A DNA stretch of 20,544 nucleotides, taken from the IMG/VR virus record IMGVR_UViG_2529293044_000023; one strand, given 5' to 3'. The position numbers were made by a program, and so were the translations under genes. The notes under the pieces are model-generated. The model made no database searches, was not told the origin of the DNA, and saw only the letters and a list, made by a program, of their open reading frames with translations. Positions within the stretch are counted from its first letter, which is position 1. Each line of letters starts with the position of its first letter. Source of the DNA: a virus (taxonomy: Duplodnaviria > Heunggongvirae > Uroviricota > Caudoviricetes). Positions 1 through 20,544 of this stretch are shown piece after piece.

Positions 1-1452
1 ATCGGAGGCCAGCGGCCAGCTTTTATGAAAAACATCTGTCAGCAGGACATCCCAGTCTTCCGGATAGCTGGCCGGATCAATTCGCTGGCTCTCCCCGTCG
101 CTGTCACCGCGCAATGACTGCGTGATGTTGTAACGATCAATAATCCAGCGTTCGCCACGGCTGCCATAGCCCGTTACCTGAACCACAAAACGGCGATGAC
201 GTCCCGCCTGCACATCCACTGTCGCCACAAGAAAATTAACGCCATCCGGCACACTGCGGGAATGAACTGGCTCTGCCCGCTGCTCAAGCAGTTCACTTTT
301 TCGTTGCTCCATGCTGGCGCGGGGAAGATAAGGTAATCCCCAGTCGGTGTTGATAACCGCCCTGAGTGTTTCTTCACTTCCTGTCGCTTCATACTCCTGT
401 TCTGCAGTCAGTAATTTGTAAACCAGTTGCGCCCAGGTCTGATACGCAGCAGCTGGCCCTTCCATCCAGAAACTGGCGATACGGGAGCGGCGCGGTTCAC
501 CGGAAACGTTGCCGTTACAATCAATGACCTGACCTTCACGCAACCAGACTCCTGCACTATTGAGCTCACGCTTTTTCTCCGCAGTGATAATGCCGCTGCA
601 GTGCGGGCAAAGTAGATACGCCGCCTCACTGGCTTTAAAGGGATCCGGTTCATTACGGTAGCCGGTCATGGCATCCATGGCTGGCTGAAAATATTCACCG
701 CAGTGCGGACATGGCCAGTACCAGCGGCGGCGGTCACCACGATTGTAAAGGGAAAGAATACCAGTCGTCGGTGGCGCTTCATGAGGCGACTTACGTCGCC
801 ATTTGCTGTCGCAGATGTCACGTCCCGGCGAGCTCTCCACCAGAGTCATCCCGGAGGACATAAATGTGGTGGTACGTTTTGAGGCCAGGGAGAAACCATC
901 ACCCTCGCTGTCGATATTCTCCGGAAAACGGTCGTAATCGGTTAAGGCGACAAACCGGTAATCCGACGACGACATAATGTTGACCGAGGGCCAACCAATT
1001 TTAAGGAACGAGCCATCCCTGAACGTCTTATCATGGACATTATTGTCATTACGACGTGGACTCATTCTTTTCTTTACCGCCGCACTGCTTCTGAACGTTC
1101 TGTCGAGGCGCTTTTTTGAATGCTCGCGGGCCTTATCTTCGGTCATCTGCACAACGAGCATGTCCGAAGGATCGCAAACGATGGTATAGACAATCCATCC
1201 ATCGATCAGACCAATGGTCTTCCCTGTTCGCGCAGGACCAACAAAAATCACCGCATCGTATTCACGCGATGCCAGGCAGTTCATGGGCTCAATGATGTAG
1301 GGTGTCAGTTCAGGATCCCATGGCACCGAGTTACCAGCCCCCTTGGGAACACGCATGAATTTTTTAACAGCCTCCGAAATCGGCATGCGACGTGGTGGAG
1401 AAAATCCTGCCGATATGTCCCTTCCCAAATTTCGGGCTGATGAAAAACCCAT
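1..1452 (-). CDS. Terminase large subunit (GpA-like), N-terminal ~484 codons; 3' end runs off the window start
   Basis: Minus-strand frame is open from ATG (complement of 1450-1452) to position 1 on manual translation. AGGAGG sits 7 nt upstream (complement of 1457-1462). Walker A GPARTGKT near the N-terminus and a WYWPCPHCGEYF motif resemble lambda gpA (VACPHCGEEQY) as I recall it. Absent from the ORF track because no stop lies in the window. Confidence 0.85.
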   Translation of the reverse strand, partial: MGFSSARNLGRDISAGFSPPRRMPISEAVKKFMRVPKGAGNSVPWDPELTPYIIEPMNCLASREYDAVIFVGPARTGKTIGLIDGWIVYTIVCDPSDMLVVQMTEDKAREHSKKRLDRTFRSSAAVKKRMSPRRNDNNVHDKTFRDGSFLKIGWPSVNIMSSSDYRFVALTDYDRFPENIDSEGDGFSLASKRTTTFMSSGMTLVESSPGRDICDSKWRRKSPHEAPPTTGILSLYNRGDRRRWYWPCPHCGEYFQPAMDAMTGYRNEPDPFKASEAAYLLCPHCSGIITAEKKRELNSAGVWLREGQVIDCNGNVSGEPRRSRIASFWMEGPAAAYQTWAQLVYKLLTAEQEYEATGSEETLRAVINTDWGLPYLPRASMEQRKSELLEQRAEPVHSRSVPDGVNFLVATVDVQAGRHRRFVVQVTGYGSRGERWIIDRYNITQSLRGDSDGESQRIDPASYPEDWDVLLTDVFHKSWPLASD

Positions 1453-1460
1453 TATTCCTC

Positions 1461-1988
1461 CTAGAGACTCTCTCCTTCCTCATCAGGAATTAATTCAGCA
1501 GCACAAGCCTCGTAGGATTTTTCCTGAAGAGTGTATCGCAGGTCATCAATGGCCTGCTGTACAACGCCAACGGCCTGAGGAGTCAGGGCGCAATCGCGTT
1601 CAAGAACATCCGGAATTGTCTCCAGAACCTGGACGACAGCCTTTCTCATGGACGAATAGACGATGACTACTTCATCAACGGGGATGAGTTTTCGCTGCTC
1701 CTTTTCCAGCTTGATCCTTTCATTTTCAGACTGGTACCAGTCCTTTCTCTCTTTCGGCTCCATACGGGATGGATCATGAACAGAGTCTGCTGCCTCATGC
1801 TTCACACTAAACAGGGCTGGCCCGACATGCTGCAGGGCGTAAACGGGGTTCCCCCTGACAGTCGCAGCCACAGGAGTGTTGGCCGCGAGAAGCCGTTTTT
1901 TTACTGTGTCCCGGTGAAGCCCAAAGGCCTCAGCGATTTTAAAAACACTCCAGTAATAAGCATCACCGATCCCGCTCACATTTGACAT
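1461..1988 (-). CDS. Terminase small subunit (Nu1-like, HTH DNA-binding N-terminus)
   Basis: Sits immediately upstream of the large subunit; its stop overlaps the large-subunit RBS. The N-terminus (YYWSVFKIAEAFGLHRDTVKKRL) is an HTH like lambda Nu1 (QLADIFGASIRTIQNW). Start taken at the third in-frame ATG (MSNV...) because it has GGAG 6 nt upstream; the track's 2018 start has no RBS. Confidence 0.7.
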   Translation of the reverse strand: MSNVSGIGDAYYWSVFKIAEAFGLHRDTVKKRLLAANTPVAATVRGNPVYALQHVGPALFSVKHEAADSVHDPSRMEPKERKDWYQSENERIKLEKEQRKLIPVDEVVIVYSSMRKAVVQVLETIPDVLERDCALTPQAVGVVQQAIDDLRYTLQEKSYEACAAELIPDEEGESL

Positions 1989-2164
1989 AAGCAACTCCAT
2001 CTGGCAGGTGAAAATCATGTTTATTTATATATTTCAATTAATTGTAAACTGGTCTAATGACAGGGAGAAAAAAATATTGTACAGGTAAAAAGAGAAATAA
2101 CTTTTAATTATCAATAAATTACCAAACATGCTGCCGCCGCCATGGAAATGCAAAAACTAGCCTT

Positions 2165-2190
2165 TTTCCGCGACGCTCCCGCCCCGTGGC
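2165..2190 (-). other. Putative cos site (cosN-like), about 180 bp upstream of the small terminase gene
   Basis: Minus strand reads GGGGCGGGAGCGTCGCGG, resembling the lambda cohesive end GGGCGGCGACCT followed by CGCGG as I remember it. Position relative to the Nu1-like gene matches lambda. An IHF-like match tATCAAtaaaTTA lies at 2110-2122 in the AT-rich stretch between it and the gene. Confidence 0.3.
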
Positions 2191-2451
2191 AGGCCACCCC
2201 ACCGGAAGGACCCGCCAAAATGAGAGTGATTATCACCATTGCTGATGAATAAATTGATGAAAATCATTGAAACGCCTTTCAGCAAGATAACGGCGACGGT
2301 CGTTGTTGAACTCCGTAGCTCTGCTACTAAGGTTAAAAGCATGGCCATCTTTTGCCACCGGCAAATCTTCAATGGATTTCCCCTGCCGGTTTTTTATTCC
2401 TCACATTATCGCAGCCCCTCAGTGAAGGGCTGCTGTAATGCCTGCTCTTAC

Positions 2452-2814
2452 TCAGTAACGACCGCGCCTTCCGGTAATTTCATACCGGCAAATACCGGAC
2501 AGCCCGGGGATCGTTATCTGCAGCTGGTTAGCCAGGGAGTTAATCTCAGCGACCAACACTGGCTTCGTATAGCGCCATGCCGCCAGCCCTTGTCCACAGA
2601 AGCTCGCCATATCTTTTTTCTGATCAAACTCATGACACTTCATATTGAGCTGCGCACTTAAGCTGTTGCGATGCTGAAGTTCTCCGGTGAAGTAGTCATC
2701 CAGGACTTTATAGGCTGCATATTTAAATCCGGGGTTTAGCCATGCTGCATAATCATAAGCAACAAACTTCCCGCCATATGTTCCACCGTGTACACCGCGC
2801 TCAGTAAAAACCAC
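2452..2814 (-). CDS. Hypothetical protein, possibly KilA-N-like
   Basis: 120-codon ORF between Rz and cos. Starts at GTG with no convincing RBS (GGAG is 17 nt upstream). Motif GTYGGKFVAYDYAAWLNPGFKYAAY recalls KilA-N/antirepressor N-domains, recognised from memory only. Confidence 0.4.
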   Translation of the reverse strand: MVFTERGVHGGTYGGKFVAYDYAAWLNPGFKYAAYKVLDDYFTGELQHRNSLSAQLNMKCHEFDQKKDMASFCGQGLAAWRYTKPVLVAEINSLANQLQITIPGLSGICRYEITGRRGRY

Positions 2815-2835
2815 AGATTCGTGTTTTTTCTCCAG

Positions 2836-3303
2836 CTACTTAATGCGCTGGGTGCGGATATATTCCTGCGCCCCTTCCAGTTGCTTCTGCATCGTCATCA
2901 ACCGTTCTCTGAGGGTGAAATAATCCCGTTCAGCGGTGTCTGCCAGTCGGGGGCTGGTTGCATTATCCATGCTGGTGGGTCCGGTGGCTTCACGCACGGC
3001 TGCGGAGCAACTGGCATTGACCCGCAGGCGCTTACGACCAGCGGCAACATCAGCGCGCAGAGTTTCATTTTCAGTTTTCGCATCGGCTAACTCCTTCGTG
3101 TATTTTGCATCGATCGCAGCAACATCACGCTGACGCTGCTGCATGTCAGCGATGGTGGCGGTCGCCTGCTTCAGCTCACTGACTTTTTTATCACGCTGTT
3201 CTTTGTAGGCGATGGCGTTATCACGGTAATGATTAACAGCCCATGACAGGCAGGCGATAATGCAGATAACCAGAGCGGAGATAATAACGGTTACCCTGCT
3301 CAT
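2836..3303 (-). CDS. Rz: Rz i-spanin (inner-membrane spanin subunit)
   Basis: [40 protein letters not shown] is near-identical in pattern to lambda Rz ([40 protein letters not shown]). ATG overlaps the endolysin stop as ATGA. The track's upstream start (3315) adds MGAT and is rejected. Confidence 0.88.
2898..3083 (-). CDS. Rz1: Rz1 o-spanin lipoprotein, embedded in the +1 frame of Rz
   Basis: [22 protein letters not shown]...[32 protein letters not shown] matches lambda Rz1 (MLKLKMMLCVMMLPLVVVGC...[29 protein letters not shown]). Lipobox Cys present; lies entirely within Rz. Confidence 0.85.
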
Positions 3304-3797
3304 TGTTGCCCCCACAAACAGACTTCACGCTCAATCTCGCGGCGAGTCATCAGCCCTTTCCATTGCTTACCGCCAGCGTATGTCCAGCGCCGTAGCTGAT
3401 CACATGCGCCTTTGATATCGCCCTGGTTTATTTTGCGAAGAAGCGTCGATGTTCTGAAATTGCCAGCGCCCACGTTGTAAACGAACGAGTAAAGAGCGCC
3501 GCGCGTTGTTTCCGGTATATCGACGTTGATGTACGGGTTAATTTGTCTGGCGACCGTGGCAAGGTCTTTATTCAGGAGGGCTTTGCATTCTGCTTCGGTA
3601 TACGTTTTACCGAGCATAATGTCTTTTCCGGTGTGCCCGTAACATACAGTCCATACACCAACGATATCTTTATATGGTATGTAGCTGACGCCTTCCAGAC
3701 CATCGTTACCACTTGGGCCAGTGATTAACACAGATGCTATAGCAATAGCCCCGCCACCAATAGCCGCAGCAACGGCTTTTCGTAATGATGGAGGCAT
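3300..3797 (-). CDS. R: SAR endolysin (phage-21 R-type, T4-lysozyme-like muramidase)
   Basis: N-terminal signal-anchor-release segment ([20 protein letters not shown]) followed by the catalytic E-x8-D-x5-T signature ([23 protein letters not shown]). RBS GAGGTG; start overlaps the holin stop (TAATG). Confidence 0.9.
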
Positions 3798-4012
3798 TAT
3801 TCACCTCTCGCAGCCTTACGCTTGTCTTCTCTGATTTTGAAGTACAGATTTGTCAGGTAAGTCAGAAAGCCCAGAACCAGACTTCCCAGCACACCAATCG
3901 CAGCCCACTGTGACGGACTGACCTGATCAAGCCACTGTAAAAACCAGTAGCCAGCACTACCAGCGGATGTTCCGTAGGCAATGCCAGTAGAGATTTTGTC
4001 CATTGATTTCAT
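3797..4012 (-). CDS. S: Class II holin / pinholin (S21-type) with dual-start motif
   Basis: 71 aa, [71 protein letters not shown]. Two TMDs and an MKSM dual start (antiholin from Met1, holin from Met4), matching phage 21 S as I recall it. GGAGG RBS upstream. Confidence 0.9.
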
Positions 4013-4336
4013 AGCAACGCCTCCGCCAGTAACGGATTGCGTAGTTCTTATATTGGGAAGGGGAAAAAAGAAGGCCGCAGCGTAACTATCACTAATAAAT
4101 TCAGGACAGCCAGTGGCTACGGCTCAGTTTGGGTTGTGGCGGCCGGAATCGAACCGGCTTCCATCGGTGCGCTGCCGATTGCAGTACGCGCGGCGGTCAG
4201 CTATATGACTAGTATTTTCACTATCGCCTATCTGCTAGCTCGCCATTGAGCTTCACCACAACGATAAGAGCACTGCGCGGCACCTTTCACCAATTCCGCG
4301 AGGTCTGCGGGTTCAATGCTCTTACCTGTTGTGCAG

Positions 4337-4373
4337 AAAAAAAACCACACGGCAGCGAGTTTAAGCTGTGTGG
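4337..4373 (-). terminator. Rho-independent terminator on the minus strand (tR'-like late-leader terminator)
   Basis: Hairpin CCACAC-loop-GTGTGG (4345-4373) followed on the minus strand by a U8 run (complement of A8 at 4337-4344). Downstream minus-strand sequence TTTTTTTTCTGCACAACAGGTAAGAGCATTGA matches what I recall just after lambda tR'. Confidence 0.55.
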
Positions 4374-4476
4374 CGAAGTTACCTCTCTTCACCAAGTATT
4401 CGGTAATAAAATAACTTGTGGTGTTCTCGTTTTTATGCCGATAAAATAAACGGTCCACTTTCAAATGGAGCGATTC

Positions 4477-5397
4477 ATGATTTTTCTCAGAACTGAAAAC
4501 GGCATCGAGAAACTTGAAAACTGGGAGGAAATTATATCCAGACCAAACTTTGTCACCACTATAGACAAAGGAGTTCAACAACTTGAGGAGATAATTGGTT
4601 ACTACAAATTTAAAGAAGAAATCCACTGTGGTCTAACTGGTTGCAACCAACCACATCAAATGGGTTATATTGTAAAAACATCTAGTGGCATTGAAACCAA
4701 CATCGGAAATAAATGTGGTAAAAACGAATTTGGTGTGGAATTTGGTGAAAACGTTCTTAGTTTCAATAAATTTATGCAACTCGAAACCAATCGGGAAATT
4801 ATTAGCACCGCAAAAAGTAAATGTGAAGCGTGGCAAAAAAATATTGAAACGATACGAAATATCAAACCCACAATAGATTATCTATCTTCTACCATCGAAA
4901 ATAGTAAAAATTCCAATTACTCCGGAAGACTTGGTGCTACAGAAATTCGTTTTTTGACCAAGAACCAGACAGGCCTTGTAACCCTTTCTGAAGTGGAAAC
5001 TGATAAGAATACCAAAACAATTCTGTTCGCAATGAATGAACACATGCGCGAGTCTGGAGAGGCAATAAGTGAATTCTACATAGGAAAAGTATCATTTAGT
5101 CATGTTCTTTTACCAGAAAACAATCTTCGTGATTTTTTTGTTGCGCTCAAAGAAGATCTAAAAAAAATTCAGTGTATTGATCTACAAACAGCCCCAAGCC
5201 CAGAAATTTCTAATGTTGCCAAAATTGCCAGTTCAATCGAAGAACGAATCAAGCGATTAAAAAAACTGAAACATGAAGCCAGTAAATTCCTAACTAAAAA
5301 AAATCTGCGTCCCATCGCAAACAAAATAAAATACTCATCGACAGCGGATGAACTTGAATTCCATAATTTCGAACGCTTTTTAAAAGGGCTGAAATGA
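4477..5397 (+). CDS. Hypothetical protein, ~306 aa, AT-rich cargo gene of unknown function
   Basis: Long clean ORF on the strand opposite all flanking phage genes. Composition is visibly AT-rich against the phage backbone. GGAG 6 nt before the ATG at 4477 (the track's 4465 start has no RBS). Cys cluster HCGLTGC...KCGKN near the N-terminus and a charged coiled-coil-like C-terminus (IEERIKRLKKLKHEASK). No family recognised. Confidence 0.7.
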   Translation: MIFLRTENGIEKLENWEEIISRPNFVTTIDKGVQQLEEIIGYYKFKEEIHCGLTGCNQPHQMGYIVKTSSGIETNIGNKCGKNEFGVEFGENVLSFNKFMQLETNREIISTAKSKCEAWQKNIETIRNIKPTIDYLSSTIENSKNSNYSGRLGATEIRFLTKNQTGLVTLSEVETDKNTKTILFAMNEHMRESGEAISEFYIGKVSFSHVLLPENNLRDFFVALKEDLKKIQCIDLQTAPSPEISNVAKIASSIEERIKRLKKLKHEASKFLTKKNLRPIANKIKYSSTADELEFHNFERFLKGLK

Positions 5398-5400
5398 TAA

Positions 5401-5418
5401 AAGCCCCGAAAGGGGCTT
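5401..5418. terminator. GC-rich hairpin with GAAA tetraloop between the convergent cargo gene and Q; probable bidirectional terminator
   Basis: AAGCCCC-GAAA-GGGGCTT perfect 7-bp stem immediately after the cargo-gene stop. Flanked by T-rich tracts on both strands, though neither is a strong U-run. Confidence 0.45.
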
Positions 5419-5511
5419 CTATCAAAATCATTTACGCATTATTCCGCATGCTTAAAAGAATACATGACAGATTCGGACAAAATCAAGTGCAATGTCGCAA
5501 AAACCCTAAGC

Positions 5512-6342
5512 TTAGTTCACATCATCACCAAAACTTGTCACATTCTGAAAAGCAATATCGGCCTTACGCTCTTCCTGGTGGCAAATGTCAACCAGAGAAT
5601 CAAGAAACGGCTTCCAATTACGCGTCCATGTCCTGACATGTAGCTCGGGTATCCGCTTCAGTACAACTTTATATACTGTGGTAGACGGTACCGTGGAAAA
5701 TCCATTTCCGCTGCAACGTTCGCAGATTTTAAACACTGGCACACCACGCTCGCTTGTGGCTTTGCGGTCCAGTACCTCTCCCTTTCCACCACAACGACAC
5801 CTGGCACTTATCACTCCCTTCCCTTTACATACATCGCAAACGACTGGTACAACTTCCGTTACCTCTGTCCATTTCTCCCAGTCTGACGGTCGAACAGCAC
5901 GGGAGCGACTGGCCCAATATGGTGCTTTACCCCATGGGTATGAAACCTTACGAATGACCTGCTTACGGGGTGTTAGTCCGGTACCACTGCAACTATGGCA
6001 TGTTACGCTGGTGTCCGCCGATCGGGAATACTCAGCAAAAGCAAACTGCGCCAGTACCAGCATACACCAGCCAAATTCACCACCAGCTGCTTTACGCACA
6101 TTCTTCGGTGCAATTTCCATCGCGTGACGCGCCAGCGCTTGGACTGCCATCTGCTCATCAGTCTTGCTGATACCGGCCTTCCCGAAGAAGGCCGCCAAGC
6201 CAAACCGTTCACGATTGCTGGTGGTACCAATAGCCGCCATAACATCGGTGCCTGTAAGACGTTCCGGAGAGGTTCCTTTCACATCGTCGCCGATATACAT
6301 TCCCTGAGGACTGAAGTATTTTAGCGATGCCTCAAGCTTCAT
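5512..6342 (-). CDS. Q: Late-gene antitermination protein Q (lambda-Q family) with expanded Cys-rich region
   Basis: N-terminus (LTGTDVMAAIG...FGLAAFFGK), centre (VLAQFAFAEYSRSA...CHSCSGTG) and C-terminus (KPFLDSLVDICHQEERKADIAFQNV) parallel lambda Q as I recall it. 276 aa against 207 in lambda; carries four Cys-pair motifs (CHSCSGTG, CDVCKGKG, CRCGGKG, CERCSGNG) where lambda Q has two. Correct position upstream of the lysis cassette. Confidence 0.8.
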   Translation of the reverse strand: MKLEASLKYFSPQGMYIGDDVKGTSPERLTGTDVMAAIGTTSNRERFGLAAFFGKAGISKTDEQMAVQALARHAMEIAPKNVRKAAGGEFGWCMLVLAQFAFAEYSRSADTSVTCHSCSGTGLTPRKQVIRKVSYPWGKAPYWASRSRAVRPSDWEKWTEVTEVVPVVCDVCKGKGVISARCRCGGKGEVLDRKATSERGVPVFKICERCSGNGFSTVPSTTVYKVVLKRIPELHVRTWTRNWKPFLDSLVDICHQEERKADIAFQNVTSFGDDVN

Positions 6343-7199
6343 TATTCACACTCCCCAACCAGATTAAGAATAACCGCCGCGCCATTGTCTTTCATATATT
6401 CGCCCTTTCCGCTTGCCAAAAACCAACGACACACCTCCACTGCTTCAGCCCGTGTCACCGGTTTGATGGTCATCAGCAATTTTTCAAGGTAGCGCTCGCG
6501 GTCATATACCGATTCGTGATGCTCAGAGTAACCATACTCATCGCCCTGTTCTTTAGACGCAGTGTGGCGAACACTGTAGAGCCAGTCCCAGTAAACAAAC
6601 TCACGAACTACGTCTGACAATGTATGAGGCTCTGGCAGTACATCACGATAGCCATCAACATATGCACGACGCTGATCATCAATTTCATTCATACGGATGC
6701 CATCAATTCTGCCCGCTGTCTTCTCGGCTGCAGTCCAGCCCCAGAGATGATCGTCGATAAATTTCTGGGAAGACTTGATCACTCGCTCGGCTTCCACATC
6801 TTCGAGTGCTGCTTCATAGCTACCAAACGTAGCCCTGACTGATGTTGCTTTTTTGATATTCTCCCGGGCGATCCTGATTGCCTGTGCCGGGTTATCCATG
6901 CCGATGGTACCGAAAGCAATCTGGAAAGGATCACCACCATTCGCCAGCAGATAACGCGAATAGCGTTCCTGGGCCTCTTTTGGGGAAATTTTAATTTTCA
7001 CCAGCGCAGCCTCAGCAGCATCCAGATGTGCGGGTTCGTTCAGACGGATAACCTCCAGCACCCAAAGATAAGCATCAGTCTGCTTATGCCCGGTGATTCT
7101 CCGTTGCTCTGGCAGGGGCTTGATGTTTGCGAGGGCGGAGCTGTACGCTGCCGTCGGGATGGTGAATAGTGCTTTATGTTCGTTGTTATCAGTACGCAT
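6342..7199 (-). CDS. Hypothetical protein (285 aa) between the primase and Q, in the nin-region position
   Basis: Long ORF whose start overlaps the primase stop and whose stop overlaps the Q start, typical of a tightly packed operon. No domain recognised. Confidence 0.6.
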   Translation of the reverse strand: MRTDNNEHKALFTIPTAAYSSALANIKPLPEQRRITGHKQTDAYLWVLEVIRLNEPAHLDAAEAALVKIKISPKEAQERYSRYLLANGGDPFQIAFGTIGMDNPAQAIRIARENIKKATSVRATFGSYEAALEDVEAERVIKSSQKFIDDHLWGWTAAEKTAGRIDGIRMNEIDDQRRAYVDGYRDVLPEPHTLSDVVREFVYWDWLYSVRHTASKEQGDEYGYSEHHESVYDRERYLEKLLMTIKPVTRAEAVEVCRWFLASGKGEYMKDNGAAVILNLVGECE

Positions 7200-8167
7200 T
7201 ACGCAACCGCCTTTTTCTTATGGAAAACCAGCTCTCGAACCTGATCACCGTTCATGAGCATATTGTTGAAATCATCGTGATCCGGCCAGTACACGCTCAC
7301 GCGCTGCAGGTCATTCTTTGCCATCAGATTGGCATGAGCACATTCGCAAGCCGCAGCCAGCCCGGTGGCGCTGTTCTCGTCACGGTCGGCAAAAATAATC
7401 AGGTGCAGAACACCAGCTGGTACGCGGAACTTTTTCATAAAGCCGCTGTTAATGGTTGCCCAGGTGTTCACGTTATAAATCTGGTGCGCTGACAGCGCTG
7501 TTTCGATGCCTTCGGCGATACCCAGAGTGCTAGCAACAGGAAACATGCGGATAGCTACAGAACGAGCGTGATCCAAATAGTTATCTTCCTGCAGGGATTT
7601 GAGGCGCTTTGCACTGCTACCGATATCTGCTTTTTTATCACCATCAAGCAGAGTCTGGTGCAGATAGCACAACTCCCCTTTATCGTCCGTAGCAAGTGAA
7701 TAAAGAGACTGGAACACACTCCCGTTGTGTCTCTGCCTGGCATTGAACCGGATCGCCTCAGCAGGAAGACTGAATATTCCACGAGAATTAAGATACGCTG
7801 CGCCGGATGTACCACGCAGTGCCTCCAGTTTTGAAAACTTGCTCAATACCCGTTTGCGTAAGCTGGTGGCGCTGCTGGTTACCGGGATTTTAACCCGTTG
7901 GTAATCATTACCGCTCAGGCGGTCTATTTCGGTACAAATCTCGTTAAATGGCTTCGCCTGTGTCAGGGTGACAAGTTTCATACCATCGCCACTACCACAT
8001 ACACAGATCCACGTTCCTGCACCGTCGCGGTCATCAATTCGGAACTTGCCACGTGCACCGCATACCGGGCATTCACCCTTGAAGTGATTTTTTCCTGTTA
8101 TCGGCGGCAAGCCGAAGTGCTCTAATATTTCAGGCCAGCGGCCTTTCGCTGCAGCTGCTGTTTTCAT
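7199..8167 (-). CDS. DNA primase (zinc-binding N-terminus plus TOPRIM domain)
   Basis: Cys-rich motif GECPVCGARGKFRIDDRDGAGTWICVCG, then TOPRIM-like acidic motifs IAEGIETALS and IIFADRDENSAG. Adjacent to and co-oriented with the helicase. Confidence 0.75.
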   Translation of the reverse strand: MKTAAAAKGRWPEILEHFGLPPITGKNHFKGECPVCGARGKFRIDDRDGAGTWICVCGSGDGMKLVTLTQAKPFNEICTEIDRLSGNDYQRVKIPVTSSATSLRKRVLSKFSKLEALRGTSGAAYLNSRGIFSLPAEAIRFNARQRHNGSVFQSLYSLATDDKGELCYLHQTLLDGDKKADIGSSAKRLKSLQEDNYLDHARSVAIRMFPVASTLGIAEGIETALSAHQIYNVNTWATINSGFMKKFRVPAGVLHLIIFADRDENSATGLAAACECAHANLMAKNDLQRVSVYWPDHDDFNNMLMNGDQVRELVFHKKKAVA

Positions 8168-8168
8168 C

Positions 8169-9827
8169 TTACTGACTCAAACTGTTTATATTTTTCTGGA
8201 GTTGTTGCTTTGCTTGCATGATGCGCCAAGCCTCAGTGCCTATTGGCATCTCGCTTCGCTCACCTCGTTCCTGAGACAGAGGAATCGTTGCCTGCAATTT
8301 TTCTATAGTTCTCTGCGTCCGCTGACGGCCTTTGGCAAACCGAATCAGCTTGTGTTTGATGTAGTTACTTACTTCTGGGCTTATTTCCATCGGGAAACTG
8401 CTCAACCCATCAGGCCATTCACCGAATTTCTCCCTGAAAGTGTGAGCACACCATCCATCACTGACTGGACGCCCCAGCGAAGCACGCTGGCGCTGATAAA
8501 ATTTGATCTGACTCCACCAGGACTGTTTCTCTGCCTTCGTCGACTGATGCTGATTTTTACCCAGCTTATTAAGTTTGCGGCTAGTGTCAGTATCAACGTC
8601 TTCACCTCGCAGCGGCTTGTGTCCACATTTCGGGCAAACATAGACGCCAGCTGGCTTCATGTAGTGGCATTGAGGGCATTCATGTGGCAGTTTTTCGGCC
8701 CGTTCCTCAACTGCGCGGCGCGCGCTTTCCTCCATGCCATCAGACTTACCGGGAAGATCGTCGTACTCGATTGAATCCGGATAACCCAAACGGTGCACGG
8801 TGCCGCTGTGATCGAAGATAAGGCAGGACGCTTTACCCGGTGCGGTGCGCAGCCCACGCCCGAGTGCCTGCAACCAGCGAATTTCGCTTTTTGTTGGCCT
8901 GGCGTAGATGATGCAACGAACGTCACTATCGAATCCGGCTACCAGAACGCCCACACTAACGATGATTTTCGTTGCACCGGTTTCAAAGCGGTGAATGATG
9001 GTCTGGCGCTCATCTACCGGAGTGTCGGCGGTCATTACCTCAGCGTTAACACCCGCCAAGTTAAACTGGATTGTCAGATAATTGGCGTGAGCTACGTTGA
9101 CGCAGAAAGCGATGGTAGGTAGATCCCGACCATTCTCCAGCCAGTTCTGTACGATGTCGCCCACCAGCGTAGAGCCGCACATGATTTCAGCCAGCTGTGT
9201 TTCGTTGTAATCGCGGCCGTACTCAAGCGAAGATGTGGTTTTAACACCTTTCAGATCCGGCTTAGTTGGCGCGTAAAATTCGTATTTACTCAGATCGCCA
9301 CGCTGGATTAACTCGCCGATGGTGGTCGGCTTAATCAGTCGGTCATAGTATTTGCCCAGGAACGGAGAAAACGGAGTACCCGACAGGCCAATCACCTTTA
9401 CGCCTTTGCCGCGCAGACGTTCGATATCCTTCAGGATGCGTTTTTTACGCAGGTGCGCTTCGTCGATAATCAGCAGATCGATATTTTCAGGAAAAACACG
9501 ACGAATAAGCGTGTCAGCGCTGGCAATCTGAATTTTCCGGTCCGGATCGTAGTTCGGGTGATCCGCCCAGATATAACCGATTTCATCTCCAGGTAAACCA
9601 TACTGCACGAACCGATTAGCCGTCTGACCAATCAGGATGGTGTACGGAACACAGAACAGAACACGCATACCACGGCTGACAAAACCAGCAACTATGAAGG
9701 CTGCCAGACCCGTTTTACCGCTACCTGTTGGCGAGTAAACCATGAAGGTGTCGTTTGCCTTCCAGTCACGGCGCAACATGTTTAGCGCTCGCTCCTGTGC
9801 AAAATTCGGCGTGATTGTCAGCTGCAT
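8169..9827 (-). CDS. Superfamily-2 DEAH-box DNA helicase (phage replication helicase) with C-terminal zinc ribbon
   Basis: Walker A SPTGSGKTG, DEAH box LLIIDEAH, motif III GLSGTP, arginine finger region ALGRGLR. CPQCHYMK...CPKCGHKP forms a zinc-ribbon motif. Confidence 0.85.
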   Translation of the reverse strand: MQLTITPNFAQERALNMLRRDWKANDTFMVYSPTGSGKTGLAAFIVAGFVSRGMRVLFCVPYTILIGQTANRFVQYGLPGDEIGYIWADHPNYDPDRKIQIASADTLIRRVFPENIDLLIIDEAHLRKKRILKDIERLRGKGVKVIGLSGTPFSPFLGKYYDRLIKPTTIGELIQRGDLSKYEFYAPTKPDLKGVKTTSSLEYGRDYNETQLAEIMCGSTLVGDIVQNWLENGRDLPTIAFCVNVAHANYLTIQFNLAGVNAEVMTADTPVDERQTIIHRFETGATKIIVSVGVLVAGFDSDVRCIIYARPTKSEIRWLQALGRGLRTAPGKASCLIFDHSGTVHRLGYPDSIEYDDLPGKSDGMEESARRAVEERAEKLPHECPQCHYMKPAGVYVCPKCGHKPLRGEDVDTDTSRKLNKLGKNQHQSTKAEKQSWWSQIKFYQRQRASLGRPVSDGWCAHTFREKFGEWPDGLSSFPMEISPEVSNYIKHKLIRFAKGRQRTQRTIEKLQATIPLSQERGERSEMPIGTEAWRIMQAKQQLQKNINSLSQ

Positions 9828-9938
9828 TGTGCTGTCCCCGCAGTGATGAGATAATAATTTTGTGATGTGGTTTTCATGGATTCCTCCTCACATGGCTGGT
9901 GGTCTCCCCAAAGGCTGCCAGCCCCTTTCCGAATCAAC

Positions 9939-10307
9939 TCACTTAAATTTCGTCGCACGAATAACGTCAATTCCGTTCTCGCTATATCGAAGAGGGTGCT
10001 TACCATCCCTGAGCAGGACAAAGCCTGACATCCCCTCAGGTAGCTGAGCCAGCTTCATCAACGAACGGTTGCGGGGAGACTTCTTATCGACCTCAATGGC
10101 ACACTGCTGGCCGTCTGATGATGTAACCAGGCAATCAATAAACCCTTTACGACCACCGCTAATGCTGATGCTGAAATTGCGTTGCAGATGGTATCCCTGA
10201 GACTTGATTTTTTTCTGCATCACATAATCGAAAACGACTTTGTCATCGGAGCGAATGAATTGCTCTTCCAGGAGAGTGATTAAATTTTGCTTCAGGTCTT
10301 CACTCAT
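9939..10307 (-). CDS. Hypothetical protein (122 aa), possible PD-(D/E)xK-like nuclease motif
   Basis: ATG-initiated ORF upstream of the helicase. Motif GFIDCLV...AIEVDKK is loosely compatible with a D...(D/E)xK nuclease signature. Weak RBS. Confidence 0.45.
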   Translation of the reverse strand: MSEDLKQNLITLLEEQFIRSDDKVVFDYVMQKKIKSQGYHLQRNFSISISGGRKGFIDCLVTSSDGQQCAIEVDKKSPRNRSLMKLAQLPEGMSGFVLLRDGKHPLRYSENGIDVIRATKFK

Positions 10308-10556
10308 ACTTTTTTATCCATCTTGTACTAGCTTTCTGGTACAGCCGTTTTTTCAGGGGTATCCCCCTTTAGATCGAGATCTACCTAACCTATGTACCCG
10401 TCTGTTGGAAAAGCCTGTTCCAGTGCTTCGCACTAACACACGGGCACTCCTCCCCCTCCCCTCCTCTCATTGAATTTTGTGCGTACTCTTTAACTAGTAC
10501 AAAAATGCAATGAGATTTGGGATTCAGCCACCGGACACCTTTAAGCCCGGTACCAA

Positions 10557-12818
<2,262 letters not shown>

Positions 12819-12821
12819 TCA

Positions 12822-13094
12822 TCATTCGTTTTTCATAACTGCCGCATTTGTGGCTGTGTGACTTCTACGTAACAAATCAGGGATTGCATCTTCAGGATGG
12901 GGATAAAGATCTGGTCTTAACCCATGAGGAGTAACTTTCCATTCCACAACTTCACATACACGCAAGACGAAACGAGCAGGAATTGTTCTTTTTGAAAACC
13001 ATTGGTTCACAGCTTGCGGCGTAACGCCTAGATTTCGCGCTATGGCATTTTGTGCAATTAGCTCACGAAGTGCGTCGTAATCATTTCCTTTCAT
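12822..13094 (-). CDS. Cro-like HTH transcriptional regulator (YdaS/Cro family)
   Basis: 90 aa with an HTH (NAIARNLGVTPQAVNQWFSKRTIP). Transcribed divergently from the cI-like repressor, 134 bp away, which is the Cro position. Confidence 0.7.
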   Translation of the reverse strand: MKGNDYDALRELIAQNAIARNLGVTPQAVNQWFSKRTIPARFVLRVCEVVEWKVTPHGLRPDLYPHPEDAIPDLLRRSHTATNAAVMKNE

Positions 13095-13228
13095 CGCAAC
13101 CCACCAATCTAAACTTTATAAATTCAAGATTACATCAAGTTTAAATTAACATGCAAGTCCACAAAAGATCGAATACACTAAAATCAAGTAAAAATTTATC
13201 GAAACCAAGTAACCAGCAAGGATTAACA
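13095..13228. promoter_or_regulatory. Divergent promoter/operator region between cro-like and cI-like genes (OR-like)
   Basis: AT-rich 134-bp intergenic region with repeated ATCAAGT-type motifs (13134-13140, 13183-13189, variant 13204-13210). Minus-strand TTATAA/TATAAA -10 candidate ~20 bp upstream of the cro start. Exact promoters not resolved. Confidence 0.45.
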
Positions 13229-13918
13229 ATGAAAAACTTAAAGAGCACTGAAAATCGAATTACAAAGCTGCTACAGGAGAAAGGCTGGAGCCAAGCAGAG
13301 CTGGCCCGAAAATTAGGTGTCAGCGCACAGTCCGTACAGTACTGGACAACAGGAAAAACATTTCCAAGGGGAAACCGGCTTGCCCAGTTATCCGAAATAA
13401 GTGGTTATCCGCAATCGTGGTTTTTAGGAGAAATCACGTCACGGCAGTTCTCTTCAAAGGAAAAACATCAAGCAAGAACTGACAGTGTGGTCTTTAACGT
13501 GCTCGATGTTGAGTTTAGTTGCGGCGATGGAACACATGTCCGTGGGGACTTTATCGATGTAGTTCGCTCAATCGAGCTTGATCCTGAATATGCCCGTCGC
13601 CTTGTTGGCAATAGAGCATTTCAAAACATAGAGATTGGTAACGCAAGAGGAGATAGTATGGCTCCAACAATAGCCCCAGGAGATCTTCTTTTTCTCGATA
13701 AAACAGTGAATTACTTTGATGGTGATGGCATTTATGCTTTTTGCTTTGATGGTGAATGCTACGTCAAAAGATTACAAAAGATAGGAAGTAAAATCATGGT
13801 GTTATCTGATAACCCAAATTACCAATCCTGGAGCATTGAAAAAGATGCTCTTGAGCTGCTTTATATCCAATCGAAGGTAATCTCATCTGTTCCATTCAAT
13901 ATAAATAGATTTGGTTAA
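13229..13918 (+). CDS. cI-like prophage repressor (N-terminal HTH_XRE, C-terminal LexA/S24 autopeptidase domain)
   Basis: HTH (WSQAELARKLGVSAQSVQYWTTGKTFP). S24 catalytic Ser in GDSMAPTI and Lys in ECYVKRL. AAGGA RBS 6 nt before the ATG at 13229; the track's 13151 start adds a low-complexity extension without an RBS and is rejected. Confidence 0.85.
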   Translation: MKNLKSTENRITKLLQEKGWSQAELARKLGVSAQSVQYWTTGKTFPRGNRLAQLSEISGYPQSWFLGEITSRQFSSKEKHQARTDSVVFNVLDVEFSCGDGTHVRGDFIDVVRSIELDPEYARRLVGNRAFQNIEIGNARGDSMAPTIAPGDLLFLDKTVNYFDGDGIYAFCFDGECYVKRLQKIGSKIMVLSDNPNYQSWSIEKDALELLYIQSKVISSVPFNINRFG

Positions 13919-13939
13919 TTATTGATTATTAAAGAAAAA

Positions 13940-14060
13940 TTTACAAATCAAGTAAAAGAGACGCAGAAATCAATTTTTTCTTGACAACTCCATCAATCAA
14001 GATCTAACATCACACCATCAATTTTGACTTGATTTATTGTTAATTTTAAATTGATGGTGA
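13940..14060 (+). promoter_or_regulatory. pL/OL-like early promoter-operator region driving the rightward early operon
   Basis: Two sigma70-like candidates: TTGACA (13981-13986) with TAACAT at 18-bp spacing, and TTGACT (14025-14030) with TAAATT (14047-14052) at 16-bp spacing. Operator-like motifs AAATCAAGTAAAA (13945-13957), ATCAAGA (13996-14002) and ACTTGAT (14027-14033) overlap them. Confidence 0.45.
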
Positions 14061-14064
14061 TTCA

Positions 14065-14493
14065 ATGAAAGATCTGACAACCGCTGAGATATCGAACTTA
14101 AACCACTTCGAAAAAGAATCCTTTGCATTAAATATTGCAAATCTGGTAGGTGCTGCTCGTACTTTCCATTTAATTGATGGTGATCGCTCTAAAGAATTGG
14201 GGTTTGAAGTCATGGAGTTTGTTCATGAATACGCCCTGTCTGCTACTTATCCATTACATAATCACATAATCAACAAACAACCAAATAAAATCCGCACCCA
14301 ACGCGAAGCCTGCGGCTTAACAACCGCCGAACTCGCCAGGCTGCTCGATCTCGATGAAGAAATTATCATCCAGTGGGAAAGCGGAGAGTACGAACCAACC
14401 ATCAGCATGCTTATCCCTCTGGCTAATGTTCTTGGCTGTGATCCAATGTTGTTATTGACTGATGCTTATAAACAAAATCAGGAGGAAGCATAA
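14065..14493 (+). CDS. HTH_XRE-domain protein (C-terminal Cro/C1-type HTH), first gene of the early operon
   Basis: 142 aa. C-terminal half IRTQREACGLTTAELARLLDLDEEIIIQWESGEYEPTISMLIPLANVLGCDP is a typical XRE HTH. N-terminal ~70 aa unrecognised. GGTGA RBS. Confidence 0.65.
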   Translation: MKDLTTAEISNLNHFEKESFALNIANLVGAARTFHLIDGDRSKELGFEVMEFVHEYALSATYPLHNHIINKQPNKIRTQREACGLTTAELARLLDLDEEIIIQWESGEYEPTISMLIPLANVLGCDPMLLLTDAYKQNQEEA

Positions 14494-14494
14494 G

Positions 14495-14686
14495 ATGAAA
14501 ATGTTCAAAGGCCTTACCAACGAACCGGAGACAGCTTTTCATCACATTGCCGTACTGCTTGAAGCGGGGTTAATCATTTCGGCTTCCGGTGATGAAGAAT
14601 GTGATGAACTTTCGGATGATATCTTTTTACTGGCACAACAATACGCCAAAAGCGCATGCGATGCATTTAAGGAGCAAAGAACATGA
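14495..14686 (+). CDS. Hypothetical small acidic protein (63 aa)
   Basis: ATG preceded by AGGAGG. The track start 14462 is an upstream alternative without an RBS. Confidence 0.5.
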   Translation: MKMFKGLTNEPETAFHHIAVLLEAGLIISASGDEECDELSDDIFLLAQQYAKSACDAFKEQRT

Positions 14687-14874
14687 TAACTCCATTAAAT
14701 ATTCTTGAGGAAGTGGCGGCACAAATAAAAGAGAATACATCAATGCTTGAATTTATATTTAAGAATTCGCCCGACCAAGGAGAGACAGACGATTATTTAT
14801 GCTGTCTCATTCGCTCCATGAATAAGACCTGTGAAATGGCTTACGAGTATATAGAAACACTACGCAACGAATAA
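14683..14874 (+). CDS. Hypothetical protein (63 aa)
   Basis: AAGGAG RBS; start overlaps the previous stop as ATGA, suggesting translational coupling. Confidence 0.5.
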   Translation: MITPLNILEEVAAQIKENTSMLEFIFKNSPDQGETDDYLCCLIRSMNKTCEMAYEYIETLRNE

Positions 14875-14956
14875 AGAACACTCAGTAAAAAATCACACAT
14901 AAAAACATGACGGCCTCTGGTCGTGGATTTCCACAACCAGAAAATAATGGTGATGC

Positions 14957-15055
14957 ATGAAAAATAGAAACGCTTATAAAACCGCATTATTAATGGCTAA
15001 TGCAGGATACTGGTCAGTTGCAATACTGTTTCTCAGAAAAGCATACGGGAAATAA
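14957..15055 (+). CDS. Possible small hydrophobic peptide (32 aa)
   Basis: MKNRNAYKTALLMANAGYWSVAILFLRKAYGK has one predicted TM-like segment. Weak RBS. Below the ORF-track size cutoff. Confidence 0.25.
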   Translation: MKNRNAYKTALLMANAGYWSVAILFLRKAYGK

Positions 15056-15058
15056 CAA

Positions 15059-15418
15059 ATGGCATGTACAACCATTTATAAAGATCGTCGCCGCATGGTA
15101 ACAGCGGCACTCCGGCGGATGCAACGTAAAACAGGTAGTAATCTGCTCGTCGTTGACCTCCCGGACGGAGAAATAACAACGATAGAAATAACTGAACAGT
15201 TCATGAACCAGTTGTTATTACGATTTGAGGGTCTTACCCGTGTTGAATATGGACGGACGGAAGGAGAAGCAACAATCCGTACCGCATACCAGAATGCCAT
15301 CGGTATTAATCAACACACGGAATATCTCACTGAATCAGGGAAACTGATAGTGGACGGCCTTTTAAAAGAGGTTGTTGACTACGTAAAAGAGAAATATATC
15401 AGTGGAGGAATTAACTGA
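15059..15418 (+). CDS. Hypothetical protein (119 aa)
   Basis: ATG-initiated ORF in the early operon; its stop overlaps the next start. Confidence 0.55.
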   Translation: MACTTIYKDRRRMVTAALRRMQRKTGSNLLVVDLPDGEITTIEITEQFMNQLLLRFEGLTRVEYGRTEGEATIRTAYQNAIGINQHTEYLTESGKLIVDGLLKEVVDYVKEKYISGGIN

Positions 15419-15627
15419 TGTCTGATTTATCCCCTCTTATACACGAAAAAGTACAGATCATTATGACGATTGAAAATGGTCAGGTAATAAATACCCGTAA
15501 AGTTCACAATAACGAGATGATTGCCAGCATGGATACCTTCTTGTGGATAGCAAAGAAAGCGGGATATCAGGTAATCGCTCCTGATCTGGAGGAAATCGGT
15601 GACATTAACAGCAATACGAATTCCTGA
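15418..15627 (+). CDS. Hypothetical protein (69 aa)
   Basis: GGAGG RBS; start overlaps the upstream stop (TGATG). Confidence 0.55.
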   Translation: MSDLSPLIHEKVQIIMTIENGQVINTRKVHNNEMIASMDTFLWIAKKAGYQVIAPDLEEIGDINSNTNS

Positions 15628-15850
15628 GTGGGTGCACCTGCAGGCGGTCCGTGTTCTCCGCCAGTTCAGAGCCAGACGAATTCATCCCTGTCGTATGCAC
15701 GGCTCCGGAAACCTGAGTCTGAGGGTTAATCGCCGCTGGCGGCTGCTGTCCCGAGACGGCGGCCAGAACTGGGAAGTAATGAGCCATGAACGATACAGCA
15801 AAGTTAAGGACCGGAAATGAACAATAAACCTTCAAACCAAAAGGAGAGTA

Positions 15851-16432
15851 TTGATGATTAATTCAACCATTACCCCTGAACCTACATTAACAGGCATCCG
15901 TTTTGGTAATCGAATTATTGGTTATTCAACTGCGGTTCGCCAGATCGACAACGGTAACTATGACAAACGAATTCCGGACGGGCTCGATCTGATAGCTTGC
16001 ATTATGGAAGGGATTGAAAGCGGCTGGTTTATGCCGTGTATTGAAAAACAAATCATCCTATGGCGCTGGCTTGTTGTCGCCGTGTTCATTGCTGAGGAGC
16101 AGGAGAAGAACGGGACTGTCGATGTTCAGAATGACAAGGGCGGCGTAGATACAGCCGTTGTATACACAGGAAAACCCGGTTCAATCAGCATTTATCCATG
16201 GTCTGAGCGCTTCGCGCTCGCTAACCATATCGAGGCGGGCGCAATTGAAAAATACGGGCCTGACGTTGGCCAGCAGATGGCGCTGCGTATGTATCAGGAC
16301 ATGGTTGTAACTGACGAGAAATGCGGATTCAGGCTGTCAGCGATGGGCCGGGAGGGACTCAACATACTACATGACAGCTTCATTGAACTGATTCAGAAAG
16401 ACGGTATGCCAGACATGCCGGTTATGCACTGA
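15851..16432 (+). CDS. Hypothetical protein (193 aa)
   Basis: AAGGAGAG RBS 7 nt upstream of the ATG. No domain recognised. Confidence 0.6.
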   Translation: MMINSTITPEPTLTGIRFGNRIIGYSTAVRQIDNGNYDKRIPDGLDLIACIMEGIESGWFMPCIEKQIILWRWLVVAVFIAEEQEKNGTVDVQNDKGGVDTAVVYTGKPGSISIYPWSERFALANHIEAGAIEKYGPDVGQQMALRMYQDMVVTDEKCGFRLSAMGREGLNILHDSFIELIQKDGMPDMPVMH

Positions 16433-16443
16433 GGTGGACGAAA

Positions 16444-17190
16444 ATGAACATAGTAACGATCAATAACAAACAGCTTCCGGCAGTCGAATATCGCGGTCAG
16501 CGTGTTGTGACGCTGGCGATGATTGATGAAGTCCACCAGCGACCGGAAGGAACAGCGCGTGCAGCATTCAACCGAAACCGTGAGCATTTCATCAGCGGTG
16601 TGGATTATGCCGAATTAGGTGCGGACGTAATACGTACGGACCTCCCGGAAGGAACATTCTCTAAATTTGCACCATCAGGGATTGTACTTTTTGAATCAGG
16701 TTACCTGATGTTGACGAAGCCATTCAATGACGCCCTTGCCTGGCAGGTTCAGCGCGAACTGGTTAACAGCTACTTCCGCACTCGCACACCGCTAACGGAA
16801 ATCGAGATGATCGCTGCGATAGCCGCCGACGCTGTTCGTCAACAGAAGCGCCTGAATCATGTGGAAGAACAGCTCGAAACAGTCACAGAAGCGGTGGAAA
16901 CCATCAAACGCGGAAATATGCGCGCCGGATATGTCGGTTATCGCCAGGTGGTCGCCAAAAGCGGAATGACTGATGCTAAGTGCCGCAATCTGGTCAATGC
17001 CTACAGCATCCCAACCGATACGCACGAATTTATGACACCAGATGGTCTTCTTTCGCGCCGGGCTATCGTGGAGCTGGAGCCATTCATGAAAGCATTTCAT
17101 CAGATGATGTCAGAGGCAGAGCCACGTGGTACCCGCTGGTATCACCCGAAGATGGGGCTGTTTCAGGTGATTGGTTGGGAGGGTAAATAA
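16444..17190 (+). CDS. Putative phage regulatory / antirepressor-like protein (KilA-N/ORF6N-like N-terminal domain)
   Basis: N-terminus LPAVEYRGQRVVTLAMIDEVHQRPEGTARAAFNRNREHFISGVDYAEL resembles ORF6N/KilA-N domains, judged from memory only. 248 aa. Confidence 0.5.
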   Translation: MNIVTINNKQLPAVEYRGQRVVTLAMIDEVHQRPEGTARAAFNRNREHFISGVDYAELGADVIRTDLPEGTFSKFAPSGIVLFESGYLMLTKPFNDALAWQVQRELVNSYFRTRTPLTEIEMIAAIAADAVRQQKRLNHVEEQLETVTEAVETIKRGNMRAGYVGYRQVVAKSGMTDAKCRNLVNAYSIPTDTHEFMTPDGLLSRRAIVELEPFMKAFHQMMSEAEPRGTRWYHPKMGLFQVIGWEGK

Positions 17191-17528
17191 TGTCACTCAT
17201 TACACAAAATTTCCGCCTCAATGCGCTGGCAAATCAGTATGCGGCGGCACTGCACAACCACATATCCGCCACCAGCGGTGGTCATTTCCTGATTAATGTC
17301 AATGGGCAATCCATACGAGTAAACATCATCGGTGGGGTTAAAGGCATCAGGGACTTAATCGATGGTTATGCTCTGAAGGCTATCAAAGAAAATTACCCCC
17401 AATGGGAAGCCGTTGGTATTCAACTGTTAAGCAAATGCGTTCGTGGAAACGAGCTGACGCAAAGCGGCAAAGAAATCTGGCAGAGCATGGTCAACGACAT
17501 GAGCGATACCGTTATGGGGAACATGTAA
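17190..17528 (+). CDS. Hypothetical protein (112 aa)
   Basis: Start overlaps the upstream stop (TAATG); ORF in operon context. Confidence 0.55.
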   Translation: MSLITQNFRLNALANQYAAALHNHISATSGGHFLINVNGQSIRVNIIGGVKGIRDLIDGYALKAIKENYPQWEAVGIQLLSKCVRGNELTQSGKEIWQSMVNDMSDTVMGNM

Positions 17529-17750
17529 ATGAAAATCCAATACCAGGACTATGGCGCCGTAGCGAACATCGTGATCACCAGTTCCTGCCTGACATTGCAA
17601 AAGCATAACCGCGTTGTTGATGCGGTGCTGTTTAATGTACAGGGGATCTCTGAAAACCGCAGCGGCTTTTTCTGGGTTAAGTCATCGTTGTCAGGAAAAA
17701 CACGCGACATCCTGCGCGCCTACAAAATCGTACAGCGGGAGGCAAAGTGA
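17529..17750 (+). CDS. Hypothetical protein (73 aa)
   Basis: Starts one nt after the upstream stop; ORF in operon context. Confidence 0.5.
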   Translation: MKIQYQDYGAVANIVITSSCLTLQKHNRVVDAVLFNVQGISENRSGFFWVKSSLSGKTRDILRAYKIVQREAK

Positions 17751-17845
17751 TGAAGTCATTCCTCCTGTCCATACTGTTTAGTCTGCTGCTGGCGTCCGTC
17801 GTTTTCGGTACGCTGATTGAATATAAATTTTTAATGAATTACTGA
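17750..17845 (+). CDS. Possible small membrane peptide (31 aa)
   Basis: MKSFLLSILFSLLLASVVFGTLIEYKFLMNY is a single hydrophobic helix. ATG overlaps the upstream stop (GTGATGA). Below the ORF-track cutoff. Confidence 0.3.
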   Translation: MKSFLLSILFSLLLASVVFGTLIEYKFLMNY

Positions 17846-17853
17846 GGTGCGGG

Positions 17854-18009
17854 GTGGGCAAGATCAAAAACCCAGTTGTACTTATCCATAAGCGAGAAAA
17901 TAGTGACTCCTACGCCGTTACAATCACCTGCGGTAGCCAGAACTATCACGACGCCGTTCTGATGGCGTCGATGGAACTGGATATGAGTGACGATGATGTC
18001 GATACCTAG
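17854..18009 (+). CDS. Possible small protein (51 aa, GTG start)
   Basis: GAGG 6 nt upstream of GTG. Product VGKIKNPVVLIHKRENSDSYAVTITCGSQNYHDAVLMASMELDMSDDDVDT has protein-like composition. Fills an otherwise empty 180-bp gap. Confidence 0.3.
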   Translation: MGKIKNPVVLIHKRENSDSYAVTITCGSQNYHDAVLMASMELDMSDDDVDT

Positions 18010-18027
18010 AGTAAAACAGGCTATTAC

Positions 18028-18483
18028 ATGGCTGAAGAAATCGAGCGACTGAAACAAGCACTTTCCGCTGCGGAAAATAATCTGATTGATTCCGAATGCC
18101 TCGTAGCTGAATTAAGCAAAGCAAAGGATCACGCATATGGGCTGGTCGACACATACGACTGGCAACGTCAGCGTCTCCACGCAGCCGCTGAGAAAGTCCT
18201 CAAATGGTGCAGACAAGAAGCTGAACACCGTACCGGCGATCCAGAGAAAGCAGAAAACTATGCGTGCGTTAAAGAACTACGCGACGCATTAACTTTTTGC
18301 AAAAGTTCTGAAAGCAGCAAGAAGAAAGGCCTGACTATCACCCTGCCCGATATCACATCAAAGGCATTCTGGAGCGGTACCGGAAAAAACGCAAAATTCC
18401 ATCCGGCAACCTATAAACGCTGGGTGAAAGAAGCTATTAAACGGGATTGTGTTATTGCCGGGATCGGCGTGGAGGTGAAATGA
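18028..18483 (+). CDS. Hypothetical early protein (151 aa)
   Basis: ATG-initiated ORF with a coiled-coil-like N-terminus. No family recognised. Confidence 0.55.
   Translation: MAEEIERLKQALSAAENNLIDSECLVAELSKAKDHAYGLVDTYDWQRQRLHAAAEKVLKWCRQEAEHRTGDPEKAENYACVKELRDALTFCKSSESSKKKGLTITLPDITSKAFWSGTGKNAKFHPATYKRWVKEAIKRDCVIAGIGVEVK

Positions 18484-20544: not shown

Follow-up and report, generated by a model that had tools for sequence, protein, structure and literature searches.

The stretch of viral DNA analysed here (the window, 20,544 nucleotides) carries an AT-rich open reading frame on the plus strand (4477-5397) between the antiterminator gene Q and the lysis cassette, whereas the immediate neighbours, that is Q, an S21-type holin, lysozyme and Rz, are all encoded on the minus strand. 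As stated in the original prediction, this cargo gene is inverted relative to its flanks and differs from them in composition, with 35.4% GC (GC3 30%) as compared to 48-54% for seven flanking genes; it represents the lowest-GC 921-nt stretch of the window. The locus comprises the following features.

3797-4012, minus strand: S21-type holin, the first lysis-cassette gene past the cargo gene (PF04971, E 1.4e-35)
4337-4373, minus strand: second, weaker terminator-like element, a hairpin at 4345-4373 followed by T8 at 4344-4337 (inverted repeat I5)
4419-4447, plus strand: predicted sigma-70 promoter of the cargo gene, with -35 TGGTGT at 4419-4424, a 17-nt spacer and -10 TAAAAT at 4442-4447 (conserved block)
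4467-4470, plus strand: Shine-Dalgarno motif GGAG, 6 nt before the ATG at 4477 (read from the sequence)
4477-5397, plus strand: coding sequence of the 306-aa family protein (open reading frame, translation, PHROG 7003)
4627-4716, plus strand: codons of the putative CCHC zinc site, C51 at 4627-4629, C56 at 4642-4644, H60 at 4654-4656 and C80 at 4714-4716 (invariance in alignment A2)
5395-5424, minus strand: tR', a GC-rich hairpin with the core GCCCC-GAAA-GGGGC at 5403-5416, followed by TTTTAT on the minus strand (inverted repeat, fold, conservation)
5444-5455, minus strand: initial-transcribed element, TTAAGCATGCGG here, consensus TTAATCATGCG (conserved block after Q)
5457-5486, minus strand: predicted late promoter pR', with -35 TTGATT at 5486-5481, an 18-nt spacer and -10 TATTCT at 5462-5457 (conservation)
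5512-6342, minus strand: Q antiterminator, 276 aa, convergent with the cargo gene (PF03589, E 2.6e-52; PHROG 127)

The reading frame is genuine. The mechanically called open reading frame of 310 aa starts at 4465, and the homologues all begin with MIF(L/I) at the 4477 start, giving a protein of 306 aa that ends with the TGA at 5395-5397. Residues 1-306 align with positions 1-309 of the 309-position profile of PHROG 7003, a family of unknown function (E 1.6e-110), and the RefSeq homologue WP_000576789.1, identical in length to the window protein, is labelled 'hypothetical protein'. A comparison with three homologues yielded a dN/dS of 0.10, with 0.05-0.065 for the N-terminal domain and 0.11-0.13 for the remainder, and values near 0.1 indicate that the gene is functional. 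The family comprises about 1,006 representatives at 50% identity, nearly all with a length of about 300 aa. Members are found in Enterobacterales, Pseudomonas, Burkholderia and metagenomes.

The AF2 model of the protein is confident (pLDDT 92.6) and, together with the alignment, depicts a conserved beta-rich N-terminal domain and a long, more variable helical domain. The N-terminal cysteine cluster noticed in the original prediction proved to be real and conserved: none of C51, C56, H60 and C80 varies among 44 sequences sharing 18-58% identity with the window protein. The residues lie within the beta-rich domain, C80 falling in a short helix (78-85) after a three-strand sheet, and the invariant positions of the family consist of Cys, His, Gly and Tyr only. 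This pattern suggests that Cys51, Cys56, His60 and Cys80 may bind zinc; fold searches returned no structural neighbour that would confirm a treble-clef-like CCHC class. An HNH or His-Me finger (H60...N75) was also considered and rejected, because N75 varies across the wide family and a fold match is absent; a role as zinc ligand is the better reading for H60. Taken together, the sequence data identify the cargo gene as a genuine, well-conserved gene for an uncharacterised, putative zinc-finger protein.

In line with the original prediction, in which no domain was recognised, we found none in Pfam, including the KilA-N DNA-binding domain of BstA, and none in NCBIfam. PADLOC-DB v2.0.0 (5,027 models) gave 0 matches at E <= 1 for the window protein, and the 44 family members showed isolated matches only, one member each, with E-values of 0.0015-0.0075. 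Likewise, phmmer and profile searches against PDB sequences revealed nothing significant, and Foldseek was uninformative against PDB (best E 0.36) and against BFVD (best E 5.8e-3, TM 0.14). The Foldseek rows for NheA and MakA had probabilities of 0.03-0.06 and the hydrophobic head is absent, and a ClyA/NheA-type pore former was dismissed. Signal peptide, transmembrane segment, known DNA-binding fold and recognisable effector or catalytic motif were all absent from the protein. Look-ups of the literature by accession, PHROG identifier and sequence retrieved no paper naming the protein, and the window contains no tRNA or Rfam family. When the protein was compared with 50,697 phage records by tblastn, 7 records matched, and phi80 (TaiEcA, orf63) was not among them. 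A match to a housekeeping family of the late region, which the original prediction had named as evidence against itself, was looked for and not found.

A profile built from the 44 members weakly matches RelQ/RelP-type synthetases (3l9d, E 0.017; 2be3, E 0.035) over residues about 170-277, and CapRel-type defences combine a synthetase with a zinc-finger-like sensor. The protein might accordingly be read as a divergent small alarmone synthetase-like enzyme of the toxSAS/CapRel type fused to a zinc finger. However, the RelA_SpoT Pfam domain is present in 0 of the 44 members and a fold match is absent, and we regard this reading as close to refuted.

The gene had further been described as bracketed by hairpin terminators, which stands in part. 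The 3' hairpin is strong: its arms form a 13-nt inverted repeat, and a folding energy of -28.3 kcal/mol (z -4.0) was obtained for the surrounding 86 nt of the minus strand (5385-5470). It overlaps the TGA of the cargo gene and doubles as its 3' hairpin, while the T-run on the minus strand favours the strand opposite the gene. Next to Q the hairpin persists whether a locus contains this cargo gene, another one or none at all. Moreover, a hairpin followed by a T-run is present in 40/40 distinct Q-to-gene intergenic regions, its end being located 1-8 nt from the stop codon in most intact copies. The 5' hairpin likewise faces the late operon and is weak on the minus strand (z -1.85), with an A.C mismatch in its stem. 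It forms the left edge of the block common to the window and the Stx2f phage phi467 and corresponds in position to the tail of tR' as annotated in HK75. Close relatives show clean GC hairpins with T6-7 about 117-123 nt upstream of the ATG, and a terminator-like hairpin was detected on the minus strand in 27/46 upstream regions as compared to 5/46 for the plus-strand control.

The predicted pR' lies between Q and tR'. The pattern TTGAyT-18-TATnnT is largely kept in 8/10 aligned loci with a PF03589-type Q, among them two without the cargo gene, Fels-1 and E. coli 2012EL-2448; in this ten-locus alignment L036 and L038 show gaps at the -10 block. This conservation suggests that the block functions as a promoter, and the element downstream of it (5444-5455) is a candidate -10-like pause/Q-loading element by analogy to the pR' regions of lambda and phage 82. 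In a published study pR' could not be located for the 276-aa PF03589 type of Q (PMC10673567), and in lysogens pR' is known to fire constitutively, its transcripts ending at tR' (PMC7547250). A placement of pR' between the gene and the T8 hairpin (4374-4476) was ruled out by the conservation pattern, because this 100-nt stretch co-varies with the cargo gene, whereas the promoter-like block beside Q is kept even without the gene or with a different one. Thus, the 3' hairpin represents tR', the terminator of the late operon, with a conserved pR'-like promoter ahead of it. As both terminators belong to that operon, the supposed insulated insert turns out to be a gene embedded in antisense orientation within the pR' leader, where pR' and tR' separate Q from the 3' end of the gene and holin, lysozyme and Rz follow beyond its 5' end.

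Upstream of the gene, the promoter block TGGTGATC...GATAAAAT is kept across loci whose proteins are 57-85% identical, and the sequence farther upstream diverges. The motif AATGGAG-N6-ATG is maintained in the same identity range and degenerate in L044 and L045. A consensus scan of the region for promoters and terminators gave no more sites than shuffled sequences and missed both hairpins of interest; the cargo promoter was missed because of its weak -35. The only minus-strand open reading frame at the 5' end of the gene (4228-4626) runs through the terminator and lies on its left side in sequence with homology to the HK75 spacer between tR' and the holin gene, where nothing is annotated. Together with the foreign composition, the predicted promoter and ribosome binding site argue for an autonomous accessory unit.

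The distribution of the gene is in line with its proposed role as accessory cargo in the Q-S moron slot, a claim that is likewise borne out by the conserved promoter-like block and ribosome binding site, the foreign GC content and the dN/dS near 0.1: in related phages the gene is absent, replaced or decayed. We found it in 16/5,426 complete E. coli genomes. E. coli 2012EL-2448 contains the same pR'/tR' together with a 72-nt remnant of the 3' end of the gene, followed by tRNAs and nanS, and in Fels-1 the gene is replaced by an unrelated gene of 130 aa. The possibility that this Fels-1 gene, STM0904, is a truncated relative was discarded (hhalign probability 0.4%). Phage 611R1 harbours a 25%-identical allele beside a Q with 98% DNA identity in its N-terminal part, and the mosaic breakpoint relative to 611R1 and Fels-1 lies inside Q, near 5700. 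In phi467, which combines the cargo gene and stx2f within one Q-S interval, and in at least five further loci, frameshifts or premature stops disrupt the gene, and the decay of several copies indicates that it is dispensable. An IS21 insertion is present in the prophage of the window, which may be defective. The Q-S slot also carries cargo other than defence genes, namely stx, tRNAs and nanS.

In 57/80 phage loci a convergent Q is located within 250 nt of the gene, 46 of the PF03589 type and 11 of the DUF1133/PF06530 type. Family proteins that are 75% identical to one another adjoin Q proteins of different superfamilies, indicating that the position is kept rather than a particular Q partner, and a Q-specific partner was ruled out since the protein does not co-vary with Q. 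The strict adjacency to Q and pR'/tR' across two Q superfamilies, together with the joint divergence of the Q C-terminus, pR' and the gene between 611R1 and the window, could point to a guard of late transcription. Such a factor would act on RNA polymerase, Q or pR'/tR' and either keep the lysis genes or stx of its own prophage silent or impose a Nun-like block on a superinfecting phage. However, the pairing of 75%-identical proteins with unrelated Q types, the existence of members without a nearby Q (beside cI, in a satellite-like element or at chromosomal sites) and the fact that related phages work without the gene render this very unlikely.

In Klebsiella and Pseudomonas phages a family member is convergent with cI in the immunity region. 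Moreover, in L090, L092 and L093 the member lies directly downstream of a CI-like repressor gene on the same strand, with repressor-to-member gaps of 45, 22 and -4 nt, and in one case an integrase is next. Further members reside in one satellite-like element or as lone chromosomal insertions, and some distant ones occupy ordinary chromosomal neighbourhoods, e.g., next to nrdAB or folB. As judged from gene order, the recurrent positions of the family are of the lysogeny type, and by including sites directly downstream of CI-type repressors they make the originally suggested role in defence or host interaction more plausible.

These positions bear on two alternatives. Since the family is variable, accessory and present on mobile elements, and since accessory slots also carry anti-defence genes, the product could benefit the phage during infection, as an anti-defence or takeover factor that is not expressed by the lysogen. 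However, the orientation antisense to the late operon and, elsewhere, the co-oriented placement right behind CI-type repressors argue for expression in lysogeny and not in the lytic programme, and lone chromosomal copies would make no sense for such a factor. We therefore give this explanation very little weight. The second alternative, a lysogenic-conversion or regulatory factor without a defence function, in which the zinc-finger protein alters the host, e.g., through an interaction with a host protein or nucleic acid, fits expression in the lysogen equally well. Moreover, the missing matches to defence models, the chromosomal copies beside housekeeping genes and the often non-defence nature of prophage cargo in the Q-S slot would be in line with it. 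On the other hand, the protein lacks a signal peptide, a transmembrane segment and a known DNA-binding fold, and 25%-identity alleles at a fixed locus as well as the presence in a satellite-like element are more reminiscent of conflict genes. On balance, we consider a conversion factor unlikely.

The reading that we tentatively favour, with a likelihood that falls somewhat short of even, is that of an autonomous gene that is on in the lysogen, becomes silenced by Q-driven antisense late transcription and probably provides a single-protein anti-phage function. The minus strand would present Q, pR', tR', the antisense gene with its own promoter, the second weak terminator and S-R-Rz in this order. 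That pR' fires in the lysogen and transcription stops at tR' is established for lambda and the Stx phages; by the same logic the cargo gene would be free for transcription from its predicted promoter. The product would be cytoplasmic and combine a zinc-binding beta domain of the CCHC type with a helical domain. In the presence of Q, terminator-resistant RNA polymerase would cross the gene and its promoter in the antisense direction towards the lysis genes and thereby shut the gene off. The likeliest role would be protection of the lysogen from other phages by superinfection exclusion or abortive infection, in which the zinc domain would serve all members as the working or binding module and specificity would reside in the helical part.

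Several observations speak against this favoured reading. The predicted promoter has a weak -35 and escaped the consensus scan, no PADLOC model (5,027) matches any member meaningfully, a recognisable effector or catalytic motif is lacking, and the fold has no neighbour to suggest a mechanism. In addition, we recognised no candidate for an adjacent counter-defence partner in the operon, unlike in Tai/Ati. The decayed copies (phi467 and at least five loci), the distant members at ordinary chromosomal sites (nrdAB, folB) and the non-defence cargo of the slot (stx, tRNAs, nanS) likewise count against it.

A more far-reaching and rather improbable version holds that the proteins constitute a widespread family of single-protein prophage immunity factors with a hitherto unseen zinc-finger/helical fold and an on/off control tied to position. 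Because tR' halts pR' transcription directly at the stop codon of the gene, the lysogen would express it, and its antisense erasure by Q at the lytic switch would prevent autoimmunity with no need for a dedicated anti-defence gene. If the protein acts in defence or exclusion, prophage immunity would be extended by an unannotated family of considerable size (about 1,000 clusters at 50% identity) whose fold has no mechanistic precedent. The locus would moreover offer a clean genetic system for the silencing of a nested antisense gene by antiterminated late transcription. In Stx2f phages, where the gene is situated between Q and stx2f, its antisense unit and the pR'/tR' predicted here for the 276-aa PF03589 Q would bear on the control of Stx2f expression. 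Should no phenotype emerge, the gene would be an ordinary moron of unknown function.

The arrangement is reminiscent of Tai/Ati of phi80, where a prophage gene is likewise oriented against the Q-dependent late operon that holds it, forming a 'noncontiguous operon' (PMC11364771). The lysogen expresses TaiEcA, whose gene runs antisense to the Q operon, and less of it is present once Q is expressed (PMC11364771); the window gene may behave in the same way. However, the tblastn search revealed no sequence similarity of the window protein to Tai, which is encoded upstream of the packaging genes rather than in the pR' leader abutting tR'. Furthermore, Tai is accompanied by the adjacent counter-defence gene Ati, whereas none was identified beside the window gene, and the function of Tai has been demonstrated (PMC11364771), whereas a defence role of the window gene is a prediction.

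A similar antisense arrangement has been described for Tha/Ith of S. aureus phages (PMC11087260). Both Tha/Ith (PMC11087260) and lambda RexAB are defence genes expressed together with the prophage repressor, and the family members in L090, L092 and L093 hold exactly that position. Unlike these systems, the window protein contains no HEPN or Rex domains, and its gene faces Q, outside the immunity region.

With lambdoid morons and Q-S cargo, such as bor and lom of lambda or stx, tRNAs and nanS-p of Stx phages, the gene shares foreign composition and dispensability and would share a promoter and a terminator of its own, and the late operon tolerates such terminators because Q-modified polymerase ignores them. 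In contrast to classical morons, the gene is antisense and its stop codon is fused to tR', and the protein belongs to an uncharacterised family whose fold lacks a structural neighbour. Finally, the predicted short RNA from pR' to tR', which would span some 55 nt in this locus (from 5452 to about 5397), resembles the 6S RNA of lambda and StxS (PMC7547250). StxS, with 258 nt, is far longer, and the short RNA predicted for the window would be an element of the phage backbone and not of the cargo.

The cargo gene is an intact open reading frame that lies antisense to its phage neighbours, between the late antiterminator gene Q and the S-R-Rz lysis cassette:

3797-4012, minus strand: S21-type holin, followed by lysozyme and Rz
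4477-5397, plus strand: cargo gene, 306 codons (reading frame and translation)
5512-6342, minus strand: Q antiterminator, 276 aa (PF03589, E 2.6e-52)
Past Q, minus strand: PHROG 6204 protein, primase and helicase

A Shine-Dalgarno sequence (GGAG) precedes the ATG by six bases. Mechanical gene calling gives an alternative frame of 310 codons from 4465; every homologue begins with MIF(L/I) at the 4477 start. The gene is compositionally foreign, with 35.4% GC (GC3 30%) versus 48-54% in seven flanking genes, a comparison that the original prediction had proposed, and it is the lowest-GC stretch of its own length anywhere in the window. Together with the frame calls and neighbouring domains, this bears out the predicted frame, orientation, AT-richness and Q-to-S location. 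The second lowest-GC patch (about 37%) is a CI-like repressor gene (HTH_3 and Peptidase_S24, 13151-13918). The PHROG 6204 protein (285 aa, 6342-7199, minus strand, between primase and Q), of unknown function and termed HTH-domain-containing in RefSeq, accompanies the 276-aa PF03589-type Q in E. coli, Salmonella and Fels-1; beyond that, it has just a weak match to PADLOC PbeC (E 0.0015).

A minus-strand alignment of ten loci with a PF03589-type Q, starting at the Q stop codon, revealed three recurring elements, the first of which reads TTGAyT-18-TATnnT (L036 and L038 have a gap over the -10 block). The signals around the cargo gene are:

5486-5481 (-35) and 5462-5457 (-10), minus strand: candidate late promoter pR', recurring after PF03589-type Q
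5455-5444, minus strand: early-transcribed block TTAATCATGCG, recurring among the ten loci
5424-5395, minus strand: GC-rich hairpin with T-run (late terminator tR'), recurring among the ten loci
4345-4373, minus strand: 5' hairpin followed by T8, a weaker terminator-like element
4419-4424 (-35 TGGTGT) and 4442-4447 (-10 TAAAAT), plus strand: predicted cargo promoter, in a conserved block

By analogy, we infer that the three elements past Q are pR', its early transcribed region and tR', in the order expected. All three are kept in phage 611R1 with a cargo allele of 25% identity, in Fels-1, whose cargo is an unrelated 130-aa gene, and in E. coli 2012EL-2448, where the cargo gene is missing and a 72-nt remnant of its 3' end is followed by a methyltransferase fragment, tRNA-Ile/Arg/Arg and nanS. 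The cargo gene is dispensable. The pR' of lambda and Stx phages fires constitutively, and in lysogens its transcription ends at tR' (PMC7547250). A published study was unable to find pR'/qut in Stx2f prophages with the 276-aa PF03589-type Q (PMC10673567); the candidate pR' and the TTAATCATGCG block stand directly past the stop codon of this Q type.

The 86-nt minus-strand stretch containing tR' folds with -28.3 kcal/mol (z -4.0), its U-tract overlaps the TGA of the cargo gene, and the plus-strand tail after the hairpin is a poor CUUCUAUC. The 5' hairpin contains an A.C mismatch on the minus strand (z -1.85). It sits at the end of the HK75 homology, within the annotated tR' tail of HK75, and forms the left end of the block common to the window and the Stx2f phage phi467. 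Thus, the two flanking hairpins described in the original prediction exist; their T-runs, however, lie on the minus strand, and the hairpins belong to the late operon. The minus-strand order is Q, pR', tR', the antisense cargo gene with its promoter, the second weak terminator and S-R-Rz. With both terminators assigned to the late operon, the cargo gene becomes a nested antisense unit between pR'/tR' and the lysis genes. That a protein encoded at this place guards late transcription appears quite improbable to us. A predicted pR'-to-tR' RNA of about 55 nt (5397-5452, minus strand) would be made in lysogens, analogous to lambda 6S RNA/StxS; its hairpin and the 3' end of the cargo mRNA are complementary.

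Loci with cargo proteins 57-85% identical share TGGTGATC...(17)...GATAAAAT...AATGGAG-N6-ATG 5' of the gene, and the sequence upstream of this block is unrelated between them. The conserved block is a putative promoter with a predicted start near 4454; a consensus promoter scan missed it because the -35 is weak.

Next, we scanned IMG/VR with an alignment of close family members, yielding 80 phage loci (24-100% identical), in which the genes around the cargo were typed with rough gene calls and with profiles built from Pfam-typed neighbours. In 57 of these loci a convergent Q lies at most 250 nt from the cargo stop (46 PF03589-type, 11 DUF1133/PF06530-type). Nine have a convergent CI-type S24 repressor 0.5-3 kb off, two run off the contig, and the remaining 12 are without convergent Q or CI, one of them having a distant same-strand CI-like gene only. 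A hairpin with T-run on the Q strand, starting 46-116 nt past the Q stop, is present in each of the 40 distinct Q-to-gene intergenic regions; in most intact copies it ends 1-8 nt from the cargo stop codon. A second minus-strand terminator 5' of the cargo promoter is common, not universal (27 of 46 distinct regions versus 5 of 46 in the plus-strand control). Cargo proteins 75% identical to each other adjoin Q proteins of different superfamilies, indicating that the place is conserved and not one particular Q. The lysis cassettes past the gene vary likewise, with an S21-type holin in the window, holin_3_1 in Salmonella and Serratia, and a lambda-family holin in E. coli EC2001.

This arrangement suggests how the gene might be regulated. 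Polymerase that starts at pR' in a lysogen halts at tR', and the cargo gene would be transcribed. Q-modified polymerase ignores terminators; once Q appears, antisense late transcription would overrun the cargo gene and its promoter and switch the gene off. An infection-phase factor, the alternative to a lysogen-expressed one, seems to us very improbable.

The gene turns over among prophages: it was found in only 16 of 5,426 complete E. coli genomes (coverage 80% or more), and one Salmonella cluster representative was seen on 756 contigs. In phi467 (L001 6140-7014) it is located between Q and stxA, where two homopolymer changes (A7-to-A6, A8-to-A9) split the frame into two annotated CDSs; they may reflect decay or an error in sequencing. 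Premature stops occur in at least five IMG/VR loci. Phage 611R1 (L012 1748-2692) has a 314-aa allele, 25% identical (BLASTP 2e-26, hhalign probability 100%), beside a Q with an N-terminal two-thirds that is 98% identical at the DNA level, and the breakpoint falls within Q near window 5700. The antisense slot just past tR' is a cargo hotspot; in Fels-1 (L013 2267-2659) the unrelated gene fills it, and in 611R1 tRNA genes come after the family allele there. Dozens of 'partial' Salmonella copies (P0047-P0076) lie at contig ends, most contigs being 24.8-27.9 kb; assemblies break repeatedly at or within the gene, suggesting a nearby repeat, perhaps the Q/pR' segment common to co-resident prophages.

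The window also carries an IS21-family element (10788-12740; istA 10873-11895, rve and HTH; istB 11892-12674, IstB_IS21), inserted relative to the closely related E. coli N61 prophage with about 6 nt overlap at the junctions. The element targets the small gene that comes right after the cro-like regulator, in the interval that separates the immunity region from the replication/Q genes. Lytic growth of this prophage is probably impaired.

The cargo protein matches nothing in Pfam, NCBIfam or PADLOC, including its defence models; its sole profile match is PHROG 7003 'unknown function' (E 1.6e-110, full length). A word-indexed search gave about 100 homologue clusters, all 'hypothetical', from E. 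coli, Salmonella, Enterobacter, Citrobacter, Leclercia, Pectobacterium, Serratia, Yersinia and Providencia. Exhaustive profile search extended the family to 1,006 representatives at 50% identity, 574 of which score E <= 1e-10; almost every one is about 300 aa long and matches in one stretch. Forty-four distant members had no Pfam or PADLOC domain. The gene is functional: dN/dS is about 0.10 versus homologues 77-85% identical, indicating purifying selection, with 0.05-0.065 for residues 1-90 and 0.11-0.13 for the remainder. Y43, C51, C56, H60, G63, G77, C80 and G81 are invariant in the wide alignment, and the previously noted Cys cluster (C51, C56, H60, C80) is a probable CCHC zinc site. An AlphaFold2 model built on a 24-sequence alignment (pLDDT 92.6, pTM 0.78) predicts a beta-rich N-terminal domain (strands 2-6, 9-13, 36-50, 59-68, 73-77, then helix 78-85), followed by long helices (87-128, 241-271, others) and two short strands. 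Foldseek found no meaningful neighbour in the PDB (best E 0.36) or BFVD (best E 5.8e-3, TM 0.14). The original prediction is partly right: a cargo of unrecognised domain and function in a moron slot stands, and the reading of the bracketing terminators does not. A weak profile likeness to small alarmone synthetases (E 0.017 and 0.035) is backed by neither Pfam, fold nor residue conservation and was rejected; a divergent alarmone synthetase is extremely improbable. In the searchable literature, the protein, its PHROG and its accessions are unnamed, which does not fully exclude an earlier description.

The family also occupies lysogeny-type slots other than Q-S. In Klebsiella phage ST13-OXA48phi12.2 and Pseudomonas phage D14S it is part of the immunity region, with the leftward early genes on one side and cI on the other. 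In these contexts a small same-strand gene follows (144 aa, L096 4454-4888; 103 aa, L097 4999-5310), a possible partner that is absent from Q-context loci. In three IMG/VR phages the gene stands just 3' of a CI-like repressor on the same strand (gaps 45, 22 and -4 nt), the rexAB/tha position, once followed by an integrase; hhalign assigns two of them (L090, L093) full-length membership (probability 99.8-99.9%). Burkholderia phi644-2 has it at the genome end, adjoining a RelE/HTH pair. Metagenomic members occur in a satellite-like element with integrase, AEP primase, small terminase and capsid, in an element with DNA methylase, Arc repressors and Mrr nuclease, as a lone insert between folB and a Xer-like recombinase, and after nrdAB and a Fic gene. 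From every phage position that the family takes up, transcription of lysogen-expressed genes is known.

Taken together, the gene is rated as a prophage accessory or immunity gene. Of the roles considered, we tentatively favour as the most likely that this one protein would shield the lysogen from other phages; the zinc domain would then be the working module that is conserved, and specificity would be set by the helical part, which evolves faster. A non-defence host-modifying factor is an alternative that we consider unlikely. The family merits interest as large, unannotated and structurally orphan, with a very regular and suggestive placement.

The proposed switching is the 'noncontiguous operon' logic shown for TaiEcA of phi80, the level of which drops upon Q expression (PMC11364771); a similar one was shown for Tha/Ith in S. 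aureus phages (PMC11087260). By tblastn, no link leads from the cargo protein to phi80. The cargo gene differs from Tai/Ati in that no counter-defence gene is evident and in where it sits, within the pR' leader and with tR' fused to its stop codon. It resembles a classical moron in its foreign base composition and in being present or absent among related phages, and it resembles Tai/Ati in its arrangement, antisense in a Q-dependent operon.

Follow-up and report, generated by a model that had tools for sequence, protein, structure and literature searches.

A conserved non-coding element ahead of the helicase and primase genes in lambdoid prophages of enterobacteria: a candidate origin or control region

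The question raised by this locus is what a gap of non-coding DNA (10308-10556) does in the early-right region of a lambdoid E. coli prophage that carries genes for a helicase and a primase. The window, that is the whole stretch of 20,544 nucleotides analysed, is part of that prophage; it is 99.7% identical to phage phi467 over the queried region and 85.5% identical to Salmonella phage Fels-1. The initial annotation had proposed that the gap is a replication origin or a promoter for the helicase and primase genes, and drew attention to a C/T run, a 9-bp inverted repeat and a GATC palindrome, each of which is found within 10308-10556 just where it was placed. The gene context was likewise read correctly, with an upstream gene split by an insertion sequence (IS) and a downstream open reading frame (9939-10307, minus strand) that precedes the genes of the helicase and of a Toprim primase. 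The minus strand is the early-right operon strand in the window, and in intact relatives the order of this region is cro, p97, the gap, p122, the SF2 helicase, the primase, a 285-aa gene and the antiterminator Q. The genes that bear on the question are these:

13151-13918, plus strand: cI repressor gene
About 10788-12740: IS21-family element (IstA/IstB), inserted in p97, its junction taken from blastn of the window against the related locus L018
10557..10787, minus strand: 3' part of p97 (codons ~22-97; phrog_852), truncated by the IS
9939..10307, minus strand: p122, 122 aa, PD-(D/E)xK nuclease fold (phrog_1347), between the element and the helicase
8169-9827, minus strand: SF2 (RadD-like) helicase (Pfam ResIII/Helicase_C; PHROG DNA helicase)
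7199-8167, minus strand: P4-alpha-like Zn-ribbon/Toprim primase (Pfam Zn_Ribbon_Prim/DUF7146/Toprim_3; PHROG DNA primase)

The p97 fragment corresponds to residues 22-97 of the intact phi467 gene (100% by tblastn), and the IS21-family insertion separates cro and PR from all downstream genes in the window. With p97 interrupted, the module is no longer connected to PR, and the element in this window is probably silent. The best solved relative of the helicase is RadD; the enzyme is of SF2 type and not one of the hexameric replicative helicases, and the primase is P4-alpha/T7-like. No family assignment was found for p97, p122 and p285; p97, which matched nothing in PDB or Pfam, is probably a small helical protein, its predicted three-helix model being of low confidence (pLDDT 63) and insufficient for a fold search. 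The product of the first left-operon gene is an HTH_3 protein, not one like N. No O-, RepA- or P4-alpha-C-terminal-like protein occurs in the module, and p97 is always adjacent to the element; to judge from the sequences of its products, the module has no recognisable initiator.

Related loci were gathered in four ways (by DNA similarity, by the p122 protein, by the core DNA motif and by the p97 protein), and more than 130 of them were compared, from Escherichia, Salmonella, Klebsiella, Yersinia, Buttiauxella and Xenorhabdus. On the sense strand the order of parts is fixed: the p97 stop, hairpin H1 (none to two copies), palindrome 1, a pair of G-runs, CCTTTTCCAA, GGTTAGGTAG, AGATCT, an A-run and palindrome 2. 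The AGATCT follows GGTTAGGTAG directly or 5-6 nt later, and palindrome 1 often lies inside a longer AT-rich inverted repeat. In the window these parts are laid out as follows, in the direction of early-right transcription:

10530..10551, minus strand: hairpin H1, ACCGGGC-UUAAAGGU-GUCCGGU, beginning 5 nt past the p97 stop
10465-10478 and 10502-10515: AT-rich extended inverted repeat with 14-nt arms, 93% complementary, enclosing palindrome 1
10483..10500: palindrome 1 (site 1), GTACTAGTTAAAGAGTAC on the minus strand, class A GTAY-N10-RTAC
10447..10468, minus strand: purine tract GAGAGGAGGGGAGGGGGAGGAG, the local form of the universal G-run pair
10423..10433, minus strand: mini-hairpin GTGC-GAA-GCAC, which contains GCGAAGC
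10401..10422, minus strand: TGGAACAGGCTTTTCCAACAGA, a local hairpin TGGAA/TTCCA with the conserved CCTTTTCCAA motif
10376..10391, minus strand: core motif GGTTAGGTAGATCTC, made of GGTTAGGTAG and then AGATCT with its Dam GATC, overlapping TAGATCGAGATCTA
10348..10367, minus (sense) strand: GGGGG-AUA-CCCC hairpin, then an A-run (AAAAAA)
10325..10342: palindrome 2 (site 2), GTACCAGAAAGCTAGTAC on the minus strand, with an outer arm that complements that of site 1

Conservation across the gap is uneven and is highest in a core of 60 nt (10381-10440), whose mean pairwise identity among twelve representatives of the enteric clade is 0.82-0.90. The 20-nt windows of the p97 and p122 coding flanks range from 0.55 to 0.83 pairwise identity and none is as high as the core, which is thus under stronger constraint than the adjoining genes. 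By the initial annotation's own criterion, absence or free variation of the region in related phages with the same replication genes would have refuted its suggestion; the region is present in all relatives examined, with a core better conserved than the coding DNA beside it. The divergence of the element follows that of the flanking genes, it points the same way relative to transcription at every locus, and STEC genomes contain copies with 96.8-97.3% identity to the query.

The element is also tied closely to particular neighbours. The helicase lies downstream in 61 of the 61 motif-defined occurrences (viral contigs with the G-runs and the core motif), and in 60 of these p97 is found upstream at a distance of about 440 nt, the remaining locus beginning too near the element to show p97. 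Approached from the other side, all of the p97 loci that extend far enough carry the element (78/78) and 76 carry the helicase; the two without a helicase belong to a single decayed prophage, where terminase genes come immediately next. By contrast with these partners p122 is dispensable, being missing in about half of the loci, with a NUMOD4/HNH homing endonuclease in its place in L018, and the element belongs with p97, the helicase and the primase. In minimal Klebsiella phage genomes (plasmid records of 37-42 kb) the interval from cro to Q is reduced to p97, the gap, the helicase, the primase and one small gene, and the gap is the sole large non-coding stretch of the module.

The C/T run singled out by the initial annotation, CTCCTCCCCCTCCCCTCCTCTC at 10447-10468, is real: it is the only pyrimidine or purine run of 22 nt in the window, and none of 100 dinucleotide-preserving shuffles produced such a run. 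Its meaning, however, was misread, the relevant form being two G-runs on the sense strand. The pair follows the pattern of four to seven G residues, 1-3 nt, and again four to seven G residues (typically GGGGGG-TAA-GGGGGG, a mirror repeat); it is kept in every aligned lineage, lies on the sense strand of the early-right operon without exception, and is embedded in a tract of purines whose length across relatives runs from 22 to about 55 nt. In all, 138 loci match the pattern of G-runs plus core. A small open reading frame in the purine tract (ATG AGA GGA ...) was considered and rejected, its start codon being unconserved and indels shifting its frame in relatives.

Downstream of the G-runs, the GATC palindrome TAGATCGAGATCTA (10370-10383, TAGATC-GA-GATCTA) is present as annotated, but only one of its halves is conserved. 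That half is TAGATCTC (AGATCT, a Dam site), adjoining GGTTAGGTAG, and the other half is unconserved in Fels-1, L035, L018 and L075. TTARRTAGATC is invariant in 28 non-redundant sequences, and 21 of 109 distinct loci carry a 5-6-nt insertion between TTAGGTAG and GATCT. The window has one copy of the core motif; two copies are seen only in the Xenorhabdus loci L006 and L007. The segment 10401..10422 has a mean pairwise identity of 0.88, and its CCAA is invariant in 28 lineages. Next to it, the GCGAAGC mini-hairpin is invariant in enteric lineages of the p122 type and absent from Xenorhabdus and from p122-less lineages; the one compensatory variant, GCGC-GAA-GCGC in L018, L075 and L076, comes from related sequences and possibly reflects few events. 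Further on, the A-run is conserved and the GGGGG-AUA-CCCC hairpin before it varies by lineage; on neither strand does this hairpin (10348..10367) pass the criteria of a terminator scan.

The 9-bp inverted repeat of the initial annotation, TTGTACTAG (10323-10331) and CTAGTACAA (10494-10502), is perfect, and taken alone it is marginally unusual, since shuffles of the near-identical phi467 sequence equal it in about 3.5% of trials. Its two halves are in fact the outer arms of two 18-bp palindromes of the form GTAY-N10-RTAC, GTACTAGCTTTCTGGTAC (10325-10342) and GTACTCTTTAACTAGTAC (10483-10500), which bracket the element. Sites of the form GTAC-N10-GTAC number two in 20.5 kb, both in the gap, against 0.09 expected. 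In almost every lineage some 35-38 bp separate palindrome 1 from the G-runs downstream of it. The palindromes vary at the centre and keep an unchanging outer GTA(Y)/(R)TAC. Positions 4-5 of site 1 vary, and there the outer arm matches the complement of site 2 in 91-94% of the 47 distinct pairs compared, a count made on related sequences in which few events may account for several changes; within-site symmetry is far weaker (6-77%). In class-B lineages (L018, L075/76, L124/151) other inverted repeats stand at the same positions. The pair thus behaves like inverted repeats at the ends of the element, which may base-pair with each other or be mirrored protein sites. The spacing of the palindromes varies from 145 to 176 bp across lineages without helical phasing, on which ground DNA looping between them was rejected, and distances from motif to motif are likewise not helically quantised.

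The extended inverted repeat with 14-nt arms around palindrome 1, which like the hairpin at 10530-10551 was overlooked in the first reading of this DNA, is predicted to fold as a long hairpin. As read from the sequences, its arms are altered yet complementary in the Klebsiella lineage L015 and missing in L017 and L018.

How might these parts be understood together? Because the gap is strictly linked to the module and conserved above its coding flanks, and by elimination of other readings, it is most likely a cis-acting origin or control region of a replication module of non-lambda type (p97, SF2 helicase and P4-like primase); this is held tentatively, at a little less than an even chance. Features of the kind found at origins include the AT-rich 14-bp-arm inverted repeat, which directly adjoins the purine/pyrimidine mirror repeat, and the duplication of the core in Xenorhabdus. 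The origin suggestion of the initial annotation survives in that the refutation test bears it out indirectly and the linkage to the module is strict, but the classical signs that it proposed to look for did not appear. No DnaA box (TTWTNCACA, up to 1 mismatch) occurs in 10308-10556, and the window total of 43 compares with 42.6 by chance; no tandem repeats occur in 9800-10900, and the direct repeats in 10200-10700 are weak two-copy matches, not iterons. GC skew was uninformative, since it mainly reflects gene orientation and the IS, and no pronounced AT-rich stretch for unwinding is longer than about 50 bp.

The other half of the initial suggestion, a promoter for the helicase and primase genes, was not borne out: on both strands of 9800-11000 there are no sigma-70-like sites (1.2 expected), and no -35/-10 pair is conserved in the alignment. 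A sigma-54 promoter at TGGAAC-N5-TTTCC was also rejected by eye, the GC of its -12 element being missing and the sequence unconserved in L017.

In the proposed mechanism, early-right transcription from PR, a promoter placed here from gene order, would pass through the element. The G-runs, GGTTAGGTAG and AGATCT would serve as recognition or opening sites for the phage SF2 helicase and primase, possibly aided by p97, and the AT-rich palindrome beside the homopurine mirror repeat would be the part most easily unwound. Helicase and primase could then reach single-stranded DNA at the motifs and begin synthesis, after which host DnaB and Pol III would take over. The lineage-specific inverted repeats and hairpins at the flanks may modulate or delimit the site.

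The fixed orientation of the element, the G-runs on the RNA-like strand and the hairpins of the sense strand would, by inference, fit an initiation that is activated by transcription or begins from an R-loop. A more far-reaching proposal, which must be counted rather unlikely, is an origin that depends on transcription and needs no initiator. Transcription from PR through the G-runs would leave a stable R-loop or another non-B structure, in the way of ColE1 RNA II or mitochondrial CSB II, on which the RadD-like helicase would act in the manner of PriA; the displaced sense strand would fold into the conserved hairpins, the helicase would recognise structure at GGTTAGGTAG-AGATCT and bring in primase and host DnaB, and p97 together with the UUAAAGGU hairpin could couple initiation to the nascent RNA. 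Temperate phages of enterobacteria would then, if this were true, possess an origin of a new class.

Some properties of the element point away from a site that works purely as DNA. A constant orientation relative to transcription is not required of a purely double-stranded binding site and counts against the origin reading; so do the RNA-type covariation of H1 and a sense fold with z = -4.0, and part or all of the element could act as RNA. The main rival is therefore a structured RNA leader in the early-right transcript, whose task would be the dosage of the replication genes, not the initiation of replication. In such a leader the hairpins with the UUAAAGGU loop, the G-rich segment and the stems would control the processing, stability, read-through or translation of the helicase and primase genes. 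This explanation is judged somewhat unlikely, and operator and switch or mobile-element readings rank below it.

The best evidence for the leader comes from H1. Among 31 distinct instances it has an invariant 8-nt loop, UUAAAGGU (TTRAAGGT), on a covarying stem of 7 bp, in which 91% of cells are paired and six of the seven pairs are altered on both sides. Its covariation score of 0.627 compares with 0.277 in shuffles (reached in 0/500) and 0.07-0.16 in slid controls, although these counts use related sequences, in which few events may explain several changes. H1 is rich in G·U pairs, which are C·A mismatches on the opposite strand and so are functional on the sense strand only. Most loci have one copy, 18 (mostly of p122-less lineages) have two in tandem with differing stems and the same loop, and 19 (mostly Xenorhabdus) have none. 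Because the stems covary strongly and contain G·U pairs, at least this part of the element must work as a single strand, most simply as RNA. The constant orientation in all loci, already mentioned, speaks for the leader as well, as does the fold of the whole gap, which is better than that of shuffles (sense RNA z = -4.0). The compensatory changes in the GCGAAGC hairpin and in the extended stem around site 1 also favour it, and so does the complementarity of the outer arms of the two palindromes, which RNAalifold pairs.

Against the leader, the antisense strand also folds well (z = -3.4), and the invariance of the outer GTAC of the palindromes, which does not covary, is more typical of a sequence-specific DNA site. 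The other predicted stems (the GCGAAGC mini-hairpin, TGGAA/TTCCA, G-tract/CUUUUCC and the extended stem around palindrome 1) are invariant, specific to a lineage, missing elsewhere or dependent on single compensatory events. Xenorhabdus retains the G-runs, core motif and palindromes although three hairpins (H1, GCGAAGC and TGGAA/TTCCA) are missing there. What is conserved across the family is thus primary sequence and order, which points to sequence-specific recognition, most simply on DNA. Nor does the leader belong to a recognised family: Rfam gave no matches at gathering thresholds in the whole window, and at E<=10 its only matches in 10200-10700 are two at chance level (E 2.6 and 6.4). A leader that acted by antitermination would also call for parts that are missing here, namely a terminator, a boxA and a left-operon copy of the UUAAAGGU hairpin. 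The sole candidate for an intrinsic terminator in the gap (10323-10344) lies on the plus, antisense strand and was rejected, being palindrome 2 with G·T pairs. The Pas sRNAs map elsewhere in the prophage, according to the literature.

A further explanation is that the gap is an operator or other regulatory DNA, in which the 18-bp palindromes would bind a dimeric phage regulator that represses the replication genes or times their expression, and the core would bind a further factor, without any part in an origin. The invariant outer GTAY/RTAC with a variable centre is indeed like that of phage operators, one palindrome stands 30-43 bp upstream of the p122 start codon, and the palindromes fall into exchangeable classes of specificity. 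But no promoter-like site is there to be regulated, the spacing of 145-176 bp between the sites is unphased, the G-runs and the more strongly conserved core are left unexplained, and no candidate binder tracks the class of the palindromes. Proteins that might read the palindromes were sought by co-variation with class. The window (class A) and L018 (class B) share 99.4% DNA identity across the region of cro, cI and the gene of a 142-aa HTH protein, and their p97 is 99% identical, which disposes of these four; the tail of the helicase is uncorrelated with class, and class A persists without p122. No binder was found among these six, and the operator is distinctly unlikely.

An invertible switch or miniature mobile element bounded by inverted repeats is scarcely credible, and the lack of inverted or dispersed copies in effect already refutes it: lineage-specific inverted repeats do bracket a segment of 145-176 bp in most lineages, but the flipped form was seen in 0 of 78 matching E. 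coli genomes (at least 80% of construct length), 28 of 28 non-redundant relatives have the same orientation, the median is one place per genome and the maximum two, always at the same prophage position between p97 and the helicase, the segment contains no promoter, and its divergence tracks the flanking genes.

The interest of a cis-acting origin or control region at this place lies in the number of phages that it concerns. Helicase/primase modules of this type are often carried by prophages of E. coli (STEC among them), of Salmonella (Fels-1), of Klebsiella and of their relatives, and a single, sharply conserved non-coding element of ~200 bp is here pinpointed as the candidate cis-acting site of such modules. 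Its invariant motifs (paired G-runs, GGTTAGGTAG, AGATCT and the flanking palindromes) can now be told apart from lineage-specific decoration, and a covarying hairpin of RNA type with an invariant loop is newly described. The origin or control of these phages is thereby directly testable, with a bearing on prophage induction, on the copy number of Stx phages and on ways to engineer or block them.

It remains to set the element beside systems that are better understood. The lambda origin comprises iterons, a palindrome and an AT-rich region whose strands are asymmetric in purines and pyrimidines, and is activated by transcription from PR. Like it, the present element lies in the early-right replication module of a lambdoid phage, would be transcribed from PR, and combines an asymmetric tract with an AT-rich palindrome. 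Unlike it, the element lies outside any initiator gene, its module has no O or P homologues, its partners are an SF2 helicase and a P4-like primase, it has no set of three to four direct iterons, and there is no similarity of sequence.

Origins primed by an R-loop or a transcript include those of ColE1 (RNA II), of phage T4 (oriF and oriG) and of mitochondria (CSB II, G6AG8), which have a G-run on the RNA-like strand and no dedicated initiator. The element likewise has G-runs on the RNA-like strand downstream of the presumed PR, hairpins on the sense strand, a fixed orientation and no dedicated initiator. In contrast to these origins, its richness in G beyond the runs is modest, it has no similarity to RNA II, and it lies inside a polycistronic operon, whereas they lie at the end of a dedicated primer transcript.

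A third comparison is with the nut site (boxB) of lambdoid phages and the put site of HK022. H1 resembles these in having an invariant loop on a freely covarying stem, in standing just after an early-right gene and in occurring at times as a tandem pair. It differs in that its loop is of 8 nt, there is no conserved boxA, no copy in the left operon and no downstream terminator, and it is absent in Xenorhabdus. No boxA (YGCTCTTTA-like) occurs upstream of H1, where relatives show the variable 3' end of p97 (GCGCTCCTGA, ACGTTCCTGA, GCGTACCTGA and ACGATCCGTTG), and a search for a twin like nutL found TTAAAGGT once each in the window, in phi467 and in the early region of Fels-1. A nut site was accordingly rejected: the hairpin fits, but boxA, twin site and terminator are all wanting.

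The sequence d(GCGAAGC) forms an unusually stable DNA hairpin, which invites comparison with the single-strand initiation (ssi) signals, such as the n' site of phiX174 and G4 ori-c. The element has a cluster of hairpins on the sense strand, among them an exact GCGAAGC, and adjoins the genes of an SF2 helicase and a primase; unlike those signals, it carries GCGAAGC only in some enteric lineages and shows no similarity to known ssi sequences.

A search of the literature found no Fels-1 origin, no origin for modules of the Eru type and nothing on this element. The nearest precedent is the description of "Eru" units, the non-lambdoid replication units of Stx phages, in which classification is by proteins only, no cis-acting site is described, and of the proteins of Eru phage replication nothing is said to be known (PMC8951638). 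The likeness here is one of concept: in both cases lambdoid prophages have had their O and P genes replaced by genes for a helicase and a primase.

The early-right operon is interrupted in the window by an IS21-family insertion sequence that disrupts p97, the 97-aa gene upstream of the conserved non-coding element, past about codon 21. The boundaries of the insertion were inferred by aligning the window to a related locus (L018) that is uninterrupted at this point, and its content is as follows.

Window ~10788-12740: IS21-family insertion sequence
Window 10873-11895, plus strand: istA, encoding IstA (340 aa, with an rve domain)
Window 11892-12674, plus strand: istB, encoding IstB (260 aa)

The insertion cuts off cro and PR from the replication genes and the antiterminator gene Q, so that the prophage, judged from this gene arrangement, is probably defective in early-right expression and replication. 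Elsewhere, phages of this type turn up repeatedly in assemblies as extrachromosomal molecules of their own. The Klebsiella pneumoniae plasmid records listed are NZ_CP076549.1 and 11 others, most of them 37-42 kb non-mobilizable 'plasmids'; the one record examined, NZ_CP076549.1 (37 kb), proved to be the genome of a phage, in which the replication module accompanies holin, lysozyme, Q and cI/cro genes.

Downstream of the element, the following features lie in or beside the replication genes.

Window 9939-10307, minus strand: p122, a small protein with a PD-(D/E)xK nuclease fold
Window 9828-9938, minus strand: second conserved non-coding stretch, directly upstream of the helicase gene
Window 8169-8330, minus strand: mosaic C-terminal tail of the helicase (residues ~500-552)
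L018:2338-2940, minus strand: NUMOD4 + HNH_3 homing endonuclease gene, filling the slot that p122 occupies in the window

A NUMOD4 + HNH_3 homing endonuclease gene also occupies this slot in another related locus, L113, and this interval, from the element to where the helicase begins, looks like a hot spot for selfish nuclease genes. The entire gap has been swapped together with the endonuclease gene in L018, and the flanking genes are still 95-100% identical. The second non-coding stretch, which contains a GGCTGGC...GCCAGCC hairpin, lies 60-250 nt downstream of palindrome 2 (one of the two sites bracketing the element) in p122-less loci such as L078. In such phages the stretch further includes a palindrome, TTCYYCTGGAARAGT, and a mini-ORF of 19 codons that overlaps the helicase start, and the full non-coding leader spans ~500 nt. 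The helicase tail is of at least four unrelated types, terminating in a short conserved motif (e.g., ...AKQQLQKNINSLSQ or ...IKQQLGKRV), and is exchanged independently of the remaining protein and of palindrome class; it may act as a module through which the helicase contacts the primase, whose gene comes next.

Within the element, two Xenorhabdus loci (L006:3739-4003 and L007:3739-4003) carry the core motif AGTACATAGGTTARGTAG twice, the copies 30 nt apart and the second with a 4-5-nt insertion ahead of AGATCT; this is the sole iteron-like duplication seen in the element family. On the plus (antisense) strand the tract at 10447-10468 is G-free and C-rich, reaching ~55 nt in Klebsiella lineages. 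It would serve well as a rut site, where Rho could load onto any antisense transcript, and such putative loading may offer an alternative reason for the strand bias.

The fold of p122 is assigned with confidence, its top structural matches being Bax1 and the BamHI/OkrAI/BstYI/BglII group. Enzymes of that group cleave around GATC, and AGATCT is invariant in the element adjoining p122; a putative link between the two is unproven, because p122 is optional and AGATCT is not depleted in the window. Bax1 is the nuclease partner of an SF2 helicase, XPB.

Follow-up and report, generated by a model that had tools for sequence, protein, structure and literature searches.

Phage lambda has the best-known layout of the operators OR and OL with the genes cI and cro; its operators lie 23-24 bp apart, and OL3 is located upstream of the PL -35 element. 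The operators of phage 434 are 14 bp long and follow the pattern ACAA-N6-TTGT. Closer in type are 933W and BAA2326, the two Stx-phage switches studied so far, i.e., lambdoid Stx-type prophages with cI-type repressors and three OR sites, in which operator affinities and cooperativity explain the 'hair-trigger' induction (PMC5977221). In 933W only two OL sites are present (PMC5977221; PMC3317979). The 933W and BAA2326 operators, e.g., BAA2326 OR1 (ATAACTGTGCGTAATG) and OR2 (ATATCTGCGGTGTTGAC), were characterized in the Koudelka laboratory and are backed by EMSA, footprint, and transcription experiments (PMC5977221), whereas the sites presented here are predictions from sequence.

The window, i.e., the whole stretch of 20,544 bp that was analysed, is a Shiga-toxin-phage-like lambdoid prophage near the Stx2f phage phi467, and its cI locus is a lambda-type immunity region. 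As in lambda, the order is cro (12822-13094, minus strand), OR, cI (13229-13918, plus strand), OL with PL, and the early-left operon (plus strand); the cro-like gene is divergent on one flank of cI, with a cro-cI intergenic region of 134 bp, and the early operon is co-directional on the other flank. An IS100 element has inserted between cro and the genes for replication. The first-pass annotation had pointed out an identical 13-mer, AAATCAAGTAAAA, on both sides of cI, and had proposed that it forms an OR/OL operator set. Both exact copies were found on the plus strand by sequence reading and pattern search, at 13181-13193 and 13945-13957, and the described gene geometry is right, with copy 1 36 bp 5' of the cI ATG and copy 2 27 bp beyond the cI stop. 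The OR/OL reading stands in outline, as the region is of the lambda type and the motif is present in both intergenic regions and kept in 90 of 90 relatives examined, but the unit was wrong, and the earlier site list missed 14017-14033 (the best site, a perfect match), 13969-13985 (over the PL -35), and 13103-13119 (cro-proximal). Judging from the sequence and from analogy, the motif is probably part of the operators, OR and OL, that control a lysis/lysogeny switch of the lambda type. The predicted operators appear to be a real, ordinary lambda-style repressor site set around cI, which is biologically the expected kind of element and no surprise. The features are as follows:

12822-13094, minus strand: cro-like gene, 90 aa, HTH (Pfam YdaS_toxin 5.9e-13, P22_Cro 6.9e-5; HTH_3 hit)
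13103-13119: predicted OR1, cro-proximal, ACCAATCTAAACTTTAT, 2 mismatches to ATCAAk-N5-mTTGAT
13129-13134, minus strand: putative PR -10, TGTAAT, with a 16-nt spacer filled by OR2
13134-13150: predicted OR2, ATCAAGTTTAAATTAAC, including ATCAAGT at 13134-13140
13151-13156: putative shared -35 of PRM (plus strand) and PR (minus strand), ATGCAA / TTGCAT, abutting OR2
13174-13179, plus strand: putative PRM -10, TACACT
13183-13199: predicted OR3, ATCAAGTAAAAATTTAT, 1 mismatch; 13-mer copy 1 is its left two-thirds plus two A's
13229-13918, plus strand: cI repressor, 229 aa (Pfam HTH_3 7e-9, Peptidase_S24 8e-17)
13945-13957, plus strand: 13-mer copy 2, with ATCAAG as left half-site followed by the spacer TAAAA; its centre lies 22 bp upstream of that of OL2
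13969-13985: predicted OL2, ATCAATTTTTTCTTGAC, 1 mismatch; its right half forms the PL -35 TTGACA (13981-13986)
14005-14010, plus strand: candidate PL -10, TAACAT
14017-14033: predicted OL1, ATCAATTTTGACTTGAT, without mismatches, around position +1 of PL
14039-14055: extra site within the PL leader, GTTAATTTTAAATTGAT, with 2 mismatches and at a distance of 22 bp from OL1
14065-14493, plus strand: first PL-operon gene, 142 aa, C-terminal HTH_3, annotated 'DicA' in phi467

The likeness to lambda extends to a cI with an HTH and an S24 self-cleavage domain, to three 17-bp pseudo-dyad OR sites, and to OL sites that overlap PL; in addition, one OR site abuts the putative maintenance-promoter -35 (as lambda OR2) and another covers that promoter (as OR3). 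In contrast to lambda, the operator is ATCAAk-N5-mTTGAy instead of TATCACCGC-type half-sites, neighbouring site centres lie 31 and 49 bp apart within OR and 48 bp apart within OL instead of 23-24 bp, the conserved OL core consists of two sites bracketing the promoter, the first gene behind PL is not N-like, and the putative PR and PRM use one common -35 hexamer. The adjacent-operator spacing of 23-24 bp, which is a property of lambda, 434, and P22 and no strict definition, is not found among the conserved sites; spacings of 22-24 bp occur here only with lineage-specific extra or half sites. No similarity of the cI to lambda cI was detected in this analysis. With 434, the locus has in common short conserved outer half-sites around a non-conserved A/T-rich central spacer, but the half-site is ATCAA(G/T) in a 17-bp site instead of ACAA in 14 bp, and helix 3 reads SAQSVQY instead of TQQSIEQ. 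The prophage resembles 933W and BAA2326 in being lambdoid and of the Stx type, with a cI-type repressor and three OR sites, whereas the operator sequences are unrelated.

The conserved element across loci is the 17-bp pseudo-dyad, and the 13-mer is composed of two A's, the left half-site, and five spacer bases. The comparison set comprised 90 related loci from E. coli, Klebsiella, and Pseudocitrobacter, with cI identities of 77 to 100%; with the window this makes 91 loci, of which the 80 viral contigs hold 63 distinct OR/OL combinations, and a scan of genome contigs added only two useful extra lineages. Scanning with ATCAAKNNNNNMTTGAT at one mismatch or fewer placed all three window matches in the two intergenic regions (280 of 20,544 bp), and at two mismatches or fewer six of ten. 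The sites are symmetric and keep fixed positions: across 91 loci, the OR sites are separated by 29-31 and 49-50 bp and the OL sites by 46-48 bp. None of 43 distinct sites deviates in column 4, 5, or 13, and just one does in each of columns 3, 14, and 16, while substitutions within a given position affect the spacer, the spacer-bordering positions 6 and 12, and the outer positions 1, 15, and 17. The OR block 13111-13199 is ~94% conserved between lineages with cI DNA that is only 78-81% identical. Perfect palindromes occur in relatives that were not used to define the pattern, i.e., ATCAAGTTTAACTTGAT at OL1 (L009, L011, L012) and ATCAAGCTATAATTGAT at OR1 (L011), and these are an independent confirmation of the predicted site. 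In 3.1 kb of the heteroimmune relative Klebsiella phage 1 LV-2017, which has a cI of 41% identity, no such 17-bp site was found. A CACC flank beside OR1 and OL1 is also present in relatives. A second repeat family, CACCATCAATTT, was considered as a set of sites for another regulator, but its copies proved to be the outer half of OL1 and that of the extra site, together with the CACC flank.

Regarding the 13-mer itself, a third copy with one mismatch (12/13), AAATCAAGTCAAA, is present in inverted orientation at 14023-14035 on the minus strand, and at two mismatches or fewer the 20.5 kb contain one further match, at 5480; in whole-window shuffles, 0.80 such matches are expected against four observed. 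Of the short variants proposed earlier, 13134-13140 indeed reads ATCAAGT and 14027-14033 ACTTGAT, but 13996-14002 reads ATCAAGA and is therefore no exact variant. AT-richness was controlled for with 2000 dinucleotide-preserving shuffles of the two intergenic regions, whose GC contents are 0.31 and 0.25. In 8 of these 2000 local shuffles, the two regions had an exact word of at least 13 in common (mean longest 8.5), ATCAA/TTGAT words numbered 10 against 2.7 expected (1/2000 shuffles), and the six 17-bp sites compare with 0.20 in the shuffles, none of which reached six. ATCAA was the top enriched 5-mer of both regions when no prior was given (10 observed vs 0.89 expected). Another 27 AT-rich 280-bp windows of the prophage held at most two ATCAA words each and no 17-bp site. 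Across the prophage, the motif search found the ATCAAG-centred motif concentrated in the two intergenic regions flanking cI, and its frequency in other AT-rich parts is not similar.

Within OR, the OR2 half-sites ATCAAG / ATTAAC are kept in all 91 loci bar one (left half ATCAAT), with otherwise only spacer changes, and the OR3 half-sites are retained in every lineage around the spacers TAAAA, TAAAG, TTAAT, GTAAG, or CAAAA. OR1 is degenerate in the E. coli lineages (2-5 mismatches); at its position, 29-31 bp from OR2, relatives have ATCAAGCTATAATTGAT (L011), ATCAAGTTAAACTTTAT (L009), and ATAAAGTATAACTTGAT (L089-95). Immediately past OR1 lies the SD of the cro-like gene, GGTGGG. Position and conservation suggest that PRM and PR share the -35 hexamer ATGCAA/TTGCAT: ATGCAA is present in 90 of 91 loci and is followed by TAmAmT after exactly 17 nt, and at exactly this distance past the hexamer the putative PRM -10 is TACACT, TAAAAT, or TAAACT in 91 of 91 loci. 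At the place of the PR -10, relatives have TATTAT, TATATT, TATAGA, or TGTATT. The PR -10 assignment is weak because a consensus promoter scan gave no match of 9/12 or better in OR; no strong consensus PR was found there, just the weak TTGCAT/16/TGTAAT, and PRM, too, is weak against the consensus. By sequence inspection, no fourth OR site between OR2 and OR3 and no partners at +/-22 bp of the OR sites were detected. A lineage-specific half-site, ACCAAGTAA, is located at 13204.

In OL, a site at the OL2 position is present in 91 of 91 loci; it reads ATCAAGTTTAACTTGAC in the Klebsiella and Pseudocitrobacter relatives, and in L036 a 1-bp spacer deletion results in 5 mismatches. OL1 matches perfectly in 89 of 91 loci and contains both ACTTGAT and the inverted 12/13 copy of the 13-mer. 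The PL candidate TTGACA/18/TAACAT scores 10/12 against the consensus, and TTGACn/17-18/TAnnnT is found at PL in 91 of 91 loci. The extra site at 14039-14055 occurs in the window and R49 lineages and is absent elsewhere. A second PL-like promoter, TTGACT(14024)/17/TAAATT, was rejected, as it is not kept in other lineages.

For the binder of the sites, the promoters, and the regulatory signs, we infer the following scheme from sequence and analogy. A cI dimer presumably binds the 17-bp pseudo-palindrome ATCAAk-N5-mTTGAy through a 434-like helix-turn-helix, and by analogy the Cro-like protein would bind these sites as well. OR2 would fill the PR spacer and abut the PRM -35, and repressor bound there would turn cro off and could stimulate its own synthesis. 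OR1 would be located within the first bases of the cro transcript, and OR3 would cover the PRM start and so make negative autoregulation possible. Beyond the end of cI, PL would be bracketed, with OL2 over its -35 and OL1 at its start point. The predicted transcript starts are ~13121 (minus strand) for PR, ~13186 (plus strand) for PRM, and ~14017 (plus strand) for PL. In this scheme, 13-mer copy 1 would be the left half-site and spacer of OR3, and copy 2 a lone half-site upstream of OL2. Since the sites are not spaced at 23-24 bp as in lambda, pairwise cooperativity of adjacent dimers on the lambda model should not be taken for granted. It is conceivable, though improbable, that the switch works unlike that of lambda, given three OR sites 30 and 49 bp apart, PL-bracketing OL sites 47 bp apart, and a -35 shared by PR and PRM. 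One option would be that nearest-neighbour cooperativity is absent and that repression takes place via promoter bracketing or via OR-OL looping over ~0.8 kb. In the window lineage, added half-sites at a 22-24 bp register (starts at 13947, 13969, 13993, 14017, 14039) would turn OL into a cooperative five-site array, which, if true, would alter the induction threshold of this Stx2f/Stx2a phage family.

The alternative that AAATCAAGTAAAA itself is the operator, with both exact copies of equal rank, e.g., as an OR3/OL3-like pair for long-range looping, has a small chance of being right. The copies are exact, local shuffles seldom yield a common word that long, and copy 2 lies upstream of the promoter-like TTGACA(13981)/18/TAACAT(14010), 22 bp from OL2, which is the position of OL3 in lambda; in the Stx2a lineage, too, an ATCAAG half-site closely precedes OL2, but at 10 bp instead of 22 bp. 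Against equal rank, only copy 1 lies in a conserved operator, OR3, while the right half of copy 2 is GAGACG, which does not match mTTGAy. The R49, Klebsiella, Pseudocitrobacter, and L089-L097 lineages are also without copy 2, and most lineages have a terminator hairpin in its place; its core is mutated in the sister contigs L023 (CCCAAG) and L025 (CTCAAG) despite a 100% identical cI and an unchanged OL2. The spacer part of the 13-mer at OR3 varies between lineages, even inside the window lineage (ATCAAGCAAAAGTTTAT in L023). On the alignment with PhiR49_2 and Stx2a phages and the sister-contig survey, the 13-mer was rejected as the unit, and copy 2 is most likely a dispensable orphan half-site, i.e., a remnant or, if it has any role, no more than a weak auxiliary site.

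Less probable still is that the OL repeats CACCATCAATTT (14013-14024) and AAATTGATGGTG (14048-14059) form a PL-leader RNA hairpin hiding the ribosome-binding site of the first gene. The 12-bp stem folds at -17.5 kcal/mol (z = -3.7 vs shuffles) and its 3' arm takes in the GGUG that lies five bases ahead of the ATG, but with the PL -10 at 14005-14010 a transcript beginning near 14017 would miss the first four bases of the stem. In the R49 lineage a change in the 3' arm is uncompensated, in the Stx2a lineage one base is inserted, L009 and L011 are without the pattern, and the arms are merely the outer halves of two neighbouring predicted operators. Such a leader hairpin could act alongside any DNA role.

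The IHF consensus is WATCAANNNNTTR and has the ATCAA core in common with the sites, several of which also follow an A and have A/T-rich flanks; that they are IHF sites bending DNA around the early promoters instead of repressor operators is nevertheless highly unlikely. The TTR is missing at the required offset in all window sites, where the sequence reads AAA (13183), AAA (13134), TTC (13969), GAC (14017), and AAG (13947), and two sites are preceded by C instead of W. What is conserved, moreover, is a 17-mer of two-fold symmetry whose second half, TTGA, does not vary, and IHF sites have no such feature.

We give equally little credence to the sites downstream of cI serving the 142-aa HTH protein in autoregulation of the PL operon instead of cI. 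Its gene begins 10 bp past the last site and encodes an HTH_3 domain, and the repeat AATTGATGGTG recurs within it at 14172-14182. However, this 17-bp motif is also present in OR, 0.8 kb off, and L009 and L011 keep OL2 and OL1 perfectly with unrelated first genes behind PL (BLASTP gave no alignment for that of L009, and L011 has an unrelated-looking 130-aa ORF). The 142-aa protein is probably context and not the binder. For cI, the start is the ATG at 13229 and not the ORF-finder start at 13151; residues 9-67 of its N-terminal domain align to the 434 repressor (PDB 2r63, E 7.7e-4, phmmer vs PDB), and the self-cleavage features are present, namely the Ser/Lys dyad (GDS143M, K180) and the Ala/Cys-Gly cleavage site (Cys98-Gly99). 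The homologue of the cro-like protein is annotated as Cro in PhiR49_2 and Stx2a phages. Every lineage has both cI and Cro along with the sites, and therefore the comparison cannot tell them apart as binder. Protein-DNA covariation was also considered: the Klebsiella relative has the recognition helix STQTVVY vs SAQSVQY here with an unchanged half-site, and hence lends no covariation support to cI as the reader of the sites. In Stx2a phages with a cI of 88% identity, e.g., Stx2_EH1846, helix 3 is unchanged.

Both regions are very AT-rich and ATCAAGT is mildly over-represented in the whole window (7 vs 3.1 expected; 3/100 shuffles reach 7), but the chance that the motif is a functionless product of AT-rich low-complexity intergenic DNA is negligible, as neither the local shuffles nor the other AT-rich windows reproduce the 17-bp sites, and as positions and half-site letters are constant amid diverging surroundings in 91 loci of three genera, which are diverged relatives and no recent copies.

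Among named, long-known lambdoid phages in the phage collection, the nearest repressors are HK022 cI and c2 of the P22-like ST160, with ~36% amino acid identity over most of the length. At this identity both phages are almost certainly heteroimmune to the prophage, as judged by sequence; the cI relative at 41% identity, Klebsiella phage 1 LV-2017, is already without the motif. A literature search with the operator strings gave no match, and no paper describing these operators was found. The novel immunity specificity claimed earlier therefore applies only in the sense of lacking an experimental description in the searched literature, as the region itself is widespread. How firmly this repressor grips its operators sets the ease of prophage induction and, in toxin-carrying relatives, also Shiga toxin release, and the predicted operator map lets experiments of the 933W/BAA2326 type be designed for this immunity type, the third and a widespread one. 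As a simple signature, ATCAAk-N5-mTTGAy at set distances from cI may also help to assign prophages to this immunity group. The group defined by the cI/operator set includes phi467, the reference Stx2f phage, as well as many Stx2a/Stx2d phages from non-O157 STEC, all of which contain the immunity region, and the region was matched over at least 80% of its length in 136 of 5426 complete E. coli genomes (~2.5%).

The window is a lambdoid prophage. Across 4338-10787 and 12741-18966 it shares 99.5% identity with the Stx2f phage phi467 (LN997803), the reference Stx2f prophage in PMC11489412. Its immunity region has the same layout as that of lambda, drawn in the opposite orientation:

12822-13094, minus strand: cro-like HTH gene
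between cro and cI: OR-equivalent intergenic region, 134 bp
13229-13918, plus strand: cI, with HTH_3 and Peptidase_S24 domains
past cI: OL/PL-equivalent intergenic region, 146 bp
from the 146-bp region toward the integrase: early operon, co-directional with cI

The N-terminal domain of cI aligns to the 434 repressor, and the protein carries the catalytic Ser143 and Lys180, plus the Cys98-Gly99 site. The strongest promoter-like element that a promoter scan found in the area, TTGACA(13981)/18/TAACAT(14010), lies in the 146-bp region. With this order of cro, cI, PL-like promoter, and early operon, the intergenic regions occupy the places of OR and OL/PL, as the first-pass annotation had claimed. 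All sequence-based tests for a lambda-type immunity region were passed.

The annotation had based this arrangement on a 13-mer, AAATCAAGTAAAA, on both sides of cI, and a pattern search of the whole window indeed returned exact plus-strand copies at 13181-13193 (copy 1) and 13945-13957 (copy 2). An inverted match with one mismatch lies at 14023-14035, and when two mismatches are allowed, the 20.5-kb window yields just one more match, at 5480, for a total of four against 0.8 expected. Two of the shorter variants were exact, namely, ATCAAGT at 13134-13140 and ACTTGAT at 14027-14033, but 13996-14002 reads ATCAAGA. With GC contents of 0.31 and 0.25, the two intergenic regions are highly AT-rich and were therefore shuffled locally 2000 times with dinucleotides preserved. 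An exact word of at least 13 nt common to both regions arose in 8 of 2000 shuffles, and the 10 ATCAA/TTGAT words compare with 2.7 expected (1/2000 shuffles). At most two ATCAA words occur in each of 27 other AT-rich 280-bp prophage windows, and ATCAA was, with no prior, the top enriched 5-mer in the two regions versus the remainder of the window (10 observed, 0.89 expected). The motif is thus not equally frequent in other AT-rich parts of the prophage.

OR and OL do exist here; their unit, however, is not the 13-mer. Alignment to PhiR49_2 (cI protein 88% identical, DNA about 81% identical to the window) revealed almost no variation in the OR block 13111-13199, where the few differences are regularly placed, and the result was unchanged when relatives from Stx2a phages and E. 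coli chromosomes were included. Judged from the sequence, the conserved unit is a 17-bp pseudo-dyad, ATCAAk-N5-mTTGAy. All three window matches at up to one mismatch are intergenic, i.e., 13183-13199 (OR3), 13969-13985 (OL2), and 14017-14033 (OL1); at up to two mismatches, six of ten are, which adds 13103-13119 (OR1), 13134-13150 (OR2), and 14039-14055. These six compare with 0.20 in local shuffles, none of which (0/2000) reached six. An operator-like 17-mer with two mismatches, ATCAAGCAAGAACTGAC, also lies inside the cI linker region (13467-13483); an 83%-identical lineage (L091-L093) has the similar ATCAAGCCAAATCTGAT at the same cI codon position, and the R49 and Stx2a lineages do not.

The relatives that gave the strongest confirmation took no part in defining the 17-bp pattern. 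The perfect palindrome ATCAAGTTTAACTTGAT occupies the OL1 position, and ATCAAGTTTAACTTGAC overlies the PL -35, in two enterobacterial genomes (cI 80% identical) and in Klebsiella phage ST16-OXA48phi5.3 (cI 77%). At the OR position nearest cro, ATCAAGCTATAATTGAT is found in a Pseudocitrobacter relative (L011). A further 80 loci, representing 63 different OR/OL combinations, came from a scan of viral contigs, bringing the total to 91, over which the spacings are 29-31 bp (OR1-OR2), 49-50 bp (OR2-OR3), and 46-48 bp (OL2-OL1). The 43 different site sequences all agree at columns 4, 5, and 13 and show one exception each at columns 3, 14, and 16; substitutions within a position fall in spacer columns 7-11, bordering columns 6 and 12, and outer columns 1, 15, and 17. 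The 434 repressor is a dimeric HTH protein that contacts the outer operator bases, and by analogy this pattern is as would be expected for a repressor of that kind. The 17-bp site was absent from the 3.1 kb searched in a heteroimmune relative (cI 41% identical).

In copy 1, two A's precede the OR3 left half-site and spacer (OR3 reads ATCAAG-TAAAA-ATTTAT). This spacer varies among lineages (TAAAG, TTAAT, GTAAG) and is CAAAA in a sister contig with a cI identical to the window's. Copy 2 has no right half, since its ATCAAG-TAAAA is followed by GAGACG. Its core is mutated in two loci with a 100% identical cI and an intact adjacent OL2 (CCCAAG in L023, CTCAAG in L025); it is not conserved in the PhiR49_2 alignment, where a terminator hairpin is found instead; most related lineages carry an intrinsic-terminator-like hairpin at its place directly after cI (GGGCTTTGCCCG, then a T run); and the ATCAAG half-site of the Stx2a lineage is 10 bp from OL2, versus 22 bp for copy 2. 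These observations make copy 2 an orphan half-site under no constraint, at best a weak auxiliary site. It may be a relic of an OL2 rearrangement, because the left half of OL2 in Klebsiella-type lineages is ATCAAG preceded by an A-run. Starts at 13947, 13969, 13993, 14017, and 14039 are 22-24 bp apart, a series that leaves room for a putative cooperative array in the window lineage. The post-cI hairpin is absent in the window and Stx2a lineages (13919-13965), where AT-rich sequence is found instead, and cI transcripts may read through into the PL operon, as 12700-14300 contains no terminator-like sites.

PL has the form TTGACn/17-18/TAnnnT in 91/91 loci. Repressor bound to OL2 and OL1 is predicted to bracket it, since OL2 supplies its -35 and OL1 starts 6-7 bp past its -10. 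The hexamer ATGCAA immediately follows OR2 in 90/91 loci, and TAmAmT always lies 17 nt after it, 3-4 bp ahead of OR3. Whether ATGCAA/17/TAmAmT is PRM, and the assignment of PR, are put at roughly an even chance, because both match the consensus only weakly and were missed by the promoter scan. The putative PRM -35 would adjoin OR2 in the geometry of lambda OR2, permitting activation, and its start would lie beneath OR3, permitting autorepression. For PR, TTGCAT (ATGCAA on the other strand) would be the -35, OR2 the spacer, and T(G/A)TAnT the -10, with the transcript starting just ahead of OR1. Cro would bind the same sites as cI by analogy with lambda; the two are inseparable by comparison, since both accompany the sites in every lineage. 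A 142-aa HTH protein encoded behind PL was rejected as the binder because unrelated genes take its place in relatives whose OL sites are perfect, and IHF because its TTR element is missing and the site is symmetric.

A 12-bp inverted repeat in 14013-14059, CACCATCAATTT / AAATTGATGGTG, represents the outer halves of two adjacent operators. As RNA it reaches -17.5 kcal/mol (z = -3.7), and the predicted fold would occlude the ribosome-binding site (GGUG) of gene 14065-14493; changes in other lineages are uncompensated. The operator-flank repeat recurs, as its third copy, within this gene's coding sequence (TTTAATTGATGGTGAT, 14169-14184; 15/16 identical to 14046-14061). This copy lacks a matching left half-site and is unconserved in PhiR49_2. 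The gene's 5' half varies in length and sequence, and its HTH-encoding 3' half (14290-14465) is nearly identical across lineages, also matching phiP27 (90%) and Stx2a phages (93%). This contrast resembles what a recombination joint, or a module under strong constraint, would leave.

The operator sequence differs from those of lambda, 434, and P22, with the conserved sites widely spaced here, and is unrelated to the operators of 933W and BAA2326, the two Stx-phage switches with biochemical data. A full-text literature search for four operator strings retrieved no paper. The proposed novel immunity specificity is therefore experimentally undescribed in the literature searched, but the type is common, being found in 13 named phages and, with at least 80% coverage, in 136 of the 5426 complete E. 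coli genomes. This is a lambda-type switch with operators new only in that sense; the kind itself is known and not surprising. The operator map is useful for experimental work on how these Stx phages are induced.

The window prophage itself is probably not inducible to lytic growth, because IS100 (IS21 family; 10788-12740, 6-bp target duplication) lies between cro and PR on one side and the Q and replication genes on the other. The insertion point is about 22 codons into a 97-aa gene, the one located immediately after cro in phi467, and the element contains:

10873-11895: IstA
11892-12674: IstB

The collinearity with phi467 ends at 4338, with lysis genes to the left (1-4337), and no stx genes were seen in the window. 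The window thus looks like a phi467 relative devoid of toxin genes, unless its stx region lies outside the stretch. Two antisense ORFs, neither with a Pfam match, lie between the Q antiterminator gene (5512-6342, minus strand) and the lysis genes:

2836-3315, minus strand: Rz
3300-3797, minus strand: lysozyme
4465-5397, plus strand: 310-aa ORF, AT-rich (36% GC)
5394-5636, plus strand: 80-aa ORF, overlapping the 310-aa ORF

The 310-aa ORF is annotated in phi467 as two shorter ORFs.

Follow-up and report, generated by a model that had tools for sequence, protein, structure and literature searches.

What is encoded in a lambdoid prophage at the place that lambda gives to N? In the window (the whole 20,544-nt stretch of viral DNA analyzed), this place is taken by three genes of the plus strand. 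ORF1 (14065–14493) starts with ATG and encodes a protein of 142 aa (pI 4.7, net charge −12), predicted to consist of a hairpin N-terminal domain, a linker, and an XRE-fold domain. ORF2 (14495–14686) and ORF3 (14683–14874) each encode 63 aa with a net charge of −7 and are predicted free-standing hairpins, the former of the ‘B’ clade and the latter of a separate clade. A sequence-only reading had placed three ORFs at these positions, which the ORF calls matched exactly, and had regarded the two ~63-aa ORFs as translationally coupled. The spacing bears this out: the ORF1 stop and the ORF2 start form TAAgATG, with ORF2 beginning 1 nt past the ORF1 stop; AGGAGG lies 10 nt upstream of the ORF2 start; and an ATGA overlap joins the ORF2 stop to the ORF3 start.

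The three genes are real. The same CDSs were annotated by both RefSeq and GenBank in near-identical prophages and in phage phi467, and ORF1–3 shared 97–100% identity with the genes of this Stx2f phage, ORF1 being 100% identical to CUW01244. Between divergent alleles of ORF3, synonymous changes exceeded non-synonymous ones (16 vs. 8, 12 vs. 3, and 11 vs. 4), and reading frames were intact in all alleles seen. Homologues of ORF2 and ORF3 with 37–47% identity, adjacent to each other, were present in phages SaltyDalty and Fraca. The selection pattern and the adjacent divergent homologues thus indicate that ORF1–3 are more than chance ORFs.

A gene for a cI-type repressor (XRE HTH and S24 peptidase; Pfam Peptidase_S24, 9e-17, and HTH_3, 7e-9) was found at 13229–13918 on the plus strand, and its RefSeq start matches window position 13229. 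Its product is presumed to control the promoter preceding the cassette. The ‘Clade VIII CI’ accessions were not found in the supplement of PMC8951638. A cro-like gene for a 90-aa protein (YdaS/P22_Cro-like; 12822–13094, minus strand) is divergent from cI and holds the Cro role. The cI-type gene, ORF1, and the integrase gene at the far end all lie on one strand. A 146-bp gap separates the cI-type gene from ORF1, the first gene beyond it; the N-like position claimed for ORF1 therefore holds, as it lies on the cI strand immediately after the promoter-bearing gap.

This gap contains a strong pL-type, sigma-70-like promoter (TTGACA-18 nt-TAACAT, 10 of 12 matches; 13981–14010, plus strand), the best site within 12700–15200 in a promoter scan. 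Upstream of its −35 hexamer lies an operator-like repeat, AAATCAAGTAAAA (13945–13957), a 100% copy of 13181–13193 in the cro/cI divergent region. Two operator-like 19-mers (14017–14035 and 14038–14056) are inverted copies, in mirrored order, of 13181–13199 and 13133–13151; both were 89% complementary over 19 nt to their cro/cI-region counterparts in a repeat search. On the predicted transcript, which would start near 14017, they extend from about +1 to +40. To judge by these repeats, CI would bind the 19-mers. Since the promoter is flanked by repeats that mirror the cro/cI divergent region, the cassette probably forms the head of a CI-controlled early-left operon, as the sequence-only reading had supposed. 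In relatives, TTGACA was kept at the same place and the operators were specific to the immunity type; in several of them, a rho-independent terminator lies between cI and the pL-type promoter.

A perfect 12-bp inverted repeat (CACCATCAATTT / AAATTGATGGTG; 100% match in the repeat search) was located at 14013–14059 on the plus strand. The calculated RNA fold of this segment has −17.5 kcal/mol (z −3.8; 0 of 200 shuffles were equally stable), and in the transcript it would form a hairpin in the leader that buries the ORF1 Shine–Dalgarno sequence GGTGA (14054–14058). The inverted repeat may work at the DNA or the RNA level; it was partly kept in loci of the same cI type, and its changes followed the cI type and not the XRE domain. 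A search of the window with Rfam found no known RNA.

The first ~70 residues of ORF1, described earlier as an unrecognized domain, indeed match no Pfam family. This N-terminal domain (aa 1–72; 14065–14280, plus strand) is of hairpin type ‘A1’; AlphaFold2 modelled residues 14–67 as an antiparallel two-helix hairpin (helices 14–36 and 40–67, pLDDT about 83), followed by a linker of low confidence (aa 62–72). The domain is acidic to neutral, with a net charge of −4. It matched phrog_4587, the family of ORF2, with an E-value of 2.9e-7, and in hhalign comparisons the A-type hairpin matched free-standing A-like small ORFs at 97.7%. A BLAST comparison of the ORF1 N-terminus with ORF2 detected no similarity, the relation being visible with profiles only; between the A type and the ORF2 family it is remote (hhalign E about 0.05).

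The C-terminal part of ORF1 (aa 73–142; 14281–14490, plus strand) has the XRE fold that had been read from its sequence: residues 76–127 match Pfam HTH_3 (PF01381) with an E-value of 3.5e-11, its 43.4 bits exceeding the cut-off of 23. The AlphaFold2 model places helices at 75–82, 87–93, 98–106, 113–123, and 127–141, with a pLDDT of about 70–89 for most of its length, falling to about 40 in the last helix; in Foldseek, ORF1 matched XRE domains best (target TM-scores of about 0.8). ORF1 is predicted, then, to be a helical hairpin joined by a flexible linker to an XRE-fold domain, and both one-XRE and two-XRE forms of the family exist, WP_012816784 being an example of the latter. Across the family, the XRE domain hardly varies. 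With 25 synonymous vs. 7 non-synonymous codon changes between divergent alleles, it is, on this codon pattern, under purifying selection, helix 3 included, and the synonymous excess argues that a conserved partner exists.

The fold thus stands, and the role of a DNA-binding regulator implied by the earlier term ‘XRE-type HTH’ does not follow from it. The XRE core has a net charge of −7, and its helix 3 reads D97-E98-E99-I-I-I-Q-W-E. In all 58 distinct sequences of the family the core charge is −4 to −8; the 191 nearest non-family XRE domains have a median of +1, and 7 of them lie at −7 or lower. The HTH region of this prophage’s own cI has a net charge of +6. P22 C2 is a DNA binder. The N-terminal domains of P22 C2 and the 434 repressor are the nearest solved DNA-binding XRE domains; ORF1 shares with them the five-helix fold, the helix-3 Q-W-E (Gln103-Trp104-Glu105, identical to P22 C2), and a C-terminal ‘C-x-P’ motif, and an acidic loop after helix 3 is also found in P22 C2. 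However, D97-E98-E99 align with S-N-V of the C2 recognition helix, its base-contacting residues, and helix 1 of ORF1 loses most of the basic residues. A net charge of −7 together with a D-E-E recognition helix makes operator binding by ORF1 doubtful on sequence grounds. No 10-mer common to all six immunity types was found outside the gene within 3.5–5 kb, a search with little power to detect short degenerate half-sites.

Searches for a characterized homologue (Pfam, PHROGs, NCBIfam, PADLOC, PDB sequences, and Foldseek against PDB and BFVD) yielded generic XRE matches for ORF1 and none for ORF2 and ORF3; in particular, clear homology of ORF1 to a characterized antiterminator or Cro-type repressor was not seen in the Pfam, NCBIfam, PDB sequence, or fold searches. 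The family has been annotated as ‘DicA’, ‘CII-like’, and ‘HTH domain protein’. The DicA model (NCBIfam NF007257) scored 33.8 bits against a cut-off of 101, with the XRE part alone aligning (37% identity over 64 aa); phi467 carries the ‘DicA’ label through annotation transfer. The dicA-ydfA/ydfB/ydfC-dicF-dicB region of the E. coli lambdoid prophage Qin has a similar layout, small uncharacterized ORFs immediately after the repressor gene being the opening genes of a leftward operon under repressor control, but YdfA, YdfB, and YdfC are dissimilar to every hairpin clade (E-values of 0.04 or higher with the clade profiles), and ORF1 resembles DicA through the generic XRE domain only. ORF1 matched phrog_4836, labelled ‘CII-like’, at 1e-58; this is membership of an uncharacterized cluster only, the PHROG name being an inherited annotation, and no CII family was matched in Pfam or NCBIfam. 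An MqsA-type antitoxin was rejected at 14.2 bits against a Pfam cut-off of 30, the N-terminal domain having no cysteine pairs and being predicted helical. A Cro-type repressor was likewise dropped: the Cro position is taken by the minus-strand gene at 12822–13094, and ORF1 is a two-domain protein encoded on the cI strand.

The resemblance to lambda N is one of position: ORF1 comes first after a presumably CI-controlled leftward promoter, on the cI/int strand, and the part of it next to the promoter goes with the immunity module. In contrast to N, the protein is acidic; its N-terminus lacks an arginine-rich motif, no antiterminator was matched in Pfam or PHROGs, no nut-like repeat was found, and the phage has a Q-type antiterminator. 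Downstream of the cassette, a gene at 15059–15418 encodes a 119-aa protein with an arginine-rich N-terminus, a better candidate than ORF1 for an N-like function. Hairpins in the 184-bp gap before this gene were considered as nutL/nutR and rejected, a second copy being absent from the window and from an uninterrupted relative. The present prophage carries an IS insertion that phi467 lacks.

The two small genes, treated earlier as ORFs unrelated to ORF1, turned out to be free-standing versions of the ORF1-type N-terminal hairpin module. ORF2 matched phrog_4587 at 1.9e-33 and B-type N-terminal domains with an E-value of about 1e-6 (phmmer); hhalign joined the B type to the ORF2 family at 95% (E 4e-8) and also to free A-like ORFs, at 86%. 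ORF3 was modelled by AlphaFold2 with helices 4–28 and 37–62 (pLDDT 87.6). It showed 57% identity over 58 aa (E 5e-20) with the N-terminus of P0283, a protein of hairpin plus XRE type, and 33% identity (E 2e-9) with the N4-type N-terminal domain of P0147; its clade is separate from that of ORF2 and has no link to the hairpin of ORF1. A relation of ORF3 to the ‘C’ type of N-terminal domain was dropped (hhalign E 0.013) in favor of the N4 type and P0283. The fold search with the ORF3 hairpin was uninformative, its sole neighbors being designed oligomer-forming helical hairpins or bundles with E-values above 0.3. These matches identify ORF2 and ORF3 as free-standing counterparts of hairpins that are fused to the same XRE domain in other prophages. 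In many loci the fused gene is immediately followed by a free hairpin of its own clade (A2 by an A-like ORF of 66 aa with about 45% identity; B by ORF2). In SaltyDalty, Fraca, and a Klebsiella phage, none of which has ORF1, this operon begins with ORF2-like and ORF3-like genes.

Comparison of 208 loci showed a 1:1 correspondence between hairpin type and cI type (6 types, 71 distinct pairs). Sets of free hairpins occur together with all N-terminal-domain and cI types, i.e., they assort independently, and almost no locus lacks a free hairpin gene. In every case the junction lies where the N-terminal domain meets the XRE domain; the XRE parts of the window and locus L084 differ at 3 of 168 nt, and their immunity modules are unrelated. 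This mosaic pattern marks the ORF1 gene as a recombination joint of the phage, in which the hairpin half travels with cro, cI, and the operators and the XRE half with the early genes downstream. The cI of a Klebsiella phage is 79% identical to that of the window, yet the first gene of this phage is ORF3-like; in locus L216, an ORF3-clade hairpin adjoins a cI6-like repressor. Because of these counter-examples and the free assortment downstream, functional coupling of hairpin and cI was downgraded. The cassette or a variant was found in Stx1, Stx2a, Stx2d, Stx2e (P27), and Stx2f converting phages; the ORF1 family occurs only within a narrow range of E. coli-group prophages, and species-representative genomes gave no true matches to it.

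The function of the cassette can be guessed at the level of a class, with low confidence. We tentatively regard ORF1–3 as early protein-binding modules and not a classical DNA-binding switch, a reading that is possible but short of probable. In a phi467/P27-like lambdoid prophage of E. coli, the cassette would make up the promoter-proximal part of a leftward early operon repressed by CI; it would be silent in the lysogen and give the first products after derepression or infection. CI control is what the promoter layout suggests. All three products are small and acidic and are predicted to be built on a ~55-residue antiparallel two-helix hairpin, which in ORF1 is tethered by a floppy linker to the conserved XRE-fold domain. 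The hairpins would act as interaction or oligomerization modules: a lone 60-residue hairpin must bury its hydrophobic face and therefore needs a partner. The acidic XRE domain may offer a conserved docking surface to a basic partner, e.g., a phage or host DNA-binding protein, and ORF1–3 together might tune the early decision or host take-over. We infer the absence of operator binding, the protein-binding mode, and any effect on lysis–lysogeny. Counted for the protein-binding reading were the promoter/operator layout, architecture, paralogy, acidity, selection, and hairpin autonomy. DNA-binding acidic XRE domains exist; this was counted against it together with the 7 of 191 equally acidic domains, as were the solid HTH_3 match, the one- and two-XRE forms, which resemble the monomer/covalent-dimer logic of DNA binders, and the Q-W-E and acidic loop common to DNA-binding P22 C2.

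Among other explanations, ORF1 could be a second regulator that, dimerized through its hairpin, binds a conserved operator as an early repressor or activator and is antagonized by ORF2 and/or ORF3 through mixed hairpin bundles, in the manner of SinR/SinI of Bacillus subtilis (PDB 1b0n was among the ORF1 fold matches); we consider this conceivable but doubtful. As in SinR/SinI, an XRE domain and a (here predicted) helical-hairpin interaction domain reside in one protein and a small neighbor gene is a free-standing homologue of the hairpin, and the HTH_3 match, purifying selection on helix 3, one-XRE and two-XRE variants, and same-clade free hairpins behind the fused gene all fit. The domain order is reversed, however, with the hairpin N-terminal; the hairpins have no sequence homology to SinI; and the XRE domain is strongly acidic, with D-E-E in the recognition helix and no conserved candidate operator found. 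ORF2 is of a different subtype from the ORF1 hairpin, ORF3 of an unrelated clade, the free sets assort freely with all N-terminal-domain types, and free hairpins occur also in phages without an XRE-fused partner. By analogy with acr-aca operons, the cassette could also be an anti-defence or host take-over battery whose small acidic proteins would neutralize host defence or nucleoid proteins at the onset of infection, the HTH-like domain regulating or anchoring and being fused to one effector. AcrIIA1-type proteins combine a conserved HTH with a variable small effector, have stand-alone parts and small acidic genes alongside, and are expressed very early. The genes in question are likewise the earliest of the early operon; the small ones are acidic (−7 each), diverse, shuffled independently of the rest, and adjoin a conserved HTH-like domain, and in SaltyDalty the same operon has a Lar-like restriction-alleviation gene. 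The AcrIIA1 HTH binds its own promoter and Aca proteins bind DNA, whereas here the XRE domain looks poorly suited to Aca-style binding and the promoter inverted repeat tracks the cI type, not the XRE domain. We know of no anti-defence activity or homology for ORF1–3 proteins, and the family is restricted to a narrow set of E. coli-group prophages. PADLOC, whose models cover defence, not anti-defence, matched only the HTH region of ORF1 (RmrA, capH, HTH_VI) and neither ORF2 nor ORF3, and no similarity to a known anti-defence protein was detected; this battery is unlikely.

Enterobacterial prophages are known to encode small antirepressors that act in trans (PMC3121763, PMC10432266, and the Rem preprint, bioRxiv 10.1101/2023.04.14.536235), and on this precedent the ORF1 hairpin could bind its cognate CI or Cro and lock the lytic choice once pL fires, with ORF2 and ORF3 targeting repressors of other immunity types in prophage cross-talk. 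The strict 1:1 association of hairpin and cI types in the 208 loci agrees with this, as does the relation of ORF2 and ORF3 to hairpins accompanying two other cI types. However, physical linkage predicts the same association, with about 150 bp between the hairpin and cI and the type-specific operators in this interval; deeper counter-examples come from the Klebsiella phage and L216; and ORF2 and ORF3 are only 30–33% identical to the corresponding N-terminal domains that accompany other cI types. The Gifsy GfoA family, Qin Rem, and VP882 Qtip-type proteins are also small prophage proteins near the immunity region, binding repressors with a specificity tied to repressor type, but no homology to Rem was found (the hairpin-clade profiles gave E-values of 0.7 or higher); ORF1–3 stand behind a CI-repressed promoter and not under LexA or another outside signal, and the coupling of ORF1 to the cI type fails in more distant phages. 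An immunity-specific antirepressor is thus very unlikely, and the earlier suggestion of an antirepressor, immunity, or anti-defence module found no support, PADLOC giving generic HTH matches only and Rem showing no similarity. Passive mosaic filler is hardly credible: the constant junction and the near-identity of the XRE parts of the window and L084 would suit a segment kept mainly as a homology patch for immunity/early-left recombination, with hairpin ORFs as dispensable remnants, but the strong synonymous excess in the XRE domain and ORF3, the intact frames, the translational coupling with good ribosome-binding sites, and the retention of a free hairpin gene at nearly every locus all speak against it. 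We also give a low probability, and consider quite unlikely, that ORF1-type proteins are acidic XRE-fold decoys with exchangeable hairpin specificity modules, made first from pL, which would sequester basic DNA-binding proteins, repressor-type or other, whether from the same phage, co-resident prophages, or the host, ORF2 and ORF3 widening the target range.

Relative to the existing annotations and, within the literature searched, to published papers, it is new that the leading gene appears to be a chimera of an immunity-linked hairpin and a conserved, atypically acidic XRE domain, that the small genes behind it are free copies of such hairpins, and that recombination joins the immunity module to the early genes within the ORF1 gene. 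If the XRE domain proves not to bind DNA, it would be a useful warning for the automatic annotation of phage ‘HTH regulators’. In the usual picture of lambda, N comes first; that picture does not apply to these prophages. The cassette or a variant would be the first expressed from the early-left promoter in a whole group of E. coli prophages, Stx phages included, where commitment to induction bears on toxin release. If the decoy proposal were true, ORF1-type proteins would set induction commitment and prophage competition in Shiga-toxin phage lineages.

The window is a lambdoid prophage of E. coli, and the region searched (12700–15500) was 99.9% identical to phage phi467 and to prophages of Stx2f-producing strains. 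The minus strand encoded a cro-like gene of the YdaS family (12822–13094), helicase and primase replication genes, a Q-type antiterminator (5512–6342), and the lysis genes. The plus strand carried a cI-type repressor gene with XRE and S24 domains (13229–13918) and, after it, ORF1 (14065–14493, 142 aa), ORF2 (14495–14686, 63 aa), and ORF3 (14683–14874, 63 aa), along with further small early genes, an ORF6N protein, and an integrase. By the order and strand of cI, the three ORFs, and the integrase, the cassette occupies the slot of lambda N, on the cI/int strand directly after cI, where the sequence-only reading had placed it. The ORFs were recovered just as it had proposed, with the junctions TAAgATG (ORF1/ORF2) and ATGA (ORF2/ORF3), and all three are also called as CDSs in public annotations.

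In 99%-identical relatives, the Q antiterminator is separated from the lysis genes by stx2f A and B and two tRNA genes. This prophage lacks all four, and 287 bp (4051–4337) stand in place of 2.5 kb (3052–5557 in the relative L001). An IS21-family element with a 6-bp target duplication was found at 10788–12740, encoding istA (10873–11895, rve domain) and istB (11892–12674) and inserted about 20 codons into the 97-aa gene that directly follows cro. The rightward early operon is probably blocked by the insertion, which may leave this prophage copy locked in.

A promoter scan of the region placed its best sigma-70-like site, a predicted promoter TTGACA-18-TAACAT at 13981–14010, in the 146 bp that separate cI from ORF1. 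The sequence AAATCAAGTAAAA is present in exact copy at 13181, in the cro/cI divergent region, and at 13945, and the 19-mers 14017–14035 and 14038–14056 are inverted copies of 13181–13199 and 13133–13151 in mirrored order. This arrangement resembles that of a single repressor's left and right operators, to which, we infer, CI binds. Relatives with other cI types keep TTGACA at the same position, flanked by different, type-specific repeats, and in several of them a clear rho-independent terminator follows cI, ahead of the promoter; these features point to the cassette being a separate early, repressor-controlled transcription unit and not an extension of cI expressed in the lysogen. A perfect 12-bp inverted repeat (14013–14024/14048–14059) overlaps the promoter-region repeats, and its predicted RNA fold (−17.5 kcal/mol, z −3.8) covers the ribosome-binding site of ORF1; it may act either as DNA or as RNA.

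In ORF1, HTH_3 was identified at residues 76–127 (E 3.5e-11) and the preceding ~70 residues had no Pfam match, in agreement with the proposed fusion of an unrecognised N-terminus to an HTH. The AlphaFold2 model, built from a 31-sequence alignment, consists of two long antiparallel helices (aa 14–36 and 40–67, pLDDT about 83), a low-confidence linker (aa 62–72), and a five-helix XRE domain. Searches by sequence and by fold, among solved and predicted structures, retrieved only generic XRE proteins (P22 C2, 434, CylR2, SinR, MBF1-like), with no match for the N-terminal part. Homology to a characterised antiterminator or Cro-type repressor was sought, and the generic XRE fold alone was returned; beyond that fold, ORF1 showed none of the features that define N, Cro, CII, DicA, MqsA, or the known antirepressors. 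The labels ‘transcriptional repressor DicA’ (phi467) and ‘CII-like regulator’ (PHROGs) are transferred names.

Homologues of ORF1 came essentially from E. coli and Shigella, with an occasional member from Salmonella; at 50% identity, 1.84 billion proteins yielded about 15 clusters, and species-representative genomes yielded none. At every locus examined, the homologue was the first gene after cI. The family includes gene L10 of phiP27, annotated ‘unknown’, and genes of many Stx1a, Stx2a, and Stx2d phages. Many members have a second XRE domain and a length of about 230 aa. An atypical ‘Clade VIII CI’ of Stx-phage regulatory regions, with two HTH_3 domains, no S24 peptidase domain, and a role unknown, has been described (PMC8951638); it may be this two-XRE form, mistaken for the repressor. 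Four distant matches (P0142, P0148, P0149, P0151) with high scores against the ORF1 XRE domain were giant proteins of 700–1000 aa with 8–10 tandem XRE domains.

Two coupled ORFs of ~63 aa do follow ORF1, but profile links showed that they are not unrelated to ORF1-type N-termini: both are free-standing N-terminal domains. The ORF1 N-terminus, a type A hairpin, matched the PHROG of ORF2 (E 2.9e-7), and ORF2 matched type B N-terminal domains (phmmer, about 1e-6). Profile–profile comparison linked B with the ORF2 family (95%, E 4e-8), A with free-standing A-like small ORFs (97.7%), and the latter with B (86%); ORF3 had no link in the first comparison of this kind. An exhaustive search yielded P0283, a protein of 142 aa that combines an N-terminal stretch of 58 residues with 57% identity to ORF3 (E 5e-20) and, in the remainder, an XRE domain. 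ORF3 also matched the N4-type N-terminal domain of the ORF1 family (33% identity, E 2e-9), and its predicted model is a two-helix hairpin (helices 4–28 and 37–62, pLDDT 87.6). The hairpins formed four sequence clades: A, free A-like, B, and ORF2; ORF3, N4, and P0283; C and D; and E. All share architecture and position; since no sequence-level join was found between the clades, homology is claimed only within them.

At many loci (e.g., L005, 3648–4013; L008, 3864–4229), the ORF1 homologue is followed by a gene for a 121-aa protein that starts with an unrelated domain (MKKFENITV...) and ends in an A-like hairpin, so the XRE domain is not the only fusion partner of the hairpin module. The contig encoding P0283 (L216) carries, at 728–1885 between the cI-like and hairpin-XRE genes, a gene for a 385-aa HSDR_N (restriction-endonuclease-like) protein, a possible defence moron because it occupies the lambda rexAB slot.

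Within the family the C-terminal XRE domain hardly varies, and at least six types that cannot be aligned with one another are found among the N-terminal ~70 residues. At 208 loci, drawn from viral contigs and genomes, hairpin type corresponded 1:1 to the adjacent cI type (six types, 71 distinct pairs), without exception, and the recombination junction fell where the hairpin meets the XRE domain. The window and the locus L084 have unrelated cro-cI-hairpin modules, whereas their XRE parts are alike except at 3 of 168 nt and ORF2 and ORF3 are common to both. Downstream of every hairpin and cI type were found sets of free hairpins: ORF2 with ORF3, a 66-aa A-like ORF, the 121-aa protein, or an 80-aa ORF with the 121-aa protein. 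Because the hairpin follows the cI type, the XRE part is shared across types, and the downstream sets assort freely, ORF1 is a chimeric gene and also the recombination joint of the immunity and early-left modules.

Codon changes indicate that the cassette genes are under selection: the XRE part differed between the window and L078 by 25 synonymous and 7 non-synonymous changes, and ORF3 alleles by 16/8, 12/3, and 11/4 (synonymous/non-synonymous); the ORF2 alleles compared were too alike for a verdict. Adjacent ORF2-like and ORF3-like genes (37–47% identity) were also present in phages SaltyDalty and Fraca. The strong purifying selection argues for a conserved partner of the XRE domain. Its 57-residue core has a net charge of −7 (pI about 4.1), within a range of −4 to −8 for all 58 distinct family sequences, whereas 191 XRE domains of the nearest non-family proteins had a median of +1, with only 7 at −7 or below. 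Aligned to P22 C2, whose operator complexes have been solved, ORF1 has D97-E98-E99 where the recognition helix of C2 begins with S-N-V; at least two acidic residues in the first three positions of this helix occurred in only 10 of 173 background domains. The basic helix 1 of P22 C2 is largely neutralised in ORF1, and Q-W-E and an acidic loop after helix 3 are common to both proteins. No conserved DNA word was found near the ORF1 gene across immunity types. Operator binding is doubtful on this evidence, a protein partner seems more likely, and the HTH of ORF1 is probably not a standard DNA binder.

We tentatively propose that, on derepression, three acidic hairpin-module proteins would be made first and would act via protein–protein contacts: the ORF1 hairpin would oligomerise or bind a partner, presenting the conserved acidic XRE domain, and ORF2 and ORF3 would be autonomous hairpin modules. 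A classical DNA-binding regulator with SinI-like modulators is rather unlikely; strict SinR/SinI logic is at odds with hairpins that assort freely and also occur in phages without an XRE-fused partner. An anti-defence battery of the acr-aca kind is improbable, as no anti-defence homology was found and the promoter repeat tracks the cI type.

Cognate and heterotypic antirepressors are more improbable still. The 1:1 link could reflect a hairpin recognising its own CI or Cro; tight physical linkage also predicts it, and the pattern is broken in distant phages: the first operon product of one Klebsiella phage, whose cI shares 79% identity with that of the window, is an ORF3-like protein, and in L216 an ORF3-clade hairpin-XRE gene adjoins a cI6-like repressor. 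The cognate-antirepressor idea is therefore given low weight. At least one free hairpin gene was retained in nearly all loci, and passive mosaic filler is scarcely credible.

Downstream, the 184-bp gap 14875–15058 contains hairpins at about 14917–14940 and 14982–15005, of which no second nut-like copy was found, and an unannotated 32-aa ORF (14957–15055) with a hydrophobic core, MKNRNAYKTALLMANAGYWSVAILFLRKAYGK, which could encode a small membrane peptide or be a chance ORF. The following gene encodes a 119-aa protein (15059–15418; phrog_1737, function unknown) whose arginine-rich start, YKDRRRMVTAALRRMQRKTG, is reminiscent of N-type antiterminators. A 69-aa protein (15418–15627) matched the C-terminal part of ‘anti-repressor’ PHROGs (E 2.6e-5), and its ORF overlaps that of a ParE-like toxin (15599–15820; PF24732, 1e-19). 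The two could form a toxin–antitoxin pair, or the locus could encode an antirepressor; BLAST detected no similarity to Rem, the antirepressor of the Qin prophage.

The earlier interpretation of the cassette as a second switch or an immunity or anti-defence module was a reasonable guess, and stays one. The cassette belongs among phage early XRE-family proteins, and the evidence changes how it is read: its three genes are related modules, its HTH is probably not a standard DNA binder, and the ORF1 gene is a mosaic joint.

Follow-up and report, generated by a model that had tools for sequence, protein, structure and literature searches.

The block of DNA analyzed here consists of eight short genes on the + strand of a window of 20,544 nucleotides (the whole stretch of DNA that was analyzed), and taken as a whole it is a mosaic early-left region such as is typical of lambdoid prophages. 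It holds a single lead deserving a bench test, a small gene for a toxin-like protein without a canonical antitoxin. Sequence comparison places it in a lambdoid prophage of E. coli that belongs to the phi467 type: the region and E. coli F719 were 99.9% identical, and the block has near-identical counterparts in phage phi467 and in a few E. coli chromosomes. The reading that we favor as a whole, and hold to be reasonably probable, is that of a mosaic PL-type operon repressed by cI and carrying a regulator of the ORF6N/Rha class together with a mini RelE-fold effector. The block does not challenge current understanding, and the gain is mostly a better annotation, in which eight genes replace six, the toxin-like gene is added, and the start of a 192-aa gene is mended.

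Gene content and coding status of the block

The first-pass annotation described six consecutive open reading frames (ORFs) ending at position 17750. All six were present on the + strand, each with a PHROG family match (E from 1e-24 to 1e-89), a Shine-Dalgarno-like sequence before it, and a pN/pS value against homologous alleles of between 0.16 and 0.40, indicating purifying selection. Two more genes raised the count to eight: a 73-aa ParE-like gene, overlooked in the interval 15628-15850, and a conserved 31-aa ORF whose start overlaps the last stop codon and which carries the block past 17750. The genes are the following:

15059..15418, + strand: 119-aa protein (phrog_1737; PHROG E 1e-51), upstream of the ParE-like gene in its subfamily
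15418..15627, + strand: 69-aa acidic protein (pI 4.8; PHROG match, phrog_340), an optional cassette
15599..15820, + strand: 73-aa basic ParE_like (PF24732) protein with a predicted mini RelE/ParE fold (GTG start; Pfam E 9.9e-20)
15854..16432, + strand: 192-aa acidic protein (phrog_1515), a few homologues of which have a precomputed PF17345 hit
16444..17190, + strand: 248-aa two-module protein, a putative antirepressor-like or Rha-like regulator (ORF6N and PHROG matches)
17190..17528, + strand: 112-aa protein (phrog_37628; PHROG E 5.5e-63)
17529..17750, + strand: 73-aa basic protein (phrog_1001; PHROG E 4.3e-33), a widely assorting single-gene cassette
17750..17845, + strand: gene for a 31-aa hydrophobic (single transmembrane) peptide, its ATG overlapping the stop codon of the preceding 73-aa gene

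The junctions between these genes span -29 to +33 nt and, together with the PHROG matches, the pN/pS values, and the Shine-Dalgarno-like sequences, they support the view that the ORFs are real, coupled genes. The overlapping stop and start codons noted earlier were found at three of the five junctions of the original six ORFs (-1, -1, and 0 nt); the remaining two were an 11-nt gap and a 223-nt gap, the latter being filled by the ParE-like gene, which overlaps the 69-aa ORF by 29 nt.

The earlier view that the 119-, 69-, 192-, 112-, and phrog_1001 73-aa proteins contain no recognizable domain was borne out in Pfam, NCBIfam, and PADLOC, the 112-aa protein having no match beyond its PHROG. NCBIfam, PADLOC, and Rfam searches of the block gave no match, the sole PADLOC match to a block protein, Csx20, being at chance level (E 0.038). 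Likewise, no ORF of the block matched a recombination or housekeeping phage protein in Pfam, PHROG, NCBIfam, or PADLOC, matches that the first-pass annotation had named as counting against its proposal. The 119-, 69-, and 112-aa proteins and the phrog_1001 73-aa protein had no informative homologues. Searches of the PDB with the 69-aa and 248-aa sequences and with profiles of the 192-aa and 119-aa proteins yielded chance matches only, and the Ycf48/BNR matches seen in PDB searches trace back to a hairpin that resembles an Asp-box (SxDxGxxW). Six of the eight genes, those for the 192-, 119-, 69-, 112-, 73- (phrog_1001), and 31-aa products, are without functional evidence or an assignable activity.

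Some features of individual genes could nevertheless be recorded. The gene previously listed as a 193-aa ORF most likely starts at the ATG at 15854 and encodes 192 aa, because all homologues are 192-193 aa long; the RefSeq start is miscalled. Its product has no recognizable fold, and the gene usually adjoins the antirepressor-like gene. Homology between the 192-aa protein and an alternative 168-aa family found at the same position in related phages was not accepted, as hhalign aligned the two only weakly, and at the C-terminus (E 0.027, probability 1.8%). The 119-aa family has an invariant RKTG motif, its gene in the block had a pN/pS of 0.40, and a Pfam scan of all 21 family members at E <= 1 gave nothing consistent between members. 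The start of the 112-aa gene (pN/pS 0.21) overlaps the preceding stop codon, and the phrog_1001 gene (pN/pS 0.39 over 43 alleles) lies directly after the ParE-like gene in many relatives. The 31-aa peptide (GRAVY 1.38) is conserved across loci, with variants retaining ...GALIEYKFL..., and its gene is annotated in phage phi467.

Operon position and mosaic assortment

The block lies between a LexA/S24-type cI repressor gene (13229-13918), which is followed by an OL/PL-like control region, and xis/int, with the gene order cI, HTH, block, xis, int on one strand. The early-left location proposed in the first-pass annotation is therefore confirmed by gene order and co-orientation, and it is further indicated by a promoter-like site and by operator-like repeats common to the cro-cI region:

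13965..14055, + strand: putative OL/PL control region that would drive the block operon, with promoter-like sites and operator-like repeats

A crude consensus scan located the promoter-like site TTGACA-18-TAACAT at 13981-14010 and a second at 14024-14052. ATCAATTTTnnCTTGA is repeated at 13969 and 14017 and, in degenerate form, at 14039, and the cro-cI intergenic region has related sites at 13134 and 13184; in total, the repeat had 13 matches versus 3.4 expected. The same crude scan detected no promoter-like site on the + strand from 14053 to 19300, and hence none inside the block. These consensus matches point to PL as the probable source of expression for the block, which would be an ordinary run of small, tightly packed accessory genes in a repressor-controlled early-left operon whose transcription is predicted. 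All eight short genes would then be translationally coupled within a cI-repressed operon of the PL type in a phi467-type prophage, most likely kept silent during lysogeny and switched on together at an early stage once the phage is induced or infects.

Known lambdoid early-left regions (lambda ea/ral/kil, P22 ea, Fels-1, and phi467) occupy the same position, from cI and OL/PL to xis/int, and are likewise made up of small, tightly packed, co-oriented, and mosaic genes; part of the synteny of the block is common to Fels-1 and Fraca. Unlike those regions, the block had no detected homologues of exo/bet/gam, erf, recET, kil, cIII, or N, and none of its genes had a characterized homologue in Pfam, PHROG, NCBIfam, or PADLOC.

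The genes of the block assort independently across relatives, the exception being a tight linkage between the 119-aa and ParE-like genes. Among Fels-1, Fraca, Fostie, ENT39118, and the Klebsiella and Stx phages, the 119-aa, 69-aa, and ParE-like genes occurred in every combination with variable downstream genes, namely the 192-aa gene or a member of either of two alternative families (c1 and c9). In related phages, the genes of the block behave as cassettes that can be exchanged independently of one another.

The 248-aa ORF6N protein

The 248-aa protein had been described as antirepressor-like, with a possible KilA-N/ORF6N-like N-terminus. The ORF6N part of this description was upheld: residues 14-92 matched ORF6N (PF10543) at 46.2 bits against a cut-off of 27.8 (E 5.9e-12), and proteins identical to it are named 'ORF6N domain-containing protein' in RefSeq. 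The KilA-N part was not, since Pfam gave no match to KilA-N (PF04383) at E <= 0.1, and a BLASTP comparison with the HK97 KilA-N protein aligned an 11-residue motif only (E 0.12). ORF6N was the sole Pfam domain at E <= 0.1, with no match to ANT/KilAC (PF03374), AntA, or P22_AR. The gene was under purifying selection (pN/pS 0.16).

The protein consists of two modules, an ORF6N N-domain (encoded at ~16483-16719) and a shuffled C-terminal module (~16777-17187). The latter half was 70-82% identical to the C-halves of proteins from Stx, Klebsiella, and D6 phages that have a pRha N-domain, and it was 71% identical to that of 'Ant' of the P1-like phage D6, a homologue that occupies the icd-ant ("ant") slot. 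Such domain shuffling is typical of the modular antirepressor/Rha/Bro/KilA-N class (ORF6N, PF10543; Phage_pRha, PF09669), although the 248-aa protein lacks the ANT/KilAC, Bro-N, KilA-N, and P22 antirepressor domains that also occur in this class. The 'similar to Roi' note on the D6 protein must refer to its pRha N-domain. A Roi-like C-terminal half was ruled out for the 248-aa protein, which was not similar to either Roi or the KilA-N protein of HK97.

Taken together, these domain matches suggest that the 248-aa protein regulates by binding DNA and belongs, as a modular protein, to the ORF6N/Rha/'antirepressor' class: its N-terminal ORF6N domain would bind DNA, and its C-terminal module, the putative effector part, is one that is swapped between ORF6N and pRha N-domains. 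As to the antirepressor label, it agrees with the ORF6N domain, with the assignment to phrog_1726 'anti-repressor' (E 8.8e-70), and with the C-terminal module held in common with the D6 protein, while the absence of ANT/KilAC, the domain of proven antirepressors, speaks against it; an antirepressor or regulator role is thus suggested by names and domain homology. We know of no repressor-binding activity for close relatives of this protein. The 69-aa protein showed weak similarity to the C-terminal parts of 'anti-repressor' PHROGs.

The ParE-like gene and its possible roles

The GTG start of the ParE-like gene is preceded 6 nt upstream by GGAGG, and the gene is unannotated both in the closest RefSeq genome and in phi467. 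Its product (pI 11.9) scored 70.8 bits against Pfam ParE_like, for which the cut-off is 24.4, a family-level match, and all of its homologues carry PF24732. The N-terminus is conserved among the homologues of 72-73 aa, and pN/pS was 0.20 over 95 alleles. A confident AF2 model (pLDDT 88.9) had the topology b-a-b-b-b-a, for which the best PDB folds were YoeB, YafQ, RelK, GraT, and HigB, with a probability of up to 0.93. Almost all of the top 30 PDB folds were of the RelE/YoeB/YafQ/HigB/GraT type, these similarities being weak (TM ~0.5, Foldseek E ~0.1). Within the family, R48 was invariant and H63 and Y66 were nearly so; R48 was aligned with R65 of YoeB and R61 of RelE in weak hhalign alignments, which we take as a hint. 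Comparison of the ParE-like profile with YoeB and RelE of E. coli and with RK2 ParE gave hhalign probabilities below 6%, and sequence and profile searches with the protein detected no PDB toxins, yielding chance matches only. A literature search on PF24732, 'ParE family toxin-like', and ORF6N found no functional studies.

The protein resembles the RelE/ParE type II toxins (YoeB, YafQ, RelE, HigB, GraT, and ParE) in its predicted beta-alpha-beta3-alpha fold, its small size, its strong basicity, and its conserved Arg, His, and Tyr near the C-terminus. It differs from them in being shorter, with 73 aa and one N-terminal helix, in showing no sequence-detectable kinship to solved toxins, in belonging to a family in which no cognate antitoxin was conserved across the diverse loci compared, and in being part of a repressed early operon of a phage, not of a two-gene cassette that regulates itself. 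In temperate phages, early-left regions are home to genes directed at the host or engaged in conflict. We propose that the gene encodes a very basic, minimal protein of the RelE/YoeB fold that is most likely an early lytic host-directed effector, for example a toxin that targets ribosomes or mRNA, and that could do without an antitoxin of its own, the operon being repressed in lysogens. It agrees with this proposal that no universal neighbor of the gene was found across 70 diverse loci. The 119-aa gene, which travels with the ParE-like gene in its subfamily, may modulate this effector.

Alternatively, ParE_like proteins could be non-toxins, that is, small RNA-, ribosome-, or DNA-binding accessory factors of mobile elements, such as regulators of early expression or replication, that retain a RelE-like fold. 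The genomic settings of the family are consistent with this, as its members occur in conserved early or replication neighborhoods of elements as different as lambdoid and HK97-like phages, the lytic Murrayvirus, phage-plasmids, and ICE-like DUF2857 loci without a constant partner. The family is also small (113 representative clusters), and its minimal proteins of 65-85 aa have one N-terminal helix fewer than classical toxins. However, the conserved Arg...His..Tyr constellation and the extreme basicity resemble those of active RelE/YoeB-type nucleases, and Pfam curators grouped PF24732 with ParE toxins. We regard a non-toxin role as possible but rather doubtful.

It is unlikely that the ParE-like gene makes up a toxin-antitoxin module of two or three components with the 119-aa gene and the optional 69-aa gene, one that stabilizes the prophage or provides defense by abortive infection and in which the 119- or 69-aa protein neutralizes the toxin. 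An acidic protein encoded just ahead of, and overlapping, a very basic toxin-like one fits such a module. So does the position of the 119-aa gene, which at 36 of 38 GTDB subfamily loci from many genera preceded the ParE-like gene while the downstream gene varied; moreover, the 119-aa gene occurs without the toxin-like gene (Fels-1 and Fostie), and the reverse was seen in only 2 of the 38, an asymmetry expected for an antitoxin. Yet the 119-aa gene was absent from all 32 distant ParE_like loci, where the upstream gene encoded DUF2857, a ParB-like protein, or an Rv2179c-like exonuclease. The 69-aa gene was present in ~60 of 80 close loci, being missing from about a quarter of them and from Fraca and ENT39118, and Stx phages and Fels-1 have it but not the ParE-like gene; since each of the two genes occurs without the other, the 69-aa protein was ruled out as an obligate antitoxin. 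A downstream HigA-type antitoxin was also ruled out, because the downstream genes are non-homologous between loci and none has an HTH domain. For neither the 119-aa nor the 69-aa protein did Pfam give an antitoxin, RHH, or HTH domain, nor did the PDB, the PaaA2-ParE2 entries included, contain a relative; PADLOC returned no match, and the consensus scan found no promoter-like site upstream of the 119-aa gene.

Such a module would be similar in layout to the PaaR-PaaA-ParE systems, reportedly described by Hallez and colleagues in 2010 as three-component prophage systems of E. coli O157:H7. These are likewise prophage-borne and comprise three consecutive small genes with the ParE-family-like gene last. 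In contrast, the trio in the block has no HTH regulator, its 69-aa gene is dispensable in relatives, and its 119- and 69-aa proteins have no detectable similarity to any PDB entry, structures of PaaA2 and ParE2 being among these.

Returning to the early host-directed effector that we prefer, its extension to the entire PF24732 family is quite unlikely. Members would then be a distinct class of minimal RelE-fold effectors without a canonical antitoxin, carried in phage and ICE early operons, that either shut down host translation at the onset of lytic growth or transfer or are restrained by a partner of a novel type such as the 119-aa protein.

The first-pass annotation had further suggested host-takeover or anti-defense functions for the block. 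This suggestion is a generic one, for which PADLOC gave no match and nothing points to anti-defense; the one specific host-directed candidate is the overlooked gene with the predicted ParE/RelE fold. That the block encodes anti-defense proteins, for example inhibitors of restriction, retron, CBASS, or toxin-antitoxin-based immunity as in other hypervariable temperate-phage early regions, is improbable: single-gene cassettes under purifying selection in a mosaic early region and an acidic 192-aa protein without a known fold are compatible with it, but no similarity to named defense or anti-defense proteins was found in PHROGs, Pfam, NCBIfam, or PADLOC, a weak test given that none of these is a dedicated anti-defense library. 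The ParE-like mini RelE-fold protein and the orphan-fold 192-aa protein lend themselves to toxicity and phage-resistance screens as inexpensive, clearly defined targets. In the related phage Fostie, the same region carries a Lar-like restriction alleviation gene, which favors an anti-defense role.

Putative control region and corrected gene map

The window comes from a lambdoid prophage of E. coli. Over nucleotides 12741 to 18966 it matched the E. coli F719 chromosome at 99.9% identity and those of a few other strains at 96 to 99%, and the sequenced phage phi467 carries the same genes nearly unchanged. The block studied here (15059-17845) contains eight small genes, named by product length, between the cI gene and xis/int. 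Genes for a helicase, a toprim primase, and a Q antiterminator are on the other side of the region. Adjoining the Q gene, a 310-aa ORF without a Pfam match (4465-5397, plus strand) sits in an island that is sharply AT-rich (GC about 0.36 versus about 0.50 around it) and may be a moron or cargo gene.

Features of the region, in plus-strand reading order
10873-12674, plus: IS21-type istA/istB insertion
12822-13094, minus: cro-like gene
13229 (probable real start)-13918, plus: cI repressor gene, LexA/S24-type
13981-14010: promoter-like site TTGACA-18-TAACAT, between cI and the HTH gene
14065-14493, plus: HTH protein gene, followed by two small ORFs and then the block
17750-17845, plus: ORF for a 31-aa single-transmembrane peptide (MKSFLLSILFSLLLASVVFGTLIEYKFLMNY), its ATG overlapping the stop of the 73-aa gene
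Downstream of the block, plus: DUF4222 gene, xis, split integrase

Two exact copies of ATCAATTTTnnCTTGA were found between cI and the HTH gene, at 13969 and 14017, and related sequences lie at 13134 and 13184, between cro and cI; repeats of this type gave 13 matches compared to 3.4 expected from shuffling. With their variants, these operator-like repeats span 13134-13199 in the cro-cI region and 13969-14054 downstream of cI. Because a promoter-like site and repeats lie 3' of cI and a scan of the plus strand from 14053 to 19300 found no promoter-like sites, the architecture suggests that the block is a portion of a repressor-controlled early-left (PL-type) operon. One operator-like copy falls within the N-terminal extension that a mechanical ORF listing gives to cI (255 aa), and the true cI start is therefore probably the ATG at 13229, in agreement with RefSeq (229-230 aa).

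The first-pass annotation had listed six ORFs ending at 17750; a gap of 223 nt separates the 69-aa ORF from the 193-aa ORF. All six are genuine genes: each matched a family in the PHROG catalogue of phage proteins (E values of 1e-24 to 1e-89), was preceded by a Shine-Dalgarno-like sequence, and had a pN/pS of 0.16 to 0.40 against homologous alleles in the loci retrieved. The gap proved to be a seventh gene (15599-15820), with a GTG start, a GGAGG 6 nt upstream, and a 29-nt overlap with the 69-aa ORF. The block also continues past 17750 with the conserved, hydrophobic 31-aa peptide gene, which is annotated in phi467 and not in RefSeq genomes and has many protein-level variants among related loci. 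Homologues of the 193-aa product are all 192 to 193 aa long, and, judged by sequence, its start is almost certainly the ATG at 15854. Packing is dense, and the overlapping stop and start codons reported earlier occur at some junctions only, the spacings being, in order, -1, -29, +33, +11, -1, 0, and -1 nt. Family and domain profile searches found no informative match for the 119-, 69-, 112-, and 73-aa proteins or the 31-aa peptide.

The earlier observation was largely right and was incomplete in missing the seventh gene, the 31-aa gene, and the 192-aa start; its interpretation, a plausible site of unannotated function, was reasonable and generic. As a mosaic accessory segment in the early-left part of a lambdoid prophage, the region is typical, and public databases already contain its sequence and family assignments. 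What the analysis chiefly contributes is a corrected gene map plus two leads open to testing: a ParE-like gene without a canonical antitoxin, together with its 119-aa companion, and the pairing between the 192-aa protein, an orphan fold, and the antirepressor-like C-module.

Family, predicted fold, and neighbors of the ParE-like protein

The 73-aa product of the seventh gene matched Pfam ParE_like (PF24732; 70.8 bits, cut-off 24.4), and its homologues, all 72 to 73 aa long, share its N-terminus. RefSeq labels it "ParE family toxin-like protein" in some strains, and it is unannotated in the closest genome and in phi467. When 1.84 billion representatives were searched exhaustively with HMMER, only 113 clusters were returned, nearly all of 60 to 90 aa. 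A confident AlphaFold2 model (pLDDT 88.9; alignment of 33 homologues) predicted the topology beta, alpha, three beta strands, alpha, and its best Foldseek PDB matches were almost all RelE-superfamily toxins (YoeB, a YoeB/ParE toxin, YafQ, RelK, GraT, and HigB), with modest scores (TM about 0.5, probability up to 0.93, E about 0.1). PDB sequence and profile searches found no toxin. The protein is extremely basic (pI 11.9). Across 46 of the 113 clusters, conservation is complete at R48 and almost complete at H63 and Y66, and weak hhalign alignments placed R48 opposite YoeB R65 and RelE R61; the three residues would fit an active-site-like constellation. Residues 50 to 59 (15746-15775) are a beta-hairpin, LSRDGGQNWE, corresponding to an Asp-box (SxDxGxxW), and this hairpin produced spurious BNR and Ycf48 matches in Pfam and the PDB.

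Neighboring genes were compared in 80 close loci (IMG/VR), 70 diverse loci (GTDB genomes), and individual phages. The 69-aa gene was rejected as an obligate partner because each gene occurs without the other: present in about 60 of the 80 close loci, it is missing from about a quarter of them and from Fraca and ENT39118, and Stx phages and Fels-1 carry it but lack the ParE-like gene. A HigA-type antitoxin 3' of the ParE-like gene was ruled out, since the downstream genes are unrelated between loci. The 119-aa gene lies upstream in 36 of the 38 loci of the subfamily (identity at least 49%; Escherichia, Citrobacter, Enterobacter, Kosakonia, Pantoea, Erwinia, and Yersinia) and in none of 32 distant ParE-like loci, where the preceding gene encodes a DUF2857 protein (ICE-like context), a ParB-like protein, or an Rv2179c-like exonuclease. 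Fels-1 and Fostie have the 119-aa gene but no ParE-like gene, and its product has no Pfam, PDB, or antitoxin-like signature. The ParE-like family overall is without a constant partner; in this lineage the linkage to the 119-aa gene is tighter than simple synteny predicts, because cassettes are gained and lost at the very junction between these genes.

We tentatively favor a solo early effector, since an operon presumably silent in lysogens would not require a dedicated antitoxin. The two alternatives seem less likely: a non-toxic factor and, at about the same or a slightly lower probability, membership in a toxin-antitoxin module.

Distant ParE_like subfamilies (GTDB loci L135-L159; L142-L151) occupy conserved non-lambdoid contexts. 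In one, the gene lies between a DUF2857 gene and an approximately 420-aa gene in an ICE-like setting; in the other, it has an Rv2179c-like 3'-5' exoribonuclease gene on one side and an 885-aa primase/helicase-like gene on the other. Homologues were also found in records assigned to non-enterobacterial hosts, namely Elizabethkingia phage EKP1 (89% identity), Chryseobacterium sp. (L114; 73%), Vagococcus sp. (L147; 36%), and a Cereibacter MAG (L134; 45%). EKP1 and the Chryseobacterium locus also have 119-aa homologues, as enterobacterial prophages do, and EKP1 carries 192-aa (50%) and 248-aa (93%) homologues; at least these two records probably reflect contamination or host misassignment.

The 248-aa ORF6N protein and its 192-aa neighbor

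A KilA-N/ORF6N-like N-terminus had been proposed for the 248-aa protein. The ORF6N domain is real (E 5.9e-12, residues 14-92), and the domain search gave no match to KilA-N, nor to Bro-N, ANT/KilAC, or P22 antirepressor domains. PHROG 1726, labeled "anti-repressor," matches the entire protein. In tblastn comparisons to phages, residues 112 to 248 formed a separate module, 70 to 82% identical to the C-terminal halves of proteins from Stx phages, Klebsiella phages, and the P1-like phage D6, whose N-terminal domain is Phage_pRha, not ORF6N; the D6 gene directly follows icd, the slot of the P1 antirepressor gene. This ORF6N/pRha swap over a common C-module is domain shuffling of the kind reportedly typical of the Bro/KilA/Rha/"antirepressor" class of phage DNA-binding proteins. 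No study of ORF6N function was found in the literature searched. The C-module is unrelated to HK97 Roi, which ruled out a Roi-like assignment. Its C-terminal motif GTRWYHPKMGL (17128-17157) is similar to GGTWLHPKLAV, the core motif of the KilA-N protein of HK97 (BLASTP E 0.12, 11 residues), and may hint that the shuffled module is itself a divergent KilA-N-like element.

In related phages a 167- to 168-aa family fills the place of the 192-aa protein just 5' of an antirepressor-like gene (3219-3725 in locus L008; 3833-4336 in L164). The two families share the C-terminal tail ...P(V/I)(M/V/L)H (16390-16432 at the end of the 192-aa protein) and otherwise look unrelated (hhalign E 0.027 only).

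Probable prophage decay and distribution of the block

The IS21-family element, comprising istA with rve and HTH domains and istB with an IstB_IS21 domain, separates the phage replication genes from cro and is absent from the otherwise collinear F719 and phi467; the prophage is therefore probably damaged. At 17854-18483 (plus strand), the 209-aa gene of phi467 is broken by an in-frame TAG at 18007-18009 (TGG to TAG), leaving ORFs of 51 and 151 aa, and RefSeq calls the equivalent a pseudogene in related strains. The integrase occupies two plus-strand ORFs (Arm-DNA-binding, 19259-19639; catalytic, 19672-20544) that match the integrase labeled "frameshifted" in the annotation of strain Ch1; this split adds to the evidence for a decaying prophage.

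Of 5426 complete E. coli genomes, only 100 showed some DNA match to the block, and 8 had at least 80% of it; individually, its gene families are widespread in Enterobacterales prophages.
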